DNA of 64,000 nt from a virus: IMG/VR virus record IMGVR_UViG_3300033145_000692, positions 1 to 64,000 of that record; one strand, given 5' to 3'. This document shows, piece after piece, positions 1 through 64,000 of this stretch (positions are counted from its first letter, which is position 1; each line of letters starts with the position of its first letter). The notes beneath the pieces were generated by a model. The model was given only the letters and a program-made list of their open reading frames with translations. It made no database searches and was not told where the DNA came from. Both the position numbers and the translations under genes were made by a program.

Positions 1-389
1 GGCAGCCGTTCCTCGATCTTCGGTGACCTTAGGGCTCTCGCGTGGTTCACGTCGACCAAACCCTCACGCTGGGCGAAGACCAGGAAGCTCCGGAGAGCCG
101 CCAGCTTCCGCCCGATCGTGGCGGCGCAGTACTTCCGCTGATATAATGACTTCAGGAAGGCTCGCAGGTCTCCCATCGTGATCTGGTCCACGTCAACATT
201 ACCAAGGAAGTCAACAAGGTCTTGGAGGTCCTTCTGGTACGCCACGATGGTGTGCTTGGATGAGTTTCGCTCCACCCGTAGGTAATCACTGAAGTCATCA
301 CTGACTTTGGTGATACCTCTACAGGAGGGCTTGCTCTCCCCAAACAAGCTGAGCGTCGGTCGGGCTTCAAGTGCGAGTGCTGTGCTCAT
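1..389 (-). CDS. xerC: Tyrosine recombinase XerC/XerD family, N-terminal part (runs off the window edge; absent from ORF track)
   Basis: Manual translation from ATG 389: ...FSDYLRVERNSSKHTIVAYQKDL...DLRAFL...ATIGRKLAALRSFLVFAQREGLV...LRSPKIEERL, the typical XerC/D core-binding domain. Confidence 0.85.
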   Translation of the reverse strand, partial: MSTALALEARPTLSLFGESKPSCRGITKVSDDFSDYLRVERNSSKHTIVAYQKDLQDLVDFLGNVDVDQITMGDLRAFLKSLYQRKYCAATIGRKLAALRSFLVFAQREGLVDVNHARALRSPKIEERL

Positions 390-501
390 AGTCGACTTCT
401 TCATTCGGGCATCTTGTCAAAGAATCTTGTCAAACAGCTTTATCAGTAAGAGAAAGCTGCCACTATGGGAGCTAGGCAACCAAGAACTGTTGTGATGGTC
501 A

Positions 502-777
502 TCATTTTGTCATCTTCTTCCGCTTAGCTGTTTTTCGCTTGGCTGTCTTCCGCTTGGCTGTCTTTACTGGCTTCGTCTCGGGTTCCTTGGCGACAGTCTT
601 CTTTCTTTTCGTCTTGACATCACAGGTCCAGTAGTTGGGTAAGTGTCCCCACCTCTCGGTCCTCTCCAAACCTTCCCGATCTTCCTCAGCTTCAGGCTTC
701 GTCTCATACGGACCACAGTCTTCCGACTCTGGCACCTCAGTGACCCACCATTCACTACCTCGTTTGACTGACTTCAC
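502..777 (-). CDS. Hypothetical protein with Lys/Arg-rich C-terminal KTAKR repeats
   Basis: ORF overlapping the upstream gene by 4 nt; 15-bp tandem repeat at 521-565. Confidence 0.7.
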   Translation of the reverse strand: MKSVKRGSEWWVTEVPESEDCGPYETKPEAEEDREGLERTERWGHLPNYWTCDVKTKRKKTVAKEPETKPVKTAKRKTAKRKTAKRKKMTK

Positions 778-1241
778 GACTGTAACCTTTTTGTGTGCAT
801 CGACTCCGTGAGATTGTTTGCTACCCAGAGATTGGTGTACCCTTTGTCATGTAGGAAGCTTAGGATTTTCATAGCATCTTTATCGCAAACTTTCCTACTG
901 AAGGCGACACTCCTACCGGGGTAGGCGGCACAAGCTTCCTTATCGTTGAGACACCAGCAAGTGCAGAGTGCGAATTCATCCCCACCACGTTCCTCCGGCA
1001 GCAGGGCAAAGAGCCCATCCTCATCTTCTCGGAGTAATACCGGCTGCCTAACGTCCAGCCCAGAGGCTTCTTGAAGCCTACCAAGGACATGAGACAGCCG
1101 ATCAACTGCCATCCCCTGTCGTGACTCTTTTTCGCTTACAACTCTTCTTGCAAAGTCTCTCATCCTCATCGGATTCATTGTATCTCGCTTCCAGGCAATG
1201 CCAGTGATAGACTACAGCGATGGGTAGCTCGCTTGTTTCAT
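774..1241 (-). pseudogene. Hypothetical gene with probable leaderless ATG (1241) and in-frame TAG at codon 10 (1212-1214); the downstream part 774-1178 is open
   Basis: MKQASYPSL*SITGIAWKRDT-MNPMR is in frame; the ATG sits at the same position after the -10 box as in the leaderless MTase gene. Confidence 0.55.
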
Positions 1242-1247
1242 ACTACA

Positions 1248-1275
1248 AGTCTACCACACTCTGAGTGGAAGTCAA
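1248..1275 (-). promoter_or_regulatory. Sigma70-type promoter with extended -10
   Basis: TTGACT-N16(ending TGG)-TAGACT followed by TGTAGT-ATG. Confidence 0.7.
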
Positions 1276-1337
1276 GCACAAATTAGCCAAATGTCGAAAT
1301 AACCCAGCAGATGGCTCTGACGTTTTGAAGTATTCGA

Positions 1338-1676
1338 TCAAAGCATTTCCTCCGGTGGCGACCAGGCGAGAAGACTTGGGTAGACGTAGGACTCAAAGAG
1401 TTGGACCTTCTGCGTTTCGTTGGGGGTAACCTCGGGTGGGGCTTCGCCGGTGCCTTCACCACCATGTTCAATCAGTACGGCATGTGACAAGTCGCTGTCT
1501 ACTTGGTACAAGTGGTATTTATCCTTAACGCTCTCGAAGAATTCTCTTGCAGTTTTCTCGTCTGCCCAGGTATAGATGTGTCCGGTGCTATTCTGAACGA
1601 ACACAAAACTTCCACCAGAGACCATTCCAAAAGCAAACATACTCAACCTCCTAATTCTTCCAAGATGTCTTTCCAA
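1338..1676 (-). CDS. Hypothetical protein
   Basis: ORF in the co-oriented run; start uncertain. Confidence 0.6.
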   Translation of the reverse strand: MERHLGRIRRLSMFAFGMVSGGSFVFVQNSTGHIYTWADEKTAREFFESVKDKYHLYQVDSDLSHAVLIEHGGEGTGEAPPEVTPNETQKVQLFESYVYPSLLAWSPPEEML

Positions 1677-2080
1677 TCGGTACGAATGTCATCTATTACG
1701 TGTGGCTTGTCACGGTATATGCCCATCTCAATCATGAGTGCTTCAACCTCTTTCTGATAAGGTCCATCCCATATTGGCTGTGGGTCTGGATCGACATCAT
1801 CTCCATGAATGAGAGTGGTAGCCCCTGGGAAGATGGTCTTGTACTGTGCAATCGCGGCTGCCTTCAACCTGTCCTCGGAGAAGAACTTGCCGATCTTCTC
1901 CCCGGCTTTGTACTTTGCTTTAGCTGGTAATACCGTCCGTCGATTGAACCGATCGGCTTCCGACTGGGTGATTTTATCTTCCAATTCGACCCGCTTGCTA
2001 CCACAGGTTATCCACCCATAATAGTGCTCCCATCCTGTCCCCCTGTCCCAGTAGTACACTTCACAGTAGACTATCAACAT
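1643..2080 (-). CDS. Hypothetical protein
   Basis: 145-aa ORF overlapping the end of the upstream gene. Confidence 0.7.
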   Translation of the reverse strand: MLIVYCEVYYWDRGTGWEHYYGWITCGSKRVELEDKITQSEADRFNRRTVLPAKAKYKAGEKIGKFFSEDRLKAAAIAQYKTIFPGATTLIHGDDVDPDPQPIWDGPYQKEVEALMIEMGIYRDKPHVIDDIRTDWKDILEELGG

Positions 2081-3498
2081 GCCACCTCAACGAAGCAATC
2101 AATTATGAATTGCTGGAAATCCCGGCTGTTATCCGTTGCCCCGGTGATATAGTGGACGACTTCTTCCAGAGCTATCTTGAGCCCGAACTTACCCTCGGTG
2201 ACATCTTCCCTGATGTAGACGGTACCGTCCTCGTAGTATCCCATCGTCTCTGCCTCAGCGGACATCATGTCCCGGTAGCAGGATACGGGCGGCTTGTCCT
2301 TCCCCTGGGTCATCTCAATGTCTTCCAACCAGCCCCACACCCTGTCTACCGCCTTGACGGCTGCATCAGACGCCTGGGTAACCTTTCGACCTTTCATCTC
2401 ACCATCGGTCAGAACAGCCTCTGAAGTTTTCACGCCAAACCTCTGTGATAGGCCAAACCAATTGTCCGACTTGATTTCCTTGACGGCGAACCCTTTACGG
2501 GACACGAACTGATTCGTGTTGGATTGGTCTTCATTGCAAAGGATTGCCCCACCGGAGGCTAGGTCCCAGGCATCCTTCCAGGTCTGCTTCTCAGCCTCGT
2601 TTGGTGTGTCAAAGGAAGACAGGACGTAGTAGGAGTCGATGTTACCCTCGAACGTGTCAACACCTTCGATGAGTTGTCTGTAGATGGTCGCCAGTTGACG
2701 GACATTGGCTTTCCGAATCAACTTAGAGCACGCCGCACGTGTGCTGTACTCACTACTGTTCCGGCACTCGTCGATTGACAACTCATCAGGGGTGAAGTTG
2801 TAGTCAAACAGGCTAGGCGCGATACTATCGCTGATCTCACGAACCAGGACGCCGTTGCGGTAGATCATCGGAGTCTTCCGCTCAGTCAGGTTCCGATCCG
2901 CTTTGGGGAGAATTGAACTGTAAACCCGCTGTGGGTCCCTTGAGAAGTGTAGAAATCTCTTGGGAAGTTCACCATAGAACGTTTGCACCTCTTGGGTGAA
3001 CTCGATGAAGATTCGAGTGAAGTCGACTCTGGCTCGCACCCCAGCCTTATCGACTGGAATGACACATAGGTCACCACTCTCCATGGAATCGAGGAACTCA
3101 CCTCTTTCACGGATGGTACGATCCAAAGCGTTGGAGATAAACTCCCTGATCGCCATGGATGTTACATTCCAGTCAATCGACCCGAAGTCCAGACACCAAC
3201 CGCAGTCGATTGTTTTGGTCGAGGTACCACCGAACTTACACATCACATGCTTGATTGACTTCTCGACCAGACCATCACTGACGGTACGGGTTTCGGTGTA
3301 GAAGTGTAGGCGGGTTTTTCCGCAGTAGATGAAGAATTCCAAACCTGCACGTAGCAACACGTTGATGGCGTGCTTGGAACCCGAACCGAATTGACCAATA
3401 GTCCCTTTAACCCCACTGTCGCGGGTGGTGGACATCCCCAAAATGGTGTAGCCCTCTATAGGTGCTTCGCCGGGGTTCTGGATCATCAAGTACTGCAT
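2074..3498 (-). CDS. GHKL-type ATPase (MPN635-like) with C-terminal zincin-like domain
   Basis: IGQFGSGSKHA glycine loop, AIREFISNALD (ExxxNxxD), C-terminal ALEEVVH...GATDNSRDFQ; AAGGAG RBS before ATG 3498. Confidence 0.7.
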   Translation of the reverse strand: MQYLMIQNPGEAPIEGYTILGMSTTRDSGVKGTIGQFGSGSKHAINVLLRAGLEFFIYCGKTRLHFYTETRTVSDGLVEKSIKHVMCKFGGTSTKTIDCGWCLDFGSIDWNVTSMAIREFISNALDRTIRERGEFLDSMESGDLCVIPVDKAGVRARVDFTRIFIEFTQEVQTFYGELPKRFLHFSRDPQRVYSSILPKADRNLTERKTPMIYRNGVLVREISDSIAPSLFDYNFTPDELSIDECRNSSEYSTRAACSKLIRKANVRQLATIYRQLIEGVDTFEGNIDSYYVLSSFDTPNEAEKQTWKDAWDLASGGAILCNEDQSNTNQFVSRKGFAVKEIKSDNWFGLSQRFGVKTSEAVLTDGEMKGRKVTQASDAAVKAVDRVWGWLEDIEMTQGKDKPPVSCYRDMMSAEAETMGYYEDGTVYIREDVTEGKFGLKIALEEVVHYITGATDNSRDFQQFIIDCFVEVAC

Positions 3499-3531
3499 GT
3501 TGTGCTCCTTATTGTGTTGACTGTTACTACA

Positions 3532-3560
3532 ATCATACCACACAATTGGTGATTTGTCAA
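3532..3560 (-). promoter_or_regulatory. Sigma70-type promoter with extended -10
   Basis: TTGACA-N17(ending TGG)-TATGAT. Confidence 0.75.
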
Positions 3561-3575
3561 ATGAAATCTTCAGAT

Positions 3576-4037
3576 TTAGTTGGCGAGGTCTTCCCAGGGA
3601 GTACCACAGGTTGCGCCAGGTACCGAGTATGCGACGGCACATGTCCGACCAGGGTACCACAGAGCTTGTACCGGGTTGATGGTCACCTCCAGATTCCACC
3701 TCTCACTGAAGGAAACGATATGTCTGATGTCGGTGTAACTCAGTCCATAAGGCTGAGACAGGTAGACGATCGGAAGGCATTTTTCACAGAATACCAATCG
3801 CCCATGGTCATCGGCTGGCGGTCTGTGGGGCATCATTGCAGGCTGTTTTGACTTCGACAGCAGGTCTCGGAGGTTGCCATGGTTCGTAATGTACAGACCC
3901 AGTACACGGCAGGCTTCCTCCCGAAGATTGCATACAACCTCCCCGGCGACTCTGACTGCCCTTGCTGCCCCCAACTCCAAGAGGTCTTGCGCAAGCTGCT
4001 TTTCTTTCTGTGTGGCGTTGCCGAGGATATTTGCCAT
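3576..4037 (-). CDS. Hypothetical protein (DDHGR...YLSQPYG...WYP family), intact paralog of 4313-4792
   Basis: ORF with RBS; clear similarity to the neighbouring paralog. Confidence 0.75.
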   Translation of the reverse strand: MANILGNATQKEKQLAQDLLELGAARAVRVAGEVVCNLREEACRVLGLYITNHGNLRDLLSKSKQPAMMPHRPPADDHGRLVFCEKCLPIVYLSQPYGLSYTDIRHIVSFSERWNLEVTINPVQALWYPGRTCAVAYSVPGATCGTPWEDLAN

Positions 4038-4045
4038 GACGTTCC

Positions 4046-4234
4046 TTATACAAAGATGTATTTTAGAACAAGATACCCACCACCAACGAAGAAGATCAAT
4101 CCAAACACGATGTGTGCGAGCATATTGATCTCGATATATTGATATGAGTCACCAACGGTATAGCACAATGTACCTATGACTGCACAGTATACGAATATAA
4201 ACGCTAGTACGAATTTGACGATGTTGTTCATCAT
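4046..4234 (-). CDS. Small two-TM membrane protein
   Basis: 62 aa with two hydrophobic stretches; lower GC. Confidence 0.65.
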   Translation of the reverse strand: MMNNIVKFVLAFIFVYCAVIGTLCYTVGDSYQYIEINMLAHIVFGLIFFVGGGYLVLKYIFV

Positions 4235-4815
4235 GCTGCCTTTTGTAAGATGTCTACACGATCATGTCCAATGGGCACCAACCCAATTGGTCTATTAGGT
4301 TTGTCCCGTTACTCAATAAGGTACATACCCCCAGGGTGTATCCTTAGTTATCATACCCTTGGCGTAGTAAGTAATGCCACATGTTTTCGATGGGTACCAC
4401 AGAGAATGGGCCGGGTTGGAACCCACATCGAGACCCCACCGGTCACAGAAGTCTGCGATCTCCCTGAAGTCTCCACTAGCTAAACCGTATGGTTGTGACA
4501 GGTAACATATCGGCTTCCCTTTGAACCGAACCATCCTCCCATGGTCATCCCTAGGTGGGTGGTCAGGGATATCTCGACGTTCTAAAGATTTCACCGGGAA
4601 CAAATAGCCCAACGGATCAACAGTAAGGGTGATGCCACCATCGAAGTAGAACCCCTCTCGAAGCTTTCGTCATACAGCACTAGCGATAGATGCCGCGCTT
4701 CCCTTGTCAATTTTCAGAAGATGGTTGGCTAAGGCTTGTTCTTCTTTGGTGGCATTTGGAATAAAATTCGGGACCAGATATTTATTCATCATGCTGCCTT
4801 TTGTAAGATGTCTAC
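4227..4815. repeat. 31-bp direct repeat (4227-4257 and 4785-4815)
   Basis: ttcatcatgctgccttttgtaagatgtctac is identical at both sites; it encodes ...VDILQKAA* plus the ATGA start of the next gene. Confidence 0.9.
4313..4792 (-). pseudogene. Paralog of 3576-4037 interrupted by in-frame TGA (4670-4672)
   Basis: NATKEEQALANHLL...SAV*RKLRE aligns with NATQKEKQLAQDLL...GEVVCNLRE on both sides of the stop. Confidence 0.8.
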
Positions 4816-5022
4816 TCGGTTGTTACTTCGGAGACCCACTAGGGGGTCAATACGGTTTATCCAATGCCGGACTAAGATTGTTCGCCCATAGTACTTCCGG
4901 AAGCCATAACAACGGCTTCCCTGTACAACATCAACGTAGTCCACCCAATAGACGCCAGGGTCCATCTCTGGCAGAGTCTGTTACCCAATGACTTCAATCT
5001 TGTCTCCCTCACTTAGTCTCAT
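4789..5022 (-). pseudogene. 77-codon hypothetical gene interrupted by in-frame TAA (4981-4983)
   Basis: MRLSEGDKIEVIG*QTLPEMDPGVYWV...DILQKAA; the start abuts the upstream stop and the end overlaps the next ATG (ATGA). Confidence 0.7.
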
Positions 5023-5211
5023 TCAATGTCCTCTCACTGTAGCTATGGCAATTCCATCATCGACACGCATCGACCATAGTTGCCATTTTCGTTTCAGTAT
5101 GTCCGCAAGCTCGTTAATGGTGATCGGTGGGTCAAACTTTTCAACCGGTAAAGCCGGTCTGCCATTGGTCCACATCTCCCGCGTGAACTATATGATGGCT
5201 TCACTCACCAT
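5023..5211 (-). pseudogene. Paralog of 5201-5422 interrupted by in-frame TAG (5188-5190)
   Basis: MVSEAII*FTRE...KFDPPITINELADIL vs MIEHVKLQL...KIMPPITEAQLRAAL. Confidence 0.65.
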
Positions 5212-5422
5212 CGGCTTCGACCTCATTTGGCTCAGGGTATGTCACGAGGACCTCGGCGTCGTTATCAACAACTACGAGAGACATGATAACGAACTCCTGC
5301 TCCAAAGCGGCACGTAACTGAGCTTCGGTTATTGGGGGCATGATCTTCCGTTCAGCGGTGTGGAGGAACACTTCGACCTTGGGATCATCATCGTGAAGTT
5401 GTAGCTTGACATGTTCGATCAT
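5201..5422 (-). CDS. Hypothetical protein
   Basis: AAGGAG RBS before ATG 5422. Confidence 0.65.
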   Translation of the reverse strand: MIEHVKLQLHDDDPKVEVFLHTAERKIMPPITEAQLRAALEQEFVIMSLVVVDNDAEVLVTYPEPNEVEADGE

Positions 5423-5433
5423 CTTGTAGCTCC

Positions 5434-5676
5434 TTAGGTATACTGGTACGGAAAAATTTTCTTGTAGTATTCCCTGCCCGGGTGTGGTGGTACTGGCGTT
5501 TGCAGCCATTCCATTATGTCAAATGCCCCTGACCTTACCAACTCTTCAAAGCAGTCATCACAGATGTGCCCATAGTGGACGTTGTAACGATCACCTCGTA
5601 TGCTGTCACACCCAACTTTAACACATGGCATCCCACCCATCGTCTCCCCCTTGTCTTGTGCTGCCCCAGATTTCAA
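5434..5676 (-). CDS. Small Cys-rich (zinc-binding) hypothetical protein
   Basis: CxxxxC...CDDC. Confidence 0.6.
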   Translation of the reverse strand: MKSGAAQDKGETMGGMPCVKVGCDSIRGDRYNVHYGHICDDCFEELVRSGAFDIMEWLQTPVPPHPGREYYKKIFPYQYT

Positions 5677-6065
5677 TCACCTCGGGCGTGTTGTAGTAGG
5701 CGGTCAGCAACGTCTCTTAGGCTGAGAAGCTTCTCCCACTTCATGTAGTGGGTGGTGCCACCGACGAAATCCTTTCGACCATTGCATCTCTTGAACATGA
5801 AGCCGATGTCTCTGGAGAAGCTGGATATTTCAAACTTGACACAGAACGTTTGGGTGTGCATCACTGTCACCCCGGGTCCTACCTCCTCGCCTTTGTTGGT
5901 CCACATGTCATACTCTGAACGATCCAAGCCAATGTGCTCGGCAAGTACCCGTATGACTCGGCGAGCTAACCTATGCCATCTGTCCTTGGCAGTCTCATCG
6001 TTGTTAAGTTCACCACATTTCGCAGTGAAGATGAATTCCTTCAGACTTCTGTTTGCAATGGGCAT
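5673..6065 (-). CDS. Hypothetical protein
   Basis: ORF in coupled run. Confidence 0.7.
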   Translation of the reverse strand: MPIANRSLKEFIFTAKCGELNNDETAKDRWHRLARRVIRVLAEHIGLDRSEYDMWTNKGEEVGPGVTVMHTQTFCVKFEISSFSRDIGFMFKRCNGRKDFVGGTTHYMKWEKLLSLRDVADRLLQHARGD

Positions 6066-6547
6066 ACAGTCTCCAGTTTGTTGACCAGTTTGTTGGTGGC
6101 TTTTTCAATGTCCCGGTGACGCTCGGCTGCTTTGGTCCAGGCGTCCTCGTCATCGACATTGAAGTAGTGGAGCATCCACCCGTGTTTCTGGGAGAATTGT
6201 ACTCCGGTGTCCTCACGGTGTCGACATGACTTCTTCGTCCACCTGTGTCTGGATATACCTCCAGTACATGTTGAAGTCTGGTGGACACGTTTGGTCAATA
6301 TGATCTGCTTGGGGACGTACGCCTCGGGATACTTCACACCCCTCTCATCTACTTGATCACCCCTATGGGAGAGAAAGATCAGTACCTTGTAGGGACCATC
6401 TTTCTCATCGGAACCCTGAAGCCCACTGGGTCCAAACCTTTTGAACGCTTCGGTGTAATCGTCCTCCATCCCAATAGGGACTTCACCAGCGTACTTGAAT
6501 ATCCTGTGACCGTAGACTGGTATGCTGACGTAGTAGTGATTCTTCAT
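6041..6547 (-). CDS. Hypothetical protein
   Basis: ORF in coupled run (ATGA overlap). Confidence 0.7.
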   Translation of the reverse strand: MKNHYYVSIPVYGHRIFKYAGEVPIGMEDDYTEAFKRFGPSGLQGSDEKDGPYKVLIFLSHRGDQVDERGVKYPEAYVPKQIILTKRVHQTSTCTGGISRHRWTKKSCRHREDTGVQFSQKHGWMLHYFNVDDEDAWTKAAERHRDIEKATNKLVNKLETVCPLQTEV

Positions 6548-6849
6548 ACATGCACTGCTTTCAGCATCGGGTCAAGTTTTATCGTGCTCCCGTTTGGATA
6601 CCGGAAGTAGTTGTACATCTCGGGACGCGAGCCTCCGTTGACATCTTTCTTTACGAACCGATCTGAATGCCAACGCCACTCACGTTTCTGGACACCATTG
6701 AACAGTCTAGTGTCAAGACCGAAGCAGCCACCCCCACTGGAGTTTATCCCCTGGGCTTCAGCTTCTTCCCAAAGCACCAGCGCCCTCAAGTCAAAGTCCA
6801 TCATCGCAATTTTTCCTTGGATGGACTCTTGTATGGTTGCAGTTGACAT
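6544..6849 (-). CDS. Hypothetical protein
   Basis: ORF with RBS. Confidence 0.7.
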   Translation of the reverse strand: MSTATIQESIQGKIAMMDFDLRALVLWEEAEAQGINSSGGGCFGLDTRLFNGVQKREWRWHSDRFVKKDVNGGSRPEMYNYFRYPNGSTIKLDPMLKAVHV

Positions 6850-6858
6850 GGTCTTTCC

Positions 6859-7497
6859 TCAGTGGTTAATGGTCACGACGCCACGTCGCGCACAATGTTC
6901 GCATCGGCAAGGTGCTTCGGTTCGTTCGCCAGTTGGGGAACCATCGGCAGTTCCGTGCCACCGGTAGGTGTCCTCAGCGCCCATCAAACAGTACTTACCC
7001 TGCCACACTCCGGCAATCATTTCCCCTTCATCTTGATTTGCCCTTTCGGTACGATTGACGTAGCGTCTGAAACTTTCACGAACATCGGAGTCACTGAGTC
7101 CGACATCCCAAGTCCAATGGGAGAACCACGTGCAAGACCATACTTCCCACCTGAGAAACGTGGCTGTTACCCGGAGGTCTCCGATATTCTTCCCGGCGTA
7201 CTTCTCGCTGGCGAGTTGCTTAGCCCACCATACCCCATTGACTTCGTTGACGATGGCACCTGGGCGGCGAGGCTCTTTTGCCATCTCGAACCACTCGGTA
7301 CCATTCCACTTCCGCCCCTCTGGTAGGTCTTTTGTCCAGCCGAGACCAAGACCCATCTCTTGATCTTCTACTGTCATGTCTTGAGACCATCGTGATCTCA
7401 CCTTGATAATTGGGTAAGCAATCTCACCTTTGAGTAGGTCCATCCACAACATGATACCTGGTTCACCATAGGTCGCTTCGAGTTCAGTTTGGTTCAT
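6859..7497 (-). CDS. Trp-rich hypothetical protein with C-terminal CxCxxC
   Basis: 212-aa ORF ending PCRCEHC. Confidence 0.7.
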   Translation of the reverse strand: MNQTELEATYGEPGIMLWMDLLKGEIAYPIIKVRSRWSQDMTVEDQEMGLGLGWTKDLPEGRKWNGTEWFEMAKEPRRPGAIVNEVNGVWWAKQLASEKYAGKNIGDLRVTATFLRWEVWSCTWFSHWTWDVGLSDSDVRESFRRYVNRTERANQDEGEMIAGVWQGKYCLMGAEDTYRWHGTADGSPTGERTEAPCRCEHCARRGVVTINH

Positions 7498-7536
7498 GTT
7501 GTACTTCTTGATAGGCTGCGCACTTGTTGTTATGAT

Positions 7537-7833
7537 CTACACAAACGTCTCGTTGTCATTAGGTCCTTCGCTCGCCCTAGTATGGAGGTCATCCGACCCA
7601 TTTGGATCATCACACCCACAACTGTCGCATCCACACACTTCACAGTATGTCGACTGGTAATTGGCGTTGGCGTCTTCCGTCAACTGTCCACATTCGTCGG
7701 TGTTGTCGCAGTCAGCCTCTTCAATGGCCTCGATCAGTTGACGGGCATAGTATTGACGATTGTTCACGTTGGTGAGAGGTCGCATAAGCTCCCATATCTC
7801 ATTTGCTACTGTAACTCCTGAAGACCAACTCAT
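7537..7833 (-). CDS. Acidic Cys-rich hypothetical protein, distant paralog of 7833-8105
   Basis: EIWELMRP...ARQLIEAIEEADC vs KLWSEIYP...AQRIVDNFVEAGC. Confidence 0.65.
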   Translation of the reverse strand: MSWSSGVTVANEIWELMRPLTNVNNRQYYARQLIEAIEEADCDNTDECGQLTEDANANYQSTYCEVCGCDSCGCDDPNGSDDLHTRASEGPNDNETFV

Positions 7834-8105
7834 TACAGTCCCCCCGTTTCAGTAGGTTCAACGGACTCATCGAACTCGTCATAGATGGCGAATTCAACTT
7901 CGTTGATGTCCAAGACGCTCATCCTTGCAGAGTCAAACAACTTGACACACTCATGGATGTCTGGGCAACCGGCTTCGACGAAGTTGTCAACTATCCGCTG
8001 TGCCACTTCCGACCGACTCGCCATCGGGATGATGGGGTATATTTCGGACCAAAGCTTCCCTGCCAATATACTTAGTTCAGACCGCATCACAGACTCCTTT
8101 GTCAA
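7833..8105 (-). CDS. Hypothetical protein
   Basis: TAATG coupling to the next gene. Confidence 0.65.
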   Translation of the reverse strand: MTKESVMRSELSILAGKLWSEIYPIIPMASRSEVAQRIVDNFVEAGCPDIHECVKLFDSARMSVLDINEVEFAIYDEFDESVEPTETGGL

Positions 8106-8718
8106 ACATTGTTAAGGCTGATGCTAACTTTCGCCGTGCTATTTTACACCGGTGTGACAGTGTTGAAATCTGTATGCCGGTTTCGTCGGAGACTTCTCTG
8201 AGAGTGTTGCTACTCAGGTAGACCTTCTCAACCGCCTCGCGATGTTTGGTCGAGAGTTTTGTGACAGCCCTCCGTATAAGACTGCACTTTTCCCTTAGAA
8301 TCGAATCATCTACAGGTGCAGGTGGTTTCACACCTGTTAGCAGATTGACAGATGGCTCGCCTACCTCTTTTGGTATCTCATGGATCGGGTGGTGTTTCTT
8401 GACCTGCCCGCCTCTCTTTATACATCCCTTGGAGATGCAAATGCTGTTGGTAACATTGGTGGCGATACGGTACAACCATGTGGAGAACTGACCCTTATTG
8501 ATGTCGAAGCTGTTTTTTGGTCGTTCCAAGATTCTGAGCCACGTAGCCTGGGTAACGTCGTCAATACCGATGATTGCAGCACGTCGATTCAACAACAAGA
8601 ACCCCCTGAGAGAAGTATTGTACCTTTGGTGGAGTACCCCTAGTGATCTACTACCGATGCTGCCGCCTTCGCCCACATGCCCCATCAATTCTTCGTCTGT
8701 GAGTTGTTCGATATCCAT
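8077..8718 (-). CDS. ECF-type RNA polymerase sigma factor
   Basis: LTDEELM, DDVTQATWL, FSTWLYRIATN (region 2), LSTKHREAV...TLREVSDETG..ISTL (region 4); AGGAG RBS. Confidence 0.85.
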   Translation of the reverse strand: MDIEQLTDEELMGHVGEGGSIGSRSLGVLHQRYNTSLRGFLLLNRRAAIIGIDDVTQATWLRILERPKNSFDINKGQFSTWLYRIATNVTNSICISKGCIKRGGQVKKHHPIHEIPKEVGEPSVNLLTGVKPPAPVDDSILREKCSLIRRAVTKLSTKHREAVEKVYLSSNTLREVSDETGIQISTLSHRCKIARRKLASALTMFDKGVCDAV

Positions 8719-8751
8719 TGAAGCTCCTGGTACTTTCAGGTTGATATCACA

Positions 8752-8780
8752 AGTATAGCATAAAAAATGGAGGTTGTCAA
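8752..8780 (-). promoter_or_regulatory. Sigma70-type promoter for the ECF sigma operon
   Basis: TTGACA-N17(ending TGC)-TATACT. Confidence 0.8.
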
Positions 8781-8792
8781 GTAGAAATACAT

Positions 8793-8826
8793 AAAAAAGC
8801 CCTAGGACCAAAGTCCTAGGGCAAAA
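8793..8826 (-). terminator. Rho-independent terminator
   Basis: GCCCTAGGAC/GTCCTAGGGC 10-bp stem followed by T6 on the - strand. Confidence 0.85.
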
Positions 8827-8830
8827 GTGT

Positions 8831-9040
8831 TCAGATGGGTAATAGGCTGGCTTCAAAAGCAGCATCCTCTTCTACCCCACGGTTGTCATCGGGTGCATCG
8901 TGCATACGCCCGTCAATGTCGAGGTCGAGCAGTCTGATGTGGTCACCAGGGTCACCAGGGCGTCCCATTTCTGCCACAACGGCTATGATGACTTTGAGAG
9001 CCTCAAATTCCACTTCGATGCCAGTGTTGAGATCGTTCAT
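8831..9040 (-). CDS. Hypothetical protein
   Basis: ATGA overlap with the upstream gene at 9040. Confidence 0.55.
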   Translation of the reverse strand: MNDLNTGIEVEFEALKVIIAVVAEMGRPGDPGDHIRLLDLDIDGRMHDAPDDNRGVEEDAAFEASLLPI

Positions 9041-9243
9041 ACAAATTCCTCGTCTGTTAGTGTGTAGGCAGTGATACGACAACGTGTTTCCATCCTTGAA
9101 CTCATCCGTGATATTGCAGAGGCTGGTTCCTGTCGAGAAGTCCAAACGCTGGCTTTGGATTTGGTGACCCACCGGGAACTTGAGTCCTGATTTTGGCGGA
9201 AGTACTTTCCGGAGCCATTGTCGAGAAGCATGTAGACTTTCAT
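9037..9243 (-). CDS. Hypothetical protein
   Basis: Coupled small ORF. Confidence 0.6.
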   Translation of the reverse strand: MKVYMLLDNGSGKYFRQNQDSSSRWVTKSKASVWTSRQEPASAISRMSSRMETRCRITAYTLTDEEFV

Positions 9244-9812
9244 CAGATTAGCACCTTATGTTTGATTCTCACCAGTCGGATAACTTCGAGTGCATCTTCC
9301 ACAGCTTCGTGGGTGACGATGCCTCCTCTCCCAGCCCGTTTCATACAGGTGAGCATGTCAGGCACTGTGAGGTCATTAGGCTCCCAATAGAGCATCCCAG
9401 GGTTGATGGCGCGATGTCTCACCCTTACACCTGTATCCCACCCAGGAAGCTTTTTCAGGAACTGGAGGTCAAAGCTTCCGAAGTTCTTCCCTGCCGGTGT
9501 GAAAGCTCCTGTCCTTGCGTATCCAAGCCCGATAAGCCAGAGTCTGAAAGCCCCTGCCGCCTGATTCGGCAACATGATGGGGACACCGGTCTTACCAGTG
9601 GCGATAGTCCTCAGAATCTCCACGTTGTGCGGCATCGACAAGGCGTAAGGCTCGCCGATAACCGGTGTGTTCTTCACGTAGCAGTTGAACACCTCCAATT
9701 GATCGACTGGTGTTTCCCAATTCTCATAGACTGCGCCGATTTCGAGTATCTGACAGACCTCTGGATTGAGACCAGTTGTCTCGATGTCGATTGAAACGTA
9801 TGGTGGATTCAT
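9243..9812 (-). CDS. DEDDh 3'-5' exonuclease (DnaQ/oligoribonuclease-like)
   Basis: SIDIETTG, AGKNFGSFDLQFL, HEAVEDA. Confidence 0.85.
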   Translation of the reverse strand: MNPPYVSIDIETTGLNPEVCQILEIGAVYENWETPVDQLEVFNCYVKNTPVIGEPYALSMPHNVEILRTIATGKTGVPIMLPNQAAGAFRLWLIGLGYARTGAFTPAGKNFGSFDLQFLKKLPGWDTGVRVRHRAINPGMLYWEPNDLTVPDMLTCMKRAGRGGIVTHEAVEDALEVIRLVRIKHKVLI

Positions 9813-9813
9813 A

Positions 9814-10002
9814 TTAGTCCTTTTCACTCCATCCAAGTTGATCGAGACCATAGTCTCTGATTGTCCGATTTGCTTCAACATCACCAAACTCGTTGGCGAT
9901 CAGACGTAGTTCGAGTGAGATGATGTGGTGAGTGTGCTCCCTGATGTCGAGATACTGAATCTCGTCTTCAATGGAGGCACGGCGGTCAGCTAAAGATGCC
10001 AT
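9814..10002 (-). CDS. Hypothetical protein
   Basis: Coupled small ORF. Confidence 0.6.
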   Translation of the reverse strand: MASLADRRASIEDEIQYLDIREHTHHIISLELRLIANEFGDVEANRTIRDYGLDQLGWSEKD

Positions 10003-10847
10003 CAGTCTCTCCCCATTTTCGCGACCTTCTCCATGATAGACTGACGAGCACCTTCCATAATATCTCGCACATCCTCATGTCGATAGCTTCGCTGGCTGAA
10101 TGGTCTCTTGTGATAAGCGTTCAAGAAACGATCATTGAACTCTCGCAGGTTGGAGCCATAGATGTGGTAGCTGTCTGCGATATGACAGTAGCGACCAACC
10201 CTGACTTCCTCACCAGTGATCTTCGACACTTTTCTGGCAATCAATTTCTGCATCGCCACGAGTGCGAAGATGTTCATGAACGCCGCCTTGTAGGCGTCAT
10301 TGGATCGGAACCGCACGTTCATACTGAGAGTTGGTACGCCATCTATTGGCAGGATGCGGCACCAAAGGCTTTGCAAGCACGCCGGGTCATAGCAGTTGTT
10401 ATCCTCCCAGACCTTCCAGGTGATCGCTTGAGCGCGGCGTGTATGTGGGGATTTCGCTAGCTTCTCAGCCATTAGGTCGATCTGATTAACCTGGTGTGGC
10501 GGACCTACCATTGAGTACTTGAACAACCTTTGATGGTAGGTGTACTCCCAACGTTGGTCAGTGTCATCCAATGGGTCTCGAATCAAGTGATCCTTGATAC
10601 CCTCTGTGACCTCCATGACGTACTCTTGCAGGTCCTCGAAGCCACCAGGCATGTCTCGGTGGATCATTGGTTCTGAGAGCGGGTCATGGATTGTGAGCAA
10701 CATGGTGGCGTCGATACTGGGTGGGTCACCAGGTTTGTCGTATTCGGTCTCAACGCCACATCCGTTGTCATAGAGTTTGATCAGGGATTTCTCCCATGTC
10801 TCGGCGATGCCGATGCCCTCAACATTCAATACTGGAATACCATTCAT
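10002..10847 (-). CDS. thyA: Thymidylate synthase family protein (archaeal-type ThyA; a pyrimidine hydroxymethylase is not excluded)
   Basis: YTYHQRL, TRRA, DPACLQ (catalytic Cys), FRSND, MN (dUMP-specifying Asn), SYHIY. Confidence 0.85.
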   Translation of the reverse strand: MNGIPVLNVEGIGIAETWEKSLIKLYDNGCGVETEYDKPGDPPSIDATMLLTIHDPLSEPMIHRDMPGGFEDLQEYVMEVTEGIKDHLIRDPLDDTDQRWEYTYHQRLFKYSMVGPPHQVNQIDLMAEKLAKSPHTRRAQAITWKVWEDNNCYDPACLQSLWCRILPIDGVPTLSMNVRFRSNDAYKAAFMNIFALVAMQKLIARKVSKITGEEVRVGRYCHIADSYHIYGSNLREFNDRFLNAYHKRPFSQRSYRHEDVRDIMEGARQSIMEKVAKMGRD

Positions 10848-11206
10848 GTGATAGTGTCCTTTCCCAACCATTGTCGGTCGAAATCTTGACAAGCTGTTTC
10901 TGGTGTAACACCGATGCCGTCCACATCACCACATTTACAATGCCAGTCCTCACCATTATAGGCGATTTCGACAGACATACTGGTTGAAGGTCGGATGATG
11001 TTACCGGCTTGTGTGGTCATCCGTTGCTGACCCTTCAATAGGTTTTCAGCCTGTAGCATTGTGAAGCGGGCGGCTTCCGACTTAAATCCTGCTTCGTCTA
11101 CCTGATGCTGAGCGGTTTCAAGACTAAGCTCCAATTTCTTACACTCGCACTCCGAGTTGAGAACTAGGAATTTTCGCGTCAGTTCTTCAACAAGTACATC
11201 TAGCAT
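10844..11206 (-). CDS. Hypothetical coiled-coil protein
   Basis: GGAG RBS; ATGA overlap with thyA. Confidence 0.6.
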   Translation of the reverse strand: MLDVLVEELTRKFLVLNSECECKKLELSLETAQHQVDEAGFKSEAARFTMLQAENLLKGQQRMTTQAGNIIRPSTSMSVEIAYNGEDWHCKCGDVDGIGVTPETACQDFDRQWLGKDTIT

Positions 11207-11634
11207 CTTACAATCTCCAGTAAACGTGGGTTGATTTTCGTGGCAACCCAAATTGGTACCTCTGAGAAGGCTGAGTATCCATGACAAGAATGAGCCCCCT
11301 TCAACATTGCACGTGCCTCCAAATCACGTATCTGGTTTACCTTGCCACGTCCTTCGATTGACATAAGTTGCTGCCAGAGCTTCTCACTGGTTTCGCAACC
11401 CTTTTGAGCCGCTTTCAAGGTGCGGTATAGACCACGCTTGTTCGCGAATCCCCAGTACTCTGTACGGTCAACTGGTGAGCGGATACATCTGACACACGCG
11501 AAGAACCCACCTGGAACCTCAACATCGTAGACCTCATCCCTCCAACTAATCCGGTATTGGTTGGTCTCGTCACGCCACTCCTTGTAGTGTTTGACGGTCT
11601 TCCCTTTGACACGGTGTTTACGTTTGAACTTCAT
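11200..11634 (-). CDS. Hypothetical protein
   Basis: ORF with GAGG RBS. Confidence 0.65.
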   Translation of the reverse strand: MKFKRKHRVKGKTVKHYKEWRDETNQYRISWRDEVYDVEVPGGFFACVRCIRSPVDRTEYWGFANKRGLYRTLKAAQKGCETSEKLWQQLMSIEGRGKVNQIRDLEARAMLKGAHSCHGYSAFSEVPIWVATKINPRLLEIVRC

Positions 11635-11700
11635 TGTGATCCTCTACTTGGTAGAAAACCTGATAGGTCCCTGTGGACCTACCAGGTATCAATGACCAAC

Positions 11701-11925
11701 TCACTGTCCGTTACCAACACCCTTTCGCCTGCGCTGACCTCTCATGTGTCGCGGAGCCATTAACGAGTATCGCATGTGGAGTTGTGCTGGACGGCTCCCG
11801 AACATGACCTTTTTGAGTGACAGTGCATCACACTCGGGGCATTTTTTCGGGTGGGATTCTTTCAACCCCATCAGCTTTTCAAGGATGTGACCACACTTGC
11901 CACATTTGAACTCATACATCGGCAT
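11701..11925 (-). CDS. FmdB-family zinc-ribbon protein
   Basis: MPMYEFKCGKCGH...CPEC. Confidence 0.8.
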   Translation of the reverse strand: MPMYEFKCGKCGHILEKLMGLKESHPKKCPECDALSLKKVMFGSRPAQLHMRYSLMAPRHMRGQRRRKGVGNGQ

Positions 11926-12179
11926 TACTTGCCCTCCGGAAGGACCCCTGTGACAACCACAGTGTTCTTCAGGTTTTTGATCAACACTGGGCGACCGAAG
12001 TCGTTCACACCAGACACTCGAACACCGGCCGAGGTATCACGAACTGCCTGGACTACCAGACGTTTCAGCCACAGCTTACTACCACGTCGGACGGCATAGA
12101 TGATGGTATCGTTGGAATTGATGGGGTTCCCCAAAAAATCCACCACACTAATGGGGGCACTTTCAATCGGTTCAGACAT
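11925..12179 (-). CDS. Hypothetical protein
   Basis: AGGAG RBS; DFLGNPI..NDTIIY motif. Confidence 0.7.
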   Translation of the reverse strand: MSEPIESAPISVVDFLGNPINSNDTIIYAVRRGSKLWLKRLVVQAVRDTSAGVRVSGVNDFGRPVLIKNLKNTVVVTGVLPEGK

Positions 12180-12199
12180 GATTACTCCTGGTGGGTTGG

Positions 12200-12925
12200 T
12201 TAAGCGTTAAGTATCTTGAGCCCATGCTCTTCCGCAATCCGTTCACAATAGTTCCTACTGATGTCCATCGTGGTACACTTCCTGCCGATCTCTCCACAAA
12301 CTCGGAGCGTCGTACCAGTGCCAGCAAAGGGGTCAACAACATGGTCGTCATCTTCTGTGCAGGATAGGATGCAGCGTTCGACTAACCCTTCATTGAGTTG
12401 TGTCTTGTGCCATGTCCGTCTTTGCTTAGAGTTGCCTGTGACTCTTGTGAAATTGAACACATCGCCTGGCACCCTTCCACGTGGGTCTGCCCGTATGTCG
12501 CCCATCCTTTGACGCTCTGATTCCACCCTGATCTGCTCTGGGTAGAACATCGAGTTCTCATGGCGGAACCTCCATAGTGGGCGATGGTTGTTGCCGAAGT
12601 CTTTTTGATTGTGTTGTCCAAACGTGAAAGTCTGGACGCAAGGCTTGAAGTCCAAGTCCTCATAAGTATCCAATAGCCTCCCTGCTATGATACCCATCTC
12701 GACCATCCATTTGGCGTTAAAGCTGACCCATGTGGTGTCAGCTAGACCTACAAAGGTTCTCATCCACTCCCCCAGGAGTGCGACATACACATCTGAAGGG
12801 AGCTTATCGGTGTAGCCGTCATACTTCAACCCGATATTGTCCGGAGGGTCTGCAAAGATGCAGTCGATGTGATCCCCTAGCCCAGGTAGGATATCAAGGC
12901 AGTCGCCATGGAAAAGTCTTTTCAT
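12200..12925 (-). CDS. DNA N4/N6 methyltransferase (beta class) with variant DPPD motif
   Basis: HGDCLDIL, FADPPDN, HKTQ, VVDPFAGTGTT; leaderless ATG. Confidence 0.85.
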   Translation of the reverse strand: MKRLFHGDCLDILPGLGDHIDCIFADPPDNIGLKYDGYTDKLPSDVYVALLGEWMRTFVGLADTTWVSFNAKWMVEMGIIAGRLLDTYEDLDFKPCVQTFTFGQHNQKDFGNNHRPLWRFRHENSMFYPEQIRVESERQRMGDIRADPRGRVPGDVFNFTRVTGNSKQRRTWHKTQLNEGLVERCILSCTEDDDHVVDPFAGTGTTLRVCGEIGRKCTTMDISRNYCERIAEEHGLKILNA

Positions 12926-12931
12926 ACTACA

Positions 12932-12960
12932 AGTATACCACAAAGGTTGATGGTTGTCAA
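12932..12960 (-). promoter_or_regulatory. Sigma70-type promoter, probably leaderless
   Basis: TTGACA-N17(ending TGG)-TATACT-TGTAGT-ATG. Confidence 0.8.
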
Positions 12961-12969
12961 GTTGGAAAT

Positions 12970-13368
12970 TCAACGATTGTCGCCATCCCCCTTCAGAGTA
13001 CCCCTCTCTTGACGGCTGGCTAATTTATCAAGATTCTCTTGCGCGACATCTTCCAAGTCAATTCCAATATCGTAAGCAAGTGCCGCTACATACCAGCAAA
13101 TATCACCTATTTCGGAGGCAATAGCGGCTTTCCGCTCTGGTGTCAAGATTCCATCATCATCCCTCAAGATTTTCTTAACCTGGTTAGCGACCTGTCCTGT
13201 GTGACTGGCTAACATTAGTGTATCCCTTCGAGTCGCCGGGCATTTGACATCGGCAATCTTCTCAGCTAATTCGCCAACTTCCCCACTGAGACCTAATGCA
13301 GGGTAAGTAATCTTGTCCTTGTAGATAGCAGTCTTGATAGCAGCTGCTTGGTATTCATTGAGATTCAA
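12970..13368 (-). CDS. mazG: MazG-like nucleotide pyrophosphohydrolase
   Basis: EYQAAA, LGLSGEVGE, EIGDICWY, ENLDKLASR...GDGDNR. Confidence 0.85.
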   Translation of the reverse strand: MNLNEYQAAAIKTAIYKDKITYPALGLSGEVGELAEKIADVKCPATRRDTLMLASHTGQVANQVKKILRDDDGILTPERKAAIASEIGDICWYVAALAYDIGIDLEDVAQENLDKLASRQERGTLKGDGDNR

Positions 13369-13729
13369 TTTGAAGCTCCTTTCTCTTTGTGATTATAGCT
13401 TGCCTAGCTTCTTCAATGGTATCAAAATGACCAAGACGGTATCTCTCGCCATCAATTTGAAATTCAGCGTTGAATTTATCACCATGGGGTGAAACACCTT
13501 TCACACTTGTTTGGGAATTTCCTTGCGCCGAGTCAATATGTCGTGGACCTTTAATATGCTTCCAACATACACCCAACCTGATATCCCCAATATGTCCCCG
13601 TGATAATCCATAACCATTCTTGGTACTTCCAGTCCATTCTCAGCAGTCATCAAAACCCTTCTTGTCAACTCTTGACCAGAAGAATGTAATGTCACTTTCT
13701 GTCAACTCTGGTATAGGCAAATGTTTCAC
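13355..13729 (-). pseudogene. Degenerate HNH-AP2 homing endonuclease (HNH core lost; TGA at 13640-13642 replaces a conserved Trp)
   Basis: MKHLPIPELTESDITFFWSRVDKKGFDDC*EWTG...GYG followed by AP2-like KGVS...RLGHFDTIEEA. Confidence 0.75.
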
Positions 13730-14283
13730 TAGGGTGTCCAAAGCTCCCCATTGAAGAGAACCTCAAAGACAAGATCGGGGTCTTCGCCAAAGACTTCGCC
13801 ATCCTCGAAAAGTTTCCCGTCGTAGTACACCCGCTCGACACCACCCTCTTGCAACATCATGTCCCCAATGTCGATTGACTCTTGCCAGCGGGCAGGTGTT
13901 CGATCGAACGTGGAGATGTGACCGACCACCCTCTTGATGCCAGCACCGATGATCGCTCTGGCACAGTCAGCACAGGAAAACCAGGGTGCATACATAGTCG
14001 CACCTAAGGTTGTGATACCTCTCAAAGCAGCCAAGAGAATACAGTCTCGCTCAGCGTGTTCGATATAGAGATACTTGTTAGGTCGGACGGTACGTCGTCG
14101 CTCGGTTACCTTTACCCCTTTCGGGAAGTGATTGACTCCGAAGACAATCTGACCTGAGTTGTTAGCCGGTACCAGGACGGCACCACACTGAGTACTCAGA
14201 TCGTCACTAAAGTCGCGAGCGTTCCGATAGGCTGTGCGAAGCCAGTCTCGCGTGTCGAAATCCTGGTAAGTTTTATCACCCAT
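13729..14283 (-). CDS. dCMP deaminase
   Basis: TQCGAVL, EHAERD, PWFSCADCARAIIGAGI. Confidence 0.9.
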   Translation of the reverse strand: MGDKTYQDFDTRDWLRTAYRNARDFSDDLSTQCGAVLVPANNSGQIVFGVNHFPKGVKVTERRRTVRPNKYLYIEHAERDCILLAALRGITTLGATMYAPWFSCADCARAIIGAGIKRVVGHISTFDRTPARWQESIDIGDMMLQEGGVERVYYDGKLFEDGEVFGEDPDLVFEVLFNGELWTP

Positions 14284-14579
14284 CAAAGAACCTCCACTGT
14301 GATCCGTAACTTGGTCTGACGTGTCTTGACAGGGACACCTTCCTCCGGTCGCATCCCTTGAGATCGCATCTTGTCGAGCGTGTCAAATATCTCGTCGAAT
14401 TCCTCGTCAGTCGGGAAGCCAAGTTCATCGGTGATCTTGGTCTCCAATCTTGGTTGCTCGCCAATGCGATTGGGGTCTGCATCCGGATCAATGATGAGGA
14501 CATGCTTTGAGTTTTGTTCGTCGGCAAAGTAAGCTAGGGTGAAGTCACCCTCGATAACAAATTGTGTCGTCTCAGCCAT
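14283..14579 (-). CDS. Acidic hypothetical protein
   Basis: AAGGAG RBS; coupled to the dCMP deaminase. Confidence 0.7.
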   Translation of the reverse strand: MAETTQFVIEGDFTLAYFADEQNSKHVLIIDPDADPNRIGEQPRLETKITDELGFPTDEEFDEIFDTLDKMRSQGMRPEEGVPVKTRQTKLRITVEVL

Positions 14580-14589
14580 GGTAGTTCTC

Positions 14590-14632
14590 CTTAGGGTTAC
14601 TTAGGGTTACTTAGGGTTACTTAGGGTTACTT
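14590..14632. repeat. Tandem repeat (TTAGGGTTAC)x4 overlapping the RNR stop codon
   Basis: Directly visible. Confidence 0.95.
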
Positions 14633-17600
14633 GACAGGACATGATCCACCTTGGCATTCAAGCGAATCAACCATATCAATCTCTCGATCATCGGTGATCT
14701 GCGTAATTGGTTTGACTACCTCCATCAGTTCCATATACTGCGTTGGTGTGATTTTCTCAAGTGGTGCCTGGCGGAATCCATGGTCCATCGCGTGCATGAA
14801 GCTACAGGTCTTCACACTCGAAGCGTAGTTGAGCGCTAACCACTCTTGTATTTGGTCAACCTCCTTGCGTTGGAAGTAGTGACTACAACTGACTGACTGG
14901 TCCGACCAGTAAGTTTGAAGGAACCTCTGTACTTCCAGTTCATCAAGTACACTTACCTTGTCCTCCGTTACAGCTTTCGGTCCATAGTCCATTGGGAACG
15001 AAACAACCATGGTGTCAAGATTGTGAGAACCATCAAGGTTCAACTCCGGCTCGATGTGGTAGTTGTGCTGTCGGCAGATTTCAATGAGTGGGTCGTTCGC
15101 TGCGAATCGTATCCGACGTATCAGGTAACGACTGAATGCGGCGTGCATCCCAGGTGTACACCCATATGGCAACAGACTGACAGTGTTGTGACTTTTGAAA
15201 GCCCCATTGTAATACCAGTGTTCATTCTCCACTTCGATATCATACGTAGATACCATAGAGTGAGGGGTAACACCTTTTACAAGACCCACATGCGGACTAT
15301 TCTTACCAGGGCGGTCAGTGGTATAGGGACCAGTAACACCTATCGCTTTGACAGAATGGCTCAGAACCCTTTCAAGACTCTCCGAGGTACTGCGAGCACA
15401 AGCTGTCAATACCCACATATTCTTTTCACTTTGAAAATTCTCCCCCTTAGTGTTATGAGAGAGTCCCATTACCAGACCTATCGCCAAACCCACCTGTTGA
15501 ACTTCACGGAGAAATTCCTCATTTGCCTGTGTGATGCAAAAAGTCCAGTAATCTGTAGACTCATAGACGCAACCATCTGAGTCAACAAGACCCGCAAAAT
15601 AAGCCAGCAAATGCTCAACTGAAGACTCTCGTACTACTCGAACAACATTTCCGCTCTTTTCCAAGTTGTTTGCAAGAAACCAGTGATAGAGCATCTTGGA
15701 AGCAAACGCTATTTCAAATGCCTCACGATTCGAGGCTGGGAGTATTTTCGCTTGCACACCAAATGCTTCTCCAATAATACTAGACACCCGTTCCAGGGTA
15801 TCCTTATGATCCTTGACAAACCTCACGCGGTATTTACCCTCTGAAAGACAACCATCACCTTGAAAGAACCCTAACAACCACGCAAGATCGGTTGTCATCT
15901 TTTTTGGTTGTTTGATACGTTTAGTATCACTTTTGGTGATAAGTTTGTCTTGGTCAATACTTGTGAAGGTTGATGCCGTCATCGAGGTATAGGACCCCTG
16001 GTTGAATTCCAAAATGTCCTCGGGTTGCAGGTGACAGGTTTTAACCCATCTCCCTACAGGTTTTAATCCTGCCATTCCATTGTATTTTCGATGTCTTTTT
16101 ACAAACCATGGATGATCAGCAGTTGAGAGGAGTCGGGTATTATATGACAAACTGATAGCATAAACCTGTTGAATGCCATTGTCATAGGTCCCTATAATCC
16201 TGTTGGATTCAGGTCCTTGCAATACTTCGTGGTCCCCTTGGAATTTACTCCACTCACCAGTGTGTCCCTCCATGAGTTCATCCAATTTGAGGATACCTCG
16301 ATTAGTGGTCGTAAGCTCAGAAGCCGGTCTACAACCTGAAGGTTTCACCGTCGTGAGCTTCACACTCGTCGGGACACCAAGCTGCTTACTATAGACCCCG
16401 TCGGCAGCCTCCAACGCACGGTAAGCTGAATCGACGATCGACTTGTTGTGCGCCCACGGAGCAGACATCCAACCACTCAGGCTGACTCCGACTCGGTAGT
16501 TTCGATGCACCACCTCTTCTGTCTTGGGGTATAGGTAATGGTAGTTGGCGATCGTCTTGGTTGCTTTGTACAACGGAATCAGAATCTTAATCCACTCATC
16601 CAGTCCAGAGATGTTGGGCAACAAGGTCTCTGCTAAGTTGCAGGACTCTCGATCTTCTAATGTGCTCTCCCCACAATTTTTGGAGTTGACCATCACCCAT
16701 CTGTGCCGTCCATAATCGTTAATACCTTCATCAAAACAGCCAAGGAAGAAATTGTGAAAATCATCAACAGTCCCGTTCCAAACGTCCTCATACCCGTCCT
16801 CAGTGATGGATACAATTCGATGATTGTGAGTTTCGGTGGCAGCACAGAGTAATTTCCATGAAGCAAATGGTGAAGATTTTCGACTTACCTCGGGGCTGAC
16901 ACCTTGATCTCGGCAAGCTTGCATCCATTCTTTCTTTTGTGGTTTCATACCCAGTTCCATTTTCAACTTGGTGAAGACATCAAGTTGTTGCCGACGGATA
17001 ACTTTTTGCTTCGAGTCAATAATCTTCCTGTTGGTTTCGCGAGCTTTTGATGTATCTCGTAGAGTATTGGCACACGAGAATCCACAACACGCATTCTCCC
17101 GTCTTCGGTGGTGAATCCAGAAAGATTTCCCACAGGCTTCACACTTTTTCACCACATCCACCGTGTTGTCTTTGATGCGTGCTTCATACCCAGAAGCTAA
17201 CATGTCTTGGTATACACGTATAGTCCGTGGGTCACCATCAGACACCACACCTGCAAGATTCCCACAAAGCATGGAGAATGCGAAATAACCATCAGCGATG
17301 TTACTTCGATAACCACTTCCCTGGAAATTCAACTCAGGGTGGGAAGATCTTTTCCATTCTTTAACTGAGAACCGTCGCCCAAGTTTTTTACAAAATGCAA
17401 CACCGAGAGCAATGATTTCATCATTGTTGAACCCTGAGAAATTAGGGTTACTTCCCCCCTTACTGTGTTGCGAAAGATGTTCAGTGGCGTCTCGAACACT
17501 CAGATTCGATAAGTCATTGTTCAACCTGTCACCATCTTTGTGGTGAACGTGTTTCCCAGTGAGATCAGGTTCACCATGAAACCTTGCAATTTCCTGGTGT

Positions 17601-19021
17601 TCATAGAACCTTCCATAACCTCCGAATGACATGTACGTATACAAGTCACCTCGGGAATTTCCATCACAATCTTCAGGGACATACCTGGTCATGATACGAA
17701 GACCAGTACCAATATCAAGTTGATCAACTCTTCGCATGACGCCATCACTACAGAGAAATTTGTGGTTCCCTGTTACTCGAAGTGATTGGTTATTGTCGAA
17801 AGTTACCTTATAGACTTTCTGTTGGTGCCCTGTAACACGTGGGTTGCGCATCATCCGAACAGTAACCTCATCGGAGTCACTGAGGCAATAGACAGGGGTA
17901 TCTCCATCCAGCTTGTTGATGGCAATTGCCCCCCTACCATCAGCAACAGCTACAAGAGTATCACCAGTCACGCACGGGTTGCAACCTACAACGCGAAAGT
18001 CAGGTCGGTAGTCCAACCCGTCAGCCAAACGACCCAACCTCTGACAATTCTCCAGGTTGAGCAGACCATAGCACTCCCCGTTCGCCCGGTAAGGTTCCCA
18101 GTACGCTTCGGGTAAGTCTTGAATCCTATGACAAGCGATGGTGTTGTTCGACATCCGCCTCCAGTTGGGCACCGTGTGTTTGTTCCAGTTCTTCGCCTGG
18201 ATGAAATCCAAATCCTGGTGATGTCCAATGGCGATTTGACTGGACCGTCGAACATTACCCGACACGACAATCGTACCAATAATGTTCATGATGTCCATAC
18301 AGTCGATCGGTCGAAGTTTTTCCCCCACCCTCTTATGGAGAATTTCAACGATCTGCATAATACCTTTCACCAGGGGTTCGGAACCACTGGCAATACCACC
18401 AAAACTATGGATGACTTTCCCGGCGGATCGAACACACTGTGTTGAGAATGCCAATGGCTTCCCGTCAATGAAGAATGCCTGTAGTACACGTCGCAACAGT
18501 TCGATCCATCCTTCACGGTTGTCTGGGACGATAAAGTCACAGTCGGGCGTCTCGGCGCGGACAACGGGAGGATCATATTTGACGCGAGGTAACTCATAGA
18601 CGTACTCTGGGAGGATGTTGAATCCAACACCTCCACCTAGCATCAACTCATCAAAAGCGAAGCAGAAAGATTCCAGATCGTTACAGACAACCAGCCAACA
18701 GTTCTGAAGGCTGTCAGCGCCCAGACGTTCAACGGTGTCAGTACCAAGTTGCCATATTGCACGCCCGCTCGGCAGTCCCTTCAGGTGAAACATGTTGTCA
18801 TAGAGGCTGGTCAGTTCGGAGTCTTTGAATAGTCCGCCGATTTCCACTAGACCGTTGCAAACTCTGGCACAGGTCTCATGCCACTCTTCCGTTCTCCCTA
18901 AGTCAGTGATCATCCTGGCGTAGGTTCGTTTGTATGTGACATACCCTACAGGCCCCCATGGCGGCACCATGTCTTCATACTGTTTGAGGAACGTCCTCGG
19001 TAGCCCTATCGAATAACTCAT
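14627..19021 (-). CDS. nrdJ: Class II (adenosylcobalamin) monomeric-type ribonucleotide reductase with two inteins
   Basis: YKRTYAR, NCW, GGGVGF, GNVRRS, NP|CGE...CNLAE, TTVKPSG|TVSLL, C-terminal CQGGSCPVK; extein about 648 aa. Confidence 0.93.
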   Translation of the reverse strand: MSYSIGLPRTFLKQYEDMVPPWGPVGYVTYKRTYARMITDLGRTEEWHETCARVCNGLVEIGGLFKDSELTSLYDNMFHLKGLPSGRAIWQLGTDTVERLGADSLQNCWLVVCNDLESFCFAFDELMLGGGVGFNILPEYVYELPRVKYDPPVVRAETPDCDFIVPDNREGWIELLRRVLQAFFIDGKPLAFSTQCVRSAGKVIHSFGGIASGSEPLVKGIMQIVEILHKRVGEKLRPIDCMDIMNIIGTIVVSGNVRRSSQIAIGHHQDLDFIQAKNWNKHTVPNWRRMSNNTIACHRIQDLPEAYWEPYRANGECYGLLNLENCQRLGRLADGLDYRPDFRVVGCNPCVTGDTLVAVADGRGAIAINKLDGDTPVYCLSDSDEVTVRMMRNPRVTGHQQKVYKVTFDNNQSLRVTGNHKFLCSDGVMRRVDQLDIGTGLRIMTRYVPEDCDGNSRGDLYTYMSFGGYGRFYEHQEIARFHGEPDLTGKHVHHKDGDRLNNDLSNLSVRDATEHLSQHSKGGSNPNFSGFNNDEIIALGVAFCKKLGRRFSVKEWKRSSHPELNFQGSGYRSNIADGYFAFSMLCGNLAGVVSDGDPRTIRVYQDMLASGYEARIKDNTVDVVKKCEACGKSFWIHHRRRENACCGFSCANTLRDTSKARETNRKIIDSKQKVIRRQQLDVFTKLKMELGMKPQKKEWMQACRDQGVSPEVSRKSSPFASWKLLCAATETHNHRIVSITEDGYEDVWNGTVDDFHNFFLGCFDEGINDYGRHRWVMVNSKNCGESTLEDRESCNLAETLLPNISGLDEWIKILIPLYKATKTIANYHYLYPKTEEVVHRNYRVGVSLSGWMSAPWAHNKSIVDSAYRALEAADGVYSKQLGVPTSVKLTTVKPSGCRPASELTTTNRGILKLDELMEGHTGEWSKFQGDHEVLQGPESNRIIGTYDNGIQQVYAISLSYNTRLLSTADHPWFVKRHRKYNGMAGLKPVGRWVKTCHLQPEDILEFNQGSYTSMTASTFTSIDQDKLITKSDTKRIKQPKKMTTDLAWLLGFFQGDGCLSEGKYRVRFVKDHKDTLERVSSIIGEAFGVQAKILPASNREAFEIAFASKMLYHWFLANNLEKSGNVVRVVRESSVEHLLAYFAGLVDSDGCVYESTDYWTFCITQANEEFLREVQQVGLAIGLVMGLSHNTKGENFQSEKNMWVLTACARSTSESLERVLSHSVKAIGVTGPYTTDRPGKNSPHVGLVKGVTPHSMVSTYDIEVENEHWYYNGAFKSHNTVSLLPYGCTPGMHAAFSRYLIRRIRFAANDPLIEICRQHNYHIEPELNLDGSHNLDTMVVSFPMDYGPKAVTEDKVSVLDELEVQRFLQTYWSDQSVSCSHYFQRKEVDQIQEWLALNYASSVKTCSFMHAMDHGFRQAPLEKITPTQYMELMEVVKPITQITDDREIDMVDSLECQGGSCPVK
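15185..16333 (-). mobile_element. Intein 2 in NrdJ (383 aa) with LAGLIDADG endonuclease
   Basis: KPSG|CRPAS...TADHPW...FKSHN|TVS; LAWLLGFFQGDG and YFAGLVDSDG. Confidence 0.9.
16676..17974 (-). mobile_element. Intein 1 in NrdJ (433 aa) with HNH endonuclease and Zn finger
   Basis: NP|CVTGDT...TGNHKF...NSKN|CGE; HHKDGDRLNN; CEAC...CCGFSC. Confidence 0.9.
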
Positions 19022-19389
19022 TTAGACTCCTTGAGTAGTTTGTTGACTGACAATGTCTTCAGAAAGTTCGTTAGCTGAGAGTTTGCCATCTGAGCATTGT
19101 CGAACAGAGCTTGCAATACTTCAGCGTCGGGTACTTTGCCGTCATAAGGTACATCACGAAACTGGTTTGGCCAGAACATGGTACGATCAATCAAGTTGAT
19201 GTCAATTGGATGATCGCCGTCAGGATCTGCCTGACATTTGAGTTCAACTAAATGGTTTATAATGGAGTAGAGATCATTGACATCTTGTGGAGTGATAGCC
19301 GCCCAGCCACCATCCGACTCTCTCCAACCATCCAACCACTTGGTTATCATCTTGGAGACAAATTTCCTCGAAGGACTGTATACTGTCAT
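19018..19389 (-). CDS. Hypothetical protein
   Basis: ATGA-coupled between sufS and nrdJ. Confidence 0.65.
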   Translation of the reverse strand: MTVYSPSRKFVSKMITKWLDGWRESDGGWAAITPQDVNDLYSIINHLVELKCQADPDGDHPIDINLIDRTMFWPNQFRDVPYDGKVPDAEVLQALFDNAQMANSQLTNFLKTLSVNKLLKESK

Positions 19390-20564
19390 TTGGCATTCTC
19401 CCTGAACTCTCTCTGGATGCGTTCAACGTGGAAACACAGGTCGTCAATGTCTGACCAGTCATTCAAGAAGTTGAAGCTGGCGCGGACACTTCCACTAGGA
19501 CAATTGAGAAATCTGTGAAGAGGTCTTGCACAATGAGTGCCACCTCTCACAGAAATACCCACGTCGGCTAAGCAAGCAGCCACATCATGCGAATGGGCAT
19601 CCTCCACAACGAAACTGATGACGGGAGACCTACCATTGATACCTCCACCGAGAATTCTCACGTTGATGTCTGAAAGCTTCCTGTAGGCATAATCAGTTAT
19701 CCTCTCCTCACGAATTTTTCTCAGGTGACGTTCGGTAGGTTCACATTGGATATATTCCACTGCTGCCCCCAGACCGATTGCTTGGATGATCGGTGGCGTA
19801 CCTGATTCAAACATCCTTGCTTGGTCCACCCACTGAAACATTGGACGGATGTCTTGGAGAACCACATCAAGACCCGGCATCCCACCACCGAAAGACGAAG
19901 GTTGAATCTGGTCGAGCATTGTTTCCTTGATGTATAGGACTCCAATCCCAGTTGGTCCAAACATCTTGTGACCGCTGAACGCCATGAAATCGACGAACAT
20001 ATCCTCGACGTTATGGGGGTAGTGAGCGATACTCTGCGCCGCATCAGCCAACACCATAGCACCTACCTTATGAGCAGCCATGGTTAGTTTGGAGATATCA
20101 TTCCTGGTACCAAGGACATTAGAGACAACGGGCAATGCAACGATCTTGGTACGTGCATTGAGAAGTTCCAAGTAGGCTCTCTCGTCGATGTTACCGAAGT
20201 TGTCAATTGGGACCACCTTCAAGGTCGCACCCGTGCGATTGGCAAGGGCGATCCAAGGAACAAGGTTGGAATGGTGATCCATGACGGTCACCATGATCTC
20301 ATCGCCCTTCCCGAGTATCCATTTCAGACCACGGGCTACGATATTGATTGCCTCGGTAGCTCCACTGGTGAAGACAATCTCCTTCCTATCAGCACCAATA
20401 AAATTTGCCACTTTGAATCTGGCGTTCTCGAACGCTTTGGTAGTAGCCTCAGCTTCGTCATGGAAACTTCGGTGGACATTGCTGTATGTATCACAGGCAT
20501 CATCCATCACTTTCCTAACAGATTTGGCGCAAGGTGTGCTGGCGGCGTTATCGAGATAGATCAT
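19386..20564 (-). CDS. sufS: Cysteine desulfurase, SufS/group II type
   Basis: YLDNAAST, FTSGATEAIN, HHSN, DAAQS, FSGHKMFGPTGIG (PLP Lys), RGGTHCA (catalytic Cys). Confidence 0.92.
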   Translation of the reverse strand: MIYLDNAASTPCAKSVRKVMDDACDTYSNVHRSFHDEAEATTKAFENARFKVANFIGADRKEIVFTSGATEAINIVARGLKWILGKGDEIMVTVMDHHSNLVPWIALANRTGATLKVVPIDNFGNIDERAYLELLNARTKIVALPVVSNVLGTRNDISKLTMAAHKVGAMVLADAAQSIAHYPHNVEDMFVDFMAFSGHKMFGPTGIGVLYIKETMLDQIQPSSFGGGMPGLDVVLQDIRPMFQWVDQARMFESGTPPIIQAIGLGAAVEYIQCEPTERHLRKIREERITDYAYRKLSDINVRILGGGINGRSPVISFVVEDAHSHDVAACLADVGISVRGGTHCARPLHRFLNCPSGSVRASFNFLNDWSDIDDLCFHVERIQREFRENAK

Positions 20565-20567
20565 ATC

Positions 20568-20786
20568 TTAATTCTGTTCCTTGGTGACCGCGCTTCTGAG
20601 CCCAAACGTGATGTAGGGAATCACTTCCCCTTCAACTTGTTTGTCGCCAACATCCTGGTAGTCGAGGGTCATACGTGCATCACCGACTTCGGGGTGATTA
20701 CCGTGGACCTCTTGGAGAATCTCAAGGAGTTTCTCAGGACGTAGCTTGGCCCCTAAGAGCCGCTTTGCTGCTACTTCATTGATCAT
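20568..20786 (-). CDS. Hypothetical protein
   Basis: Coupled small ORF. Confidence 0.6.
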   Translation of the reverse strand: MINEVAAKRLLGAKLRPEKLLEILQEVHGNHPEVGDARMTLDYQDVGDKQVEGEVIPYITFGLRSAVTKEQN

Positions 20787-20980
20787 TACTCTTCTCCCAT
20801 ATAAGGTGTGTTGTGCAAACGCCCATCCTCCCAGTTATCCTGGATGTTGTCGGGTTTCCCATGTTGACCACATTCAGGACAAATCCACCCATTATCACCG
20901 TACTGGACACGGGTGTTACAGTGCCAGCAAAGCGGCACCTCCTTCTTTGACTTCTTTGACTTCTTTGACTTCTTCGACAT
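20786..20980 (-). CDS. Small zinc-ribbon protein
   Basis: CWHC...CPECG; N-terminal SKK repeats. Confidence 0.6.
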   Translation of the reverse strand: MSKKSKKSKKSKKEVPLCWHCNTRVQYGDNGWICPECGQHGKPDNIQDNWEDGRLHNTPYMGEE

Positions 20981-21470
20981 CTTTCACCTCTGGTTCAATC
21001 ACAAAACGAATTCCATCAAGAGATTCCCCGTTGATACAGAAGTACCCTGGCAAAATTACTCCACCAGCTTTCAGACCTACCTTGGAAATCCAATCAGTCA
21101 GACCGTTTGGATTCCCGGAATACCCAGCGTATACCCATGACTCCGGAATTGCCAAGTAGATCCGCACATCCGACTTGGACTGGATCAACATCGACTTGAC
21201 TGCTTCCAGAAGCATCTGAGACACACCCTGACGGCGGTACTGCTCCTTGACGCATAGCTTCTCGATAATTAGTCCATCCTGGTTGAGAACACACACTGCC
21301 ATCCCAACAGGTGGACCATCGAGACCATCCTTGACGAGGAAAACAACCTTGGTGTCATCATTCAACCAGTATAGCCAGTATTCTGGGGCCCAGACATCAT
21401 CAAAGCACTTCAAGTCGATGTCGTATAGAAGCCCCTTGTCACACCATTCAGCAGTGCCTATCACGAACAT
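20916..21470 (-). CDS. GNAT-family acetyltransferase (RimI-like)
   Basis: IDLKCFDDVW; LCVKEQYRRQGVSQMLL acetyl-CoA motif. Confidence 0.8.
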   Translation of the reverse strand: MFVIGTAEWCDKGLLYDIDLKCFDDVWAPEYWLYWLNDDTKVVFLVKDGLDGPPVGMAVCVLNQDGLIIEKLCVKEQYRRQGVSQMLLEAVKSMLIQSKSDVRIYLAIPESWVYAGYSGNPNGLTDWISKVGLKAGGVILPGYFCINGESLDGIRFVIEPEVKDVEEVKEVKEVKEGGAALLAL

Positions 21471-21473
21471 GGC

Positions 21474-22511
21474 TTATCCCTTGAAAAATGGGGTTCTGGT
21501 TGTCTCACTGTACCAATTCTCTTCCTTTGACCCATCAGACGCTAGCCCTGTGGCGATATCATTTAAGACTGCGACTCGCTCATCAGACTCTTCCCGTGGT
21601 AGGTCAGTGAAGACATGACCACTCGTTATGGCTTCCCAACAGTTCTTCACACGCGCTTCGAGTTCAAACTGGTAGGAGGACTTCACACGTGAACGGTGGT
21701 TGGCAACACGTAGCAGTGGGTACTCACCCTTGAGCACATCGCCGGTCGGTTTTGACACCAGTTCGTCGATACATACGATTGTCTCTTCTGAGCCAACCGT
21801 GTCGCCGAGCAGCCACCCATAGAGCGTACACTGAGAAGCGTAACTCTCGGAACAACTCTCCATGTAATCCCTGTTGATGATCATACCACGGAAGTCATGT
21901 TCCATGTACATTTTGTGGGACTTCATATGGGACGCACTCGTCTTGAGTTTCCCAGACTTATTCGGAATGGGGTCATAGGCATCACGACAAAGCATGTAGC
22001 CCTTCGTTGGGCTGGCGGCGTACTTCGAGCAGAAGGATTTTACTTTCCAATCCAAGATCACACTGATGCGACCTTCCCCGAGATCAAGTACGAAACGGCA
22101 ATCTGGCTTCCCAAGGAAAGGGGCACCACCAACTGTTCCTGTCAGCTTGCACTCGAACCTTGGGTCTTCAACCGATTGCTTGAGAAGTGCCAACAGTTCG
22201 TCATAGCTGCCGGTTTTCTTGTACTGCTCAAAACAGAAGAGACCGGCTTTCCATGCGAAGTCTCGGTTATGTTCTTCAACCTGGTCTTCAAAAAGTGTGG
22301 TCAATTCGTACACTGGATCAACGCCCTTGCCGAATAGCTCTTCGTGTAATGACGACTTTACATAGGCATCAAAGGCAGAGCCTACGCACATCGGACCTGT
22401 TTGAAGAAGCTTAGCCGGACGGCTGTCCGCTAGGTACTTCAAGACAAACTCTTCGGTGTCCGTCTCGAACAAGTTCTGTGACGAGTAGGACAGATAAGTT
22501 GGGATTCTCAA
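21474..22511 (-). CDS. PD-(D/E)XK exonuclease (RecB/Cas4-like phage exonuclease)
   Basis: LSYSS, GSAFD, FLGKPD...ILDWK, QCTLY. Confidence 0.7.
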   Translation of the reverse strand: MRIPTYLSYSSQNLFETDTEEFVLKYLADSRPAKLLQTGPMCVGSAFDAYVKSSLHEELFGKGVDPVYELTTLFEDQVEEHNRDFAWKAGLFCFEQYKKTGSYDELLALLKQSVEDPRFECKLTGTVGGAPFLGKPDCRFVLDLGEGRISVILDWKVKSFCSKYAASPTKGYMLCRDAYDPIPNKSGKLKTSASHMKSHKMYMEHDFRGMIINRDYMESCSESYASQCTLYGWLLGDTVGSEETIVCIDELVSKPTGDVLKGEYPLLRVANHRSRVKSSYQFELEARVKNCWEAITSGHVFTDLPREESDERVAVLNDIATGLASDGSKEENWYSETTRTPFFKG

Positions 22512-22777
22512 GTGATGATACCTCCCGATCGACCTTGGGCTAACCTCTCGGCAACGACTTCACCCATACAGAGCTTGCTCAGTTCGGTCAGGTCACGTGC
22601 ATTCTTTCCGACCCAGTAGGCGACCTGCTTAGCGTTGCCGAGCTTCTTTGCCGCCAATAGTGCATCGAGTCCGCCTTTGAGATTTTTGACTTTCTCGTCA
22701 AGCTTCGTGACGAACTCATCGTGGTTCATCTTGGATTTACCCTGCGTTGGTGTTGGTGTCTCCATTGGTGTCTCCAT
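22508..22777 (-). CDS. Hypothetical protein
   Basis: ORF in run; start uncertain (22777 or 22729). Confidence 0.55.
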   Translation of the reverse strand: METPMETPTPTQGKSKMNHDEFVTKLDEKVKNLKGGLDALLAAKKLGNAKQVAYWVGKNARDLTELSKLCMGEVVAERLAQGRSGGIIT

Positions 22778-23075
22778 CGGTGTCCCCTTGTGCTTGTTGA
22801 ATCTGGATAAGCAAGTCTTCGTAGTCTTCGTCCGAAAGTCCCTCATGGTGCATCATTATTCCGATGTCACAGAGAAACGGGGAGAAGAAATTGGTAACCC
22901 GGTGCATGATTCTGCCAGCGAGGTAGATCATCTGGGCTCGATCAAATCTACTTCGGTATATTATGAACTTGTTCAGGTCTGCCTTGAGACCTTCCAGTTC
23001 AATCTGATCTCCATCAACCATGTCCGGCGCACACCGTACTTGATCGCTTTCTGATGGTGTTAGTCGCTCAACCAT
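22737..23075 (-). CDS. Hypothetical protein
   Basis: GGAGG RBS. Confidence 0.6.
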   Translation of the reverse strand: MVERLTPSESDQVRCAPDMVDGDQIELEGLKADLNKFIIYRSRFDRAQMIYLAGRIMHRVTNFFSPFLCDIGIMMHHEGLSDEDYEDLLIQIQQAQGDTDGDTNGDTNTNAG

Positions 23076-23367
23076 TTATGGTACCCTCCATCCCGGCGAA
23101 GACAGTGACTTCCTCATGTAACCCAGGCAGTGTCGCCTTGGATGGCATCTGATCCACTAAGTGCTGACAACACTCCACCTGAAGCGTTGAAGCCACACGG
23201 ATTAGAATCCCAGCGAACATCATAGCTCTCAGTGGGTCATCTGCACGAATGCAGGCAAGGAGTCCGTCAAAGGCATACTGCAACTGATCAAAGATTGTTG
23301 GCTGCATTTGGGGCTCGGGTTGGGGCTCGGGTTGGACATCTTGTACGTTGGTTTCGTCTCGCGGCAT
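23068..23367 (-). CDS. Hypothetical protein
   Basis: Coupled ORF. Confidence 0.6.
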   Translation of the reverse strand: MPRDETNVQDVQPEPQPEPQMQPTIFDQLQYAFDGLLACIRADDPLRAMMFAGILIRVASTLQVECCQHLVDQMPSKATLPGLHEEVTVFAGMEGTING

Positions 23368-23903
23368 CAGCTTTCTCCTAAAAGTTTCATACAGAAATTG
23401 TAATCGTGATTATCCATCGGATTGATCGCCATATAGTCAATCAGATGTCTGTCGAGTGCATCCCAAACCATCTGATCGACCCTGACTGCATCCGCCCGAT
23501 TTTGCCACCTACCAAGAGTTTCATAGGGCGTGGCCCCACTACGTGTTACCAGAATGTTGAAGGTAGGGTACTCTTCGTCAAACTTCCGACAGATGTCCAC
23601 CAGTGGTTCGTATGCAGGTGAGTTATCCTCAAATGCGTAGATGCACTGGAGAAAGAGTGGAGAGTCGGTAACAACGCTTTTGACTCCAGCCGACAGTGGA
23701 AGATGTTCAGCCTCAAACTGCTGTCCGAATGTGTTGACATAGTCCCAAGGTTTCAAAGTTCTTCCAGCATACACATACTGTTTGACCACTTCCTGGACTA
23801 ACTCAACATTGAAAAACCCTCTTCGCAGGTCGGAGTAGATTCGTGCGGCGAGCGTGCTTTTACCAACCCCCGGACCTCCGTAGATGTTGATTCGTGGTTT
23901 CAT
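23367..23903 (-). CDS. P-loop nucleotide kinase-like protein (AAA_28/NadR-like)
   Basis: INIYGGPGVGKST, ELVQEVVK, VTDSPL. Confidence 0.8.
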   Translation of the reverse strand: MKPRINIYGGPGVGKSTLAARIYSDLRRGFFNVELVQEVVKQYVYAGRTLKPWDYVNTFGQQFEAEHLPLSAGVKSVVTDSPLFLQCIYAFEDNSPAYEPLVDICRKFDEEYPTFNILVTRSGATPYETLGRWQNRADAVRVDQMVWDALDRHLIDYMAINPMDNHDYNFCMKLLGES

Positions 23904-24367
23904 CGTCCCCCCACTCGAAGGATATAGCTGAAACAGTTTCTGTCCTCGCTGATGAGCATTTGCCAAGGTGTGCGGGCGATGCAAAGTGGTATCACTGTTC
24001 GCAGTTCAGGTAGGACACGGCTTCCGACTTCCAGGGCTTGTCTTAATCCCACTACCATCGGAGGTTCGTTTCCATAGTAAATAGTCTTGAATGGACCCTT
24101 AAATGGGCAGAGTACAACGTGGACGATCCAGTCGGGACCATGCATGGTTCCAATGACTTCGCACATTGGTAGTTCAGCTTCAAAACCCGTTCCTTCTGCC
24201 AACTCGCGGATAGCCGCTCGTACAGGTGTCTCACCTGGTTCGACTCTCCCACCTGGAAGATTAAGCCTACCAGCTTGCCAGGAAGGGTTTTTCTTGTCAA
24301 TAAGAACCACCCAATCAATGTCTGGATTGTCAATCGACTCCGCGTAACATAGAACATACTCTACCAT
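23900..24367 (-). CDS. NUDIX hydrolase
   Basis: NLPGGRVEPGETPVRAAIRELAEGTG (Nudix box with second Glu replaced by Gly). Confidence 0.85.
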   Translation of the reverse strand: MVEYVLCYAESIDNPDIDWVVLIDKKNPSWQAGRLNLPGGRVEPGETPVRAAIRELAEGTGFEAELPMCEVIGTMHGPDWIVHVVLCPFKGPFKTIYYGNEPPMVVGLRQALEVGSRVLPELRTVIPLCIARTPWQMLISEDRNCFSYILRVGGR

Positions 24368-24783
24368 ACCACCTCCAATATGTGATCGTTGTCAATATGT
24401 AAATGTCCAATCCAAGGTGGGTAGTCGTGCATGGCTTCGTGGACCAGGACGAAGGCTCCCAGGTGGGTGTCACCTAAGAGGATCGCGCTGTCTATTGTGA
24501 CACCAGGACATAATGGGTGGTTCCAACCGTCGATACCTTCCGGAAGCTGCATCACCTTGACGCAAAAGGGTCCGATCCGCCGGTATCGACATATGGTGTA
24601 CTCCAGGACGCCTGCCATCTTTTCGTCTTTGCAGACCTCCAACCGTGCTTCCAGGTGGGTGAGAATACTGTCGAGCCACCCCTGCTCGACTACCCCACCA
24701 CCGGGCGTCAACGCCAACGCATACGGCAGCAGGAGGAATCCTAACAAACCCACCTGGAAGCACCACAACAATCGAACTTTCAT
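24361..24783 (-). CDS. Putative secreted zincin metallopeptidase
   Basis: Hydrophobic N-terminus; LVHEAMH. Confidence 0.55.
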   Translation of the reverse strand: MKVRLLWCFQVGLLGFLLLPYALALTPGGGVVEQGWLDSILTHLEARLEVCKDEKMAGVLEYTICRYRRIGPFCVKVMQLPEGIDGWNHPLCPGVTIDSAILLGDTHLGAFVLVHEAMHDYPPWIGHLHIDNDHILEVVW

Positions 24784-25115
24784 AGCTCACCAACTCCCTG
24801 TCCTGGTAAACACTTGTAGATACTCGTTGGTGTGTAGGTAATCTGCCCGATCTCACACTGGGCAATGACCACGGGACCCGCATTCAAGGTGTCACCATGT
24901 TCAACAACTATTTGGAGAGAAAACAAATCCTTGATGTATTCTTTCAGACATGTCGTTGGGTCACTGTCAAAGTCCTCTCGCACCTTTTCAATGGTGAGAC
25001 GGATTGCACCCTTGAGTTGAGCAATGGTCGGGACCCCATAGAACAACCCTCCCATATACAACCGACCTCTGTGCCAGTTACCTTGACTTTGAGAATCTGG
25101 ATGACTATCATACAC
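24780..25115 (-). CDS. Hypothetical protein, four-paralog array member
   Basis: FYGVP...AI...IGQI motif. Confidence 0.65.
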   Translation of the reverse strand: MYDSHPDSQSQGNWHRGRLYMGGLFYGVPTIAQLKGAIRLTIEKVREDFDSDPTTCLKEYIKDLFSLQIVVEHGDTLNAGPVVIAQCEIGQITYTPTSIYKCLPGQGVGEL

Positions 25116-25431
25116 ACCTCAGAGTTTCTTCTCTGACCATGTAACAGTTAAGGCGGGTACACTGGATGGTTCCGATTCGTATACCGGCGACTTCGATATC
25201 TTCCTTAATGTGATTGAAAGCTGAGTTCACCACGACTTGCATAGCGATGCGGTAGTCTTCAGCTTCATCTTGCTCGTGTTCGAGCCCACCGGCTAACAAT
25301 CTTTTGATGTTTAACTCGATGGCGACTATGATATCTTCCTTGCTTGGAACTCCGACAAACATTCCCATCCACTCTCGGGAAGTTGCCTCAGGGGCGACGG
25401 TGATACAGTTGAATTGTTCCTCGTTAATCAT
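25108..25431 (-). CDS. Hypothetical protein, four-paralog array member
   Basis: WMGMFVGVP...AI...VAGIRIGTI. Confidence 0.65.
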   Translation of the reverse strand: MINEEQFNCITVAPEATSREWMGMFVGVPSKEDIIVAIELNIKRLLAGGLEHEQDEAEDYRIAMQVVVNSAFNHIKEDIEVAGIRIGTIQCTRLNCYMVREETLRCV

Positions 25432-25719
25432 TCAAGTGACCTCAATCTGGATTACTTCTGGTGAATTCAAAACGTAAATCATGCCTACTTTCTCACCATA
25501 GGCTCTACACTCCATTTGAGTACCTTCTGGCAGCCCAAAGTCGGCGACAAGGGCACGGTACCTTCTGTGGAGTGGGTGTTGGCTCGACTCCTTGATCTCT
25601 TCATCGAGTAGTTGTAGTACCTTCTCGATGGATAGTGGTCCCATAATGAAGCGGTTCCACATGAAGTCACCTGTCATCAACTCGATGGTGATCTCGAAAA
25701 CTTGATGCTTAAAAATCAT
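25432..25719 (-). CDS. Hypothetical protein, four-paralog array member
   Basis: WNRFIMGP...AYGEKVGMI; AAGGAG RBS. Confidence 0.65.
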   Translation of the reverse strand: MIFKHQVFEITIELMTGDFMWNRFIMGPLSIEKVLQLLDEEIKESSQHPLHRRYRALVADFGLPEGTQMECRAYGEKVGMIYVLNSPEVIQIEVT

Positions 25720-26062
25720 CCTGGGCTCCTTGTGTGTCACAGGCGTGTCCGATAACTTTCGCCCTGATATACCCAACTGTTGCACCGGCATAGGTGCAGA
25801 CTCTGACGGTATCCCTGTTTGCGTGGAATACTGGTTTGTTTGGTAACCTTTGGTCGCGAACCAGTTGGGAATAGTTCTGGTAGGTGTTCGTCAACAGCGT
25901 CTGTTGCCCTGGGTCATTCTTTAGTGCATCAGTGAGTATCTTAAGAGTCTCGGTGATAGCCGTCGTCACCTCGATCTCATCGGGGTACCCAATGAAGAAT
26001 TGACGCCAACTGCCACCGCCAGTAATACAGATGTTGATCTCGTAGATGTAGTACTTATCCAT
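25709..26062 (-). CDS. Hypothetical protein, four-paralog array member
   Basis: WRQFFIGYP...AI...YAGATVGYI. Confidence 0.65.
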   Translation of the reverse strand: MDKYYIYEINICITGGGSWRQFFIGYPDEIEVTTAITETLKILTDALKNDPGQQTLLTNTYQNYSQLVRDQRLPNKPVFHANRDTVRVCTYAGATVGYIRAKVIGHACDTQGAQDDF

Positions 26063-27158
26063 TGTCCCGTGCGCCCTTTCGATCCAGGTAGTCGGCTGAG
26101 ATGAACTTGACAATTGCACGTGACGGAGAGAGGTTTTCGCCGATCTTTCCGGTGTATCGCTCCTCGACAGGTCGAATGACAATACCCTCTCGACCCTTGA
26201 AGCCAACCTTCGGTGTGTTGACCAATGTCGAACCCATGGCATACTTCTCAAGCCTACCACTTACCAGGTGGTAGGGACCTCGGAACAGTAATGGTACTAT
26301 CGGAATTTCATAGTTCAGGCAGAGATTACTGGTGTCGTTCCAGTGGAGGTAGGAGCCATTCACCGATATGTCAAAAACTGCATACCCCTCGTCGCCGTTG
26401 GTACCATAGTTCAAATCTTGAACCTTGTTCCCATAGATTTCCCCAAAGATGATAACGTTGTGCTGCTCGTCACAAAGGTCGTTCAGAAGTCGTAGGACAC
26501 CTTTACGTTCCAGAGGCTTCCAGTACCGTTGGGCTTGCCGAAACTTACCCCAACGGACCTTGTGGCTACCAACTGCAAATACCCACTCATCATTTTCACG
26601 GATGACGCCAACACGGCTGTTTGATCCATGAATCTTCTCGGTCAAGACGATTTCTTCATCTTCTTCAAACACATTCGGATAACGCCAGAACTGTTGGATC
26701 GACGTGTATCGGTGGAAGTAAGGGTCCTCAGGTAGAGCCAGTTGATTGTGCCTTGGAGTGTTTGCGTCCCCGTGGTCGCCGAAATTGATATCGGGTGCCA
26801 CGTACTGACGTGCGCCATACACATCTGTGACATCGAGACCTATCGCCAACTCGTCTGGGCATAGTACTGGGAAACCGTAACTCGGGACTCCACGGAGTCG
26901 GCACGCTGCCACCAGACACTGGATTCGCTCCCCGTCCCAATCGGAGTGCTTCAAGTAGTTCTTGACACCAAGGTGTTCCGACATGTGAACCGGGAGAAGG
27001 ATACCTGGTGGGAAGTAGACCACCCGATCCCCTACCATGTATTCGCCTTTGGTGACGGCGCATGTTGCACCAAGAATCTGAACAATCTCCAGGCGGTCGC
27101 CATTGGGGTGTGGTTCCACGCTGGAGATTTCTTGGATGGTGATGGCAATGTCACTCAA
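26055..27158 (-). CDS. RNA ligase (Rnl2/DRB0094 family with N-terminal OB-like domain)
   Basis: HPNGDRLE, TEKIHGSN, FGEIYG, FDI, REGIVIR, VK. Confidence 0.9.
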   Translation of the reverse strand: MSDIAITIQEISSVEPHPNGDRLEIVQILGATCAVTKGEYMVGDRVVYFPPGILLPVHMSEHLGVKNYLKHSDWDGERIQCLVAACRLRGVPSYGFPVLCPDELAIGLDVTDVYGARQYVAPDINFGDHGDANTPRHNQLALPEDPYFHRYTSIQQFWRYPNVFEEDEEIVLTEKIHGSNSRVGVIRENDEWVFAVGSHKVRWGKFRQAQRYWKPLERKGVLRLLNDLCDEQHNVIIFGEIYGNKVQDLNYGTNGDEGYAVFDISVNGSYLHWNDTSNLCLNYEIPIVPLLFRGPYHLVSGRLEKYAMGSTLVNTPKVGFKGREGIVIRPVEERYTGKIGENLSPSRAIVKFISADYLDRKGARDNG

Positions 27159-27480
27159 CGTCTACCTCAATTTCTACCCGGACACCCGGGTTCAGAATGA
27201 TGCGAGCCGGTACCCGGAAGAAATGGGACCCGTTCCCTTTGGCGAATGTCTCAATCTTGTATGCGCCTATCAGAAGGTTGTTGTGTCCCCAGACCTTCAG
27301 GACGGCTGGAACGCCCACTATGGCATGGACCGTCTCAGACTCTTGTTCCGAGATGGGGTCTGGCTGGGACGCCCTGGAGACCCCTTCTGGGGCGTCTGAG
27401 GAGGTCTCTAGTGGAGTCTCCAGTGGAGTCTTACCACAGGGGTTTTCTCCTAATGTGTCACAGACATGGTTCTTAAACAT
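27151..27480 (-). CDS. Hypothetical protein
   Basis: ORF in run. Confidence 0.5.
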   Translation of the reverse strand: MFKNHVCDTLGENPCGKTPLETPLETSSDAPEGVSRASQPDPISEQESETVHAIVGVPAVLKVWGHNNLLIGAYKIETFAKGNGSHFFRVPARIILNPGVRVEIEVDVE

Positions 27481-27673
27481 CACTTTCGCCCTCTTGTATG
27501 AGAGGCTGCTTGAACAGTTGACGGGTAAAGATTGCATCCTGGCTAACCCCAGCCTCGATTGCAAGCCGGACCTCTTTGACCACGTTGATACAGCAGTGCT
27601 TCAACTTCTTTCCACTCCCACAGGGACATGGCTTGTTACGCTTGACGGGGATTGTCTTGTTCAGGTGCATCAA
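27473..27673 (-). CDS. SEC-C motif protein
   Basis: RNKPCPCGSGKKLKHCC. Confidence 0.8.
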   Translation of the reverse strand: MMHLNKTIPVKRNKPCPCGSGKKLKHCCINVVKEVRLAIEAGVSQDAIFTRQLFKQPLIQEGESDV

Positions 27674-28089
27674 AAATCCTTCACGAAAGAGCCAAAGTTC
27701 TCAGTGATTAACGCTTCCTTGATTTCGTCAGTGGTAACGTTGATGCTGCCATAGTACTCACCAGGGTATTCGTTTCGATCAGCGATGAGTTCAAGAAAAT
27801 GCTCCCAATCGTAGGTGATATATTTCTGATAGCAGTCATCCTCCCCAGCAACCAATTCCCCAATAATACCAAAGTCACCACTTCGGATTGCTACCTTTGA
27901 ATGCTCCTTGATGCAGTGTCTCGACCAGACATCAAAACGGTCTTTGAGAGGAAACTGTTTGTCTATAACAAACTTCCTGAAGATCGTCTGGAGATTAGCC
28001 TCCAGACGATCGTACTCTTCCCCCAGGTTGTCAAGCTTGTTCCCTAACAACCTGACGGCGTTACTTAGCGCCCAAGCTTTCCTATTCAT
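27670..28089 (-). CDS. Hypothetical protein
   Basis: ATGA-coupled to the ligase. Confidence 0.65.
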   Translation of the reverse strand: MNRKAWALSNAVRLLGNKLDNLGEEYDRLEANLQTIFRKFVIDKQFPLKDRFDVWSRHCIKEHSKVAIRSGDFGIIGELVAGEDDCYQKYITYDWEHFLELIADRNEYPGEYYGSINVTTDEIKEALITENFGSFVKDF

Positions 28090-29210
28090 TCAACGTCTCG
28101 CTTTCGCATGTAGGATGCCTCTTTTGGAACTCCATCATCGGACAGTTCGCGGAACTTGAATGTCACCTGCTGACCTACCTGGAAGTGCCTGCCCTGCGTT
28201 CCGCTTGGCATGTCTTCACCCGGGTGCTCATTAGCATAGTGTCGATCACCCTCGGTGGCAAACTCACGTTCGATATCGGTGAGACCAGATAGTTCCAATC
28301 GCTTCCCCTTGTACTCGGTAATGAGTGCCCCAATCCGACCCAGGTGTTTCGATCCCTTGTTCGTCTGACGCCCGCAGGTGAATCCTGTGACGACTCCCTC
28401 ATCATCGAGAGTCGGCTTGAACTTGAGTAGGTCGTTTACACGCTTCGGCGTCCACTTTCCGTTGGCAGCCCGGATGATGACACCTTCACCACCCTTGGCT
28501 AACACACTGTTCGTGAAGTCGGTGAGGGCACGGCGGGCTATCACCTCCTTGGTCGGGAGTCGTATCTGCTTATGCAGGAAGACCACATCAGGGTCATAGT
28601 CCTTGAGACGGTGGAGGTAGCCCAATTCCTCCTTGAAGGTCGCAGACTCATGGATGTCCCACAGGACACTTTCGTCGCCATACGCAAGATTCTTGTAGGC
28701 TTCATCGTTGTACCACTTCAGGAAGCTCTTGGTGACATCACAGTAAAAGTTTGAGTTCTTGATCAACCCAGGCTGAAGAAATCTGACTGGACTCGGTGCC
28801 GAGTAGATCGCATACGTGATCTGGTCAAACCTGGGATCGGGCGAGTCACCGGCGCAAATTGAGCGACACGTCTGGAAGTTCCCACGTCCTGCCCAGAGTT
28901 CCCCATCAAGGATGAAATTGGGGAGCTTGTCGAGGTACCAGTCGGGAGCCATAATGGGGTTGCCATACCTGGACCACAGTCCCGTGGCTACCGGCTTCAC
29001 CTTCGGCTTGGCTTCCAGCGTCTTCGGGTTGATGACACTCGCCCAGGGGACCTCCCTGGTGTCCATCCCGCGAGTCACGCCTCCGTCCCAGATGCACCGG
29101 GTGCCATCTAGCTTCTCACTGACGTACTTGCCAGCCACGGTCTGTTTGTCATTGTCTGGTTTGAAAACCTTGGCAAGTTGCAAGAATTCACGTCTGATGA
29201 CTTTTGGCAT
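28086..29210 (-). CDS. ATP-dependent DNA ligase
   Basis: SEKLDGTR, LDGELW, GGEGVIIR, LLKFKP, C-terminal OB fold. Confidence 0.92.
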   Translation of the reverse strand: MPKVIRREFLQLAKVFKPDNDKQTVAGKYVSEKLDGTRCIWDGGVTRGMDTREVPWASVINPKTLEAKPKVKPVATGLWSRYGNPIMAPDWYLDKLPNFILDGELWAGRGNFQTCRSICAGDSPDPRFDQITYAIYSAPSPVRFLQPGLIKNSNFYCDVTKSFLKWYNDEAYKNLAYGDESVLWDIHESATFKEELGYLHRLKDYDPDVVFLHKQIRLPTKEVIARRALTDFTNSVLAKGGEGVIIRAANGKWTPKRVNDLLKFKPTLDDEGVVTGFTCGRQTNKGSKHLGRIGALITEYKGKRLELSGLTDIEREFATEGDRHYANEHPGEDMPSGTQGRHFQVGQQVTFKFRELSDDGVPKEASYMRKRDVE

Positions 29211-29248
29211 GACTGTACCTTTCGAGTGTGCAAGAAAACGTTCCTATG

Positions 29249-29282
29249 TGAATATATAGCTTTGCCAATGATGTTGTCCAAC
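29249..29282 (-). promoter_or_regulatory. Bipartite motif GTTGGACAA-N10-AAAGCYATATATTCA, copy 1 (putative promoter)
   Basis: Near-identical copy at 45900-45933. Confidence 0.6.
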
Positions 29283-29878
29283 TACTTCTGACTGTTTCGG
29301 ATGTAATTCAAAGAACCTTCGACAAAGGACCTCGTGTCGTAACAATTGTAAGGATTCCAAGGGCGTGGAACAAGAATCGCCCTCCCACCAGCCCCCTCGA
29401 AAGCTAGTGTGTTACCATGGTAGTCGTCGATCAAAAGGGTGTTCTTGTTGGCGAGGAGATACTTCTTAGTAGTGAAGACGTACTGATTCTGTATCCAGTC
29501 TGGGAGATGCTTCTGCATCCACTTGAGCTTACCACTGGTGCAAGAGACGTTGTTGGTCAGTGTTGAACAGATGAAGACATTGTCTCTACCAACAATGTCA
29601 ACACAGTGGTCGAGCAATGTATCGTGGAGATCAGAGGTGGTCATGTCCTCCCAAAGGGTATCGTCGAGCATACCCCATATTTGCCAAGGAACCCAGTTGT
29701 TGATCGTTGGGTGTTTGAGATTCATGGCTGCTACAATATCATATCCGCACTCCACCGGAAACTCACATGGTGGGCACCCAAGGAAACGCATTGCACAGGC
29801 AGTGAAATTGTTGAACACATCGTCCAGGTCAACCATGATTCGCGTGATCCTCGAAATGTATCTAAGATTTGAAATCAT
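29282..29878 (-). CDS. 5'(3')-deoxyribonucleotidase (HAD/NT5C family)
   Basis: MVDLDDV, GKLKWM, LLIDD, PWN. Confidence 0.85.
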   Translation of the reverse strand: MISNLRYISRITRIMVDLDDVFNNFTACAMRFLGCPPCEFPVECGYDIVAAMNLKHPTINNWVPWQIWGMLDDTLWEDMTTSDLHDTLLDHCVDIVGRDNVFICSTLTNNVSCTSGKLKWMQKHLPDWIQNQYVFTTKKYLLANKNTLLIDDYHGNTLAFEGAGGRAILVPRPWNPYNCYDTRSFVEGSLNYIRNSQK

Positions 29879-30665
29879 AGTCTTGCTCTCTGCAAAATCT
29901 CTCATGGAGTTTAATCCTGGTTCTCTGCACAGTCGACGTTGACAATCCCATAGCCTCTCCTATCTGACTGTCGGTGTATGCCTCCATTCTCATCGTGATT
30001 ATCTTCCTTTCCACAGGTGTCCTAGCAGTCGAGAGAATGCCCTGGAAACTTTCTGCAAACTCCAATGAGACATCTTTAGCCATATCCAACATGAAAGTGC
30101 TGATCGGAATTTTTCTCGTAATGTCACCATCTGAGTTTGTGACTGACCTTCGTCGCCTAAGGGTCAAGGGCTCTGAAGAATCACACTCATACAGTTCGCG
30201 AACTACACGGTAGATCGCAACATAGAGATATGGTGGCACTTTGAGTTCTGGTCCATCATTACCCCACTGGTCTAATGTCGCTTGGAGCTTCTCATCACTG
30301 GACTGGCGAAACTTGTGGACAAGCGTGTGGACAGCACTGGTTAGTGAAAGCAGTCCAGCGGAAAACAAGTCGTCAGACAGATAGATAGCACAACGTCGTG
30401 ATCGAATCAGCCGGGTGATCACCTCGGTGATTAAACGAGTGTTGCAGACAATGAAGTGATTGATATCATCAGTACCTCCCTTTACTGCCTTCTCAAATAG
30501 TTTACCCTGGATCTCAGGTGGAGGACACGTACACCATTTGCTGTTAGCATAATCAACCGCATCACCACATATCCCTTCAATCCCAGAGGTTAAACACTTT
30601 CCAATGAAGATGGTAAGATTTCGATCTTGCCACGGAACTTGCCATGGAACTTGATTGTTCATCAT
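29862..30665 (-). CDS. Divergent sigma70-family factor / HTH regulator
   Basis: DDLFSAGLLSLTSAV (region 2-like); ERKIITMR...SQIGEAMGLSTSTVQR (region 4 HTH). Confidence 0.65.
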   Translation of the reverse strand: MMNNQVPWQVPWQDRNLTIFIGKCLTSGIEGICGDAVDYANSKWCTCPPPEIQGKLFEKAVKGGTDDINHFIVCNTRLITEVITRLIRSRRCAIYLSDDLFSAGLLSLTSAVHTLVHKFRQSSDEKLQATLDQWGNDGPELKVPPYLYVAIYRVVRELYECDSSEPLTLRRRRSVTNSDGDITRKIPISTFMLDMAKDVSLEFAESFQGILSTARTPVERKIITMRMEAYTDSQIGEAMGLSTSTVQRTRIKLHERFCREQDYDFKS

Positions 30666-30670
30666 TCATC

Positions 30671-31171
30671 CTAAGAGGTGAAAATCCATAGTTGCTTTCC
30701 ATAGAAGCCCTGGGCTTCACAGTTTTTGAGAGAGAACTGAAACTCTTGACCATCTGGATCAAGAATCCTACCATGGTCGTAGGCGACAGCGTGGTGACAT
30801 GACTCACCCTTACCCTCTAAGACACCATGTGTGTTGGCAATCAATTCATGGAACGCTTTGCGACGCTCGCTAACCCGCCAGTCACGGGCGTGGAGTGTGT
30901 ATGTGTACCGACCACATTCCGAGCGAGTACACGGGAAGAGTTGGTAAGGTACCGGATAGACTTCAAACCGTATTGCAAGTTCGACCAACTCTTGTTGATG
31001 AAAACCTCTTCGACACATTGGCTCATTCAACTCTGGAAACACTATAGCTCCGCCACCATGTCCAACCAGTCTAACAGCATCCTCAACTGGGATGTCGAGT
31101 GCCATTGCCCACGAGGTTATTGCGCAGGACCATCTGTTTGGCTTCACTTGCAGTTTCATCAGTTTCATCAT
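30671..31171 (-). CDS. Papain-like (C39-like) peptidase
   Basis: LQ...SCAITSWAMAL; HHAVAYD...ILDP. Confidence 0.6.
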   Translation of the reverse strand: MMKLMKLQVKPNRWSCAITSWAMALDIPVEDAVRLVGHGGGAIVFPELNEPMCRRGFHQQELVELAIRFEVYPVPYQLFPCTRSECGRYTYTLHARDWRVSERRKAFHELIANTHGVLEGKGESCHHAVAYDHGRILDPDGQEFQFSLKNCEAQGFYGKQLWIFTS

Positions 31172-31311
31172 TGTCAAACCCCTGCTTGGATAGAATTTCA
31201 TTGAGTTCTTTGTCCCTTCTGGTATCAGATGTGAATGAGTCAAGAGCACATTGTATAGCCCTCCTCAATTCAGGGACAGTAGAGCCATAGGCTGCTGCTA
31301 ACCGTTTCAAC

Positions 31312-31725
31312 TCACTCACTGAAGGCTTCAGCATCAAGTTCGTCGAGCATTGTGTCGATGTCATTTTGAGTAGGTACCCTCCAAGAAGATTTCCAATAGT
31401 CTTTCCAGTTGGGCGGTGCAAAGAGTTTGTCGTATTCAAATTGGGTTGCAGCCGTCAGAATCCAGATGCCAATCCCTTTGTTATCCCAATGTGGCCACTT
31501 AATGCGTTGAGCCTTCGTAAAGCTGTACTTCTTCGGATGCTTCACATCAACCCAACGCTCGCCGATACCACTTTTGAACAGGTAGAGGTCAGGGATACCC
31601 CTCTGGAAAGCATTCCCGTGCATCACCTCGACGACCCACCCATGGGTCTCAAGGAACTCCTTCAAGTCCTTCTGGATGTACCACTCCGCGCCATGTGTTG
31701 CTTTCTTGATGATGTTACCCATCAC
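31312..31725 (-). CDS. VRR-NUC / Holliday-junction-resolvase-like nuclease
   Basis: E..IQ, GIPDL, WVDVK, FTKAQ. Confidence 0.75.
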   Translation of the reverse strand: MMGNIIKKATHGAEWYIQKDLKEFLETHGWVVEVMHGNAFQRGIPDLYLFKSGIGERWVDVKHPKKYSFTKAQRIKWPHWDNKGIGIWILTAATQFEYDKLFAPPNWKDYWKSSWRVPTQNDIDTMLDELDAEAFSE

Positions 31726-31775
31726 ACCGCCTTACTGTGGACAAACTTGTAAATGAAACTGTACATGTTTGATCC

Positions 31776-32102
31776 CTAAACAACGAACTTACCGTCAGCC
31801 CAAATGAGCTTGCGAACGTCATGTGGAATTTCAGTACTGGTGATAATCACCATGATGCGAACCTTGTCAACCATTAGCAGACTCTCTGCCCGGCGTATAG
31901 CCCGCGACAATGCCCGTTTCCGAGCTTGCCTACCATTGGTGATCACTTGCTCCTCAACTTGACCCTTCCACCAAAGGTGCCCGACAGTCATCGTTTGAGT
32001 GAGGTGTTTATAGGATGGTTTCGACCAGTACCAACACTCCCACATCTCTTTCTTGGGGTCCCAGATCTCTACGTTGTACTGAAGCACTTCCCAGTCTTTC
32101 AT
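31776..32102 (-). CDS. Hypothetical protein
   Basis: TGATG-coupled to sulfotransferase 3. Confidence 0.6.
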   Translation of the reverse strand: MKDWEVLQYNVEIWDPKKEMWECWYWSKPSYKHLTQTMTVGHLWWKGQVEEQVITNGRQARKRALSRAIRRAESLLMVDKVRIMVIITSTEIPHDVRKLIWADGKFVV

Positions 32103-32632
32103 CACGTACTCCTTGGGATTGTGTAACCGTGGTTGCAAATGGTGTCGCTGTACCTATCAACAACGAGGTCGATTAACTCGGGTGTGTAGTAGTCGGCAAA
32201 GTCTCGACCTGCCCGCTTCTCAGATACATTCCTCCATGGAATCTCAGCGGGTGGAAACCCGATCTCCACCATCAGTTGGTTGAAATCCTCCTGGAGGTTT
32301 TCGTAACGAAGAGTATGCGTGCAGAGGTGTTGCCCAAAGAACAGCCCGCTCTGCATGTAGTGGTTAGGCTCGGCTACCCTCTGTCTCAACCATGTAGGAA
32401 AATGGTAGTCATGCTTCGTCTTGAACATCTCAAGGTAGTACCATGAAACAAACAAATCAAACGGGTCCCTCACTGTTGAGAAGACGATCCAACCCGCTGG
32501 TAATTCCTTGTACTGATGGTGGCTCATCTCAGCCTCAAAGCCACGTCTATTGACAAGCACCTTGCTGGTTGCCTGTGAAGCCGTCCGTGGGTGAGCGATA
32601 AACGCCACCTCTTTTTCACCATGGATGTACAT
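32102..32632 (-). CDS. Sulfotransferase family protein (copy 3)
   Basis: 5'-PSB FIAHPRTAS; 3'-PB VRDPFDLFVSWY; RYENLQEDF. Confidence 0.8.
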   Translation of the reverse strand: MYIHGEKEVAFIAHPRTASQATSKVLVNRRGFEAEMSHHQYKELPAGWIVFSTVRDPFDLFVSWYYLEMFKTKHDYHFPTWLRQRVAEPNHYMQSGLFFGQHLCTHTLRYENLQEDFNQLMVEIGFPPAEIPWRNVSEKRAGRDFADYYTPELIDLVVDRYSDTICNHGYTIPRST

Positions 32633-33147
32633 TACAGTATTTCGTACCCGTTGTCTAAGATGTCTCTCTCGAACAGACTCACTACATGTGCAGTTAGTTC
32701 AGGAGTGTAACAGTCGGCGAAGTTGCGACCTTCGCGCCTCTCGGAAACATTAGTTCGTTTGATCTCTGTTTGTGGCAATCCGACCTTCTCCGTGAACTTG
32801 TCAAAATCCTCTTGTAGATTCTCGAAATGGAGAACGTCAGTCGAGAACTTCAAACCAAAGAACAAGTCGTTGATATAACTGTACGGGCTGGGTCGCTGTA
32901 TGACATGGGCAGCCCATTTCTCGAACGTCACTCCGAGTTTCTCAGGCTGTGCATAGTACCAGGACACAAACAAATCGAACGGGTTCCGAATCACGGAGAA
33001 AGTTGTCTTCCGACACCATATCTCCTTGAACTGGTGATGTGAACCTATCTTCTCGAATCCCATATCAAGAAGGGTGTAACTCATAGCAAGTGATGCCGTC
33101 TTTGGGTGGGCGATGAACGCCACATTCTTTTCTTCGTGAATGTACAT
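32632..33147 (-). CDS. Sulfotransferase family protein (copy 2)
   Basis: FIAHPKTAS; IRNPFDLFVSWY; HFENLQEDF. Confidence 0.8.
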   Translation of the reverse strand: MYIHEEKNVAFIAHPKTASLAMSYTLLDMGFEKIGSHHQFKEIWCRKTTFSVIRNPFDLFVSWYYAQPEKLGVTFEKWAAHVIQRPSPYSYINDLFFGLKFSTDVLHFENLQEDFDKFTEKVGLPQTEIKRTNVSERREGRNFADCYTPELTAHVVSLFERDILDNGYEIL

Positions 33148-33665
33148 TATGAACTCCTTGTCCAGTAATTGTGCTGTTCGATTTCGTCTCCGAAGAAACG
33201 TCCAACCATGTCGAGTGTGGCATCATTGTAGATACCCATAAAGTCCCGACCCATACGCCACTCTGAAACATTCATTCGTTTGATCTTTGTCTGTGGGAGC
33301 CCAACCTTTTTCATCAACTGGTCGAATTCCTCTTGGAGATTCTCGTAATGAAGGATGTCAGTACAGAGGTGTTGCCCAAAGAACAGTCCATGTGAAATGT
33401 AGTGAGGTGGATTGTTGAGAAAAATTCTCAACCAGTATTCAAAAGACCAATGTTCCTCACGTCTCCTGAAGTAGTACCACGACACCAACATGTCAAATGG
33501 ATTCCGAACCACCGAGAAAGTTGTCTCAAGACAAGAGGACTCCCTGAACTGGTGGTGTGACCCATCCTGTACAAAGCCACTCCCAAGGAGTGTCGCAGCC
33601 ATCGCAACTGACGCCGTTCTCGGGTGGGCTATAAAAGCCACCTTCTTTTCTCCATGGATGTACAT
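33147..33665 (-). CDS. Sulfotransferase family protein (copy 1)
   Basis: FIAHPRTAS; VRNPFDMLVSWY; ATG overlaps the polA stop (TAATG). Confidence 0.8.
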   Translation of the reverse strand: MYIHGEKKVAFIAHPRTASVAMAATLLGSGFVQDGSHHQFRESSCLETTFSVVRNPFDMLVSWYYFRRREEHWSFEYWLRIFLNNPPHYISHGLFFGQHLCTDILHYENLQEEFDQLMKKVGLPQTKIKRMNVSEWRMGRDFMGIYNDATLDMVGRFFGDEIEQHNYWTRSS

Positions 33666-36184
33666 TATTCCATCTCCGGGGCACACATCTTGACAGTAAC
33701 AGAGCCGCCCTTCTTCTCAGCCCAGTTTGCCTGTGCTTCATTCCATGTCATCCCGATCAATGGAACCTGCGGGCGATAATGTTCCACCACCTCACGTACC
33801 TTTTCAGTCACTTGTGAGACATACTCAGGATCAGTAACGCACATGACCTCGTCATGGACGTTGAGAGGGGCAACTTTCAACTCGGACACACCAACTGGTT
33901 GAAGGTCCCAGATTGCACGTTGGGCATGTTTGGTGATCTGACCACCAGGAGATTGAATCTCGTGGTTGGCGGCGGCACGCATGTTCGCTTGCTGCAACCC
34001 AAAGGCAGCCCCATACAATGCACTGGAGACCGCTCCACCCGCCGTCTGAACCCTGTCACGACGCCAAACCTTCACCGGATGGTTTTTCCAGCCCTTGGGC
34101 AAGGCATTCGCCATCTTAAACATCTCGTGGCAGATTTGATTCTCCAATGTGAAGAACCTCTTGAAGCCAAGGAAGGATTCAACACAATCCTTAGGCTGCC
34201 GCCACACCACCTGTGACCCAACGCCTCCGGGTTGTCGCATAGAGCAGAAGTCATCAAATGTCTTCTCACGTGCTTTCCCCACGCCGGGGTACCGCTTGTC
34301 GAATTCCTCGAAAGCCCCTTTGGCATTCTCTTCCTTGACACCTAGGTTTCTCACCAGGGTCTCCCAGGTACCACCATAGATCATGGCGAACACACCGGAC
34401 TTCCCCTTCAAGTACATATCGTTCTCAGTACCTGAACTGGCTAGGACCTCACCATAGGTGTGTCCTGGGAAGATCGCCATGCCGAACAGACCATGAATCT
34501 TCTGGCGAACCAAACCCTTATCGTCACACTCATCACATTCCCCCATTCTATCTTCACCAACCTTTGTCCCGTTGCAGAATGGACACTCGATCTTTTTGAC
34601 CAGGTCTCCCCGCAACGCTGGATCATTGTAGACCGCGTCTGCCAGTGTCACCTCGAATGAGTCAAAGTCACCACCACAGAGGATCGTGTCTCCCCAGTTA
34701 AGTGGGAAGCAGCGGCGAACCGCTTTGGTCGCTTTGATCCCCTGTGCATTGAGCCCTGAGGTACCAGCCATTCGAGAGGACTTGGTACCCACAACAACGA
34801 AGTCTGCATGGAACCTGCCAGCTACCAGCAGCTTGTCGTAGAGTTCAACCTCCTTGGCAGCGATCTTGATGTCAAGGATTTCTTTGGCGCGGTACGCAGC
34901 CGGATGGTTGCCCATCTCCTCTTCACAACGGTCCCATGACGCCAGCATCTGTCCAACCCCATTGCAGCGGGAGCAGCCCTTACCTGAACACTTCTCACAC
35001 TCTTCATCTTCCTCAATGTGCCATTCACGTATGGAGGTCAGGTTGGCTTTCTTCGTGGACCATCCCGTGGTGTCTTCGATCGACATAATCTCGATCTCAT
35101 CCATCACCTCTTCCATGTAGATGCGTACGGAAACTGGTTTGTTCGTATTGATTGGGCTGTTGTCAACCTTAGCTTGGGCAGTTTCACGGAGACCTATCAT
35201 ACCCTGTTTATCAATCTCGAAACCGTGCCATCTCACCACGGGTACCATGGTTGCTAAAATGGAATCGTCATCACCTGGTGGTGGGCACTTGAAGTGCTTG
35301 TACAACGCGCGTGTGTACACGATATCATCCTTGGCATACTCACGGGCGTCAGCGTTGTTTTCCCAATGGTCGATGAAGAGTTTGATCTGGGCTGGCCAGG
35401 TATGACCAACAAGCTTATTCTCTTCCTTCTTTGGGTCCCACTCCCAGACTTCCCAATTCTTCTCAGGTGTGGAAAGAGCCCTCGCGAAAGGCGCATAGCC
35501 AAGCTCCTTCGGATACCAAGCTTTGGGAGGCTCCACGTCTTCATAATGGAACTTCGGCATGAAACCCATGGCGTGTTCGGCGAGGAACTTCAGACCGCCC
35601 GCAGGGGCGAACCTTAAGACAACGTCCTTGAACTCGTCATCAAACACACCCTCATGCTCCCGGTCCACTACGGACCATTTGGGGGCTTCTGGGTCGACTT
35701 TCTTGGCAAAGTAGATTCCATCTAACTCGACCCGCTTCTCCAGTTCTTCACTCAGCGCATACGCCAACGCAGTCGGAACCTTCCGAATGTTGATATTCTT
35801 ACGAGCCATCAAGCTTTGGTATTCACCCTTCCGAGAGACCAACATCAGGTCGATAGCACTGGCGAACTTGATGGCAGGACCATCTCTGGCTTCCATCTCG
35901 CGATCAGCGATCTCTTCAATGTGGTACTTGGGTGTCCAGTGGTTGGGGCAGAGAGCCCAGATGGTGTACAGTTTCGCCAACTGGAAAACATCGAACGTCA
36001 GATTAAAACCAACGATACAATGTTCGAGCCAACTCTCGATCAGGTTAAGAGTCTTCCAGATAGGTTCGGACCAGATGTCGTACATGTTGATAGGTCCGTC
36101 GTCCAATGCAAACTGGATCAGCACTGGCATAGAGTATAGTCCTACAGTCTCAGTATCCACGAACAATTTAGAAGGTTCAGACAT
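33665..36184 (-). CDS. polA: Family A DNA polymerase with 3'-5' exonuclease domain and zinc-finger insertions
   Basis: VDTET, GFNLTFD, DFDSFE (motif A), KSGVFAMIYG (motif B), VHDE (motif C). Confidence 0.92.
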   Translation of the reverse strand: MSEPSKLFVDTETVGLYSMPVLIQFALDDGPINMYDIWSEPIWKTLNLIESWLEHCIVGFNLTFDVFQLAKLYTIWALCPNHWTPKYHIEEIADREMEARDGPAIKFASAIDLMLVSRKGEYQSLMARKNINIRKVPTALAYALSEELEKRVELDGIYFAKKVDPEAPKWSVVDREHEGVFDDEFKDVVLRFAPAGGLKFLAEHAMGFMPKFHYEDVEPPKAWYPKELGYAPFARALSTPEKNWEVWEWDPKKEENKLVGHTWPAQIKLFIDHWENNADAREYAKDDIVYTRALYKHFKCPPPGDDDSILATMVPVVRWHGFEIDKQGMIGLRETAQAKVDNSPINTNKPVSVRIYMEEVMDEIEIMSIEDTTGWSTKKANLTSIREWHIEEDEECEKCSGKGCSRCNGVGQMLASWDRCEEEMGNHPAAYRAKEILDIKIAAKEVELYDKLLVAGRFHADFVVVGTKSSRMAGTSGLNAQGIKATKAVRRCFPLNWGDTILCGGDFDSFEVTLADAVYNDPALRGDLVKKIECPFCNGTKVGEDRMGECDECDDKGLVRQKIHGLFGMAIFPGHTYGEVLASSGTENDMYLKGKSGVFAMIYGGTWETLVRNLGVKEENAKGAFEEFDKRYPGVGKAREKTFDDFCSMRQPGGVGSQVVWRQPKDCVESFLGFKRFFTLENQICHEMFKMANALPKGWKNHPVKVWRRDRVQTAGGAVSSALYGAAFGLQQANMRAAANHEIQSPGGQITKHAQRAIWDLQPVGVSELKVAPLNVHDEVMCVTDPEYVSQVTEKVREVVEHYRPQVPLIGMTWNEAQANWAEKKGGSVTVKMCAPEME

Positions 36185-36344
36185 GCTTCCAAGATTTCCC
36201 TTGAATGATTCTCGTGATGTGTATGTGGTTCACTTGACAGAAAGTTCCTTGACAGAAAGTTCCTTGACAGAAAGTTCCTTGTACATCGACCTTACTCCAG
36301 AAGCGGGTAAGGTCTTTCCCTGTCAACTCAGGTATCTTTCTCAC
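36177..36344 (-). pseudogene. Internally deleted HNH endonuclease remnant (55 aa, still an open frame)
   Basis: MRKIPELTGKDLTRFWSKVDV(QGTFC)x3QVNHIHITRIIQGKSWKHV*; both ends match the intact HNH at 51195-51707. Confidence 0.75.
36233..36281. repeat. 15-bp tandem repeat (cttgacagaaagttc)x3
   Basis: Directly visible. Confidence 0.95.
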
Positions 36345-36369
36345 CTTACAATTCCCTTTGAAGTAAAAG

Positions 36370-36442
36370 AGCCGGTGGAGGGACTCAAACCCCCGACATG
36401 AGCTTTACAAAAGCCCCGCTCTATCAACTGAGCTACACCGGC
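36370..36442 (-). tRNA. tRNA-Thr(TGT)
   Basis: Cloverleaf GCCGGTG/CACCGGC; anticodon loop TT-TGT-AA; no encoded CCA. Confidence 0.9.
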
Positions 36443-36443
36443 T

Positions 36444-36613
36444 AATGACCGAGCCCAACTCCCACTCGATCATTGTTGGCAAGGGTCCCTGGGGTACATC
36501 GCATGAGTTCGCCCGACGTTACCAACGTAGGCTCTACCTTCTGGTTACCCTGGTCACCAGTCATGCGGTCTACAGGTTCAGCGCAGTACTGCGCACACCC
36601 GCTCGACCCTTGC
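36444..36613 (-). ncRNA. Putative structured ncRNA of unknown class upstream of tRNA-Thr
   Basis: Nested stems 36479-87/36605-13 and 36500-06/36561-67; hairpins 36541-60, 36581-94, 36444-74. Confidence 0.5.
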
Positions 36614-36622
36614 TTGAACACA

Positions 36623-36943
36623 TTAGAACACGTCGTAAGACCAACTCGAATCACTAGCTTTGATATTCGCTGACAAGAGTGGTCTGGTGATCACCGATTG
36701 ACCATTGTCGAGTCGAATCCTTATGGAATCATACTGACCAAATTCTCCCTCGATCCGTCCCAAGCTGCCAGTTTCAATGAGAGGGTCACCGGTGTCGATC
36801 TCCACCCCCGCCATTATTTGGTTTTGAACAATAAACTGGTACATGAACTGCTCGCTCTCAACCATCAGGATTGTGAACGGATCTAGTTTACTGATCTGTA
36901 TCTTCCCACCGGAAGGGACTCTCGCCGCTGCTTCTGAATTCAT
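36623..36943 (-). CDS. Hypothetical protein
   Basis: ORF; start uncertain. Confidence 0.5.
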   Translation of the reverse strand: MNSEAAARVPSGGKIQISKLDPFTILMVESEQFMYQFIVQNQIMAGVEIDTGDPLIETGSLGRIEGEFGQYDSIRIRLDNGQSVITRPLLSANIKASDSSWSYDVF

Positions 36944-37730
36944 ATTCTGGTGCATGTTTCTTGATATCCTTTTTGATCTCAGCATCACTCAGGTAACCTG
37001 CTGCCCATGCCATCAGACGAGGTGGGAGCCCATTGATACCAGCGTTCAACATCACCGCTGCCATCTTACTCAACTGCGCTTTGGTTTTCTTATACCGAAA
37101 CTTTCTGGTGACAGGTACCCCACGGCGGGTCTTTTTTCCAGCCTTCTTCTCCTTGAACTTGATGATCTTATCAGCGGCGGCAACTTGCTTGTCTTCTGGT
37201 AGCTGACAGATCGCTTCGATATTCACTGCCGACAACAAGCCAAGTGCTGCCTTTATCTGCACCTTCTCAGGAAGCTTCAATAGACGAAGACGGATATGAA
37301 CCCATCTGGTTGGTCTCTTCAACTCCTTTGAAGCTGAACGAAGTGGTACCCCCTCTGGATAGAGTGCCTCGACTGCCTTTGCTTCCTCAAGCATGTTGAG
37401 GTCTTTACGCTCCAGATTCTCAGTGAGGTTGAGCAGTCTCGCCTGGTGCTCATCCAAACCTTTGAAGACAATCGCTGGAATAGTTTCCCACCTCAACAAG
37501 GACTCTACCGCTTTGAATCGCCGGTGCCCAGCCAACAATCTGAATCGCCCTTCCCACGGTTGGACGGCTATGGGGAACTGCAAACCGATCTCTTTGATTG
37601 AGTCTGCCAGTTCAATAATTGACTGAATCGTGAAAGCACCTCGACAGTTGAAACGCTCATCATATAGGATATCCTCAAGAGGAATCTCATAGGCATCATA
37701 CTGTTCAAGGCGCTTCATGTCTACGTCCAC
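36888..37730 (-). CDS. parB: ParB/Spo0J-like protein
   Basis: IELADSIKEIGLQFPI, LAGHRR, ENLERKDL..LEEA, HTH. Confidence 0.88.
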   Translation of the reverse strand: MDVDMKRLEQYDAYEIPLEDILYDERFNCRGAFTIQSIIELADSIKEIGLQFPIAVQPWEGRFRLLAGHRRFKAVESLLRWETIPAIVFKGLDEHQARLLNLTENLERKDLNMLEEAKAVEALYPEGVPLRSASKELKRPTRWVHIRLRLLKLPEKVQIKAALGLLSAVNIEAICQLPEDKQVAAADKIIKFKEKKAGKKTRRGVPVTRKFRYKKTKAQLSKMAAVMLNAGINGLPPRLMAWAAGYLSDAEIKKDIKKHAPEYEFRSSGESPFRWEDTDQ

Positions 37731-38356
37731 ATATACTGTCTCACGGCAGCCAGACGTTGGAGCATCTCATCAGACTGATCCTCCATATTCTGTTCCAACT
37801 CACTGGCTTCCTTTGTCAACGCGCGGTACTTGTCTTCCTGTCCATCTGTTTCAAAATGGAAGACCATCTGTCGGAGATTATTTTGAGGAGGATCAAGTTC
37901 CCTATGGTCGATCAAAGGTGAACACTCGCGGATGAGTTTCCAGATATTGTTGGTGGCTTCCTGGTACTCTTTCTGGTAGGTGATGTTCCACCAGTCCCAG
38001 ATTTCCTTCATCTCATCCATGACATACTTGCCACCAATCTTCTTGGGACCTTCCTCACCAAACCAGAGGACATGTCCAGGTGAGCATTCATTCTCAATGA
38101 ACTGCCCAAGAATCTCCATTGACATGTGCAGCAGAAGTTCCCGGCGATCACACCAAGAATGACAAAGCGTTCGTGGCTTGACCGTGGAGTATCTGTTCCA
38201 ACAGAAATTCTTTACCCACTGCCATATCGGACCAAGTCTGTAATCGTATGGAATCCGATAGTACACATCCATGACCTTGTCTTCTAAGGTCTCAGTCATC
38301 TGTCTAACCTTGGTCTTAATCACGTCAATCTCCAAAAAAATCATGTCAATCTCCAA
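37721..38356 (-). CDS. Hypothetical phage protein
   Basis: WCDRRELLLH...IWDWW...LQRLAAVRQYMWT; start uncertain. Confidence 0.65.
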   Translation of the reverse strand: MEIDMIFLEIDVIKTKVRQMTETLEDKVMDVYYRIPYDYRLGPIWQWVKNFCWNRYSTVKPRTLCHSWCDRRELLLHMSMEILGQFIENECSPGHVLWFGEEGPKKIGGKYVMDEMKEIWDWWNITYQKEYQEATNNIWKLIRECSPLIDHRELDPPQNNLRQMVFHFETDGQEDKYRALTKEASELEQNMEDQSDEMLQRLAAVRQYMWT

Positions 38357-38374
38357 AGTGTTGTGTTACACAAG

Positions 38375-38447
38375 CTGTAGTGGCAGGACTTGAACCTGCA
38401 ACCCTCTCCTTAACAGGGAGTTGCTCTACCAATTGAGCTACACTACA
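38375..38447 (-). tRNA. tRNA-Asn(GTT)
   Basis: TGTAGTG/CACTACA acceptor stem; loop CT-GTT-AA; T-loop TTCAAGT. Confidence 0.88.
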
Positions 38448-38707
38448 ATAGTTCTCCTCGGAAACGCCCAATACCTGAGCATCACCGAGATGCAGATCAG
38501 GTTGAGGATGTAGTTCGTCAACAACCATGGCACCGCTCCAAACTCTCCGATGGTGGCTATAACGTAGCAAACCTCACCGGTGAACCAGAGCAACAACGTC
38601 CAGATGGATAGACCACGTGCGTGTCCTTGGCAGTAGCATTGGACAGCTTGTGGCATCCCACTAAAGGCTAAACACAGAGAACCTATCCATCCGATCGCTG
38701 TTATCAC
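38438..38707 (-). CDS. PQ-loop / SemiSWEET-like three-TM protein
   Basis: IGWIGS..LAFSGMPQA...ARGLS...PWLLTNY. Confidence 0.8.
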   Translation of the reverse strand: MITAIGWIGSLCLAFSGMPQAVQCYCQGHARGLSIWTLLLWFTGEVCYVIATIGEFGAVPWLLTNYILNLICISVMLRYWAFPRRTIVV

Positions 38708-38709
38708 AA

Positions 38710-38886
38710 CTACTCTCCTAAGGTGATCGGTTCGTCACCGGGTTGCTTGCGAAGGTCTTCCGCAAAGGAATGAGCACTTCGACACACTGGTGTGCCTGAC
38801 ACCTTTCCTGGGTTATCACGATGAGTCTCAGTAGACCCACCATACATGTCGTCAAAGTCGAGTTTCTTGTCGCCGTCATCAGCCAT
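38710..38886 (-). CDS. 58-aa hypothetical protein (not in ORF track)
   Basis: GAGGT RBS; fills the gap between flanking genes. Confidence 0.5.
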   Translation of the reverse strand: MADDGDKKLDFDDMYGGSTETHRDNPGKVSGTPVCRSAHSFAEDLRKQPGDEPITLGE

Positions 38887-38888
38887 GG

Positions 38889-40196
38889 TTATACCTCAAT
38901 CAGGTAACGTTGTGGTCCAAGAGCTTCCCGTTCCGCATCCTTTAGTCGGATGTCCATTCGCCAGGTGATACCGTACTTTGGGTTTACACCGTGACACCAC
39001 TGGAATGGGTCCGAGTAAGCAGACAAGCTTTCGTAGGCGTATGCATCCGTTGCCAACCATGGTCCATTCATGATCATTTCGGTGTCAAGACTTCCAACCA
39101 TACCCTTTTGATGGAAGTGCCCAACACAATAGTAGCGAATGCGTGGACCCTCCTGTAACGGGGCAAGACCTTGCAGTCTCATCTGACGCCGCTGGAGCCC
39201 ATACCATGGAATTCCGAGCGCGGAACGGATATCATCGCCGTGTGTGATGTTGAAGCCGACGCCATTGATATCGAGATTGACACTGAAGCTGTTCGGAATC
39301 AGGAAATTGACATTCTCGATGTCCTCACAGTAGATGGAAGCAAACTTGGCAACCAGGAAATCCCAATTGTTCTGAGCCCCATGGTAGTCCTTCTTTTGTG
39401 AACGTCTGCCGTGGTTACCTGGGACATAAACTACGTTGACAACCGGGAAGTGCGCCGCCAGGTCACGGTACATCAGGGAGTGTAGCTTACCAATTGCAAG
39501 GCAGTTTTGCATCATGTTCCGGTAGTAGGAACGTTCGGCGGCTCCGTGAATCTCGCCACTGGTGAAATCACCATAAGCCAACACGTTCAACACTGGGAAA
39601 CTGAACCGGCTTGACAATGTGTCCTGTGTCCATTGGATCGTCGAGTCGACAAGACGCTCAGCACGACAACAACTGATCGGAAAATCATACCGCTCCAATC
39701 CACCACATTCGGTCGGATCAACTATCTGATCGTGGTGACCATCAGAGAGATGGAGTACAACATGTTCTTCAATCAAACCTGCCTTTTTGGTGTACTTCCG
39801 CGCCATGGGAAGTGGTTTGATCGGAATGACCTTGTCAGTCAAGACCTCAGCCATCGAAGTGAAAAGTCCCTCAGTCTTCGCATTGGACTTAGCTTGCTTC
39901 CTCGCACGGTTTCGTTCGTCTGTCAGGTGAACGACTTTACCTTCCAACTCTTGTATGCGTCTGTCGGTGGGATCGTGATCCTTGGCAGGTTTGTGCTGTC
40001 CACCAGCTTGTTTAGGTGCCGGGGCACCATTGGGCCATTCAATATCTTTGTAAAGCCGTCCCGTAGCAATGTCACTGACGAGAGACCGACTGATGCCATA
40101 CCTCTTGGCAATACCAGTCTGTTTCATCCCATTAGTAATTTCTTTCTTAACTTCCATGGCTAGACTATCCGAAAGTATCCGTTTGTTTTTGTCCAT
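38889..40196 (-). CDS. Calcineurin-like metallophosphoesterase with N-terminal HTH and coiled coil
   Basis: SDGH, GD, PGNHG, THGD, GHFH; GGAGG RBS. Confidence 0.85.
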   Translation of the reverse strand: MDKNKRILSDSLAMEVKKEITNGMKQTGIAKRYGISRSLVSDIATGRLYKDIEWPNGAPAPKQAGGQHKPAKDHDPTDRRIQELEGKVVHLTDERNRARKQAKSNAKTEGLFTSMAEVLTDKVIPIKPLPMARKYTKKAGLIEEHVVLHLSDGHHDQIVDPTECGGLERYDFPISCCRAERLVDSTIQWTQDTLSSRFSFPVLNVLAYGDFTSGEIHGAAERSYYRNMMQNCLAIGKLHSLMYRDLAAHFPVVNVVYVPGNHGRRSQKKDYHGAQNNWDFLVAKFASIYCEDIENVNFLIPNSFSVNLDINGVGFNITHGDDIRSALGIPWYGLQRRQMRLQGLAPLQEGPRIRYYCVGHFHQKGMVGSLDTEMIMNGPWLATDAYAYESLSAYSDPFQWCHGVNPKYGITWRMDIRLKDAEREALGPQRYLIEV

Positions 40197-40261
40197 GTTT
40201 CGTCCTCCGTTAAGACAGCCCATAGGATTCACCTACAGGCTGTCGGTGTCATTGTCGTTTG

Positions 40262-41353
40262 TCAAATTGATGGGAGATGGTCGTATACCGGCCCTGATTG
40301 GATTTCGATCTCAATAATCCCGCTTTCAATAGGGTCAATCACCTCGATGATATTCCCGTCAGCGTCTCGGATGATTACCGTCCCGTCATCTTCGATTGTG
40401 ATGTTCTCAGTGTCGTCGATTACAGGTGGGTCAAGCGGTGGCATAGGTGGTGCTATGGTAGGAATCTCTTGCAACACAACACCAAGCAAATCCTGAATCA
40501 TTTCGAGAAGCTCATCCAAATCCACTTCGATAATCACCACCTCAGGCTCAGGGGGTAGTTCACCCCATACCTCATCTAGGTCTCCGGTGTCACGATCCTC
40601 AACAATGCGGTTGTACATGTCACCACGCCACGGAACGATCTTGTCTGGTAGAGGTACTTCACGGTCGAACGCCCACATGCAATCATGAATCTTCGACCAA
40701 TGGTAGATGGCTCGCGTTGTCTCAATTACAGTAAGGCGAGGAGCACTACCCATAACCAGAAGTCCCACAATGTCATAGGTATCCTCGTCTACAACGGGAC
40801 CTCCGGAGCAACCAGGGTAAGCCGTGATGTCGACGTTGTCGAGCCAACGGGGTACGAGTACCATACGAGAATCGTTAAACAGGCGATCTACAAAGGAAAC
40901 TTGCCCGAAGGACACCAGACGTTCATTCAATTTATCAAAAGGTGTCCCACAGTGAACCACCCTTTGACCAACCTTTATCTGATTGAAGCCTCGATAGAAC
41001 CTGGTGGTACCATCAAATTCACCGCCGCTGACCACTTCCAACAATGCACAATCGGCTGCAAGCATCTCATCACTTGATCTAAGTACACGGGCAACAGCAC
41101 GTTTATCCCCTTGGATCACGTCGATGTCACTGAAGGTACCATTGCGATTCATGAAGGTATTGGCTACATGAGCAGCAGTCCAGATGAAAGTAGTCACCCG
41201 GTCCCCATCCGTTCGGGTAAAGAGTACCCCGGAGCCGTGTCCACTCCCATCAGTGAGAACGACCGTATTCTCCTGCAACTGTTCTGGGGCAGTTAGTTCT
41301 GCAAAGCACGGCGTGCTCGCGAACATCAGTATCAAGACAAACAAGTACTTCAT
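40262..41353 (-). CDS. Trypsin-like serine protease with signal peptide and acidic Pro-rich tail
   Basis: GSGV, TAAHV, DCALL, PGCSGGP. Confidence 0.85.
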   Translation of the reverse strand: MKYLFVLILMFASTPCFAELTAPEQLQENTVVLTDGSGHGSGVLFTRTDGDRVTTFIWTAAHVANTFMNRNGTFSDIDVIQGDKRAVARVLRSSDEMLAADCALLEVVSGGEFDGTTRFYRGFNQIKVGQRVVHCGTPFDKLNERLVSFGQVSFVDRLFNDSRMVLVPRWLDNVDITAYPGCSGGPVVDEDTYDIVGLLVMGSAPRLTVIETTRAIYHWSKIHDCMWAFDREVPLPDKIVPWRGDMYNRIVEDRDTGDLDEVWGELPPEPEVVIIEVDLDELLEMIQDLLGVVLQEIPTIAPPMPPLDPPVIDDTENITIEDDGTVIIRDADGNIIEVIDPIESGIIEIEIQSGPVYDHLPSI

Positions 41354-41372
41354 CGTGTTCTCCATTGGAAGT

Positions 41373-41681
41373 TTAGTATGTGTCCCAATCAATGGTTTCA
41401 AGTGGGACGTCCAAGTCGATCTCGACATCGAGATCAGAATCATCAAGTGATGGAAAGTACTCTAGAAAACTTTCGGCTACGATGTAAACCATCACTTCCA
41501 CATCTCTCTCGCTGATGGCTTCGATGATGGCAATGTTGTCATACTGCTCGTATGCCATAGCGTACTCATCGAAGCCTTCCAAACCAACATTCAACGCCTT
41601 CCGTAGTTGGGTGTAGGGGTTGTCAAGTTGTGAAATCCACTCTTGACTGAACGTCAAATAGAGTCGTATCCTTGACATCAT
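41373..41681 (-). CDS. Acidic hypothetical protein
   Basis: ORF following the helicase. Confidence 0.55.
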   Translation of the reverse strand: MMSRIRLYLTFSQEWISQLDNPYTQLRKALNVGLEGFDEYAMAYEQYDNIAIIEAISERDVEVMVYIVAESFLEYFPSLDDSDLDVEIDLDVPLETIDWDTY

Positions 41682-44671
41682 GTTACTTCCCCTTCCATAC
41701 CAGTTTCCCAATCAATGCCACTAGTGATCTTACCCATGGTCATCAATTCGAGCTTACGGTTTTCCCTGATGATGTCGACCACACGTTCATCTGTTGGCAG
41801 ATGGATGAGGTCGACGATAACACACCCAAGATTTTCATCCATACCCTTACGGTGAATCCTGTCTTCACTTTGGACACGGTACTCACCTTTGAACGAATTC
41901 GACCAATAGACTGCCATCCGTGCCTCGCATAAGGTCAGAGACATACCACCCGATTCTGGATGGGCAACAAAAGCGACTCTCGGATTGTTCTCCAAATCAC
42001 CCCAGAAATCTAGAGCTTCCACCTCGGTGATGGTGGTTCCGTCCTCCAATGTTACTTGGAAACCACGTCCATCACATCTCACTACTGCCCAGCCATCATT
42101 ATGGCAGATGCGGACACAGCGATCAACACTCCCTGTGAAACCTGCAAAGATCACGATCCTTCCAGTCTCTTCACACTCCTCAAGAAGACTTCGGAGAGCG
42201 GGTTCCTTCGGGCAGGCTACTTCTCTGATGATCCGTTTGGTCTTCTTCATCTGTCCAGAGCCTTTACACTTTGGACATTTGACCCGCCTCTTCTCCAGCT
42301 TCGATACCAACTCCTCGGACAGCAAGCTGATATCCTGGTAGACCTTGTGCTCAATCTCAGGATTGAACCATTCGTCAACCTCCCCGCAAGCATTCTCACA
42401 ATGGTTGCAGGCTTTGGTACCATCCTCAATGTCACGGTACTGGAATCCGTCGGACAACTCCCTGAGAAGAGTCATGCCGATCATGGCGTTCTGCGCCGAC
42501 TCGATGATAGTCTTGCCGACCCTCAGTAGTGAAGCCTTGGGCTTGCACATCACCTTCCGGTAACGCTTATCTGGGAGTGTGAGGCAATCCTTCTTATGCT
42601 TGATCAGTGCAAGACCCTTGAGCCTCTCGAACATGTAGGCGACTTCGTTCTTAGTTGGCACGAACTTGTGGTACTCATAGTTGTCATCAGATAGTGCAAG
42701 CATCGGATCAGGATCATGTGGACCATCTTCATAGAGGTCCCCACATGTGTTGCACTTATCATCGTTGTCCCGCCAACCATAAGTCTTCCAAAAGGTGCCA
42801 GTATCGAAAGTCTTTTGGACTTGGAAGGCAAGTCTCTTCTCTAGGGCTTTCACACTACCCTCTTTCAAATAACCTGGCCAAGCAATCTCGGCTTGACTCC
42901 ACCAATCAGTCGGACGTTTTGGGGATGGCGTCCCAGACATGAGGATTACGTATCCGCTCCACATGTACTTGGAGCGAATCAAATCGGCTAGCATCAGAGC
43001 CGCCTTTGACCTCTGACTGGATGGAGTCTTACATCGTGAAGACTCATCGAAGATGACGCCATTTGGTACCGGATCACCTGGACTCCTCTCGTCCATGATT
43101 CTCACGAGTCGCTCGTAAGTCATGAAATCAACAGTGGCACAGGTTTCGTCAAAACCCCACTTCTTGAACTCGCGTTGGATGTTCGGAAGGGATGTCTTCG
43201 GACCCACCCAATACCAGTGTGGGACGTTGGCTCGCTCGATCACTTCCTGTGCAGATAGGGTGTTGTGAGTCACAATGAACTCATCCGTGACATACAACTG
43301 ATTGTCTGCTTCAACGGCGATACAGATACACTCCTCTTCGCCTATTGACTCGACAGTCGTGATGGCGCGCGTCGGTTCATACTTTGTGGGTACCACATAC
43401 GTATCCAGCTTCCGGCTCAACTTGAAAGGTTGAATTGAAGAGTGGAATGAAGCAATGATGGTGTACGCCAACCGACCCTTCAACTTTTTACCTTTGTAGG
43501 TATACGTTGGGATTTTCTCAGTGGTGTTACAGGTTCCACCAAGGGATTGAACGAGTGTCACAAACACATCGCGTAGCTCGGGCGCAGTTGTTGAGAATTC
43601 AACGCAACCGGATTTTGGTGCATGTCCATCCGAATCACATAACCCTTGTAAAAGTTCAATACGTTTCTGAACTGTATTGAACAAATACCCATCAGGTAGA
43701 AACTTTTCAAATGACCGGCAACCCTTCAAACCAGATCGCTTGATGAAATTGTTGACTGTAACGTCCTTGATACCATAAGTCATACAACGATACCATCTGA
43801 GGGGGGTATCCATCAATAAGTTCAGGCGCTTAACAGTCTCGTCATCTGGTATCGAAACTCTCATTGGTGCTGATTGAGTCAAACATCCGTTACCTAAAAT
43901 ATATCCCAACAGATATGGTGGAATCTCAGAAGGGACATCACCATACTCGACAGGAACAACCATCGGAATGTAATGTTTGTTGTGCCCGCATGGTTGTTGA
44001 AGCCCTCGTGAAATAATTTCCTGTAATTCCAAAGTCTCATAAGGTAGACCTCGAAACTTTCGACTCGTTGTCCGAACATTCCAGAGGTGGTCTCCACCAC
44101 AGACTGTTGATGAACCATCAGTAAAAGTCACACGGAACATTTCCATTTTACCACGAGGAAACACACCTTTAACCCGGGTCGTACCACCATCTGGATTGAT
44201 AACCTCATCACCAACTTTTACGTCACCAAATGTAGTCCAACCGGTGGGAGTAGCTATTTTAGTGTATTTACACTGAGCCTTGCCGGTGCCCATTTCGGCG
44301 CCAAAAATCTGGAAATGGTAGGTCAGACCGTGATCGGTCATGTCCTTCTGGTGTTCCATCAATGGGCGCTCATACGAGTGGTGTTCAAGTGGTCGGTCAA
44401 ACCATTCAAAGACATTCTCGCCCATCAGATAGTGGAGATTGAACTGATTCCTGAAGCTGTCATCAATCGACCAAATCTTCTTTGGTTTCTTATCATAGCC
44501 ATGCCACTTGGCACCAGCGAATGCCTTAATCTCATCCTTAAAGGCGAACGCCGACTTCAAGAAGAAGATTCGATCGTCCTTGAACTCCAAGGTTGCAGGG
44601 CTGCGAAGTTTGGTACCCTTCTCAGTTCGGTATTCAAGCTTGCATTGTATGATCTTTCTCTCTTCAGACAT
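41678..44671 (-). CDS. SNF2/SF2 helicase containing an intein
   Basis: MEHQ, EMGTGK|T, FDESS, MSGTP, GGMSLTL, QSEDRIHRKG. Confidence 0.9.
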   Translation of the reverse strand: MSEERKIIQCKLEYRTEKGTKLRSPATLEFKDDRIFFLKSAFAFKDEIKAFAGAKWHGYDKKPKKIWSIDDSFRNQFNLHYLMGENVFEWFDRPLEHHSYERPLMEHQKDMTDHGLTYHFQIFGAEMGTGKAQCKYTKIATPTGWTTFGDVKVGDEVINPDGGTTRVKGVFPRGKMEMFRVTFTDGSSTVCGGDHLWNVRTTSRKFRGLPYETLELQEIISRGLQQPCGHNKHYIPMVVPVEYGDVPSEIPPYLLGYILGNGCLTQSAPMRVSIPDDETVKRLNLLMDTPLRWYRCMTYGIKDVTVNNFIKRSGLKGCRSFEKFLPDGYLFNTVQKRIELLQGLCDSDGHAPKSGCVEFSTTAPELRDVFVTLVQSLGGTCNTTEKIPTYTYKGKKLKGRLAYTIIASFHSSIQPFKLSRKLDTYVVPTKYEPTRAITTVESIGEEECICIAVEADNQLYVTDEFIVTHNTLSAQEVIERANVPHWYWVGPKTSLPNIQREFKKWGFDETCATVDFMTYERLVRIMDERSPGDPVPNGVIFDESSRCKTPSSQRSKAALMLADLIRSKYMWSGYVILMSGTPSPKRPTDWWSQAEIAWPGYLKEGSVKALEKRLAFQVQKTFDTGTFWKTYGWRDNDDKCNTCGDLYEDGPHDPDPMLALSDDNYEYHKFVPTKNEVAYMFERLKGLALIKHKKDCLTLPDKRYRKVMCKPKASLLRVGKTIIESAQNAMIGMTLLRELSDGFQYRDIEDGTKACNHCENACGEVDEWFNPEIEHKVYQDISLLSEELVSKLEKRRVKCPKCKGSGQMKKTKRIIREVACPKEPALRSLLEECEETGRIVIFAGFTGSVDRCVRICHNDGWAVVRCDGRGFQVTLEDGTTITEVEALDFWGDLENNPRVAFVAHPESGGMSLTLCEARMAVYWSNSFKGEYRVQSEDRIHRKGMDENLGCVIVDLIHLPTDERVVDIIRENRKLELMTMGKITSGIDWETGMEGEVT
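43262..44278 (-). mobile_element. Class 3 (Ala-start, WCT) intein of 339 aa with LAGLIDADG endonuclease, inserted in the Walker A loop
   Basis: GK|AQCKYT...DHLW...CICIAV...VTHN|T; YLLGYILGNG and LQGLCDSDG. Confidence 0.88.
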
Positions 44672-44879
44672 TTTTCTTTCCCCAGATAACTTGATGCCAA
44701 ATTCTCTCATGCAAGAAGAAGAAGCCGACCTTAAACGCGAAACAGATGCTTGTCAATTCGATGCTTGTCTTCACACTGTCTGTGTATATGTAAGTAATGA
44801 GAAGTGTTAGAACGAATGAGAACGATTCCCAAGTGAAGCCTTTGAAGACTGAGCGGTGTATACAACTACTGTCTCTCAC
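44664..44879 (-). CDS. DUF2061-like small membrane protein
   Basis: RSVFKGFTW...KVGFFFLHERIW...WG. Confidence 0.75.
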   Translation of the reverse strand: MRDSSCIHRSVFKGFTWESFSFVLTLLITYIYTDSVKTSIELTSICFAFKVGFFFLHERIWHQVIWGKKNV

Positions 44880-45394
44880 CGTTGGTCCTCCAGCAAGAGT
44901 GTATTGCCGGGACCTTCCCGCCTCCTACAAGCTGTCCACACATCCAAACAAGCTGCTTCAAAGATCGACAATATCTTGTTAAAGAGTTCACGAACCGCGG
45001 GTTGAGCTTCTATTCGACAACCGGAAAGTACCGCGCGTCTCCACTGTGACAACGACCCACTGATGACTGCTGCTTGAATACCACGTGCCACAGTATCTGC
45101 AACTACGAATGGCATCTTGGAACAACACGTCAACACGTCTAACATCTCTCTGTCATCAATTGCTACGAGTACAGAGAAGGAGACATGGGTTAGTAGGTTG
45201 GGTGGCAGGCTGACAGGTGCATCTTCATCCTGTATTGCAGCCAAGCAACTGAGAAACCGTTCAGTGTCTGTCAACTGCTTGTGTGAAGCATCCGCCCCAG
45301 CACTGATTGTGTAGCCAAACATCTCGTGTGACATCCCAAGAAACTTGGTGAAGTCGATCGACGGCTGCTGGATCAAAATTGCGTGTGATGGCAT
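44876..45394 (-). CDS. Degenerate ThyX-like protein
   Basis: LTHVSFSVLV and ISGSLSQWR resemble ThyX EHxxFTF and TGNxRxW; the RHR catalytic motif is absent. Confidence 0.45.
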   Translation of the reverse strand: MPSHAILIQQPSIDFTKFLGMSHEMFGYTISAGADASHKQLTDTERFLSCLAAIQDEDAPVSLPPNLLTHVSFSVLVAIDDREMLDVLTCCSKMPFVVADTVARGIQAAVISGSLSQWRRAVLSGCRIEAQPAVRELFNKILSIFEAACLDVWTACRRREGPGNTLLLEDQR

Positions 45395-45422
45395 ACCTCA
45401 CCTTTCTTTGTCTGTTGTAGAA

Positions 45423-45486
45423 TGAGAAACGGGAGGGAATCGAACCCCCATGGTCACTACTTCCACCACGCCCAGTGCCGTCCTCA
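45423..45486 (-). ncRNA. tRNA-like element lacking a D-arm
   Basis: Acceptor-like stem, T-arm GGGGG-TTCGATT-CCCTC, one central hairpin; starts 3 nt after tRNA-Met. Confidence 0.45.
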
Positions 45487-45488
45487 AA

Positions 45489-45560
45489 TTGTGGAGGGTG
45501 GAATCGAACCACCGACAATGGGCGTATGGAACCCATGAGATACCACTTCTCAACCCCACA
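45489..45560 (-). tRNA. tRNA with CAT anticodon (Met/fMet/Ile2 class), atypical C33
   Basis: TGTGGGG/CTCCACA; D-stem GAGA/TCTC; loop TC-CAT-AC; T-loop TTCGATT. Confidence 0.75.
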
Positions 45561-45593
45561 ATAACGACGTGGACGTTCCACGCCGTGTAAACG

Positions 45594-45725
45594 CTACGAA
45601 CCGAGGATTGAAAGGATCGCCTCGGTAATCTGGTCACTCCAAGTACCACCACCAATGAGGGCAGCAGCAGCGAGTGCGATAATCCACACCCACTTGTTCT
45701 TTGCCAATTCCTTGACTTTGTCCAT
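45594..45725 (-). CDS. 43-aa single-TM peptide (not in ORF track)
   Basis: MDKVKELAKNKWVWIIALAAAALIGGGTWSDQITEAILSILGS; GAAAGG RBS. Confidence 0.6.
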   Translation of the reverse strand: MDKVKELAKNKWVWIIALAAAALIGGGTWSDQITEAILSILGS

Positions 45726-45899
45726 GATGGACCTTTCGTTGTAAAGAGAAACCACCCCCGACAGTCCCCTTCATCCAGAAACATTGTCTGAATTGAGACC
45801 CAAGCACACCTACTGTCAGTTCCTGGGGTCAGTTCCTGGGGTCAGAATTACAATGGGATTTGCCACTGTAACCCGGGTGGCTGGTAAATTGTTCCCTAT

Positions 45900-45933
45900 T
45901 GAATATATGGCTTTCAACAGAGGTTTGTCCAAC
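45900..45933 (-). promoter_or_regulatory. Bipartite motif GTTGGACAA-N10-AAAGCYATATATTCA, copy 2
   Basis: Matches 29249-29282. Confidence 0.6.
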
Positions 45934-45944
45934 AAATTCCGAAA

Positions 45945-46667
45945 TTAACGTGCTCTTTCGTCACCCTTGGTGTCTTCAACCTTCTCCGTACCACTGTCAG
46001 AGGGGTTCAAAAACCTCTCCATTTCGCGGAGTACCTGCTCGCGGCTGGGGAGACTGTTGAATGGCGTGCTGCACTTCACCACGACTGGTGCGTGCCACGA
46101 CCACTTCTTCTTCTCGACCAACTTGACATTCAGTCGGCACGGGAGGGGTCCGTGCGGTTCCACATTCAGATTTCGCTTCTTTATATCCTCAGCCGTCGTG
46201 GTGAGGAAGGGGAAGATTTTCTTCGACTCGGAGCGAGTCGACTTAGTCCCACAGAAGTACTCCAAGAAACGACCGGTGGTTCGCTCATAGACGAGGAAGC
46301 TCGTCCCATACATACAACCACTGTTCTGCTCCGAACTGGCGGCGGCGATCCGTCCAAATTCTTCCGACTCCATATCATAGTTCGTGATGATGGCATCAGT
46401 GTCGCTCAAATCAAGAGCTTTCGGGCGTCGTGCGAGCGGAATCAGATCGACAGTCTTACCGAGATCGGTAATCTGATCGTCTCCTTCGGGAATACCCCAG
46501 TGACCGGGCGCGATGAGTTCCTTGTTGATCGCCGAGCCTTTGGAATAGAGTTGGAGCCGACCGAGGAAATCGCCACCCTTTGCCAGATCGTCAAAACCGT
46601 CATCCGAACCGAGTTGCACGGAGGGTAGATTCTCGAAAGCGGGTACCAAAGCTGTTTTGTCACTCAT
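45945..46667 (-). CDS. Putative single-stranded DNA-binding / recombination protein
   Basis: Position in the replication module; GRLQLYS...KKKWSWHAP and charged C-terminal tail. Confidence 0.45.
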   Translation of the reverse strand: MSDKTALVPAFENLPSVQLGSDDGFDDLAKGGDFLGRLQLYSKGSAINKELIAPGHWGIPEGDDQITDLGKTVDLIPLARRPKALDLSDTDAIITNYDMESEEFGRIAAASSEQNSGCMYGTSFLVYERTTGRFLEYFCGTKSTRSESKKIFPFLTTTAEDIKKRNLNVEPHGPLPCRLNVKLVEKKKWSWHAPVVVKCSTPFNSLPSREQVLREMERFLNPSDSGTEKVEDTKGDERAR

Positions 46668-46722
46668 TGAAAATTCCTTGTGTTGAAAATGATGGTTGTT
46701 CCGAACGAGAATGCTGTGTCTG

Positions 46723-47604
46723 TCAATCTCCTTTCACCCACCGTTTGCGGGCTTTCTTACGGGCGGCATCTTCCTGTTTCTTCTGACTCTCGGGGTCAAG
46801 ATGAAGAACCCATTCCAATGCAGCTTTCCAACCTTCCATGGCGTTACTGTAATCACCTATGGTCAATAGGAGAGGTGCTTCAACACCTTTTTCAAACTCT
46901 TCCCTGACATCCTTCAATGACCTCAAGTATGGTTGGACTTGAAAATCCCTCGTGAAGAAATCCTCAAGTTTCCCCTGCTTCACTGCCTCTTTGAATTGCT
47001 TGACTACACCTGCCGCTAAGACTTTGAACTCCATCTCACCCATCAGCTTCGCTTCATCAATGAAATTGACCCTCAACCTGGGAGGTATCTTCGATAACAT
47101 GTAGGCGTTACCCAGGTTAATCTCACCACGGTCGACTGCTCTCTGTGTTGATGTGTCAAGTCTGAGGAGTCCGAGTTGTTGACTTACCCAACCTGGTTTC
47201 TTGTTGACCAAGCTAGCCAATTCTATCAGTGTGATGTCAGGTCTGACCTTCTGAATCCGCCTGATCTGATTGGCGAATTCAATTGGTTTGGTTTCTGGTC
47301 GGATGGCATTTGCTTGAATCTGTAACGCAAGTACATCGTCATCCGACACATGGTGTTTGATGATACAGGGGACAGATGGTAGTCCGACCTCCCTGGCACA
47401 TGTTGTCCGCCACAGCCCATCAATGACCTCGAAATGATCCGACTGCCGTTGACTTGGTCTGACTGATATCGAGTTGAGAAACCCTATCTCTTTGATGGAC
47501 TCAAACAGTTCAAGGTATTCCACTGATTCAGTTGCGACCGGTCTGAGCAGCACCTGTGGATCAACAAGCTGATCGGTAGGTATTTCATGGAACTGGTCAT
47601 TCAT
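46723..47604 (-). CDS. parB: ParB/Spo0J-like protein (second, degenerate GxxR motif)
   Basis: LELFESIKEIGFLNSI, VIDGLWR, QANAIR, HTH. Confidence 0.8.
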   Translation of the reverse strand: MNDQFHEIPTDQLVDPQVLLRPVATESVEYLELFESIKEIGFLNSISVRPSQRQSDHFEVIDGLWRTTCAREVGLPSVPCIIKHHVSDDDVLALQIQANAIRPETKPIEFANQIRRIQKVRPDITLIELASLVNKKPGWVSQQLGLLRLDTSTQRAVDRGEINLGNAYMLSKIPPRLRVNFIDEAKLMGEMEFKVLAAGVVKQFKEAVKQGKLEDFFTRDFQVQPYLRSLKDVREEFEKGVEAPLLLTIGDYSNAMEGWKAALEWVLHLDPESQKKQEDAARKKARKRWVKGD

Positions 47605-47631
47605 CAGGTGCCACTATCTGAGTTTCGTCCG

Positions 47632-47949
47632 CTATGTACAAAGGTAGTAAGAGCATTTGTGTGGTTGAATAATCACACAAATGGAAAAACCGTCAGAAAA
47701 GTCAAAATAACTCAAACCGGACCATCCGAGCAATGAGAAGGCGGATATGTGACTTTCAAAAATTTTCACATGTGCTTAAAATGGATATAGAGGTCGTTAT
47801 TCGTTACTTTTCGACCTAAGTACCTGGTGTACAAGGTGGTTACGAAAGGGAGGTTGAGTAACCATTTGCTGGTTGAACCCTTTTTTTGACAAAATCGGAA
47901 CTTCCGAGATTTTTTAGAGCCTCAATGCTCTTACTACCTTTGTACATAG
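47632..47949. repeat. Perfect 26-bp inverted repeat (47632-47657 / 47924-47949) bounding the divergent intergenic region
   Basis: ctatgtacaaaggtagtaagagcatt / aatgctcttactacctttgtacatag. Confidence 0.95.
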
Positions 47950-47987
47950 GGGGACATTTTCCCTTTAACCTTTAGCATGGAGTTCGT

Positions 47988-50723
47988 ATGTCGACCAAGT
48001 TCATCACAGAAGCTGTCGTTGCCTTCCTCACAGCCAGGCGCGGCGAGCACCCAGGGCAAGACCTGCTCGATCACTACCTGAAATATGGTACCGCCATGGA
48101 GACACAGGTCAATGTCGCTGCCGGTCCCCGGGGAGAACCAGTCGATGGCAAGCGTGCCACCTGGACAGATGGGATCAACGAGTGGTGGAACATCAGGATA
48201 CCTAAGAACTCCTATGATGATCCGAAGTTCAAGGATTACCGACTCTCGTGGCCACTGGAGGAGCACGCCGAGGGTATCGGCACCACGGGTTGGGATTGGA
48301 AGGAACGTTGCAGCCGTTGGCTTGGCTTCGACTTCGATGCTCTTACTGGGCACGCCGCCGGTGTTGGTATCGACGAGGATGCCCTTGTGGATGTCCAGAG
48401 GGCTGCTGAGGCTCTCCCATTCGTTGAGGTTCGTCAGTCGACTGGTGGGAAAGGAATCCATCTCTACGTCTACGTGGACGCTATCCCGACCTCTAACCAC
48501 ACCGAACACGCCGCTCTCGCGAGATGTGTCCTCGGGATGATGTCTTCTGAGACCGGCTTCGACTTCGCCTCGCAGATCGACTGCTGTGGTGGTGTGATGT
48601 GGATTTGGCACAAGAAGCTGACCTTGGAGAATCAAGGACTCTCGTTGCTCAAGTCGGCTGAGAAGACCTTGACTCTCGATGACCTCCCCTCCAACTGGAT
48701 GGATCACGTTGAAGTTGTACGTGGTAAAAGAGCTAAGGTCCGAATCGGTGGTATCAAAGATGAGGACATTGATCCGTTTGATCTGTTGGCTTCAGCCCGT
48801 AGAATGACCCCTCTCGATGACATCCACAAAGAAATCATTGACGAACTTGCACGCTCAGGCTTCTCTACAGTCTGGGTCCCTGATCACCATCTGTTGCAGA
48901 CGCACACCTGTGCCCTCAAAGAGTTGATGGAAGATGATAGCAAGGCTGAAGAGTTCAAAATCCGTGGCTATTATGACACGACCTCTGAGGGAACCGATCG
49001 GGCAAGTCCCAATTGTTTTATGTTCCCACTACCAAGTGGCGCATTCAAAGTCTATCGGTTCTCCCAAGGGGTATCCGAATCTCCCACCTGGCAACAGGAT
49101 GGCGAGGGGTGGACTACATGCTTCTACAACCACGACCCTGATCTGAAGACAGCGTCTCGTGCCCTTGGTGGGGCTGAGCTTCCTGATAACAAGGGGTTTC
49201 AGTTTGAGTACGCTGAGAGTGCGATTAAAGTCGCCAAGTCCCTCGGTCAAGATGTTGTGCTTGACAAGAAGTTTCTCAGTCGTGAGACGATACTTCGACC
49301 TAACAAAGATGGACGCCTGGTGGCTCGCATCAAAGCTGACAAAGGTGACCCGAAACCGGATTCAAGTTGGGTTGCTGGACGTGGTGGTTGGTGGGAGAAA
49401 GTCTTCGGCATCAAGACGGAACCCAATGTTGACTCCACTGGTACTGCCGAATTTGATGATCGTCTACGAACGTTGGTGACCTCTCAGTGTGAGTCGGCTG
49501 GATGGTACGTTCAAGCTACCAATGGCTTATGGCAAAGGCGTCCGCAGAGCGAGTGTAAAAACTGGCTCCAAAGCAAGGGCATCGCGAAACCTGATGCCGA
49601 TATAGTTCTTGGTAACTGTATCGACAAGCCATGGGAATTAGTGAGTATGCCTTTTAAGAACGAGTACCCGGGTGACCGCCAGTGGAACTTCAACACGCCA
49701 AGATTCGTCTACGAACCTGCTGATCTTGGAGACAGCGAAGTGCCAGTACATCCACACTGGAACAAAGTTCTTCAACACTGCTTCTGTGACCTTGACGCCG
49801 AACTCAAAGAACTTACCTGGGCTCAAGAGGCTAACATCCGAAACGGGTATCAGTTTGGTTTAGCATGGATCGCTTGTTGCTTCCGTGACCCATTTGAACC
49901 CCTGCCATTCCTATTCTTCTTTGGGAATCAGAACAGTGGGAAGTCGATTCTCCATGAAGCTCTATCCACGTTGGTCACAGGGGGTGTTGTCAGTGCTGAC
50001 CGTGCCCTTACGAACAACAACCAGTTCAATGGTGAGTTGGCAAATGGAGTCCTGGCGATTGTGGAGGAAAAGAACATCGCTGGAAGCTCTACGGCGTACA
50101 ATCGAATCAAGGAGTGGGTGACCAGTAAGACATTATGGATTCGTAAAATGCGAATGGACGCCTACCCACAACCCAACACTTTGCATTTCATGATGATGGC
50201 AAACGAACAGGAAGCTTGTCCGGTCGTTGGAGGTGACACTCGAATCATGGTGATTGAAGTTCCTGACCTCCTCCCAGACCAGGAAATACCTAAGATTGAA
50301 CTTCTAAAACTGCTGAAGACTGAGGCTCCTCACTTCATGCGAACCCTAATGAACGTTGAGCTTCCACAGGTCCATGGTCGTCTACGTCTTCCGGTTGTTG
50401 ACACCTACAAGCGTCAGCAGTCACAGGATATGAGTCGATCCCTCTTGGAGACATTCATTGGCGATAACTGTCACTATGCTCCGGGTGAAAAGATTCTATT
50501 TAGTGAATTCCATGAGAAGTTCATCCGTTCTCTTGAGAACGAAGAGCGGTTCGAGTGGAGTAAAACCAAAGTAACCCGTGGTCTGCCTTCAGACCATCAG
50601 AGTGGTGCTTCTGGTGGTAGCAATCAGCGACATGTGTCAAACATCTCGTGGAAAGCTCCGAAGAACACCGACGCTACCCCGTTAGTTTGCATCAATGGCC
50701 GTTTGAAGTTGAGGGAGAATTAA
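47988..50723 (+). CDS. Primase-helicase (AEP-type primase fused to a D5/VirE-like P-loop helicase)
   Basis: GFDFD, STGGKGIH, FGNQNSGKS, IVEE. Confidence 0.85.
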   Translation: MSTKFITEAVVAFLTARRGEHPGQDLLDHYLKYGTAMETQVNVAAGPRGEPVDGKRATWTDGINEWWNIRIPKNSYDDPKFKDYRLSWPLEEHAEGIGTTGWDWKERCSRWLGFDFDALTGHAAGVGIDEDALVDVQRAAEALPFVEVRQSTGGKGIHLYVYVDAIPTSNHTEHAALARCVLGMMSSETGFDFASQIDCCGGVMWIWHKKLTLENQGLSLLKSAEKTLTLDDLPSNWMDHVEVVRGKRAKVRIGGIKDEDIDPFDLLASARRMTPLDDIHKEIIDELARSGFSTVWVPDHHLLQTHTCALKELMEDDSKAEEFKIRGYYDTTSEGTDRASPNCFMFPLPSGAFKVYRFSQGVSESPTWQQDGEGWTTCFYNHDPDLKTASRALGGAELPDNKGFQFEYAESAIKVAKSLGQDVVLDKKFLSRETILRPNKDGRLVARIKADKGDPKPDSSWVAGRGGWWEKVFGIKTEPNVDSTGTAEFDDRLRTLVTSQCESAGWYVQATNGLWQRRPQSECKNWLQSKGIAKPDADIVLGNCIDKPWELVSMPFKNEYPGDRQWNFNTPRFVYEPADLGDSEVPVHPHWNKVLQHCFCDLDAELKELTWAQEANIRNGYQFGLAWIACCFRDPFEPLPFLFFFGNQNSGKSILHEALSTLVTGGVVSADRALTNNNQFNGELANGVLAIVEEKNIAGSSTAYNRIKEWVTSKTLWIRKMRMDAYPQPNTLHFMMMANEQEACPVVGGDTRIMVIEVPDLLPDQEIPKIELLKLLKTEAPHFMRTLMNVELPQVHGRLRLPVVDTYKRQQSQDMSRSLLETFIGDNCHYAPGEKILFSEFHEKFIRSLENEERFEWSKTKVTRGLPSDHQSGASGGSNQRHVSNISWKAPKNTDATPLVCINGRLKLREN

Positions 50724-50725
50724 GC

Positions 50726-51205
50726 ATGAGTATGAAGTACGCCGAAGGCGATATCAACAGTGACGCAAAAGGTTCTGGTGCCCGCGCCAACCAAGGGAAG
50801 ATCGACATGACTCTGGTGCCAATAATGTTGCTCGGGGGAGTCACCCGTGTGTTCATGGGTGGCAAATTGAAGTACGCCGAATTCAACTGGGCTAAAGGGA
50901 TGGCTTGGGGTACAGCGATGGCTTGCACATTGCGGCACCTATTCAAGTGGTGGTTCCTTCGTGAGGAAATCGACCCGGAGAGTGGTGAACACCATCTCGA
51001 CCATGTCCTCGCCAATGTCTTCATGATGAAGCATTACACCAAGGCATACCCTGAGGGTGACAACCGCCCGCCCGAGTCTGCAATGTTCGGGGTGTGGATG
51101 GATGACTTCTGTCAAACCTTCGATGAGGAAGCCTACCTGGACCGGAACCCTGATATCAAGAAGGCTGTTGAACTCAAAAGAGCGGGAGACAGGGATGGCT
51201 CTTAA
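50726..51205 (+). CDS. DUF5664-type dATP/dGTP diphosphohydrolase
   Basis: GARANQGK, GKLKYAEFNWAKG, LRH, DPESGEHHLDH. Confidence 0.85.
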   Translation: MSMKYAEGDINSDAKGSGARANQGKIDMTLVPIMLLGGVTRVFMGGKLKYAEFNWAKGMAWGTAMACTLRHLFKWWFLREEIDPESGEHHLDHVLANVFMMKHYTKAYPEGDNRPPESAMFGVWMDDFCQTFDEEAYLDRNPDIKKAVELKRAGDRDGS

Positions 51206-51707
51206 ACGTCTACCAGATTTCAGCAGGGGAGACATCAAACGTTTCTGGTCCAAAGTGGATAGGAAGCATAAAAGCGAGTGTTGGGCTTGGAAGGCTTCCG
51301 GAGATATTGACAAGCGAGGTCAGTTCAGGTATTGTAGAAACGGCAAGTCTCAGTACTTGAAAGCCCCTCGTGTTGCTTGGATGTTATTACGTGGTTATGA
51401 CCCTTACCCTGCTTTGGTTCTCCATAACTGCAACAATCCAAACTGCTGTAACCCACATCACTGTCGGCTCGGTGATGATGCTGACAACCGTAGAGATAGT
51501 GAAGAAGCTGGAACCCATTGTCATGGGACTCAACACGGTATGGCGAAGCTCACAGAAGATGATGTTAAGGAGATTCGACGTGCCCTATCGGAAGGTACAA
51601 CTGGTGTGGAGCTTGCTGAGCGTTACCAAGTGTACCCGACCCTTATTAGTAAAATCAAGAATAGACATCTCTGGAAACATATCCCCGAGGAGGTATGCAA
51701 CAAATGA
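51195..51707 (+). CDS. HNH homing endonuclease with C-terminal HTH (intact)
   Basis: RFWSKVD..ECWAW, VLHNCNNPNCCNPHH...DN, AKLTEDDV..IR, WKHI. Confidence 0.88.
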   Translation: MALKRLPDFSRGDIKRFWSKVDRKHKSECWAWKASGDIDKRGQFRYCRNGKSQYLKAPRVAWMLLRGYDPYPALVLHNCNNPNCCNPHHCRLGDDADNRRDSEEAGTHCHGTQHGMAKLTEDDVKEIRRALSEGTTGVELAERYQVYPTLISKIKNRHLWKHIPEEVCNK

Positions 51708-52327
51708 CCCCACAGATTCATAACGGACTCGTCCATCTCAATGGGTGCCTACTGGCGTCCATTGACTTTGAGACTACAGGTCTCCGAGCAGGGTATCACG
51801 AGATCATTCAGATCGCTGTCGTGCCTCTCAATGCGGACCTGCGACCTGCGACCAACTTGCGACCATTCTATCACAACATTGCTCCGGAATTCCCAGAGAG
51901 AGCAGATAGGAAATCAGGTAAGGTACATGGACTCGATCTCGATTGGCTAATGATGAACGCACCTTCACATGACAAGGTTGCCGATATGTTGGTTGAGTGG
52001 AGTGAGAGTCTCGATCTTCCAGTGAATAGGTCGATTGTACCTCTTGCCCACAACTGGGCGTTTGAAGCTGCACACGGTAAGGCATGGTTAGGCGATGATC
52101 TGTTTGGTCACCTGTTCCATTCCCATGCCCGCGATGGTATGCTTCTCGCAGTGTCGATAAATGATCGAGCAGCTTTCCTAGGACTGCCAATACCATTCTC
52201 GTATGTTGGGCTGAATGCACTGTGTGACAAGTTCAAGATTGTAAACGAAAATGCACACGAGGCACTCAGTGACGCGAGGGCTGAAGCTGAAGTCTATCGG
52301 TCCCTCCTACACTATGAGGTATTTTGA
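51704..52327 (+). CDS. DEDDh 3'-5' exonuclease (DnaQ-like)
   Basis: SIDFETTG, AHNWAFE, HEALSDA; start may be 51695. Confidence 0.85.
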   Translation: MTPQIHNGLVHLNGCLLASIDFETTGLRAGYHEIIQIAVVPLNADLRPATNLRPFYHNIAPEFPERADRKSGKVHGLDLDWLMMNAPSHDKVADMLVEWSESLDLPVNRSIVPLAHNWAFEAAHGKAWLGDDLFGHLFHSHARDGMLLAVSINDRAAFLGLPIPFSYVGLNALCDKFKIVNENAHEALSDARAEAEVYRSLLHYEVF

Positions 52328-53076
52328 TGTCCTTCTACACCCCAGGCAAGCCGTTCTCTCTTGCGAATTGGAACAGTTTGATTGATGCTGTCAATGCGCT
52401 ATTACAGGACCCACCCGATGGCTGTGATCCCATTGACCCAATAGACAACGTCACCGACCCACACAGGTGGGCGGTCGATGACATAGAAGTCGTACGTAAT
52501 AAGCTCATCGAAACCTGCCCCGACATCAGCTTCTCTGAGGAGACAGTGATGTGGAAACAAGGGATCATTGATGAGATTGAGTCCGTCTTCGGAGATGTGT
52601 GGTGTGACTGTTGTGATGATGAGTTCCTCAATAGTGAACATGGGACAACACTTCAACTGTTCGCAATCGAACCTCAAGTCTATGCGGCTTTCTGTAATCC
52701 CAAACCACTGATGTACCCATTGAGTGGTTTGGTCAGTGGATTGCATCCAGGTAAAGAAGGGATCATTGGACGGTCTTGGAGATTCTATCTGACCACATCT
52801 TTTGACAGTCCTGACTGGATGTACTTGGCGGATCATGGTTCACCGGGTGGTTACTCAGGAGGTGGCCTTGACTGTAAAGGTGTGGTGACCTACAGTGAGG
52901 GATACATGGTCGACCCCGCGTGGGGTGTCTATCTCCCCTGCTCTGCATGCAACCAAGCGTGTCTAGACATCATCGCATTCTACGAAGCGAATTGGCTCCC
53001 GACTGCCCCGACTCTGTATGGGACGATATTGTTCAACACCCTCAATGCGGAGTGCGCCGATTGTGACAAACTCTAA
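52327..53076 (+). CDS. Cys-rich hypothetical protein (possibly virion-associated)
   Basis: TGATG-coupled ORF with many Cys. Confidence 0.6.
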   Translation: MSFYTPGKPFSLANWNSLIDAVNALLQDPPDGCDPIDPIDNVTDPHRWAVDDIEVVRNKLIETCPDISFSEETVMWKQGIIDEIESVFGDVWCDCCDDEFLNSEHGTTLQLFAIEPQVYAAFCNPKPLMYPLSGLVSGLHPGKEGIIGRSWRFYLTTSFDSPDWMYLADHGSPGGYSGGGLDCKGVVTYSEGYMVDPAWGVYLPCSACNQACLDIIAFYEANWLPTAPTLYGTILFNTLNAECADCDKL

Positions 53077-53587
53077 CATCAGCATCCTACCATGCAAAAC
53101 CCGTCTGGAAGGAGTCAAGGGTAGTGACATCATCTTCCTACTATGCCACTGCAAGGAACACCCTTCGTACAAGCAACGTGTAACTGATGACATCTGCAAC
53201 AAATGTCACCTCCGAGTAGGGACCGATCAACCTGAGGATCGAATCATGGTAAGCAAGCCTGAGCCGCCCAGGAAGGGGTCAGGAGAGCCTCCGACGATCA
53301 CCCCTGATGGAACACTCATCTACGTCCAGAGGGGCTGGCAGCCACCACCATGCCCGCCTGGATACCGGAGGCGGTCAAATAACCTGAAGACACCGGATGC
53401 CTGGGTTCTGGAGCCACTGAAGCCTCTATGCGACCACCTCAGACTGGTGATTGGTGAGCAAGGTGCTTGCCTATGTCGCCGCGTCGTACCGACCTGTGTT
53501 TACCAGGGACGATCGTTGAAGGTGACCTCTCAGACCTGCCAGACGTGCCAGACGTGTAAGGAGCCAGGGTATGTCAAGACCCCATAG
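53063..53587 (+). CDS. Cys-rich protein, paralog family member 1
   Basis: DGTLIY..RGWQPP..PPGYRRRSNNLKTPDAW. Confidence 0.65.
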   Translation: MTNSNISILPCKTRLEGVKGSDIIFLLCHCKEHPSYKQRVTDDICNKCHLRVGTDQPEDRIMVSKPEPPRKGSGEPPTITPDGTLIYVQRGWQPPPCPPGYRRRSNNLKTPDAWVLEPLKPLCDHLRLVIGEQGACLCRRVVPTCVYQGRSLKVTSQTCQTCQTCKEPGYVKTP

Positions 53588-53846
53588 AATGTCTGACGGG
53601 ACACTTGTCTATATCAAGAAGGGGTGGGAGCCACCCGCAGTACCGGAAGGGTATCGCCGGAAATCGAACAACCTCAAGAGTCCAGATGCTTGGATTCTGA
53701 TCCCTGTGCTGCCGCCATGTGAAACCAGGGAGTCGACGGAGGAGATGGGTAGATGTGGTGCTATCAAGATCATGTACCATTGCCGAGGTGCTAGGATTCA
53801 CGATCTAACAACTTGCCACAAATGCACAAGGAGAAAACATGAGTAA
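53571..53846 (+). CDS. Cys-rich protein, paralog family member 2
   Basis: DGTLVY.KKGWEPP..PEGYRRKSNNLKSPDAW. Confidence 0.7.
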   Translation: MSRPHRMSDGTLVYIKKGWEPPAVPEGYRRKSNNLKSPDAWILIPVLPPCETRESTEEMGRCGAIKIMYHCRGARIHDLTTCHKCTRRKHE

Positions 53847-54351
53847 TTGCAAAGACTGTCCCGACACACAGATCACCTTTGGGAAGAATCGAACTGTCGA
53901 GACCAACCATCCTCTCTTCAGGGTCTTTTGCGTGGGTGGGGATGGACTTCCATCATTTGGCGAGTTGAGACTTTCAATACCAGTAGGGTATGATCGAGTT
54001 GAGATCGACTCAGAAGGTGTGATAGTATACAAAAAAGAAGACCTCGACGACTGGGAGTCGCCAAGGTCCATTGATGGTTTTGAACGTGACTCAGAAAACC
54101 CCCATGTCTTCAGACCTCTATGGGTACCCTGTAAGTCACGGCTGTATAGTGTCATTGTCAGAGAAAAATGTCAGTGTGTTGATGTACTCGCCGAATGTAT
54201 GCACAACCTACCCGAAAAAGAAGTCGATCGGTTTGTCGAGTATGAAGACTGTGAAAAGTGCCCATACCTCCGACCATACCAGAGGTCAAAGCCTGTGAAG
54301 AAGACTGTTAGCAGTCTTCGGGTTCCAAATCTTCCCCGTAGTGCCATGTGA
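53839..54351 (+). CDS. Cys-rich protein, paralog family member 3
   Basis: EGVIVYKK...WESP..IDGFER...PC...CEKC. Confidence 0.65.
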   Translation: MSNCKDCPDTQITFGKNRTVETNHPLFRVFCVGGDGLPSFGELRLSIPVGYDRVEIDSEGVIVYKKEDLDDWESPRSIDGFERDSENPHVFRPLWVPCKSRLYSVIVREKCQCVDVLAECMHNLPEKEVDRFVEYEDCEKCPYLRPYQRSKPVKKTVSSLRVPNLPRSAM

Positions 54352-54634
54352 GATATGTGCGATACAGTCTGGCATAAGCCAAACCCCATTCGGCTCCATG
54401 GTCATCAACATCGTTACCGTGCCAAGTCAGAGCGTGAGCCCATTCATGTAGGAGAGTATCGAGTCGAAGGTTGAAGCACTGCTTCTTCTGGATTCTGATC
54501 TCGAAACCGTGATTGACGTATTCGCACTCACCTTGCATTTTAATATCCAACTGACGCACCCGTACTTTTCTCAACGGGTACTCACGCCTTAACCAACACA
54601 GGATTTTTCTCCATTTGGTTTTCTTCGTAAGCAT
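54308..54634 (-). CDS. SprT-like zincin metallopeptidase
   Basis: DTLLHEWAH...DHGAEW. Confidence 0.75.
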   Translation of the reverse strand: MLTKKTKWRKILCWLRREYPLRKVRVRQLDIKMQGECEYVNHGFEIRIQKKQCFNLRLDTLLHEWAHALTWHGNDVDDHGAEWGLAYARLYRTYLTWHYGEDLEPEDC

Positions 54635-54649
54635 GATCAGTCCCCTATG

Positions 54650-54686
54650 ACACCCACCTTGGCTCCGTGCCAGGGTGGGTGTTTTC
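54650..54686. terminator. GC-rich hairpin, probable terminator
   Basis: acacccaccttggc/gccagggtgggtgt followed by a T-run on the + strand. Confidence 0.7.
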
Positions 54687-54697
54687 ATTTGGTCAGG

Positions 54698-57487
54698 TTA
54701 CTCATTAAGAAAGGCAGTTCCAGCACCCATCTTCTCACCTTCGGAATCATACTGGAAGTCGAAGACCTTACCGTCTTCCTCCTCACTATTACCCCATTTA
54801 GCGATGTCACAATCGACTATCAACTTTTCATCATCATCAACCTTCTTGAAGAAGGTTATCAATGGGGCTGACTCCTCAGTTTCACTATCTCTGATCATTG
54901 TTGTTCGGAGGTCAATCTTAAAAACTCCATCAATCGTTGGAATGTCTGAAATGTATTGATCCTCAAGATACCCCGTTCTGAGATCAGGATTGGGATTAGC
55001 CTGGGTAGACAACTCGGCATAGGTGTCTGAGAAGACCACCGCCTGTGCTGCAAAGTCGGCATCAGTTGGAGAGGAGTCTCCCCAGTCAGCGTGACCTATA
55101 AAGATAACGTTAGGACCACCAACCCATACGACACCATCACCCCAGTTGTCTAGGTCTATAACCCCAATCGGAAGGGCACCATGGGCACCAGCACCAATAC
55201 CATCGCCACCGGCGTACCCTTGTTCCTCCTCCCAGTCTGTCGGAAACTTATCCCCTGTCGACAAAGCCGATGGCCAGAAGTGGAGGTACTCCACCATAGT
55301 CCCTGACTTGACAGGTGTTAGACAGGTGAAGTCGATCGTATTATCAACCGAGTTGTAACTGGCTGATTCAACAATCGCTTTGATGGAACCTGTTGCAATG
55401 TGTTCACCACTGAAGTCCAAGGTGATGGTGTCAAACGTTTCCAGGTTAAGCTTATTTAGATAGGACTTGAAACTGACCTTCTTCCATGTATTGGACTTCC
55501 GTATCAGCCAAAACGTCGCCGCCTTCAAGACGATGTCCGGTTGACTGAAACAGTAGAAATCGAACTCCTCAGTCTGGGTTCCATACTTCTTCACATTGTG
55601 GCGAAGGATGATCTTCTGTTCTTCATTTTCAGCCCAACTCACTCTCCATTTGATAACCATTTTGGTTACCAAATCTTCAGTTGGAGTCAACTCTATTTGA
55701 AGACCTTCCCCGGCATCTACATCACTGTCTGTGATGGTGTTGTCACTGGTGGGGTCCTCTGGGAGGTACTTAATGTAGAATGTCCCATTGGACAGCCACA
55801 ATGCACACCTCGCCTGGAAAGCAATATCCTGAAGAACATCAAGGGTGTTCTTCCGATCGAGGATCGGAAAATTCATCGGGAAGAGATCAAGCTTGGTCCG
55901 AATCGCCGTGAAACTCGTTGAGTCGAATGACAAGTCGGTGAAATTGTTGATGATGTATTCGAGGATATCGACCGTGTGTGGACCTACATCCGACTCGAAC
56001 GTAACGTACAGATCATCTTCCCAACCCTGGTCGGGGATGCTGCTCAAAAGATTAGTCACAATGATCTGAACAGCCGTGATAGGTCCATAATTCACCGTCT
56101 CAACCCGATAGAGTTCGGATGGTAGGTTCACGAGCTTCCTATCACTCTTGAACTTCTTGTAGGCTTTTACTGACAGCACTGTCCCAGAGATAGTACTGGC
56201 GACATACGTGAACTCTTCATCATCATAGAGACTGACCTGCGTCCCAGCTTCTTCCCAATGGTGTTGTAGAATATGCTCAGGTTTTGTTGTCTTGTTCTCA
56301 GGTGTTTCCAACTCTGTGATGGTCATTTGACTGCGGACTGATCTGCCCCATGAGGTAAAGCATGGTAGATCAGTCTCAAGCCAGAGATTCTCTGGACCTA
56401 TCTTCGGAGTGCATTTTACATGATAGGCAGCTTCCAATCGTTCGTATTCCTGGCTGATCACCAGAGCCTTCTCTTCGTTCTCCTCATGGAGACGATCGGT
56501 AACATGAAAGTTCACACCATCGAAGTACCCAGAAAAAATACCTGAGCCTATCCGAAGTTTGAGACCGATACCCTGTTGAAAATCCTCACCACCTAAGATA
56601 CGCACAGGATTGCAACCCAGTGCGTCTCCACCTGCCTGGTCAATAGCCTGTTGGACTGTCAACTCCCTTTGAAGTTGTTGACACTCCTCTGCCAACACCT
56701 TCCGATAAAGATCATAACCTATCTGCGAGTATAAATCATTAGATTGCTGTTCAAGACTTTCGGCTTGGCCCACCTCGCCGCACTGAAGCATACCATCTGC
56801 TGCCCTATTTAGATGATTCACTTGGAACATCTGTTTAGCGACATTCAAATCCACCTGGGAACCATTACCACCAAGTGGGGAATTCAAGTGGGCATCTTCC
56901 CCACTGATGATCCCGATCCCACATTGTGTTGTACCAGTGAGTGCCCTATTAAATTGGAGGCAGGGTGAATCTTGTACTGTCCCAAAGATCATTGGCCAAG
57001 TTTTTCCAATCAAATCCTTCGGAATCCAATCGAAATCACCTTCTTCCGTTGAGAAACCTATCTCCTTGTCTTCAAGTTGCGAGATGACTGTGAAGGAGAC
57101 GCTTCGGTCTCTCTCACTCCAAGTGATGGGCGAACTGATTTTACCTGCGAAAACGAGGAACTTGTCATCAGTTCCCAACCCTTCAAACCACTGATATACC
57201 CTGGCGCTCCTTTTGTGAATGTCATAGGTGTCGAGGATTGTTTTGATGGTGCCATCTGTGTCATCCAGTACAAGTGATATTTCTTGGGACGAGTTATTCT
57301 CACTGACATTGATCACATTGTCCAAGTCACTGACCTCAAGAATCCTGCCAGGAATACTTCCTACATCCCGGTCGGCATACTGAGACCCTTGTGTATCTTG
57401 CACCCAGTCTATTTCTATGATTGTCACAGGCTCGTTCCCGAGCTTGGTAGCGATTTTCGCTAGGGCATTTGCAGACAGATTTCTCAT
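54698..57487 (-). CDS. Putative tail tip / baseplate hub protein
   Basis: 929 aa; WPMIFG motif and hub-like organisation; follows a Dit-like gene. Confidence 0.65.
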   Translation of the reverse strand: MRNLSANALAKIATKLGNEPVTIIEIDWVQDTQGSQYADRDVGSIPGRILEVSDLDNVINVSENNSSQEISLVLDDTDGTIKTILDTYDIHKRSARVYQWFEGLGTDDKFLVFAGKISSPITWSERDRSVSFTVISQLEDKEIGFSTEEGDFDWIPKDLIGKTWPMIFGTVQDSPCLQFNRALTGTTQCGIGIISGEDAHLNSPLGGNGSQVDLNVAKQMFQVNHLNRAADGMLQCGEVGQAESLEQQSNDLYSQIGYDLYRKVLAEECQQLQRELTVQQAIDQAGGDALGCNPVRILGGEDFQQGIGLKLRIGSGIFSGYFDGVNFHVTDRLHEENEEKALVISQEYERLEAAYHVKCTPKIGPENLWLETDLPCFTSWGRSVRSQMTITELETPENKTTKPEHILQHHWEEAGTQVSLYDDEEFTYVASTISGTVLSVKAYKKFKSDRKLVNLPSELYRVETVNYGPITAVQIIVTNLLSSIPDQGWEDDLYVTFESDVGPHTVDILEYIINNFTDLSFDSTSFTAIRTKLDLFPMNFPILDRKNTLDVLQDIAFQARCALWLSNGTFYIKYLPEDPTSDNTITDSDVDAGEGLQIELTPTEDLVTKMVIKWRVSWAENEEQKIILRHNVKKYGTQTEEFDFYCFSQPDIVLKAATFWLIRKSNTWKKVSFKSYLNKLNLETFDTITLDFSGEHIATGSIKAIVESASYNSVDNTIDFTCLTPVKSGTMVEYLHFWPSALSTGDKFPTDWEEEQGYAGGDGIGAGAHGALPIGVIDLDNWGDGVVWVGGPNVIFIGHADWGDSSPTDADFAAQAVVFSDTYAELSTQANPNPDLRTGYLEDQYISDIPTIDGVFKIDLRTTMIRDSETEESAPLITFFKKVDDDEKLIVDCDIAKWGNSEEEDGKVFDFQYDSEGEKMGAGTAFLNE

Positions 57488-57879
57488 ATCTCATCTCCCT
57501 CAAACTCAATAGTGATCACCTGTGACTCTCCGCGAGGCATAGGTGAAATTGCCGGGGCTGCCCGGCTTGGTGTGTCAAACTCAAATGGATTATTCACCAG
57601 GTGTCCAATCCACACACGATCATTGTGGTCCGTTACCTTAATCGTTGAAGCAAAGTAGGATTGGATGAAAGCTCGGACTTCCAAACCTTTGTTCCGAGTC
57701 AACTTGAAAGTCCACTGGAGCTTCTTACCCTGCTTCCTTTTAACGTAAGTGTACAACGTGCCGTCCATGGCTCTCTTGGCTGACAAGTCAACCCTGAGTG
57801 ACTCACTGTCACCAAAGATTGGGTTGGGTAGGATCGAACTGGTCTGTAACTGTGGGAACGGAGCTTGAAAATAGAACAT
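57484..57879 (-). CDS. Putative distal tail (Dit-like) protein
   Basis: RAMDGTLYTY...QWTF...TDHNDRVW; similar to the middle domain of 62202-63929. Confidence 0.55.
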   Translation of the reverse strand: MFYFQAPFPQLQTSSILPNPIFGDSESLRVDLSAKRAMDGTLYTYVKRKQGKKLQWTFKLTRNKGLEVRAFIQSYFASTIKVTDHNDRVWIGHLVNNPFEFDTPSRAAPAISPMPRGESQVITIEFEGDEI

Positions 57880-57924
57880 AGGCTACGCCTCCGTAAATTT
57901 GTGGAATAATTCCTTAATCCTAGC

Positions 57925-57978
57925 GATACACACCCAACAATTTGGTCCATACACATTGATGATTGTCGGGTGTGTATC
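57925..57978 (-). other. 17-bp-stem intergenic hairpin
   Basis: gatacacacccaacaat / attgtcgggtgtgtatc; the one mismatch is a G-U pair on the mRNA strand. Confidence 0.7.
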
Positions 57979-58005
57979 ATCTAGATTATTTAGGATGCTT
58001 TTCCT

Positions 58006-58275
58006 TTAGCCAACAAATTCTTCACGTGGAATCTGAGTCGTCGCTGCCTTGGACGCCTCCGAGGTCTCCCAGAGGTATACTTCGTTGTTAAGCCACCGGG
58101 CAATTACCTTCTTAGCCCACACGCTAGGAGCAAATTTCGCAATCATTGGATGCCCTTCTTCTAGGGGGTCTCCATCCCACTCTGGGTCTAAGATCTGTGG
58201 GCATGGGTACTTTCCATTAAGAGCAACAACAAAACGGACTGCTTTTTCGTCGGGGATATTCAACGGGATAATCAT
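58006..58275 (-). CDS. Hypothetical protein (tail-fibre associated)
   Basis: AAGGAG RBS. Confidence 0.65.
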   Translation of the reverse strand: MIIPLNIPDEKAVRFVVALNGKYPCPQILDPEWDGDPLEEGHPMIAKFAPSVWAKKVIARWLNNEVYLWETSEASKAATTQIPREEFVG

Positions 58276-58305
58276 TTTGTCTCCTTGTGGTAGAATTACA
58301 GTGCG

Positions 58306-58425
58306 CTAAAATCGGCCGGCGTTACGGATCGTGAGTTTATCCAGGTAGTCAGCCCACGCGGCGCTATTGGAACCAGACGCAACAAGAAGCTGGTTGTCAG
58401 CAGTGGGGTCGCCATAATCGTTCAT
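58306..58425 (-). pseudogene. 39-aa remnant resembling a tail-fibre N-terminus
   Basis: AAGGAG RBS; DNQLLVASGSNSAAW..L..LT resembles ENYVLVADVSGNGVW..L..LT in the fibre. Confidence 0.4.
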
Positions 58426-58490
58426 AACTTTTCTCCTTCAAAGGGGTGTACCCTGAAGATCAGGGAGAAATTGTAAATAAGCCAGATCCC

Positions 58491-61091
58491 TTATTTGACC
58501 GTTTCTTGCCGGCTGCCAAGGGTGTCAATTTGGTAATGGACTCCGATCATCTCAACAAAGGGATCGTTGGCTGGTTCTGTCCCAGTACCTGTGATCCTCT
58601 TCACACGAATTTTCAAAAGGGCTCCTATTTTGTAGTTTGTCCCTGTGATTGCCCCAACAGTGAGGCGGTGATGCATCTTATCCGCCTCTGAAGCAATAAT
58701 ATCCTCTTCGTCAGATAAATTGGCCTCGGCCGCCATCACCTCAGCCCCATCACCGATCGAATAGAATACTTGGTATTTCACCTTCCGTGCTGTCCCGTCA
58801 TTTGCGCCATCCGTTATGAAATGAACATGGACCTGGAGGTCAGTCCCCTCTTTCCAATCATGCAAAATTTCGGCGGTCGCTAGATCGGCATAGTCATCAA
58901 TAGCAAATGTGTACGAATTCAAATTCGTAGAATAAGAGTCCCAAGAAGGTGTATTTGATGCTGGGACTTTTGCCCCTGCAAGGGGTATGAATATGTCATT
59001 CCATACAACTTCCGCGAGTTCAAGTGTCTTTTCCGTACCACAATCAAGAATGATATCAGACGGAGCAATAGCACCTGAATCTATGATGAAATCAGTTCCA
59101 TCATAGTAGGCAAGAACATCTTTCCCTGCACCAAATACCAGATTCTGATTGTCAGCCGGAAGCCATACATGCCCACTGCTGTCGACCCAGATTCTTTCAA
59201 CCCCATCGCCATCCGCAATGATGATGTTATTGGCTAGGTCGGCAGCCAGTCCAGCGACATTCGCGCCAATGATCGTGTTACTGTCACCGGTGGCAATGCT
59301 ACGCCCGGTGTTATACCCAATCCCAGTGTTATTGCTACCGGTAGTCAGGTCGCGCAATGCGTACGACGCGATTCCAGTGTTGTAATTACCCTCGGTAAGC
59401 ACTGGCATCGTAAATGCACCAAGTCCGATATTGGATGATCCAAGAGTAACTGCATATAGTGCAGATTTTCCTATTGCAGTATTCGCATTAGCCAACGTAC
59501 TCTTGAACAGTGAGAGGTACCCGATGGCTACATTATTATCACCTTCGGTGTTAGATTTCAGGGCGTCCGATCCAATTGCTACATTCACTGACCCTGTAGT
59601 GTTATAGAACAGAGCTTGAACGCCAATTCCTACATTCCGTTCGCCCGACGTATTGTAATAGAGTGCTGCCTGACCAATCGCAAAGTTGCTCCAGCCTGTG
59701 GTGTTGAAATACAAAGCCGCTCTTCCAAATGCGGTATTCTGGTAACCAGTCGTGTTGCTGAAAAGCGATGTGTACCCAATACAGATGTTCTTGTAGCCCG
59801 TCGTGTTGTTATACAGCGAGTTCCGACCGAGTCCAACATTGTAGCTTCCAGACGTGTTGGTACGTCCAGCAGTCTCCCCAATATAGAGATTGGTGAGTCC
59901 GCCTGTTGAGCGGATATCAATTGTTCTTTCGGTATTGGCGTCTATGAGATAAAGCAACGGATCAGAGTTGGCTGTGATCTCCTTGGCTGACACCGAGTCG
60001 ATCATTCCATCGAATGTTGAACCAGGGGTGAATGTAAGATCCAGGTTCGTAGTCGCTGTGGCCTTAAAGCTGATATAGTAGGTACCGTTACCTACTGTTT
60101 CACGTTCACCTGTAAGACCACCAAGCGTGAGTGTGACCACACCAACTGTGCGGCTTGACATAACAAACTGAACGTGGTACGTTTCCCCATCTGTAACCGC
60201 AATTGATTGAAGTAACGTGGGGATATTTCCAGTGGCGTGCAACGCTTTTCCGGAGGCGTCCCATGACCATCCGGTACCAGCAGTCCAGCTTGACAGGTCG
60301 GAAGCGAAATCACCGTTGGTGAGAAGTTCGGTTCCTAACACAGCATTATCATTACCGGAACCTTTAACATTCAACTGACCACCTGTTAGAGTTGCGGTTC
60401 CAACACCCATCTTGCCGGTCGTGGACAAGTCCTCATCATCGAAACTGATTGCGCCAGTGTCACTGGTGATGGTCACAGCCGTCAATTGATCAGCCGAGAC
60501 TGTCCCGATAGCACTTAGATTGCCTGAGGAATCCAGTTCCATTAACTCAGTCCAGGTGATTGTCGCAACCGCTGCTAGGGAAAAATTCCATGTGAAGGAA
60601 TTCTGATGGTATCCCATCGAGAACTTAAATCGTCTACCTAAGTCTGTTCGCACTGATTCCCATGTCTTAGTTACACGATCCCAATAGGCATTGTGAGTTA
60701 GGTATGTCTGGTAGTGGTAGTTATTATCCTTATCTCTGGAAGTACCCCCAAGAATTGAGAATCCACCGGCAGCACCCTCACCAATCCTTAAAATAGCATC
60801 TAAATCACCAATTTGACAATCCCAGGTTGTATCAACACCAGAAGAGTTAATACTGATTGCGCCAGTGTCACTGGTGATCGCCGCGCCGTCAATCGTAATG
60901 TTGTCAACAATGAGTGACGTGAGACCGGCTAGATCCGATGACCACACACCGTTCCCGCTTACATCGGCAACGAGAACATAATTCTCAGTGCCCCCGGTCG
61001 AAGGGAGATTCCACCCACCAACATCAAGAGGCTCACCTGAAGCAAGCAGTTCGAGTTGACCGGCATTGATAGTTAGAGGTTTACGAGCCAT
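58491..61091 (-). CDS. Tail fibre / adhesin with CBM-like domain and YadA-head-like beta-roll repeats
   Basis: ELLTNGDFASDLSSW (CBM-like); about 14 NxAIGxxALxxNTTG repeats. Confidence 0.8.
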   Translation of the reverse strand: MARKPLTINAGQLELLASGEPLDVGGWNLPSTGGTENYVLVADVSGNGVWSSDLAGLTSLIVDNITIDGAAITSDTGAISINSSGVDTTWDCQIGDLDAILRIGEGAAGGFSILGGTSRDKDNNYHYQTYLTHNAYWDRVTKTWESVRTDLGRRFKFSMGYHQNSFTWNFSLAAVATITWTELMELDSSGNLSAIGTVSADQLTAVTITSDTGAISFDDEDLSTTGKMGVGTATLTGGQLNVKGSGNDNAVLGTELLTNGDFASDLSSWTAGTGWSWDASGKALHATGNIPTLLQSIAVTDGETYHVQFVMSSRTVGVVTLTLGGLTGERETVGNGTYYISFKATATTNLDLTFTPGSTFDGMIDSVSAKEITANSDPLLYLIDANTERTIDIRSTGGLTNLYIGETAGRTNTSGSYNVGLGRNSLYNNTTGYKNICIGYTSLFSNTTGYQNTAFGRAALYFNTTGWSNFAIGQAALYYNTSGERNVGIGVQALFYNTTGSVNVAIGSDALKSNTEGDNNVAIGYLSLFKSTLANANTAIGKSALYAVTLGSSNIGLGAFTMPVLTEGNYNTGIASYALRDLTTGSNNTGIGYNTGRSIATGDSNTIIGANVAGLAADLANNIIIADGDGVERIWVDSSGHVWLPADNQNLVFGAGKDVLAYYDGTDFIIDSGAIAPSDIILDCGTEKTLELAEVVWNDIFIPLAGAKVPASNTPSWDSYSTNLNSYTFAIDDYADLATAEILHDWKEGTDLQVHVHFITDGANDGTARKVKYQVFYSIGDGAEVMAAEANLSDEEDIIASEADKMHHRLTVGAITGTNYKIGALLKIRVKRITGTGTEPANDPFVEMIGVHYQIDTLGSRQETVK
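60444..60878. repeat. 27-bp direct repeat (60444-60470 / 60852-60878) encoding ITSDTGAIS
   Basis: actgattgcgccagtgtcactggtgat is identical at both sites, 408 bp apart (in frame). Confidence 0.9.
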
Positions 61092-61157
61092 GGTTCTCTC
61101 TCCCCAAACGTATGTATTGAAACCTGCCCCTGACGCTCAGGAGCAGGTGTTGCTGAC

Positions 61158-61213
61158 ATTACAACTTGATGATCTACAACTTGATGATCTACAACTTGAT
61201 CTACAACTTGATC
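61158..61213. repeat. Four tandem copies of ATCAAGTTGTA(G/A) on the - strand, duplicating the IKL* end of the upstream gene
   Basis: Directly visible. Confidence 0.9.
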
Positions 61214-61683
61214 GGGTCCATGATCGAGATTTCCAGTTCGGTAGTGCTGAGAGCTTTACCAACCTGAACCGAATACTCACCACCGGCAGTCGGAGAGGTA
61301 TCCGTGATGCGACCGGCTGTCGCAGCACTCAGGTAGTACACAGAGCCAGTCGTGAGACCACCTGTATCACCTGTGACAGCGTCCCACTGACCTGTCGTCG
61401 CCGAGAGCACACCATCGGACTGAACCATCCCAGCAGTGGCTGCGGCGATGGAGGGGTCCTTCACCAAAGCGACCATATCCATGGTACCTGCCGCATTGGC
61501 TTGAGCCTTATCACAAGTGTCGGCTCCGTCAATATAGACAGCCTCACCAATGACAGCAGGGGAACCATTGTTATTGGTCAATTCAATCAGGTCTACTTCG
61601 GCGAGATCGGCATCGACAGTGTCACCTGCTTGGAGGCGTTCAATCCTACCTGCCACCATCACAAGGGTTTTTCGTGTTGCCAT
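61201..61683 (-). CDS. Virion structural protein (DUF2190/cement-like), paralog
   Basis: IGEAVY...GLTTGSVYYLS..TAG..T...VGKA. Confidence 0.7.
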   Translation of the reverse strand: MATRKTLVMVAGRIERLQAGDTVDADLAEVDLIELTNNNGSPAVIGEAVYIDGADTCDKAQANAAGTMDMVALVKDPSIAAATAGMVQSDGVLSATTGQWDAVTGDTGGLTTGSVYYLSAATAGRITDTSPTAGGEYSVQVGKALSTTELEISIMDPIKL

Positions 61684-61700
61684 AGGGCATTCCTTTATGG

Positions 61701-62189
61701 TTAGAGTTTGACCGCATTCAGAATGGTGATTTCCATGTCCGTGGTACTGACAGCCTTACCAACGCGGATAACAAACTCACCATCGCCTGTTGGGGCTGTT
61801 TGTGTCAGATTTCCGGCGGTGGTCTCATCCAGGTAATAGACAGCACCGGCCGTTAGACCACCTGTCTCGCCAGTAACGGCATCCCACTGCCCGGTGGTAG
61901 CCGTCAGGACACCATCGGTCTGGATATTACCGCTGGATTGGTAGACAATTGAAGTCACTGCAACCAGTCCTAGAACCTCAACTGTTCCCACAGCATCAGC
62001 TTTTGCATTGTCAACCTTACCAGCAGACTTTACATAGACAGGGGCGCCAATAACGATGGCAGCCGCACCGGTATCGTTTTCCAACGATACAACATCAACT
62101 TCGCCGGTGACAGCAGAGTCGAGCACATCACCCGATTGAATCTGTTGGATCTGACCATCGACGATAACAAGTGGTTTTCTCAATGCCAT
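61701..62189 (-). CDS. Virion structural protein (DUF2190/cement-like), paralog
   Basis: IGAPVY...GLTAGAVYYLD..TAG..T...VGKA. Confidence 0.7.
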   Translation of the reverse strand: MALRKPLVIVDGQIQQIQSGDVLDSAVTGEVDVVSLENDTGAAAIVIGAPVYVKSAGKVDNAKADAVGTVEVLGLVAVTSIVYQSSGNIQTDGVLTATTGQWDAVTGETGGLTAGAVYYLDETTAGNLTQTAPTGDGEFVIRVGKAVSTTDMEITILNAVKL

Positions 62190-62201
62190 TTTATGGTTCC
62201 T

Positions 62202-63929
62202 TTACAAAAGAATTGGCAGTTCGATCTCAATGTCGAGAGTCCTGACATTTACTGCCCGACCCACACGGACTACAAATTGACCGACTGTAGTCGGAGCCGT
62301 AGTCGTAATTCTCCCAGCAGTTGCTGAGTCAAGGAAGTAGGTAGCCCCGGGGGATAACTCCAAGGTACCAGCAATAGTAGTCCAATCCAAACGTTCGACC
62401 ATCCCTTCCGTGAGGTATTGACAAGTCTCGCCCGACAGACAATCAACCTGGACGAAACCAACAACTTCAGTTGTTAATTGCGAGTCAGCTTTCGCCAAGT
62501 CAACTGAACCGGCACCCGTGATATAGACAGGCTGTCCATCATCAAGGTCAACAGCGGCGATTGCTGTGTAGTAGTCTGTGGCACTTGGCATGGTTGGTAG
62601 AATCGGATCACTGGGGACATAATAGCCATCGGCACGCTCCGAGCGTGTTGATGAATATCGAAGGGCAATCGGAACGATCTGCGGATTCCAAATTGGATCG
62701 AGTTCACCTTCAAAGTCAAAGCTTGCTGTGAAGGAGTCAAACCGATCCTCAACAAGAGGTTCACTCGGTGAGGTTATCACACCTCTCCAGTAACGATGTT
62801 CCCAGTCGATCAATCCAATCTCTTGACCCAGGTGATCACTGATGAATGTTTGCAGTTCGTATGCTTCCACTCTCAGCAGACCTGAGAACGTCAACACAAG
62901 AGTCTGGATTTTTGGCCAGATTGGGTCAGCGAAAACAATCAATGTTCCACCACGGGTCTCACGTAGCACACGGTTGAAAGCCAACCGATCCTTGTTCCCA
63001 AGGTTGGGCGTCTTCAAAGCAACCGAATCAGTCACTACACCAATTGATGGGTACACCAACTGGAATGGTACCTCGATACCCACCATAGGACCGTCGATAG
63101 CAGTAGGTGGTGGGTCGGGTGCATTTGAATCAGTGCTCTCGCCAACGAATGGAGAGTACTGCCATCGAGATGAACCCTTCTCAAGTATATAAGTTGCTGA
63201 CTGTATTACCCCAAGTGCAGACGAAGATTCCCTCGTGGCGCGGACAACTGAGTACGTCGCTGTCTGTCCAAGATTCAACGTTGAATCATCTGTTGAAAAC
63301 CCAACGTCACCTGTTGAGGCTTGAGCAAAAACGATGATACTCTCAGCCTCTGGACCAAGCGTGAGGCTTGCCCAGACACTTTGACCAAGTGACATCGCAC
63401 TGGTAGCGACACCTGGTATAGCTGTCGCAAGAACCTTGAAAACACTGGCGGTCTGTCTGAAGTCAATCCGTGAAGACTGTGACCTTGACTGGTCACCAGC
63501 ATTTACCACCGAATGTCGCAGACCAGTTTCCGTTGTGACAAACTCAAAGGTGTCGAAGTCCCAAACTTCTTCAGTAGTCGTCAGGTCAGACTCAGCCGAC
63601 ACCCTAATTGGTTTAGTGGCTATTGCAGTCTGACCAAATTCGATAGTCGACGAAGTAGAAGCAAATTGAAACTGACTTCTAGCAGTTTGACTCAGTGACA
63701 GGATGTTATCTGCTGATCGGTTGAGTATGGTGTAAGCAGTAGCATCACTTCCAATTGAAAGTGTAGAAGTGGCCTGAACAACTGGGTAAAGGACTTCAAC
63801 CCGCTGCCTGGTTACATAGATATTTCCTGCTTCTTCTACAAGGGCTTCAACTCTTTGACGAGATACCTGAATTTCAGGGGCTTCTAAAACCAGAGCTTCT
63901 ACTCTCTGACGGGAAACATAAATAGCCAT
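62202..63929 (-). CDS. Multidomain tail protein (N-terminal repeats, Dit-like domain, C-terminal cement-like domain)
   Basis: (V[S/T]RQRVE)x3; RETRGGTL...IDWEHRYW; GQPVY...GATYFLD...VGRA. Confidence 0.65.
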   Translation of the reverse strand: MAIYVSRQRVEALVLEAPEIQVSRQRVEALVEEAGNIYVTRQRVEVLYPVVQATSTLSIGSDATAYTILNRSADNILSLSQTARSQFQFASTSSTIEFGQTAIATKPIRVSAESDLTTTEEVWDFDTFEFVTTETGLRHSVVNAGDQSRSQSSRIDFRQTASVFKVLATAIPGVATSAMSLGQSVWASLTLGPEAESIIVFAQASTGDVGFSTDDSTLNLGQTATYSVVRATRESSSALGVIQSATYILEKGSSRWQYSPFVGESTDSNAPDPPPTAIDGPMVGIEVPFQLVYPSIGVVTDSVALKTPNLGNKDRLAFNRVLRETRGGTLIVFADPIWPKIQTLVLTFSGLLRVEAYELQTFISDHLGQEIGLIDWEHRYWRGVITSPSEPLVEDRFDSFTASFDFEGELDPIWNPQIVPIALRYSSTRSERADGYYVPSDPILPTMPSATDYYTAIAAVDLDDGQPVYITGAGSVDLAKADSQLTTEVVGFVQVDCLSGETCQYLTEGMVERLDWTTIAGTLELSPGATYFLDSATAGRITTTAPTTVGQFVVRVGRAVNVRTLDIEIELPILL

Positions 63930-63946
63930 AACAGCGTCTCCCTCAA

Positions 63947-64000
63947 TTACGGAGTGTCAGCGCGAATTCCAAATTGTGCGGCGTCAAGGTCAGCCGGGAC
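63947..64000 (-). CDS. 3' end of an upstream structural gene (partial)
   Basis: VPADLDAAQFGIRADTP*. Confidence 0.5.
   Translation of the reverse strand, partial: VPADLDAAQFGIRADTP

Follow-up and report, generated by a model that had tools for sequence, protein, structure and literature searches.

The locus and its genes

The window described here covers the first 64 kb of an IMG/VR viral contig of 100,907 bp, which derives from an uncultivated phage. Three adjacent small genes on its minus strand, designated c1, c2 and c3, are consecutive, translationally coupled accessory genes with unassigned functions (Table 1), and they appear to belong to a transcription unit that starts at a promoter-like site at approximately 8752–8780. 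Each carries a single in-frame stop codon. A preliminary description had read this part of the window as a cluster of coupled genes broken by one stop apiece; every stop codon that it claimed is present where it was placed, and the reading stands for c1, c2 and c3 but falls for two further intervals, 774–1241 and 4231–4326.

Table 1. Features of the c1–c3 region and of the HNH remnant (window coordinates)
Feature	Coordinates	Strand	Description
c1	5023–5211	−	62-codon gene, TAG at codon 8 (5188–5190)
c2	4789–5022	−	77-codon gene, TAA at codon 14 (4981–4983)
c3	4313–4792	−	159-codon gene, TGA at codon 41 (4670–4672)
37-nt direct repeat, copy 2	4782–4818		spans the c2 stop/c3 start overlap
c2-like 3′-end remnant	4234–4308	−	matches the c2 C-terminus (..NRPIGLVPIGHDRVDILQKAA)
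37-nt direct repeat, copy 1	4224–4260		95% identical to copy 2
Intact c3 paralogue	3576–4037	−	153 aa, 280 bp downstream of c3
Gene stub	1243–1341	−	full gene 122 aa in L011, 200 aa in L008
Start of truncated small CPxC ORF	1212–1241	−	frame shifted into TAG 1212–1214
c4 proper	774–1178	−	intact 134-aa gene; homologues start at the equivalent Met
Decayed HNH/AP2 homing endonuclease	13355–13741	−	TGA at 13640–13642, core missing

Homologues were drawn from the metagenome contigs L008–L012 and from a set of proteins including P0154–P0156. Elsewhere, megablast of window positions 500–6500 against 50,697 phage records returned zero matches, and tblastn with the DNA polymerase gave nothing closer than Vibrio phage matches of ~20% identity. 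Scans of IMG/VR with the 475-aa protein encoded next to the c3 paralogue, with the paralogue itself and with proteins P0001 and P0002 found no relatives, and a profile scan of IMG/VR gave a single match, 42% identical, in a 436-kb phage lacking c1–c4. No match was found in GTDB genome contigs, so that this search pointed to no host and no prophage copy. An 18-mer conserved in c2 had five matches in IMG/VR, all due to chance; a word-index protein search with c3 had none, and neither Pfam nor PHROGs matched c1, c2, c3, c4 or the intact homologues of these genes. The c1–c3 alleles themselves are recorded on no contig but this one. To gauge the chance level, ATGs coupled to the preceding gene with exactly one stop in between were counted in a crude gene call for the whole contig; only 1 of its 146 genes showed this arrangement, and the call did not include c1 and c2. 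A codon-usage scan for additional genes broken by a single stop lacked specificity, since antisense frames gave high scores too.

One premature stop in each of three coupled genes

The start of c1 overlaps the stop of the upstream gene at 5201–5509, and the identical ATGGTGAGTGA overlap is found in L012. The L012 homologue of c1 reads MVSEVIVQFTRRMW, is 71% identical across residues 1–62 and has CAG (Gln) at the TAG codon, while the L010 homologue has GCT (Ala) there. The N-terminus (MVSE..) is kept in relatives, so the sequence before the stop is homologous coding sequence and not an untranslated leader. Full-length homologues that have a sense codon here bear out the description of c1 as a gene broken at codon 8. 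The claim that its TAG aligns with Gln holds for the L012 orthologue, but the paralogy between c1 and the gene at 5201–5509 on which it had been based is not significant (E 0.66) and was dropped.

The c1/c2 junction TGAATG is conserved in L012, and the c2 ATG at 5022 is preceded, at a distance of 6 nt, by GAGAGGA. Homologues of c2 in L010 (82% identical), L012 (76%) and P0154–P0156 are each exactly 77 aa long and all begin M[RK]L.[EA]GDKIEV[IV]G. At the TAA codon they have D, N or E, encoded by GAT or AAT in relatives and present as Glu in P0156. Here too, full-length homologues with a sense codon confirm the break. In L011, c1 is absent, and c2, which is joined to the gene upstream of it, contains two stops as well as a tandem duplication of 22 nt; this contig has deleted c1 and degraded c2 independently.

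For c3, an alignment to the paralogue at 3576–4037 extends across the TGA (E 2.5e-29), and a profile search of protein-cluster representatives gave 277 matches at E <= 0.001, with a length of ~150 aa for most among the 150 matches listed. This family and the intact paralogue confirm the break at codon 41. Leu occupies the TGA position in the nearest relatives (TTA in L009, TTG in L008), and the N-terminal pattern MMN..NF..NAT.EE is conserved in relatives or the paralogue. In addition, c3 carries Ser at a site where Gly is present in at least 90% of the 62 family members aligned. The paralogue adjoins the gene for the 475-aa protein, which is the position of the single copy in relatives, and it is 56–60% identical to those copies in L009–L012 and 51% identical in L008. 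Its AF2 model has a pLDDT of 91.6. Comparison of the c3-family AF2 model with the PDB gave no convincing fold match by Foldseek or VIA-align (best Z 4.5), and the best match in BFVD (E 1.4e-3), to an uncharacterised protein, was likewise unconvincing.

Homologues of all three genes share their N-termini, and none starts after the stop, so the starts proposed for c1–c3 are real. Relative to these intact homologues the three stops are genuine interruptions, and they are absent from every relative compared, which makes them specific to this lineage.

Deletions and recombination remnants nearby

The remaining intervals proved to be lesions of other kinds. The interval 774–1241 had been taken for a gene broken by TAG, but 774–1178 is intact, and the ATG at 1241 starts a separate small CPxC ORF. 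Intact versions of this ORF, of 58–59 aa and in a different frame, occur in L011 (13273–13452) and L008 (3698–3874), with differences mostly at third codon positions. In this phage the ORF is truncated by a 34-nt deletion, seen as an alignment gap against the relatives. Across the relatives compared, the sequence upstream of the TAG is not homologous coding sequence of c4; the upstream extension of the 136-aa c4 homologues of L008 and L011 is itself interrupted by a stop, located at another codon. The neighbouring stub retains ~12 homologous codons (..ALIEYFKTSE..) before the promoter, and its similarity stops at window position 1314, equivalent to L011 12925. The claim that no frameshifts accompany the stops is thus correct inside c1–c3 but not in the wider region.

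The interval 4231–4326, described as a weaker one-stop case, is not a stop-bearing gene: it represents the 3′ end of a c2-like gene, left behind by recombination. Its homology is confined to 4234–4308, and the ATG at 4326 is out of frame and lies within the end of c3. The pair of 37-nt repeats flanks a 558-bp unit containing c3 and the c2 remnant. Further away, the HNH remnant lacks ~90 residues of the catalytic core, and its TGA lies opposite the conserved Trp of a CW.W motif, as had been proposed.

Such a setting bears on whether the stops might be errors of sequencing or assembly, or else low-frequency variants in a metagenome consensus. The record is one metagenome-derived contig, and the 39-aa c3 fragment P0022 (an IMG call) is found on this contig only. 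Set against this, three stop-creating substitutions in 520 bp with zero indels would in our assessment be an atypical error pattern, and the adjacent deletions and remnants are evidence of true degeneration of the region in this lineage. An artefact is very unlikely.

Mutation types and constraint after the stops

The preliminary description had offered a cytosine-deamination scar as one common cause, with all stops reachable by C:G>T:A change. Formally all are, but homologues back such a change only for c1 and for the HNH remnant, where the position of the TGA at a conserved Trp codon indicates TGG>TGA. In c1 the ancestral change was likely CAG>TAG. The codons of relatives at the other two positions (GAT, AAT or Glu for c2; TTA or TTG for c3) do not fit, and the changes there were probably GAA>TAA and TTA>TGA, respectively, although ancestral codons are not certain because the relatives are only 47–82% identical. 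On these probable codons the mutation types are mixed, without a uniform deamination signature, and a shared scar is not supported.

Constraint downstream of the stops was assessed through a three-taxon dN derived from pairwise dN, for c1 and c2 only, c3 being without a close orthologue. On the branch leading to this genome dN is ~0.044 for c1 and ~0.055 for c2, not above the values on the branches of the relatives, and pairwise dN/dS for the two genes is 0.08–0.23. No decay is therefore visible downstream of the stops, and neither gene has further stops or indels. Since the amino-acid branch leading to this genome is not lengthened for c1 or c2, the stops would be recent, which argues against long neutral decay; unchanged constraint fits inactivation only if this happened very recently.

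Recoding, readthrough and restart

In-frame stops could in principle be read as sense, by stop reassignment, by selenocysteine insertion at TGA or by RNA editing at all three positions. Only the stops themselves speak for this. They are of three different types, one each, with no recurrent in-frame type. The genetic code is standard, as ORFs of 839–1464 aa, long essential genes among them, run without in-frame stops, and natural stop usage comprises 69 TGA, 51 TAA and 28 TAG. ARAGORN, run on the whole 100.9-kb contig, predicted tRNA-Thr, tRNA-Asn and tRNA-Met only and no suppressor tRNA. Selenocysteine at the c3 TGA was considered and rejected: the aligned residues are L, V, I, S or A and never Cys (Val35 in the paralogue, with Cys one column later), and there is no SECIS-type hairpin. 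The 65 nt 3′ of each stop fold no better than shuffled sequences (z 0.23, 0.62 and −0.08; 0.23 for c3). With the stops absent from relatives as well, recoding or editing is barely credible. The same observations, namely stops missing in relatives, no stimulatory fold and no suppressor tRNA, count against the reversible switching by readthrough or A-to-I editing that the preliminary description had entertained.

A subtler possibility is that the genes are attenuated and still functional, the 5′ portions of c1 and c2 having become short upstream ORFs followed by restart at codon 13 (ATG at 5173–5175) and codon 20 (ATG at 4963–4965), and c3 being expressed weakly through UGA readthrough. In both c1 and c2 the stop lies just 5′ of a Met found in every homologue, a placement with a joint chance of ~0.05 by our own estimate, and constraint downstream is not visibly relaxed. 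Both c3 (UGA-C) and c2 (UAA-C) have C at +4, whereas c1 has UAG-U, which is a strong termination context. Against restart, the lost N-termini are conserved in relatives, the c2 motif MRLxEGDKIEV[IV]G nearly invariantly; the restart codons of c1 and c2 have gained no Shine–Dalgarno sequence; the nearest restart in c3 is a TTG at codon 61, 20 codons downstream of the TGA, without a Shine–Dalgarno sequence; and, as noted, no stimulatory structure follows the stops. Attenuation of this kind is unlikely, although truncated c1 and c2 products from the downstream Met are possible.

Probable loss of function in an accessory module

Weighing these observations, we favour with some confidence the explanation that c1, c2 and c3 each recently acquired one loss-of-function nonsense mutation in a dispensable accessory module. 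Ordinary pseudogenisation, which the preliminary description had kept as a fallback, matches the surroundings best, because a frameshifting deletion, the loss of a gene and a scar of recombination all fall within the same 4.5 kb, and because L011 has independently wrecked c1 and c2. The lesions nearby include the 34-nt deletion, the gene stub, the c2 remnant with its 37-nt repeats and the HNH remnant. The intact c3 paralogue and the loss of c1/c2 in L011 point to a dispensable module. Each gene would have gained its nonsense codon in this lineage, and it is plausible that the early stop in c1 broke the translational coupling to c2 and c3 and so relaxed selection on both. That function was lost, in what order and how recently is what we infer from these comparisons. 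Besides the unlengthened branch of c1 and c2, two features count against simple gene loss: all three lesions are nonsense changes in the first quarter of the gene, with no indel, and a conserved in-frame Met lies 4–5 codons past the stops of c1 and c2.

An alternative is that the knockouts were selected, one or more of the c1–c3 products being sensed by a host defence or otherwise costly, and the nonsense alleles having swept. Three single nonsense changes in adjacent genes with few accompanying replacements would fit, since by our own estimate, which takes ~1 nonsense change per 20 replacements under neutrality, 2–3 neutral nonsense changes would be expected together with tens of missense changes. 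There is laboratory precedent in phage Bas11, which escapes CapRel(SJ46) through a W43* premature stop, promoter mutations or deletion affecting a 66-aa hypothetical protein (10.1101/2024.05.10.593582). However, c1–c3 are ORFans without a Pfam or PHROGs match, an assigned host or an assigned defence system; the enrichment argument is weak (P roughly 0.05–0.2, own estimate); and the intact c3 paralogue would presumably still be sensed. Selected knockout is possible, if somewhat improbable. That the stops are adaptive, whether by silencing a defence-sensed module or by lowering the output of N-terminally shortened proteins through termination–reinitiation, is doubtful.

Under the preferred reading of recent gene loss, the region offers a natural snapshot of phage accessory turnover through nonsense changes, deletions and short-repeat recombination, with the L011 relative representing a later stage of c1/c2 decay. 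It also matters for annotation: gene callers would report truncated ORFs here without revealing that there are three interrupted genes, that an apparent "extension" belongs to another ORF and that an apparent "gene" was left behind by recombination. If the stops were selected, c1–c3 would be candidate triggers of host defence; if they were adaptive through reinitiation, they would work as a natural "dimmer" for all three coupled genes simultaneously.

Comparison with known systems

Stop-codon-recoded phages resemble this locus in having in-frame stops in phage genes. In those phages, however, a single type of stop appears repeatedly across many genes, most of them late, which is not the case here, and they usually encode suppressor tRNAs or release-factor changes, neither of which is seen in this phage.

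The lacI and rIIB genes provide the classical examples of restarts after early nonsense codons. Pseudo-pseudogenes share with the present genes an early stop followed by a close in-frame AUG, and two of the stops here have C at +4; in Salmonella, nonsense pseudogenes are translated at a low level, with C favoured at +4 (PMC9122581). Unlike those cases, the restart sites in c1 and c2 are without a ribosome-binding signal, and the third gene has no nearby restart.

Defence escape offers another parallel. Gp54 of Bas11, lost in escape from CapRel SJ46, is likewise a small hypothetical accessory protein removed by a premature stop (10.1101/2024.05.10.593582), and deletion of the same gene in other lineages is a further likeness to defence-escape knockouts. 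The Bas11 mutants came from a laboratory selection imposed by a known defence, whereas c1–c3 are known from sequence alone.

As in other single-nonsense pseudogenes of bacteria and phages, a lineage-specific premature stop lies in a conserved frame with intact orthologues in relatives, other decay is found nearby and one copy is redundant with a paralogue. What sets this locus apart is that there is as yet no detectable excess of amino-acid change, and that three consecutive coupled genes have each been interrupted once, in the first quarter, by stops of three different types.

Premature stops in three adjacent genes

The most likely reading of c1 (5023-5211), c2 (4789-5022) and c3 (4313-4792), adjacent small genes with one premature stop each, is an ordinary and recent inactivation within an accessory region that turns over quickly. 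No close relatives of this phage were found in phage, IMG/VR or GTDB collections. Syntenic relatives came from JGI metagenome contigs, scanned with an alignment of the closest c3-family members; the family itself was gathered by an exhaustive profile search with c3 and its intact paralogue as queries (277 matches at E <= 0.001, most about 150 aa among 150 listed). On the short contigs L010 and L012, c1 and c2 are accompanied by a single family gene and the beginning of the 475-aa gene that neighbors the paralogue. L011 represents 20 kb out of a 68-kb contig and is collinear with the window from 12.2 kb to base 1, with amino-acid identities of 55-80%; the scan also returned L008 and L009. Relatives have a single c3-family gene, directly after c2.

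The in-frame stops of the preliminary description were all found where it had put them. The c1 homologue of L012 (MVSEVIVQFTRRMW..) is 71% identical across all 62 residues, and its overlap with the upstream gene (ATGGTGAGTGA) is identical to that of this genome. At the codon that is TAG here, L012 reads CAG. Hence c1 starts at 5211, and the TAG at 5188-5190 is a genuine early stop that a single C>T change would make from CAG; as had been proposed, it stands opposite Gln in L012. L010 has Ala there.

The c2 homologues of L010 (82% identical) and L012 (76%) and the database proteins P0154-P0156 share a length of exactly 77 aa and the N-terminus M[RK]L.[EA]GDKIEV[IV]G, with Asp, Asn or Glu at the TAA position. 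Since P0156 has Glu in a matching context (..VVGEQTVPEM.. versus ..VIG*QTLPEM.. here), GAA>TAA would be the simplest origin of the stop. A GAGAGGA sequence lies 6 nt upstream of the c2 ATG at 5022. Only a handful of c1 and c2 homologues occur among 5.8 billion proteins, and neither gene matched Pfam or PHROG.

The paralogue aligns over the c3 stop from residue 3 to 148 (E ~1e-29), and close family members are all full length. Opposite the TGA stand Leu (TTA in L009, TTG in L008), Val or Ile in nearer relatives and Ser or Ala in a more distant clade. A maximum-likelihood tree placed c3 in a separate lineage of the family, not as a recent duplicate of the paralogue. The family comprises widespread uncharacterised phage proteins with the motifs PPxDDHG, YLSQPYG and W[YF]PG.T, and has no Pfam or PHROG family. 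A confident AF2 model (pLDDT 91.6, pTM 0.85) predicts two long N-terminal helices followed by an alpha/beta domain with nearly invariant residues (P74, D77, H78, P96, Y97, L116, P129, G130); it had no convincing structural match in PDB or BFVD. At one position c3 has Ser where at least 90% of 62 aligned members have Gly.

Genome setting and other lesions

The window takes up bases 1-64000 of an IMG/VR viral contig of 100,907 bp, which is classed as linear and ~98% complete; GC content is ~49%. Almost all genes from ~47.6 kb down to 0.5 kb are on the minus strand, including ribonucleotide reductase with HNH inserts, DNA polymerase, helicase, ligase and exonuclease. Judging from promoter-like positions on that strand, c1-c3 appear to belong to a transcription unit beginning near 8752. 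The contig opens within a XerC/D-like integrase gene and lacks the C-terminal half of that gene; nothing in the whole contig corresponds to residues 132-310 of the L011 homologue. Downstream of the integrase, L011 continues with further phage genes (HNH endonuclease, Dam-like methylase), not host DNA. Direct repeats of low complexity (CCACCCACCACCTAC.., CACACTATCAGGTGT..) close the contig.

Coordinates of features in the window and in related contigs
Feature	Position	Strand	Remark
Sigma-70-like promoter	8780-8752	minus	
Sigma-70-like promoter	3560-3532	minus	
Sigma-70-like promoter, weaker	1275-1248	minus	
37-nt direct repeats	4224-4260 and 4782-4818		bracket 558-bp unit (c3 plus c2-like remnant)
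c2-like 3'-end remnant	4234-4308		25 codons; in 558-bp unit with c3
Intact paralogue of c3	3576-4037		
Predicted membrane protein gene	4046-4234		62 aa; between c2 remnant and paralogue
Small CPxC ORF	L011:13273-13452; L008:3698-3874		remnant at window 1212-1241
Gene upstream of CPxC ORF	L008:3051-3653; L011:12874-13242		200 aa and 122 aa; ~12-codon stub here
HNH remnant	13355-13741		matches HNH endonuclease families
dCMP/cytidine deaminase gene	13729-14286		Pfam PF00383, E 2.9e-13; directly upstream of HNH remnant
MazG-like pyrophosphohydrolase gene	12970-13368		neighbor of deaminase gene
Integrase gene	1-404		
Low-complexity repeats	100,600-100,907		contig end

The region carries lesions of several kinds beyond nonsense codons. 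The 558-bp unit with its flanking repeats bears the mark of recombination between related phages. A weaker candidate of the preliminary description, 4231-4326, proved to be the c2-like remnant, its ATG lying out of frame inside the c3 end. The membrane protein (MMNNIVKFVLAFIFVY..), whose first codons derive from the 37-nt repeat, is absent from all relatives fetched.

Likewise, 774-1241 had been read as a single gene with a stop. In fact, 774-1178 is an intact 134-aa gene, the upstream "extension" in L008 and L011 has its stop at a different codon, and the ATG after the promoter opens a distinct ORF of 58-59 aa that is read in another frame (M[KR]QAICP[IL]CEKPVGPYRP.A.VYHWS.LK.KCDE..). By our reading, most differences between its two copies fall at third codon positions, a pattern suggestive of coding. 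In this genome a loss of 34 nt removes the CPxC motif and moves the ORF onto the downstream gene's frame and into the TAG. The ORF overlaps the next gene's start by ~80 nt in another frame; in L011 it would be nearly leaderless, because it begins 6 nt past the -10 box, and in L008 an inserted AAGGAG precedes it. The longer L008 copy of the upstream gene has an apparent internal duplication of a ..VPDEW[FV]..LGYE.. module.

The HNH remnant lacks ~90 residues, the catalytic core, relative to the 260-aa L011 copy. As had been proposed, its TGA stands opposite Trp, the first of FW..VDK.G.DCW.W. The adjacent deaminase and MazG-like genes belong to nucleotide metabolism, and nothing indicates that they mutate DNA.

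Mutation, recoding and restart

A cytosine-deamination scar had been offered as one origin of the stops, but the inferred changes are of mixed type (C>T in c1, G>T in c2, T>G in c3, G>A in the HNH remnant) and therefore argue against a single such event. Reversible switching by readthrough or editing had been another. In Salmonella, stops of this sort are known to be read through at low levels (PMC9122581). None of the relatives shares the stops of this phage, folding of the 65 nt after each is no better than in shuffles, and the contig carries no suppressor tRNA, its tRNAs being Thr, Asn and Met only. Three different stop types occur once each, long genes run without in-frame interruption, and no Cys stands opposite the c3 TGA. 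As far as sequence can show, recoding is excluded. In a crude codon-usage scan, in-frame minus-strand stops at 40233-40235, 58006-58008 and 58306-58308 had open coding-like sequence on both sides; these may be ordinary gene boundaries.

Translational restart is conceivable because a conserved Met follows the early stops by 4-5 codons (codon 13 in c1, codon 20 in c2), giving products without the first 12 and 19 residues, respectively. Yet the segments lost are conserved, no ribosome-binding site has been gained at either Met, and c3 lacks a nearby restart codon.

Recent decay, polarity or selected knockout

The suggested dN/dS check downstream of the stops was run for c1 and c2 and gave no excess of decay: pairwise values against L010 or L012 were 0.08-0.23, with dS saturated. 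Three-taxon dN branches to this genome, computed from pairwise values, were ~0.044 (c1) and ~0.055 (c2), no longer than those of the relatives, and by our count the c2 of this genome alone departs from an otherwise invariant residue at 3 positions, versus roughly 4-8 for the relatives. Because branches are not lengthened and unique replacements are few, either the stops would be very recent or the downstream parts still constrained.

In L011 the same process is seen further along. There c1 is missing, and the upstream gene (5201-5422 homologue) forms an in-frame fusion with what is left of c2 (fusion at L011:9560-10010); the c2 part contains TGA, TAA and a tandem duplication of 22 nt (CTGGTCAGACA x3). 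Since L011 has lost c1 and degraded c2, the c1-c2 module is dispensable in this phage group, and the intact paralogue backs up c3. Polarity is a further option: the stop at c1 codon 8 would uncouple translation of c2 and c3, which could then drift.

Nonsense makes up about 1 in 20 non-synonymous changes, a rough estimate under which two to three nonsense codons with so few replacements are mildly surprising (roughly P 0.05-0.2, itself rough); that no indels occur is likewise mildly surprising. On these grounds, c1-c3 may conceivably be selected knockouts. Three real nonsense-broken genes and the HNH remnant stand from the preliminary description, although two of its cases were misread, and ordinary recent inactivation remains the favored reading. 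Nonsense gene loss of this kind is already known, and selected knockout has its own precedent in a phage that escapes a defense system when a 66-aa protein is deleted or acquires a premature stop (10.1101/2024.05.10.593582).

Follow-up and report, generated by a model that had tools for sequence, protein, structure and literature searches.

Mini-sulfotransferase genes linked to a DNA polymerase gene in an uncultured phage, and their candidate acceptors

Small sulfotransferases of approximately 170 to 190 amino acids form a mostly viral family, PHROG 3347, that is related to Sulfotransfer_2. Ralstonia phage phiRSL1 ORF232 and Stenotrophomonas phage DLP_6 gp051 belong here and are annotated as "galactose-3-O-sulfotransferase" or "sulfotransferase." Our literature searches found no experimental characterization of these small PHROG 3347/Sulfotransfer_2 enzymes and no paper on a phage sulfotransferase, hence none with a known substrate. 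In the PAPS-dependent sulfotransferase superfamily, the 5'-phosphosulfate-binding (5'-PSB) loop P-K/R-x-G/A-T/S-T/S follows strand 1, an R ... S pair where a helix begins binds the 3'-phosphate (3'-PB motif), and the catalytic base at the acceptor hydroxyl is His or Glu. Heparan sulfate 2-O-sulfotransferase (HS2ST; PDB 3f5f) represents a Sulfotransfer_2-type family of solved structure; P-K-T-A-S is likewise the sequence of the 5'-PSB loop in this enzyme, and a histidine acts as its catalytic base. Two DNA-modifying systems are also relevant. Thymidine hypermodification offers a precedent for kinase activation of a modified base by 5-HMUDK-type enzymes (PMC5889632), and T-even-like phages carry variable sets of DNA glycosyltransferases that transfer glucosyl or arabinosyl groups to modified cytosine (PMC13326640).

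Here, we describe three mini-sulfotransferases, ST-A, ST-B, and ST-C, from an uncultured phage genome (a 100,907-bp record, 98% complete), of which a window of 64,000 nucleotides had been described previously from sequence alone. They share the fold and motifs of the PHROG 3347 enzymes but belong to their own long-branch clade. Their genes follow polA, and the genome lacks GT1 and GT2; glycan islands are where most relatives reside. HS2ST is their best structural match, yet they are about half its size and lack its acceptor-binding elaborations and membrane anchor. Only if they act on DNA would they resemble the 5-HMUDK-type system, through a P-loop-kinase-like fold class, installation of a good leaving group at the 5hmU hydroxymethyl in DNA, and a ThyA-family dUMP hydroxymethylase alongside; in contrast to 5-HMUDK, they carry PAPS loops and no Walker A motif, and an aGPT-Pplase partner is not recognized. 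Related phages likewise differ in the number and types of these paralogous group-transfer enzymes, as the T-even-like phages do in their glycosyltransferases, but chemistry and fold differ, and of the two groups only the glycosyltransferases are proven on DNA.

Gene arrangement behind polA

The features that bear on the argument are as follows.

33665-36184, minus strand: polA, family A DNA polymerase, 839 aa (Pfam DNA_pol_A, 1.4e-13; PHROG 17, 1.4e-27)
33147-33665, minus strand: ST-A, type A mini-sulfotransferase, 172 aa from ATG (PHROG 3347, 8.7e-09; Sulfotransfer_1 and Sulfotransfer_2 below threshold)
32632-33147, minus strand: ST-B, type B mini-sulfotransferase, 171 aa (PHROG 3347, 3.1e-10; Sulfotransfer_2, 19.8 bits against a cut-off of 22)
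32102-32632, minus strand: ST-C, type C mini-sulfotransferase, 176 aa (PHROG 3347, 2.9e-11)
31776-32102, minus strand: small protein with no assigned function, 108 aa from ATG (no Pfam or NCBIfam family)
31312-31725, minus strand: conserved 137-aa protein at the end of the variable stretch behind polA (no Pfam family; 64-90% identity across related contigs)
29282-29905, minus strand: NT5C-type pyrimidine 5'-deoxynucleotidase, four genes downstream of the sulfotransferases (Pfam NT5C, 5e-05, 23.7 bits against a cut-off of 24.8)
10002-10892, minus strand: divergent ThyA-family enzyme (Pfam Thymidylat_synt, 35.8 bits; TIGR03283, 106 bits, below its cut-off)

The polA product combines an exonuclease-like N-terminal region with Cys-rich DnaJ-type CXXCXGXG insertions. 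TAATG stop/start overlaps join polA to ST-A (gaaTAATGtac), ST-A to ST-B (cat-TAATG-tac), and ST-B to ST-C (ctg-TAATG-tac), and the stop of ST-C overlaps the start of the small downstream gene via TGATG. These coordinates and junctions bear out the preliminary description, which had reported three paralogs chained to polA in this manner. An ORF lister also places an alternative GTG start for ST-A at 33686, within polA. No terminator-like sites were found on the minus strand between polA and the sulfotransferases, and all four genes are probably read from one transcript and translationally coupled. Such coupling would mean that the sulfotransferases are produced during DNA replication. Their genes sit deep inside the replication and nucleotide module, outside the host-interaction or structural modules, and are flanked by polA, the small protein, a nuclease-like protein, NT5C, and ligases. 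The nuclease-like protein is the 137-aa product, which is probably of the PD-(D/E)XK type, judging from the motif IPDL...VDVK read by eye.

ST-A, ST-B, and ST-C are real genes under purifying selection and not chance open reading frames, since dN/dS is at most 0.2 (with synonymous sites saturated) and each copy has orthologs in other contigs. They are old paralogs of three types, A, B, and C, with pairwise identities of 49-56%. In 11 related contigs, a polA that is 72-93% identical is directly followed by one to four sulfotransferase copies drawn from five types. ST-A is orthologous to L083 copy 1 and the single copy of L087, ST-B to L083 copy 2 and the single copy of L088, and ST-C to L083 copy 3, L084 copy 1, and L085 copy 2. 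The type subsets in related phages are {A,B,C}, {A,B,C,D}, {A}, {B}, {B,C}, and {E}, and this presence of one to four of five types behind polA suggests different acceptors or positions. The small gene at 31776-32102 belongs to a family with one to three copies in the same position in related contigs; L004, L085, L087, L090, and L091 have homologs of it downstream of their sulfotransferases, and similar small ORFs, judged by eye, follow the sulfotransferases in L086 and L089. All 11 contigs were found via the sulfotransferase itself, so that lineage members without one would be missed, and they represent one syntenic lineage only; the polA linkage is therefore not independent evidence of a functional link. 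The synteny proposed as a check on the locus thus holds in every related contig but is confined to a single lineage ascertained through the sulfotransferase.

Fold and family of the sulfotransferases

All three proteins retain an intact 5'-PSB loop, H-P-[RK]-T-A-S (residues 14-19), and an intact 3'-PB motif, R-[ND]-P-F-D-x-x-V-S-W (residues 54-63), exactly as first read, and none contains the Walker A motif GxxxxGK[ST]. Across 85 family sequences, P15, T17, H38, R54, S19, and S62 are invariant or nearly so: P15, T17, S19, and S62 are each kept in at least 90%, R54 is invariant, and so is His38, a candidate catalytic base 16 residues ahead of R54. A profile of these 85 members matched cytosolic sulfotransferases in the PDB (SULT4A1, 2.9e-06), with RNPxDxxVSWY and YENL segments aligned and VRNPfDllVSWY standing opposite RNPKDLVVSYY.

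An AlphaFold2 model of ST-B (pLDDT, 93.5; pTM, 0.88) places the 5'-PSB loop between the strand at 9-12 and the helix at 19-28. Every Foldseek match to the model at E <=0.001 is a sulfotransferase, as are the best 20 VIA matches (Z, 7.1-9.7; 146-166 of 171 residues), whereas nucleotide kinases rank lower (VIA Z, 5-7). The top VIA match is HS2ST (Z, 9.7; rmsd, 3.3; 155 residues; 16% identity), but other sulfotransferase classes lie within one to two Z units of it, so the acceptor is not fixed by the fold. Tyrosylprotein sulfotransferases (Z, 7.1-7.5) fall below the carbohydrate and cytosolic enzymes by small differences, and the matches include enzymes of the leaving-group type, namely LGS1, retinol dehydratase, and the sulfotransferase domain of olefin synthase. 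Structure comparison further indicates a minimal fold without the acceptor-covering loops of 280-300-aa sulfotransferases. The N-terminus leads directly into strand 1 of the model, so no signal peptide is expected, in agreement with the lack of one noted previously.

Scores against Sulfotransfer_2 (PF03567) fall below the 22-bit gathering cut-off for ST-A, ST-B, and ST-C (14.2, 19.8, and 16.9 bits), while a distant family member or neighbor in L006 passes at 37.3 bits and the nearest Atlas clusters are viral and Sulfotransfer_2-bearing (97-98% PF03567). By score, this lineage is thus a divergent relative of Sulfotransfer_2 and not a formal member. The proposed comparison with Sulfotransfer families consequently gave a divided answer, positive by structure and PHROG 3347 and subthreshold by Pfam. 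The preliminary identification as sulfotransferases holds at the level of fold and PAPS motifs, and we infer both sulfate transfer and PAPS as the donor: the three proteins would be active cytoplasmic PAPS-dependent O-sulfotransferases. The phage has no APS kinase, so PAPS must come from the host. A SufS-type cysteine desulfurase is encoded by the phage.

The family at large comprises 6,866 cluster representatives at E <=0.001, nearly all of 150-200 aa, with tandem arrays of up to six copies elsewhere. GT2, UDP-galactopyranose mutase, or GDP-mannose dehydratase is encoded within six genes in 17 of 52 independent groups; in the other groups, the commonest neighbors are more sulfotransferases, methyltransferases, GT1, GT2, GT25, GT29, CMP-sugar synthetases, RmlD, and UDP-glucose dehydrogenase. 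GT61 and a GT2+GT1 fusion also occur near family relatives. GT2 is present in 21 of 45 sulfotransferase-bearing viral records, including six of the seven that are at least 90% complete, while none of the 45 has a ThyA-family gene. No homolog in viral contigs outside the lineage adjoins a relative of this polA. A long branch of 1.12 changes per site separates the lineage clade from the members linked to glycan genes, which may reflect a changed specificity. Its proteins are mildly acidic (pI, 5.8-6.5 for ST-A, ST-B, and ST-C), one lineage member reaching a net charge of -19, which is unlike typical DNA-binding enzymes.

Candidate acceptors

The best explanation overall, held tentatively and at somewhat below even odds, is that these are polA-coupled PAPS-dependent O-sulfotransferases whose acceptor is most likely a sugar hydroxyl, because their relatives neighbor glycosyltransferases and sugar-nucleotide enzymes and the closest solved fold is a polysaccharide O-sulfotransferase. 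Action on a sugar-type or other non-nucleic acceptor is a real possibility, if short of probable. No HMM matches to GT2 (PF00535) or GT1 (PF00534) occur in the whole 100,907-bp record, and scans of approximately 75 proteins with Pfam, PHROGs, or NCBIfam revealed no glycosyltransferase, families other than these two being covered through Pfam scans of about 65 proteins. The absence of a recognizable glycosyltransferase, first reported for the window, thus extends to the 98%-complete genome. A sugar acceptor would then belong to the host, as a glycan precursor or a glycoconjugate facing the cytoplasm, and sulfation would alter the charge of a surface polymer or its precursor while infection proceeds. 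This genome also holds no homologs of the glycan genes that flank family relatives, and the reading is weakened because these usual partners are missing, as well as by the long-branch clade, the replication-module position, and the sub-cut-off Pfam scores.

A minority possibility, and not the best reading, is that the acceptor is 5hmU in DNA or a nucleotide. It is similarly improbable, in our view, that 5hmU replaces thymine and that the sulfotransferases act on its hydroxymethyl in new DNA. The sulfate could stay in place as an anionic mark; chemically more plausible is a role as a leaving group for displacement by a nucleophile, analogous to the pyrophosphate installed by 5-HMUDK; the leaving-group enzymes among the structural matches and the kinase-activation precedent favor the latter chemistry. 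Coupling to polA, with at least one sulfotransferase directly behind it in all 11 related contigs, also points this way, although that linkage is a single evolutionary event in one lineage ascertained via the sulfotransferase. The preliminary description had further pointed to a ThyA-like enzyme, and the gene is indeed present, approximately 22 kb from the sulfotransferases, a distance that weighs against the reading. Compared with thymidylate synthase and MilA, in weak alignments (E, 1e-4 to 5e-4), its product matches the reference residue at C146 (Cys), D169 (Asp), and N177 (Asn) but carries Asp at the L143 position. Positions L143 and N177 are diagnostic for hydroxymethylase and dUMP specificity, respectively (PMC13326640), and by its predicted active site, the protein looks like a dUMP hydroxymethylase. 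The phage also encodes a dCMP deaminase, a MazG-like pyrophosphatase, and an AAA_28 dNMP-kinase-like P-loop protein (23367-23984) that resembles jumbo-phage genes annotated as thymidylate kinase; together with NT5C, they are like the toolkit of base-replacing phages, and the absence of a glycosyltransferase fits as well. Several conserved proteins belong to no family, such as the 345-aa product of 21474-22511.

Outside the lineage, DLP_6 carries its sulfotransferase two genes upstream of the DNA polymerase, and in phiRSL1, a MilA-like ThyA homolog with the same active-site signature, ORF230, is one gene away from ORF232, a family member of larger size. According to the record annotation, the phiRSL1 cluster also includes an APS kinase and three glycosyltransferases. 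Against DNA as the acceptor stand the acidity of the lineage proteins and the lack of a recognized aGPT-Pplase-like transferase or other downstream hypermodification enzyme among the proteins scanned. Literature searches found no paper on a sulfated DNA base, consistent with the preliminary description, which knew of none. The family at large is glycan linked and never co-occurs with ThyA homologs in the 45 records; its members in other viral contigs lie mainly in glycan modules and not beside relatives of this polA, which largely matches the pattern that the preliminary description had itself named as counting against DNA sulfation. This lineage shows the opposite combination, with a ThyA homolog and pyrimidine-pool genes but neither GT1 nor GT2. 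Of that interpretation, the sulfotransferase fold, polA coupling, missing glycosyltransferase, and ThyA homolog stand, while DNA sulfation finds no support in the family context. The fullest version, that this lineage recruited mini-sulfotransferases from glycan chemistry to DNA, with ThyA-made 5-hydroxymethyl-dUMP yielding 5hmU DNA whose hydroxymethyl is sulfated by the polA-coupled enzymes, is a shade more doubtful still; under it, sequence context or product would differ among the five enzyme types.

It is likewise unlikely, though worth weighing, that the acceptor is neither sugar nor DNA and that the enzymes sulfate a host small molecule or protein in takeover or counter-defense. Such targets could be metabolites, immune signals based on nucleotides, or tyrosines in proteins of the host or of the phage itself, among them the small ones encoded downstream. 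Early production with replication genes and the lack of an export signal would be expected of such enzymes, turnover of type subsets among related phages is typical of arms-race genes, and a fold without acceptor-covering loops would leave an open site; small proteins, variable in number, always accompany the sulfotransferases. Nevertheless, no positive evidence favors any particular target, and tyrosylprotein sulfotransferases are the weaker structural matches, albeit narrowly. We know of no sulfotransferase that modifies a defense signal. Very improbable, finally, is a loss of sulfate transfer that leaves proteins merely binding or consuming PAPS (shifting host sulfur or pAp pools) or serving structurally: the low Pfam scores and a SufS gene that shows sulfur metabolism touched elsewhere would agree with it, but all catalytic residue classes, including His38 and the 5'-PSB Lys/Arg, are conserved in 85 diverged sequences, and purifying selection maintains five paralog types.

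Viral metagenomes contain thousands of members of the mini-sulfotransferase family, and their function can be addressed most cleanly in this lineage: the usual glycan partners are absent, the genes are fixed behind polA, and one to four exchangeable types are present. If the acceptor is a host glycan, the enzymes would be a new means by which a phage changes the charge of the host surface. With 5hmU in DNA as the acceptor, sulfur-oxygen chemistry would join the known repertoire of DNA modification, either through the first sulfated DNA base or through an intermediate activated by sulfate in place of the kinase step of hypermodification, and it would offer a new activation step for the enzymatic synthesis of modified DNA.

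Layout and identity of the polA-linked sulfotransferases

The viral record, of which the window is the first 64 kb, is 100,907 bp long and is rated 98% complete. Three paralogous mini-sulfotransferase genes, ST-A, ST-B, and ST-C, lie directly behind the DNA polymerase gene polA:

33665-36184, minus strand: polA, 839 aa
33147-33665, minus strand: ST-A, 172 aa, after polA
32632-33147, minus strand: ST-B, 171 aa, after ST-A
32102-32632, minus strand: ST-C, 176 aa, after ST-B

A TAATG overlap forms each of the three junctions (polA/ST-A, ST-A/ST-B, and ST-B/ST-C), ST-C overlaps the next small gene through TGATG, and no terminator-like site lies between genes on the minus strand of the polA-to-sulfotransferase stretch. 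The three proteins share 49-56% pairwise identity, with H-P-[RK]-T-A-S at residues 14-19 and R-[ND]-P-F-D-x-x-V-S-W at residues 54-63. The preliminary description had reported three sulfotransferase paralogs chained to polA by TAATG, and its coordinates, overlaps, and both motifs are all confirmed. The dN/dS ratio among the copies is at most 0.2 and synonymous sites are saturated, indicating that they are old duplicates under purifying selection. Because codons differ, the identity of their N termini reflects protein-level conservation rather than gene conversion. A predicted complex of polA residues 15-839 with ST-A received no support, which counts neither for nor against an interaction.

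Sulfotransfer_2 and Sulfotransfer_1 match in Pfam only below threshold (14-20 bits against a cut-off of 22), and the NCBIfam search of the sulfotransferases returned no family. PHROG 3347, annotated as galactose-3-O-sulfotransferase, matches all three proteins at 1e-9 to 1e-11. An 85-member family profile retrieves cytosolic sulfotransferases from the PDB, with SULT4A1 as the best match (2.9e-06) in an alignment that spans the 3'-phosphate-binding helix and the YENL strand. With an AlphaFold2 model of ST-B (pLDDT 93.5, pTM 0.88), every Foldseek match at E <=0.001 is a sulfotransferase, as are 20 of the top 20 chains in an independent structure search. The top structural match of the model is heparan sulfate 2-O-sulfotransferase (Z 9.7, rmsd 3.3, 155 residues), and nucleotide kinases come after the sulfotransferases, at Z 5-7. 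We rejected a P-loop kinase identity because the proteins lack a Walker A motif and match kinase structures distinctly less well. Residues P15, T17, S19, H38, R54, N55, D58, S62, and E109 show no or almost no variation over 85 family sequences. We have high confidence in the prediction, from sequence and model together, that ST-A, ST-B, and ST-C have the sulfotransferase fold and are catalytically competent. Classical sulfotransferases are ~100 residues longer, so that in these short proteins little remains to cover the acceptor site. Searching with a profile built from the three copies yields 6866 cluster representatives (E <=0.001), almost all of them 150-200 aa long, and the closest Atlas clusters are viral.

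Copy number variation within the phage lineage

The same gene order, with polA 72-93% identical, occurs in the related viral contig L004 and in ten metagenome contigs (L083 to L092). A sulfotransferase starts directly after polA in every one of them, in a set collected with the sulfotransferase as query, so that members without the gene would be missed. Searches with polA as query added nothing new, as they returned only L004's contig and another that ends inside polA. There is one copy in L004 and in L086, L087, L088, L089, L090, and L091, two in L085, three in the genome under study, and four in L083; L084 has at least two and L092 at least one, as each of these contigs ends inside a copy. 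In a maximum-likelihood tree, all lineage copies fall into one clade (support 99/99) with a long stem, which splits into five types. The three copies of this genome represent types A, B, and C, and each has orthologs elsewhere; the fourth copy of L083 makes up type D, and the lone copies in L004, L086, L089, L090, and L091 make up type E. Related phages therefore hold differing subsets of the types in a fixed order. A conserved nuclease-like gene (31312-31725) bounds the otherwise variable stretch behind polA, which also holds one to several small proteins without known function.

One such gene, at 31776-32102 on the minus strand, belongs to a family of ~100-120-aa proteins that always follows the sulfotransferases in one to three copies (other members at L085:10525-12002, L089:10519-11475, and L004:10536-11184). 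Its members share the pattern Y-x-V-E, G-x-W, P-x-Y, LWWK and match no known family. PolA itself, a family A polymerase, carries two Cys-rich insertions, at residues ~394-411 and 534-569 (CEKCSGKGCSRCNG and a DnaJ-type CXXCXGXG segment), which the lineage conserves. The replication region encodes two ParB-like proteins (ParB_N plus HTH_ParB; 36888-37730 and 46723-47604, both minus strand), one of which lies upstream of polA at a distance of two ORFs and a tRNA-Thr gene. An HNH-type endonuclease-like protein is present as four paralogs, at 51057-51707 (plus strand) in the window and at 96083-96700, 97329-97979, and 97945-98649 in the whole record. Related contigs have copies directly upstream of polA (e.g., L004:5931-7285 and L088:6849-7469), suggesting that this family behaves as a mobile element.

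No DNA-level relative of this genome was found among 50,697 phage records, and polA and the ThyA homolog have almost no relatives among isolated phages, which leaves the lineage with no cultured relative and no host. A scan of genome contigs brought up no prophage from this lineage; its matches were all distant bacterial sulfotransferases, with 21-39% identity over the matched segment.

Gene content of the genome and of family loci in other viruses

Relatives of the sulfotransferases occur at 78 other viral loci, with 20-40% identity over the best matching segment, and these reduce to 52 groups once near-identical loci are merged. No relative of this polA lies near family members at any of the 78. 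The commonest neighbors are two GT2-type glycosyltransferases, UDP-galactopyranose mutase, and GDP-mannose dehydratase/epimerase, and 17 of the 52 groups have enzymes of these GT2, mutase, or GDP-mannose kinds no more than six genes away. At most two positions away in the remaining groups are most often further sulfotransferases, methyltransferases, GT1, GT2, GT25, sialyltransferase-type GT29, CMP-sugar synthetases, RmlD, and UDP-glucose dehydrogenase; dUTPase, RecA, and resolvase occur once each. The nearest outgroups match this glycan pattern: L005 has GT61 and a methyltransferase beside four sulfotransferases, and L081 has a GT2+GT1 fusion and an O-methyltransferase. Sulfotransferase arrays in the family reach six copies. 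Of 45 whole records, 21 contain GT2, often in several copies, and these 21 include 6 of the 7 records with a completeness of 90% or more. An HMM search found a ThyA-family gene in none of the 45 sulfotransferase-bearing records; it supersedes a tblastn search of low sensitivity, in which this ThyA homolog and that of phage phiRSL1 gave no match within 10 kb of other family members. The glycan neighbors and the missing ThyA indicate that the family overall is tied to glycan chemistry, not hydroxymethyl-pyrimidine chemistry. Homologs mainly in glycan modules and not linked to polA, which the preliminary description had said would refute DNA sulfation, are what the family at large displays.

The genome under study is the mirror image of this norm: it has a ThyA homolog and neither GT2 nor GT1, in line with the earlier observation of a ThyA-like enzyme and no recognizable glycosyltransferase. 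Homologs of the glycan genes found beside family relatives are absent from the genome, as are APS kinase and PAPS reductase. Its nucleotide genes are as follows:

10002-10892, minus strand: ThyA homolog, hydroxymethylase-like, Asp at the L143 position and Asn at N177
12200-12973: N6/N4 DNA methylase
12970-13368: MazG-like pyrophosphatase
13729-14286: dCMP deaminase
23367-23984: dNMP-kinase-like P-loop protein, resembling jumbo-phage genes annotated as thymidylate kinase
29282-29905: NT5C-type deoxynucleotidase, four genes downstream of the sulfotransferases

In weak alignments to thymidylate synthase and the CMP hydroxymethylase MilA, the ThyA homolog keeps the catalytic Cys and Asp169 and has the Asp and Asn listed. 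Asn177 of the ThyA family selects dUMP, and a hydrophobic residue 143 keeps water out, whereas hydroxymethylases have an acidic residue there (PMC13326640). The protein thus looks like a dUMP hydroxymethylase, a candidate assignment at this alignment strength. The pyrimidine-pool gene set resembles the toolkit of base-replacing phages, and the phage may swap thymine for 5hmU irrespective of what the sulfotransferases do. Polymerases fused to UDG occur in T-modified phages (PMC13697223); the polA of this genome has no UDG domain in Pfam.

A class II (B12-type) ribonucleotide reductase (14627-19021, minus strand, 1464 aa) contains two apparent inteins, whose homing endonucleases are of the HNH type in one and of the LAGLIDADG type in the other; a weak LAGLIDADG match is also present in a 1010-aa protein (41678-44710). 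Directly upstream of the reductase gene are a SufS-type cysteine desulfurase gene (19386-20564, minus strand; Aminotran_5, 380 bits; TIGR01979, 383 bits, below cut-off) and, after it, a gene for a 123-aa protein without family (19018-19389, minus strand). Beyond the window, a plus-strand run at 91378-94465 of the record (L096:7378-10465) encodes a radical SAM enzyme (339 aa), a DeoC/LacD-type aldolase-like protein (215 aa), and a nucleoside 2-deoxyribosyltransferase-like protein (181 aa), and is a possible module for nucleoside or base modification. In L081 and L032, the 181-aa protein has homologs a few kb away from distant sulfotransferases.

The sulfate acceptor

We tentatively consider a sugar-type hydroxyl of host origin the most likely acceptor. 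The preliminary description had put forward a hydroxylated base or nucleotide, such as 5hmU, with host glycans or defense signals as the alternative. An acceptor in DNA or a nucleotide seems unlikely to us, although the genome lacks GT2, GT1, and the relatives' glycan genes yet encodes a ThyA homolog with hydroxymethylase-like residues, together with the deaminase, MazG-like, NT5C, kinase-like, and methylase genes. Two isolated phages offer further hints. Stenotrophomonas phage DLP_6 has a sulfotransferase gene located two genes upstream of its DNA polymerase gene. In Ralstonia phage phiRSL1 (NC_010811.2, 160456-171064; L162), ORF232, a larger family member, lies one gene from ORF230, a MilA-like ThyA homolog that shares the Asp/Asn signature. 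By the annotation of the record, this cluster (ORF230-ORF238) also holds a hypothetical gene, three "HMC glucosyltransferases," two sugar-nucleotidyl transferases, and an APS kinase; the annotated glycosyltransferases ORF233, ORF234, and ORF237 have no PDB sequence match. Such a gene set is a candidate for a pathway that would place a sulfated and glycosylated hydroxymethyl-pyrimidine in DNA, and we found no paper discussing it, nor any on the function of a phage sulfotransferase or on sulfated DNA.

Sulfotransferase-activated benzylic alcohols yield reactive sulfate esters. A sulfate on 5hmU would likewise be a reactive leaving group, comparable to the pyrophosphate put on 5hmU in DNA by the kinase 5-HMUDK of thymidine-hypermodifying phages (PMC5889632), and several sulfotransferase-fold enzymes with sulfate as leaving group are among the structural matches. 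Against a DNA acceptor, however, the sulfotransferases are acidic (pI 5.8-6.5; net charge -19 in one relative), no downstream transferase was recognized, the ThyA homolog is 22 kb away, and polymerase proximity in two or three of ~50 independent contexts is, by estimate rather than computation, about chance level. The family's glycan linkage and lack of ThyA weigh the same way. The sequence observation and enzyme identity in the preliminary description thus stand, and its DNA-sulfation mechanism is a legitimate minority hypothesis rather than the best-supported reading. Another small molecule or a protein of the host is about as unlikely an acceptor as DNA or a nucleotide, and loss of transfer activity is very unlikely.

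Phage sulfotransferase genes are already known as a kind; what is new here is a cassette that is coupled to polA, free of glycosyltransferases, and variable in copy number. In the reading that we favor, ST-A, ST-B, and ST-C would be active PAPS-dependent O-sulfotransferases, made along with the replication proteins and supplied with PAPS by the host.
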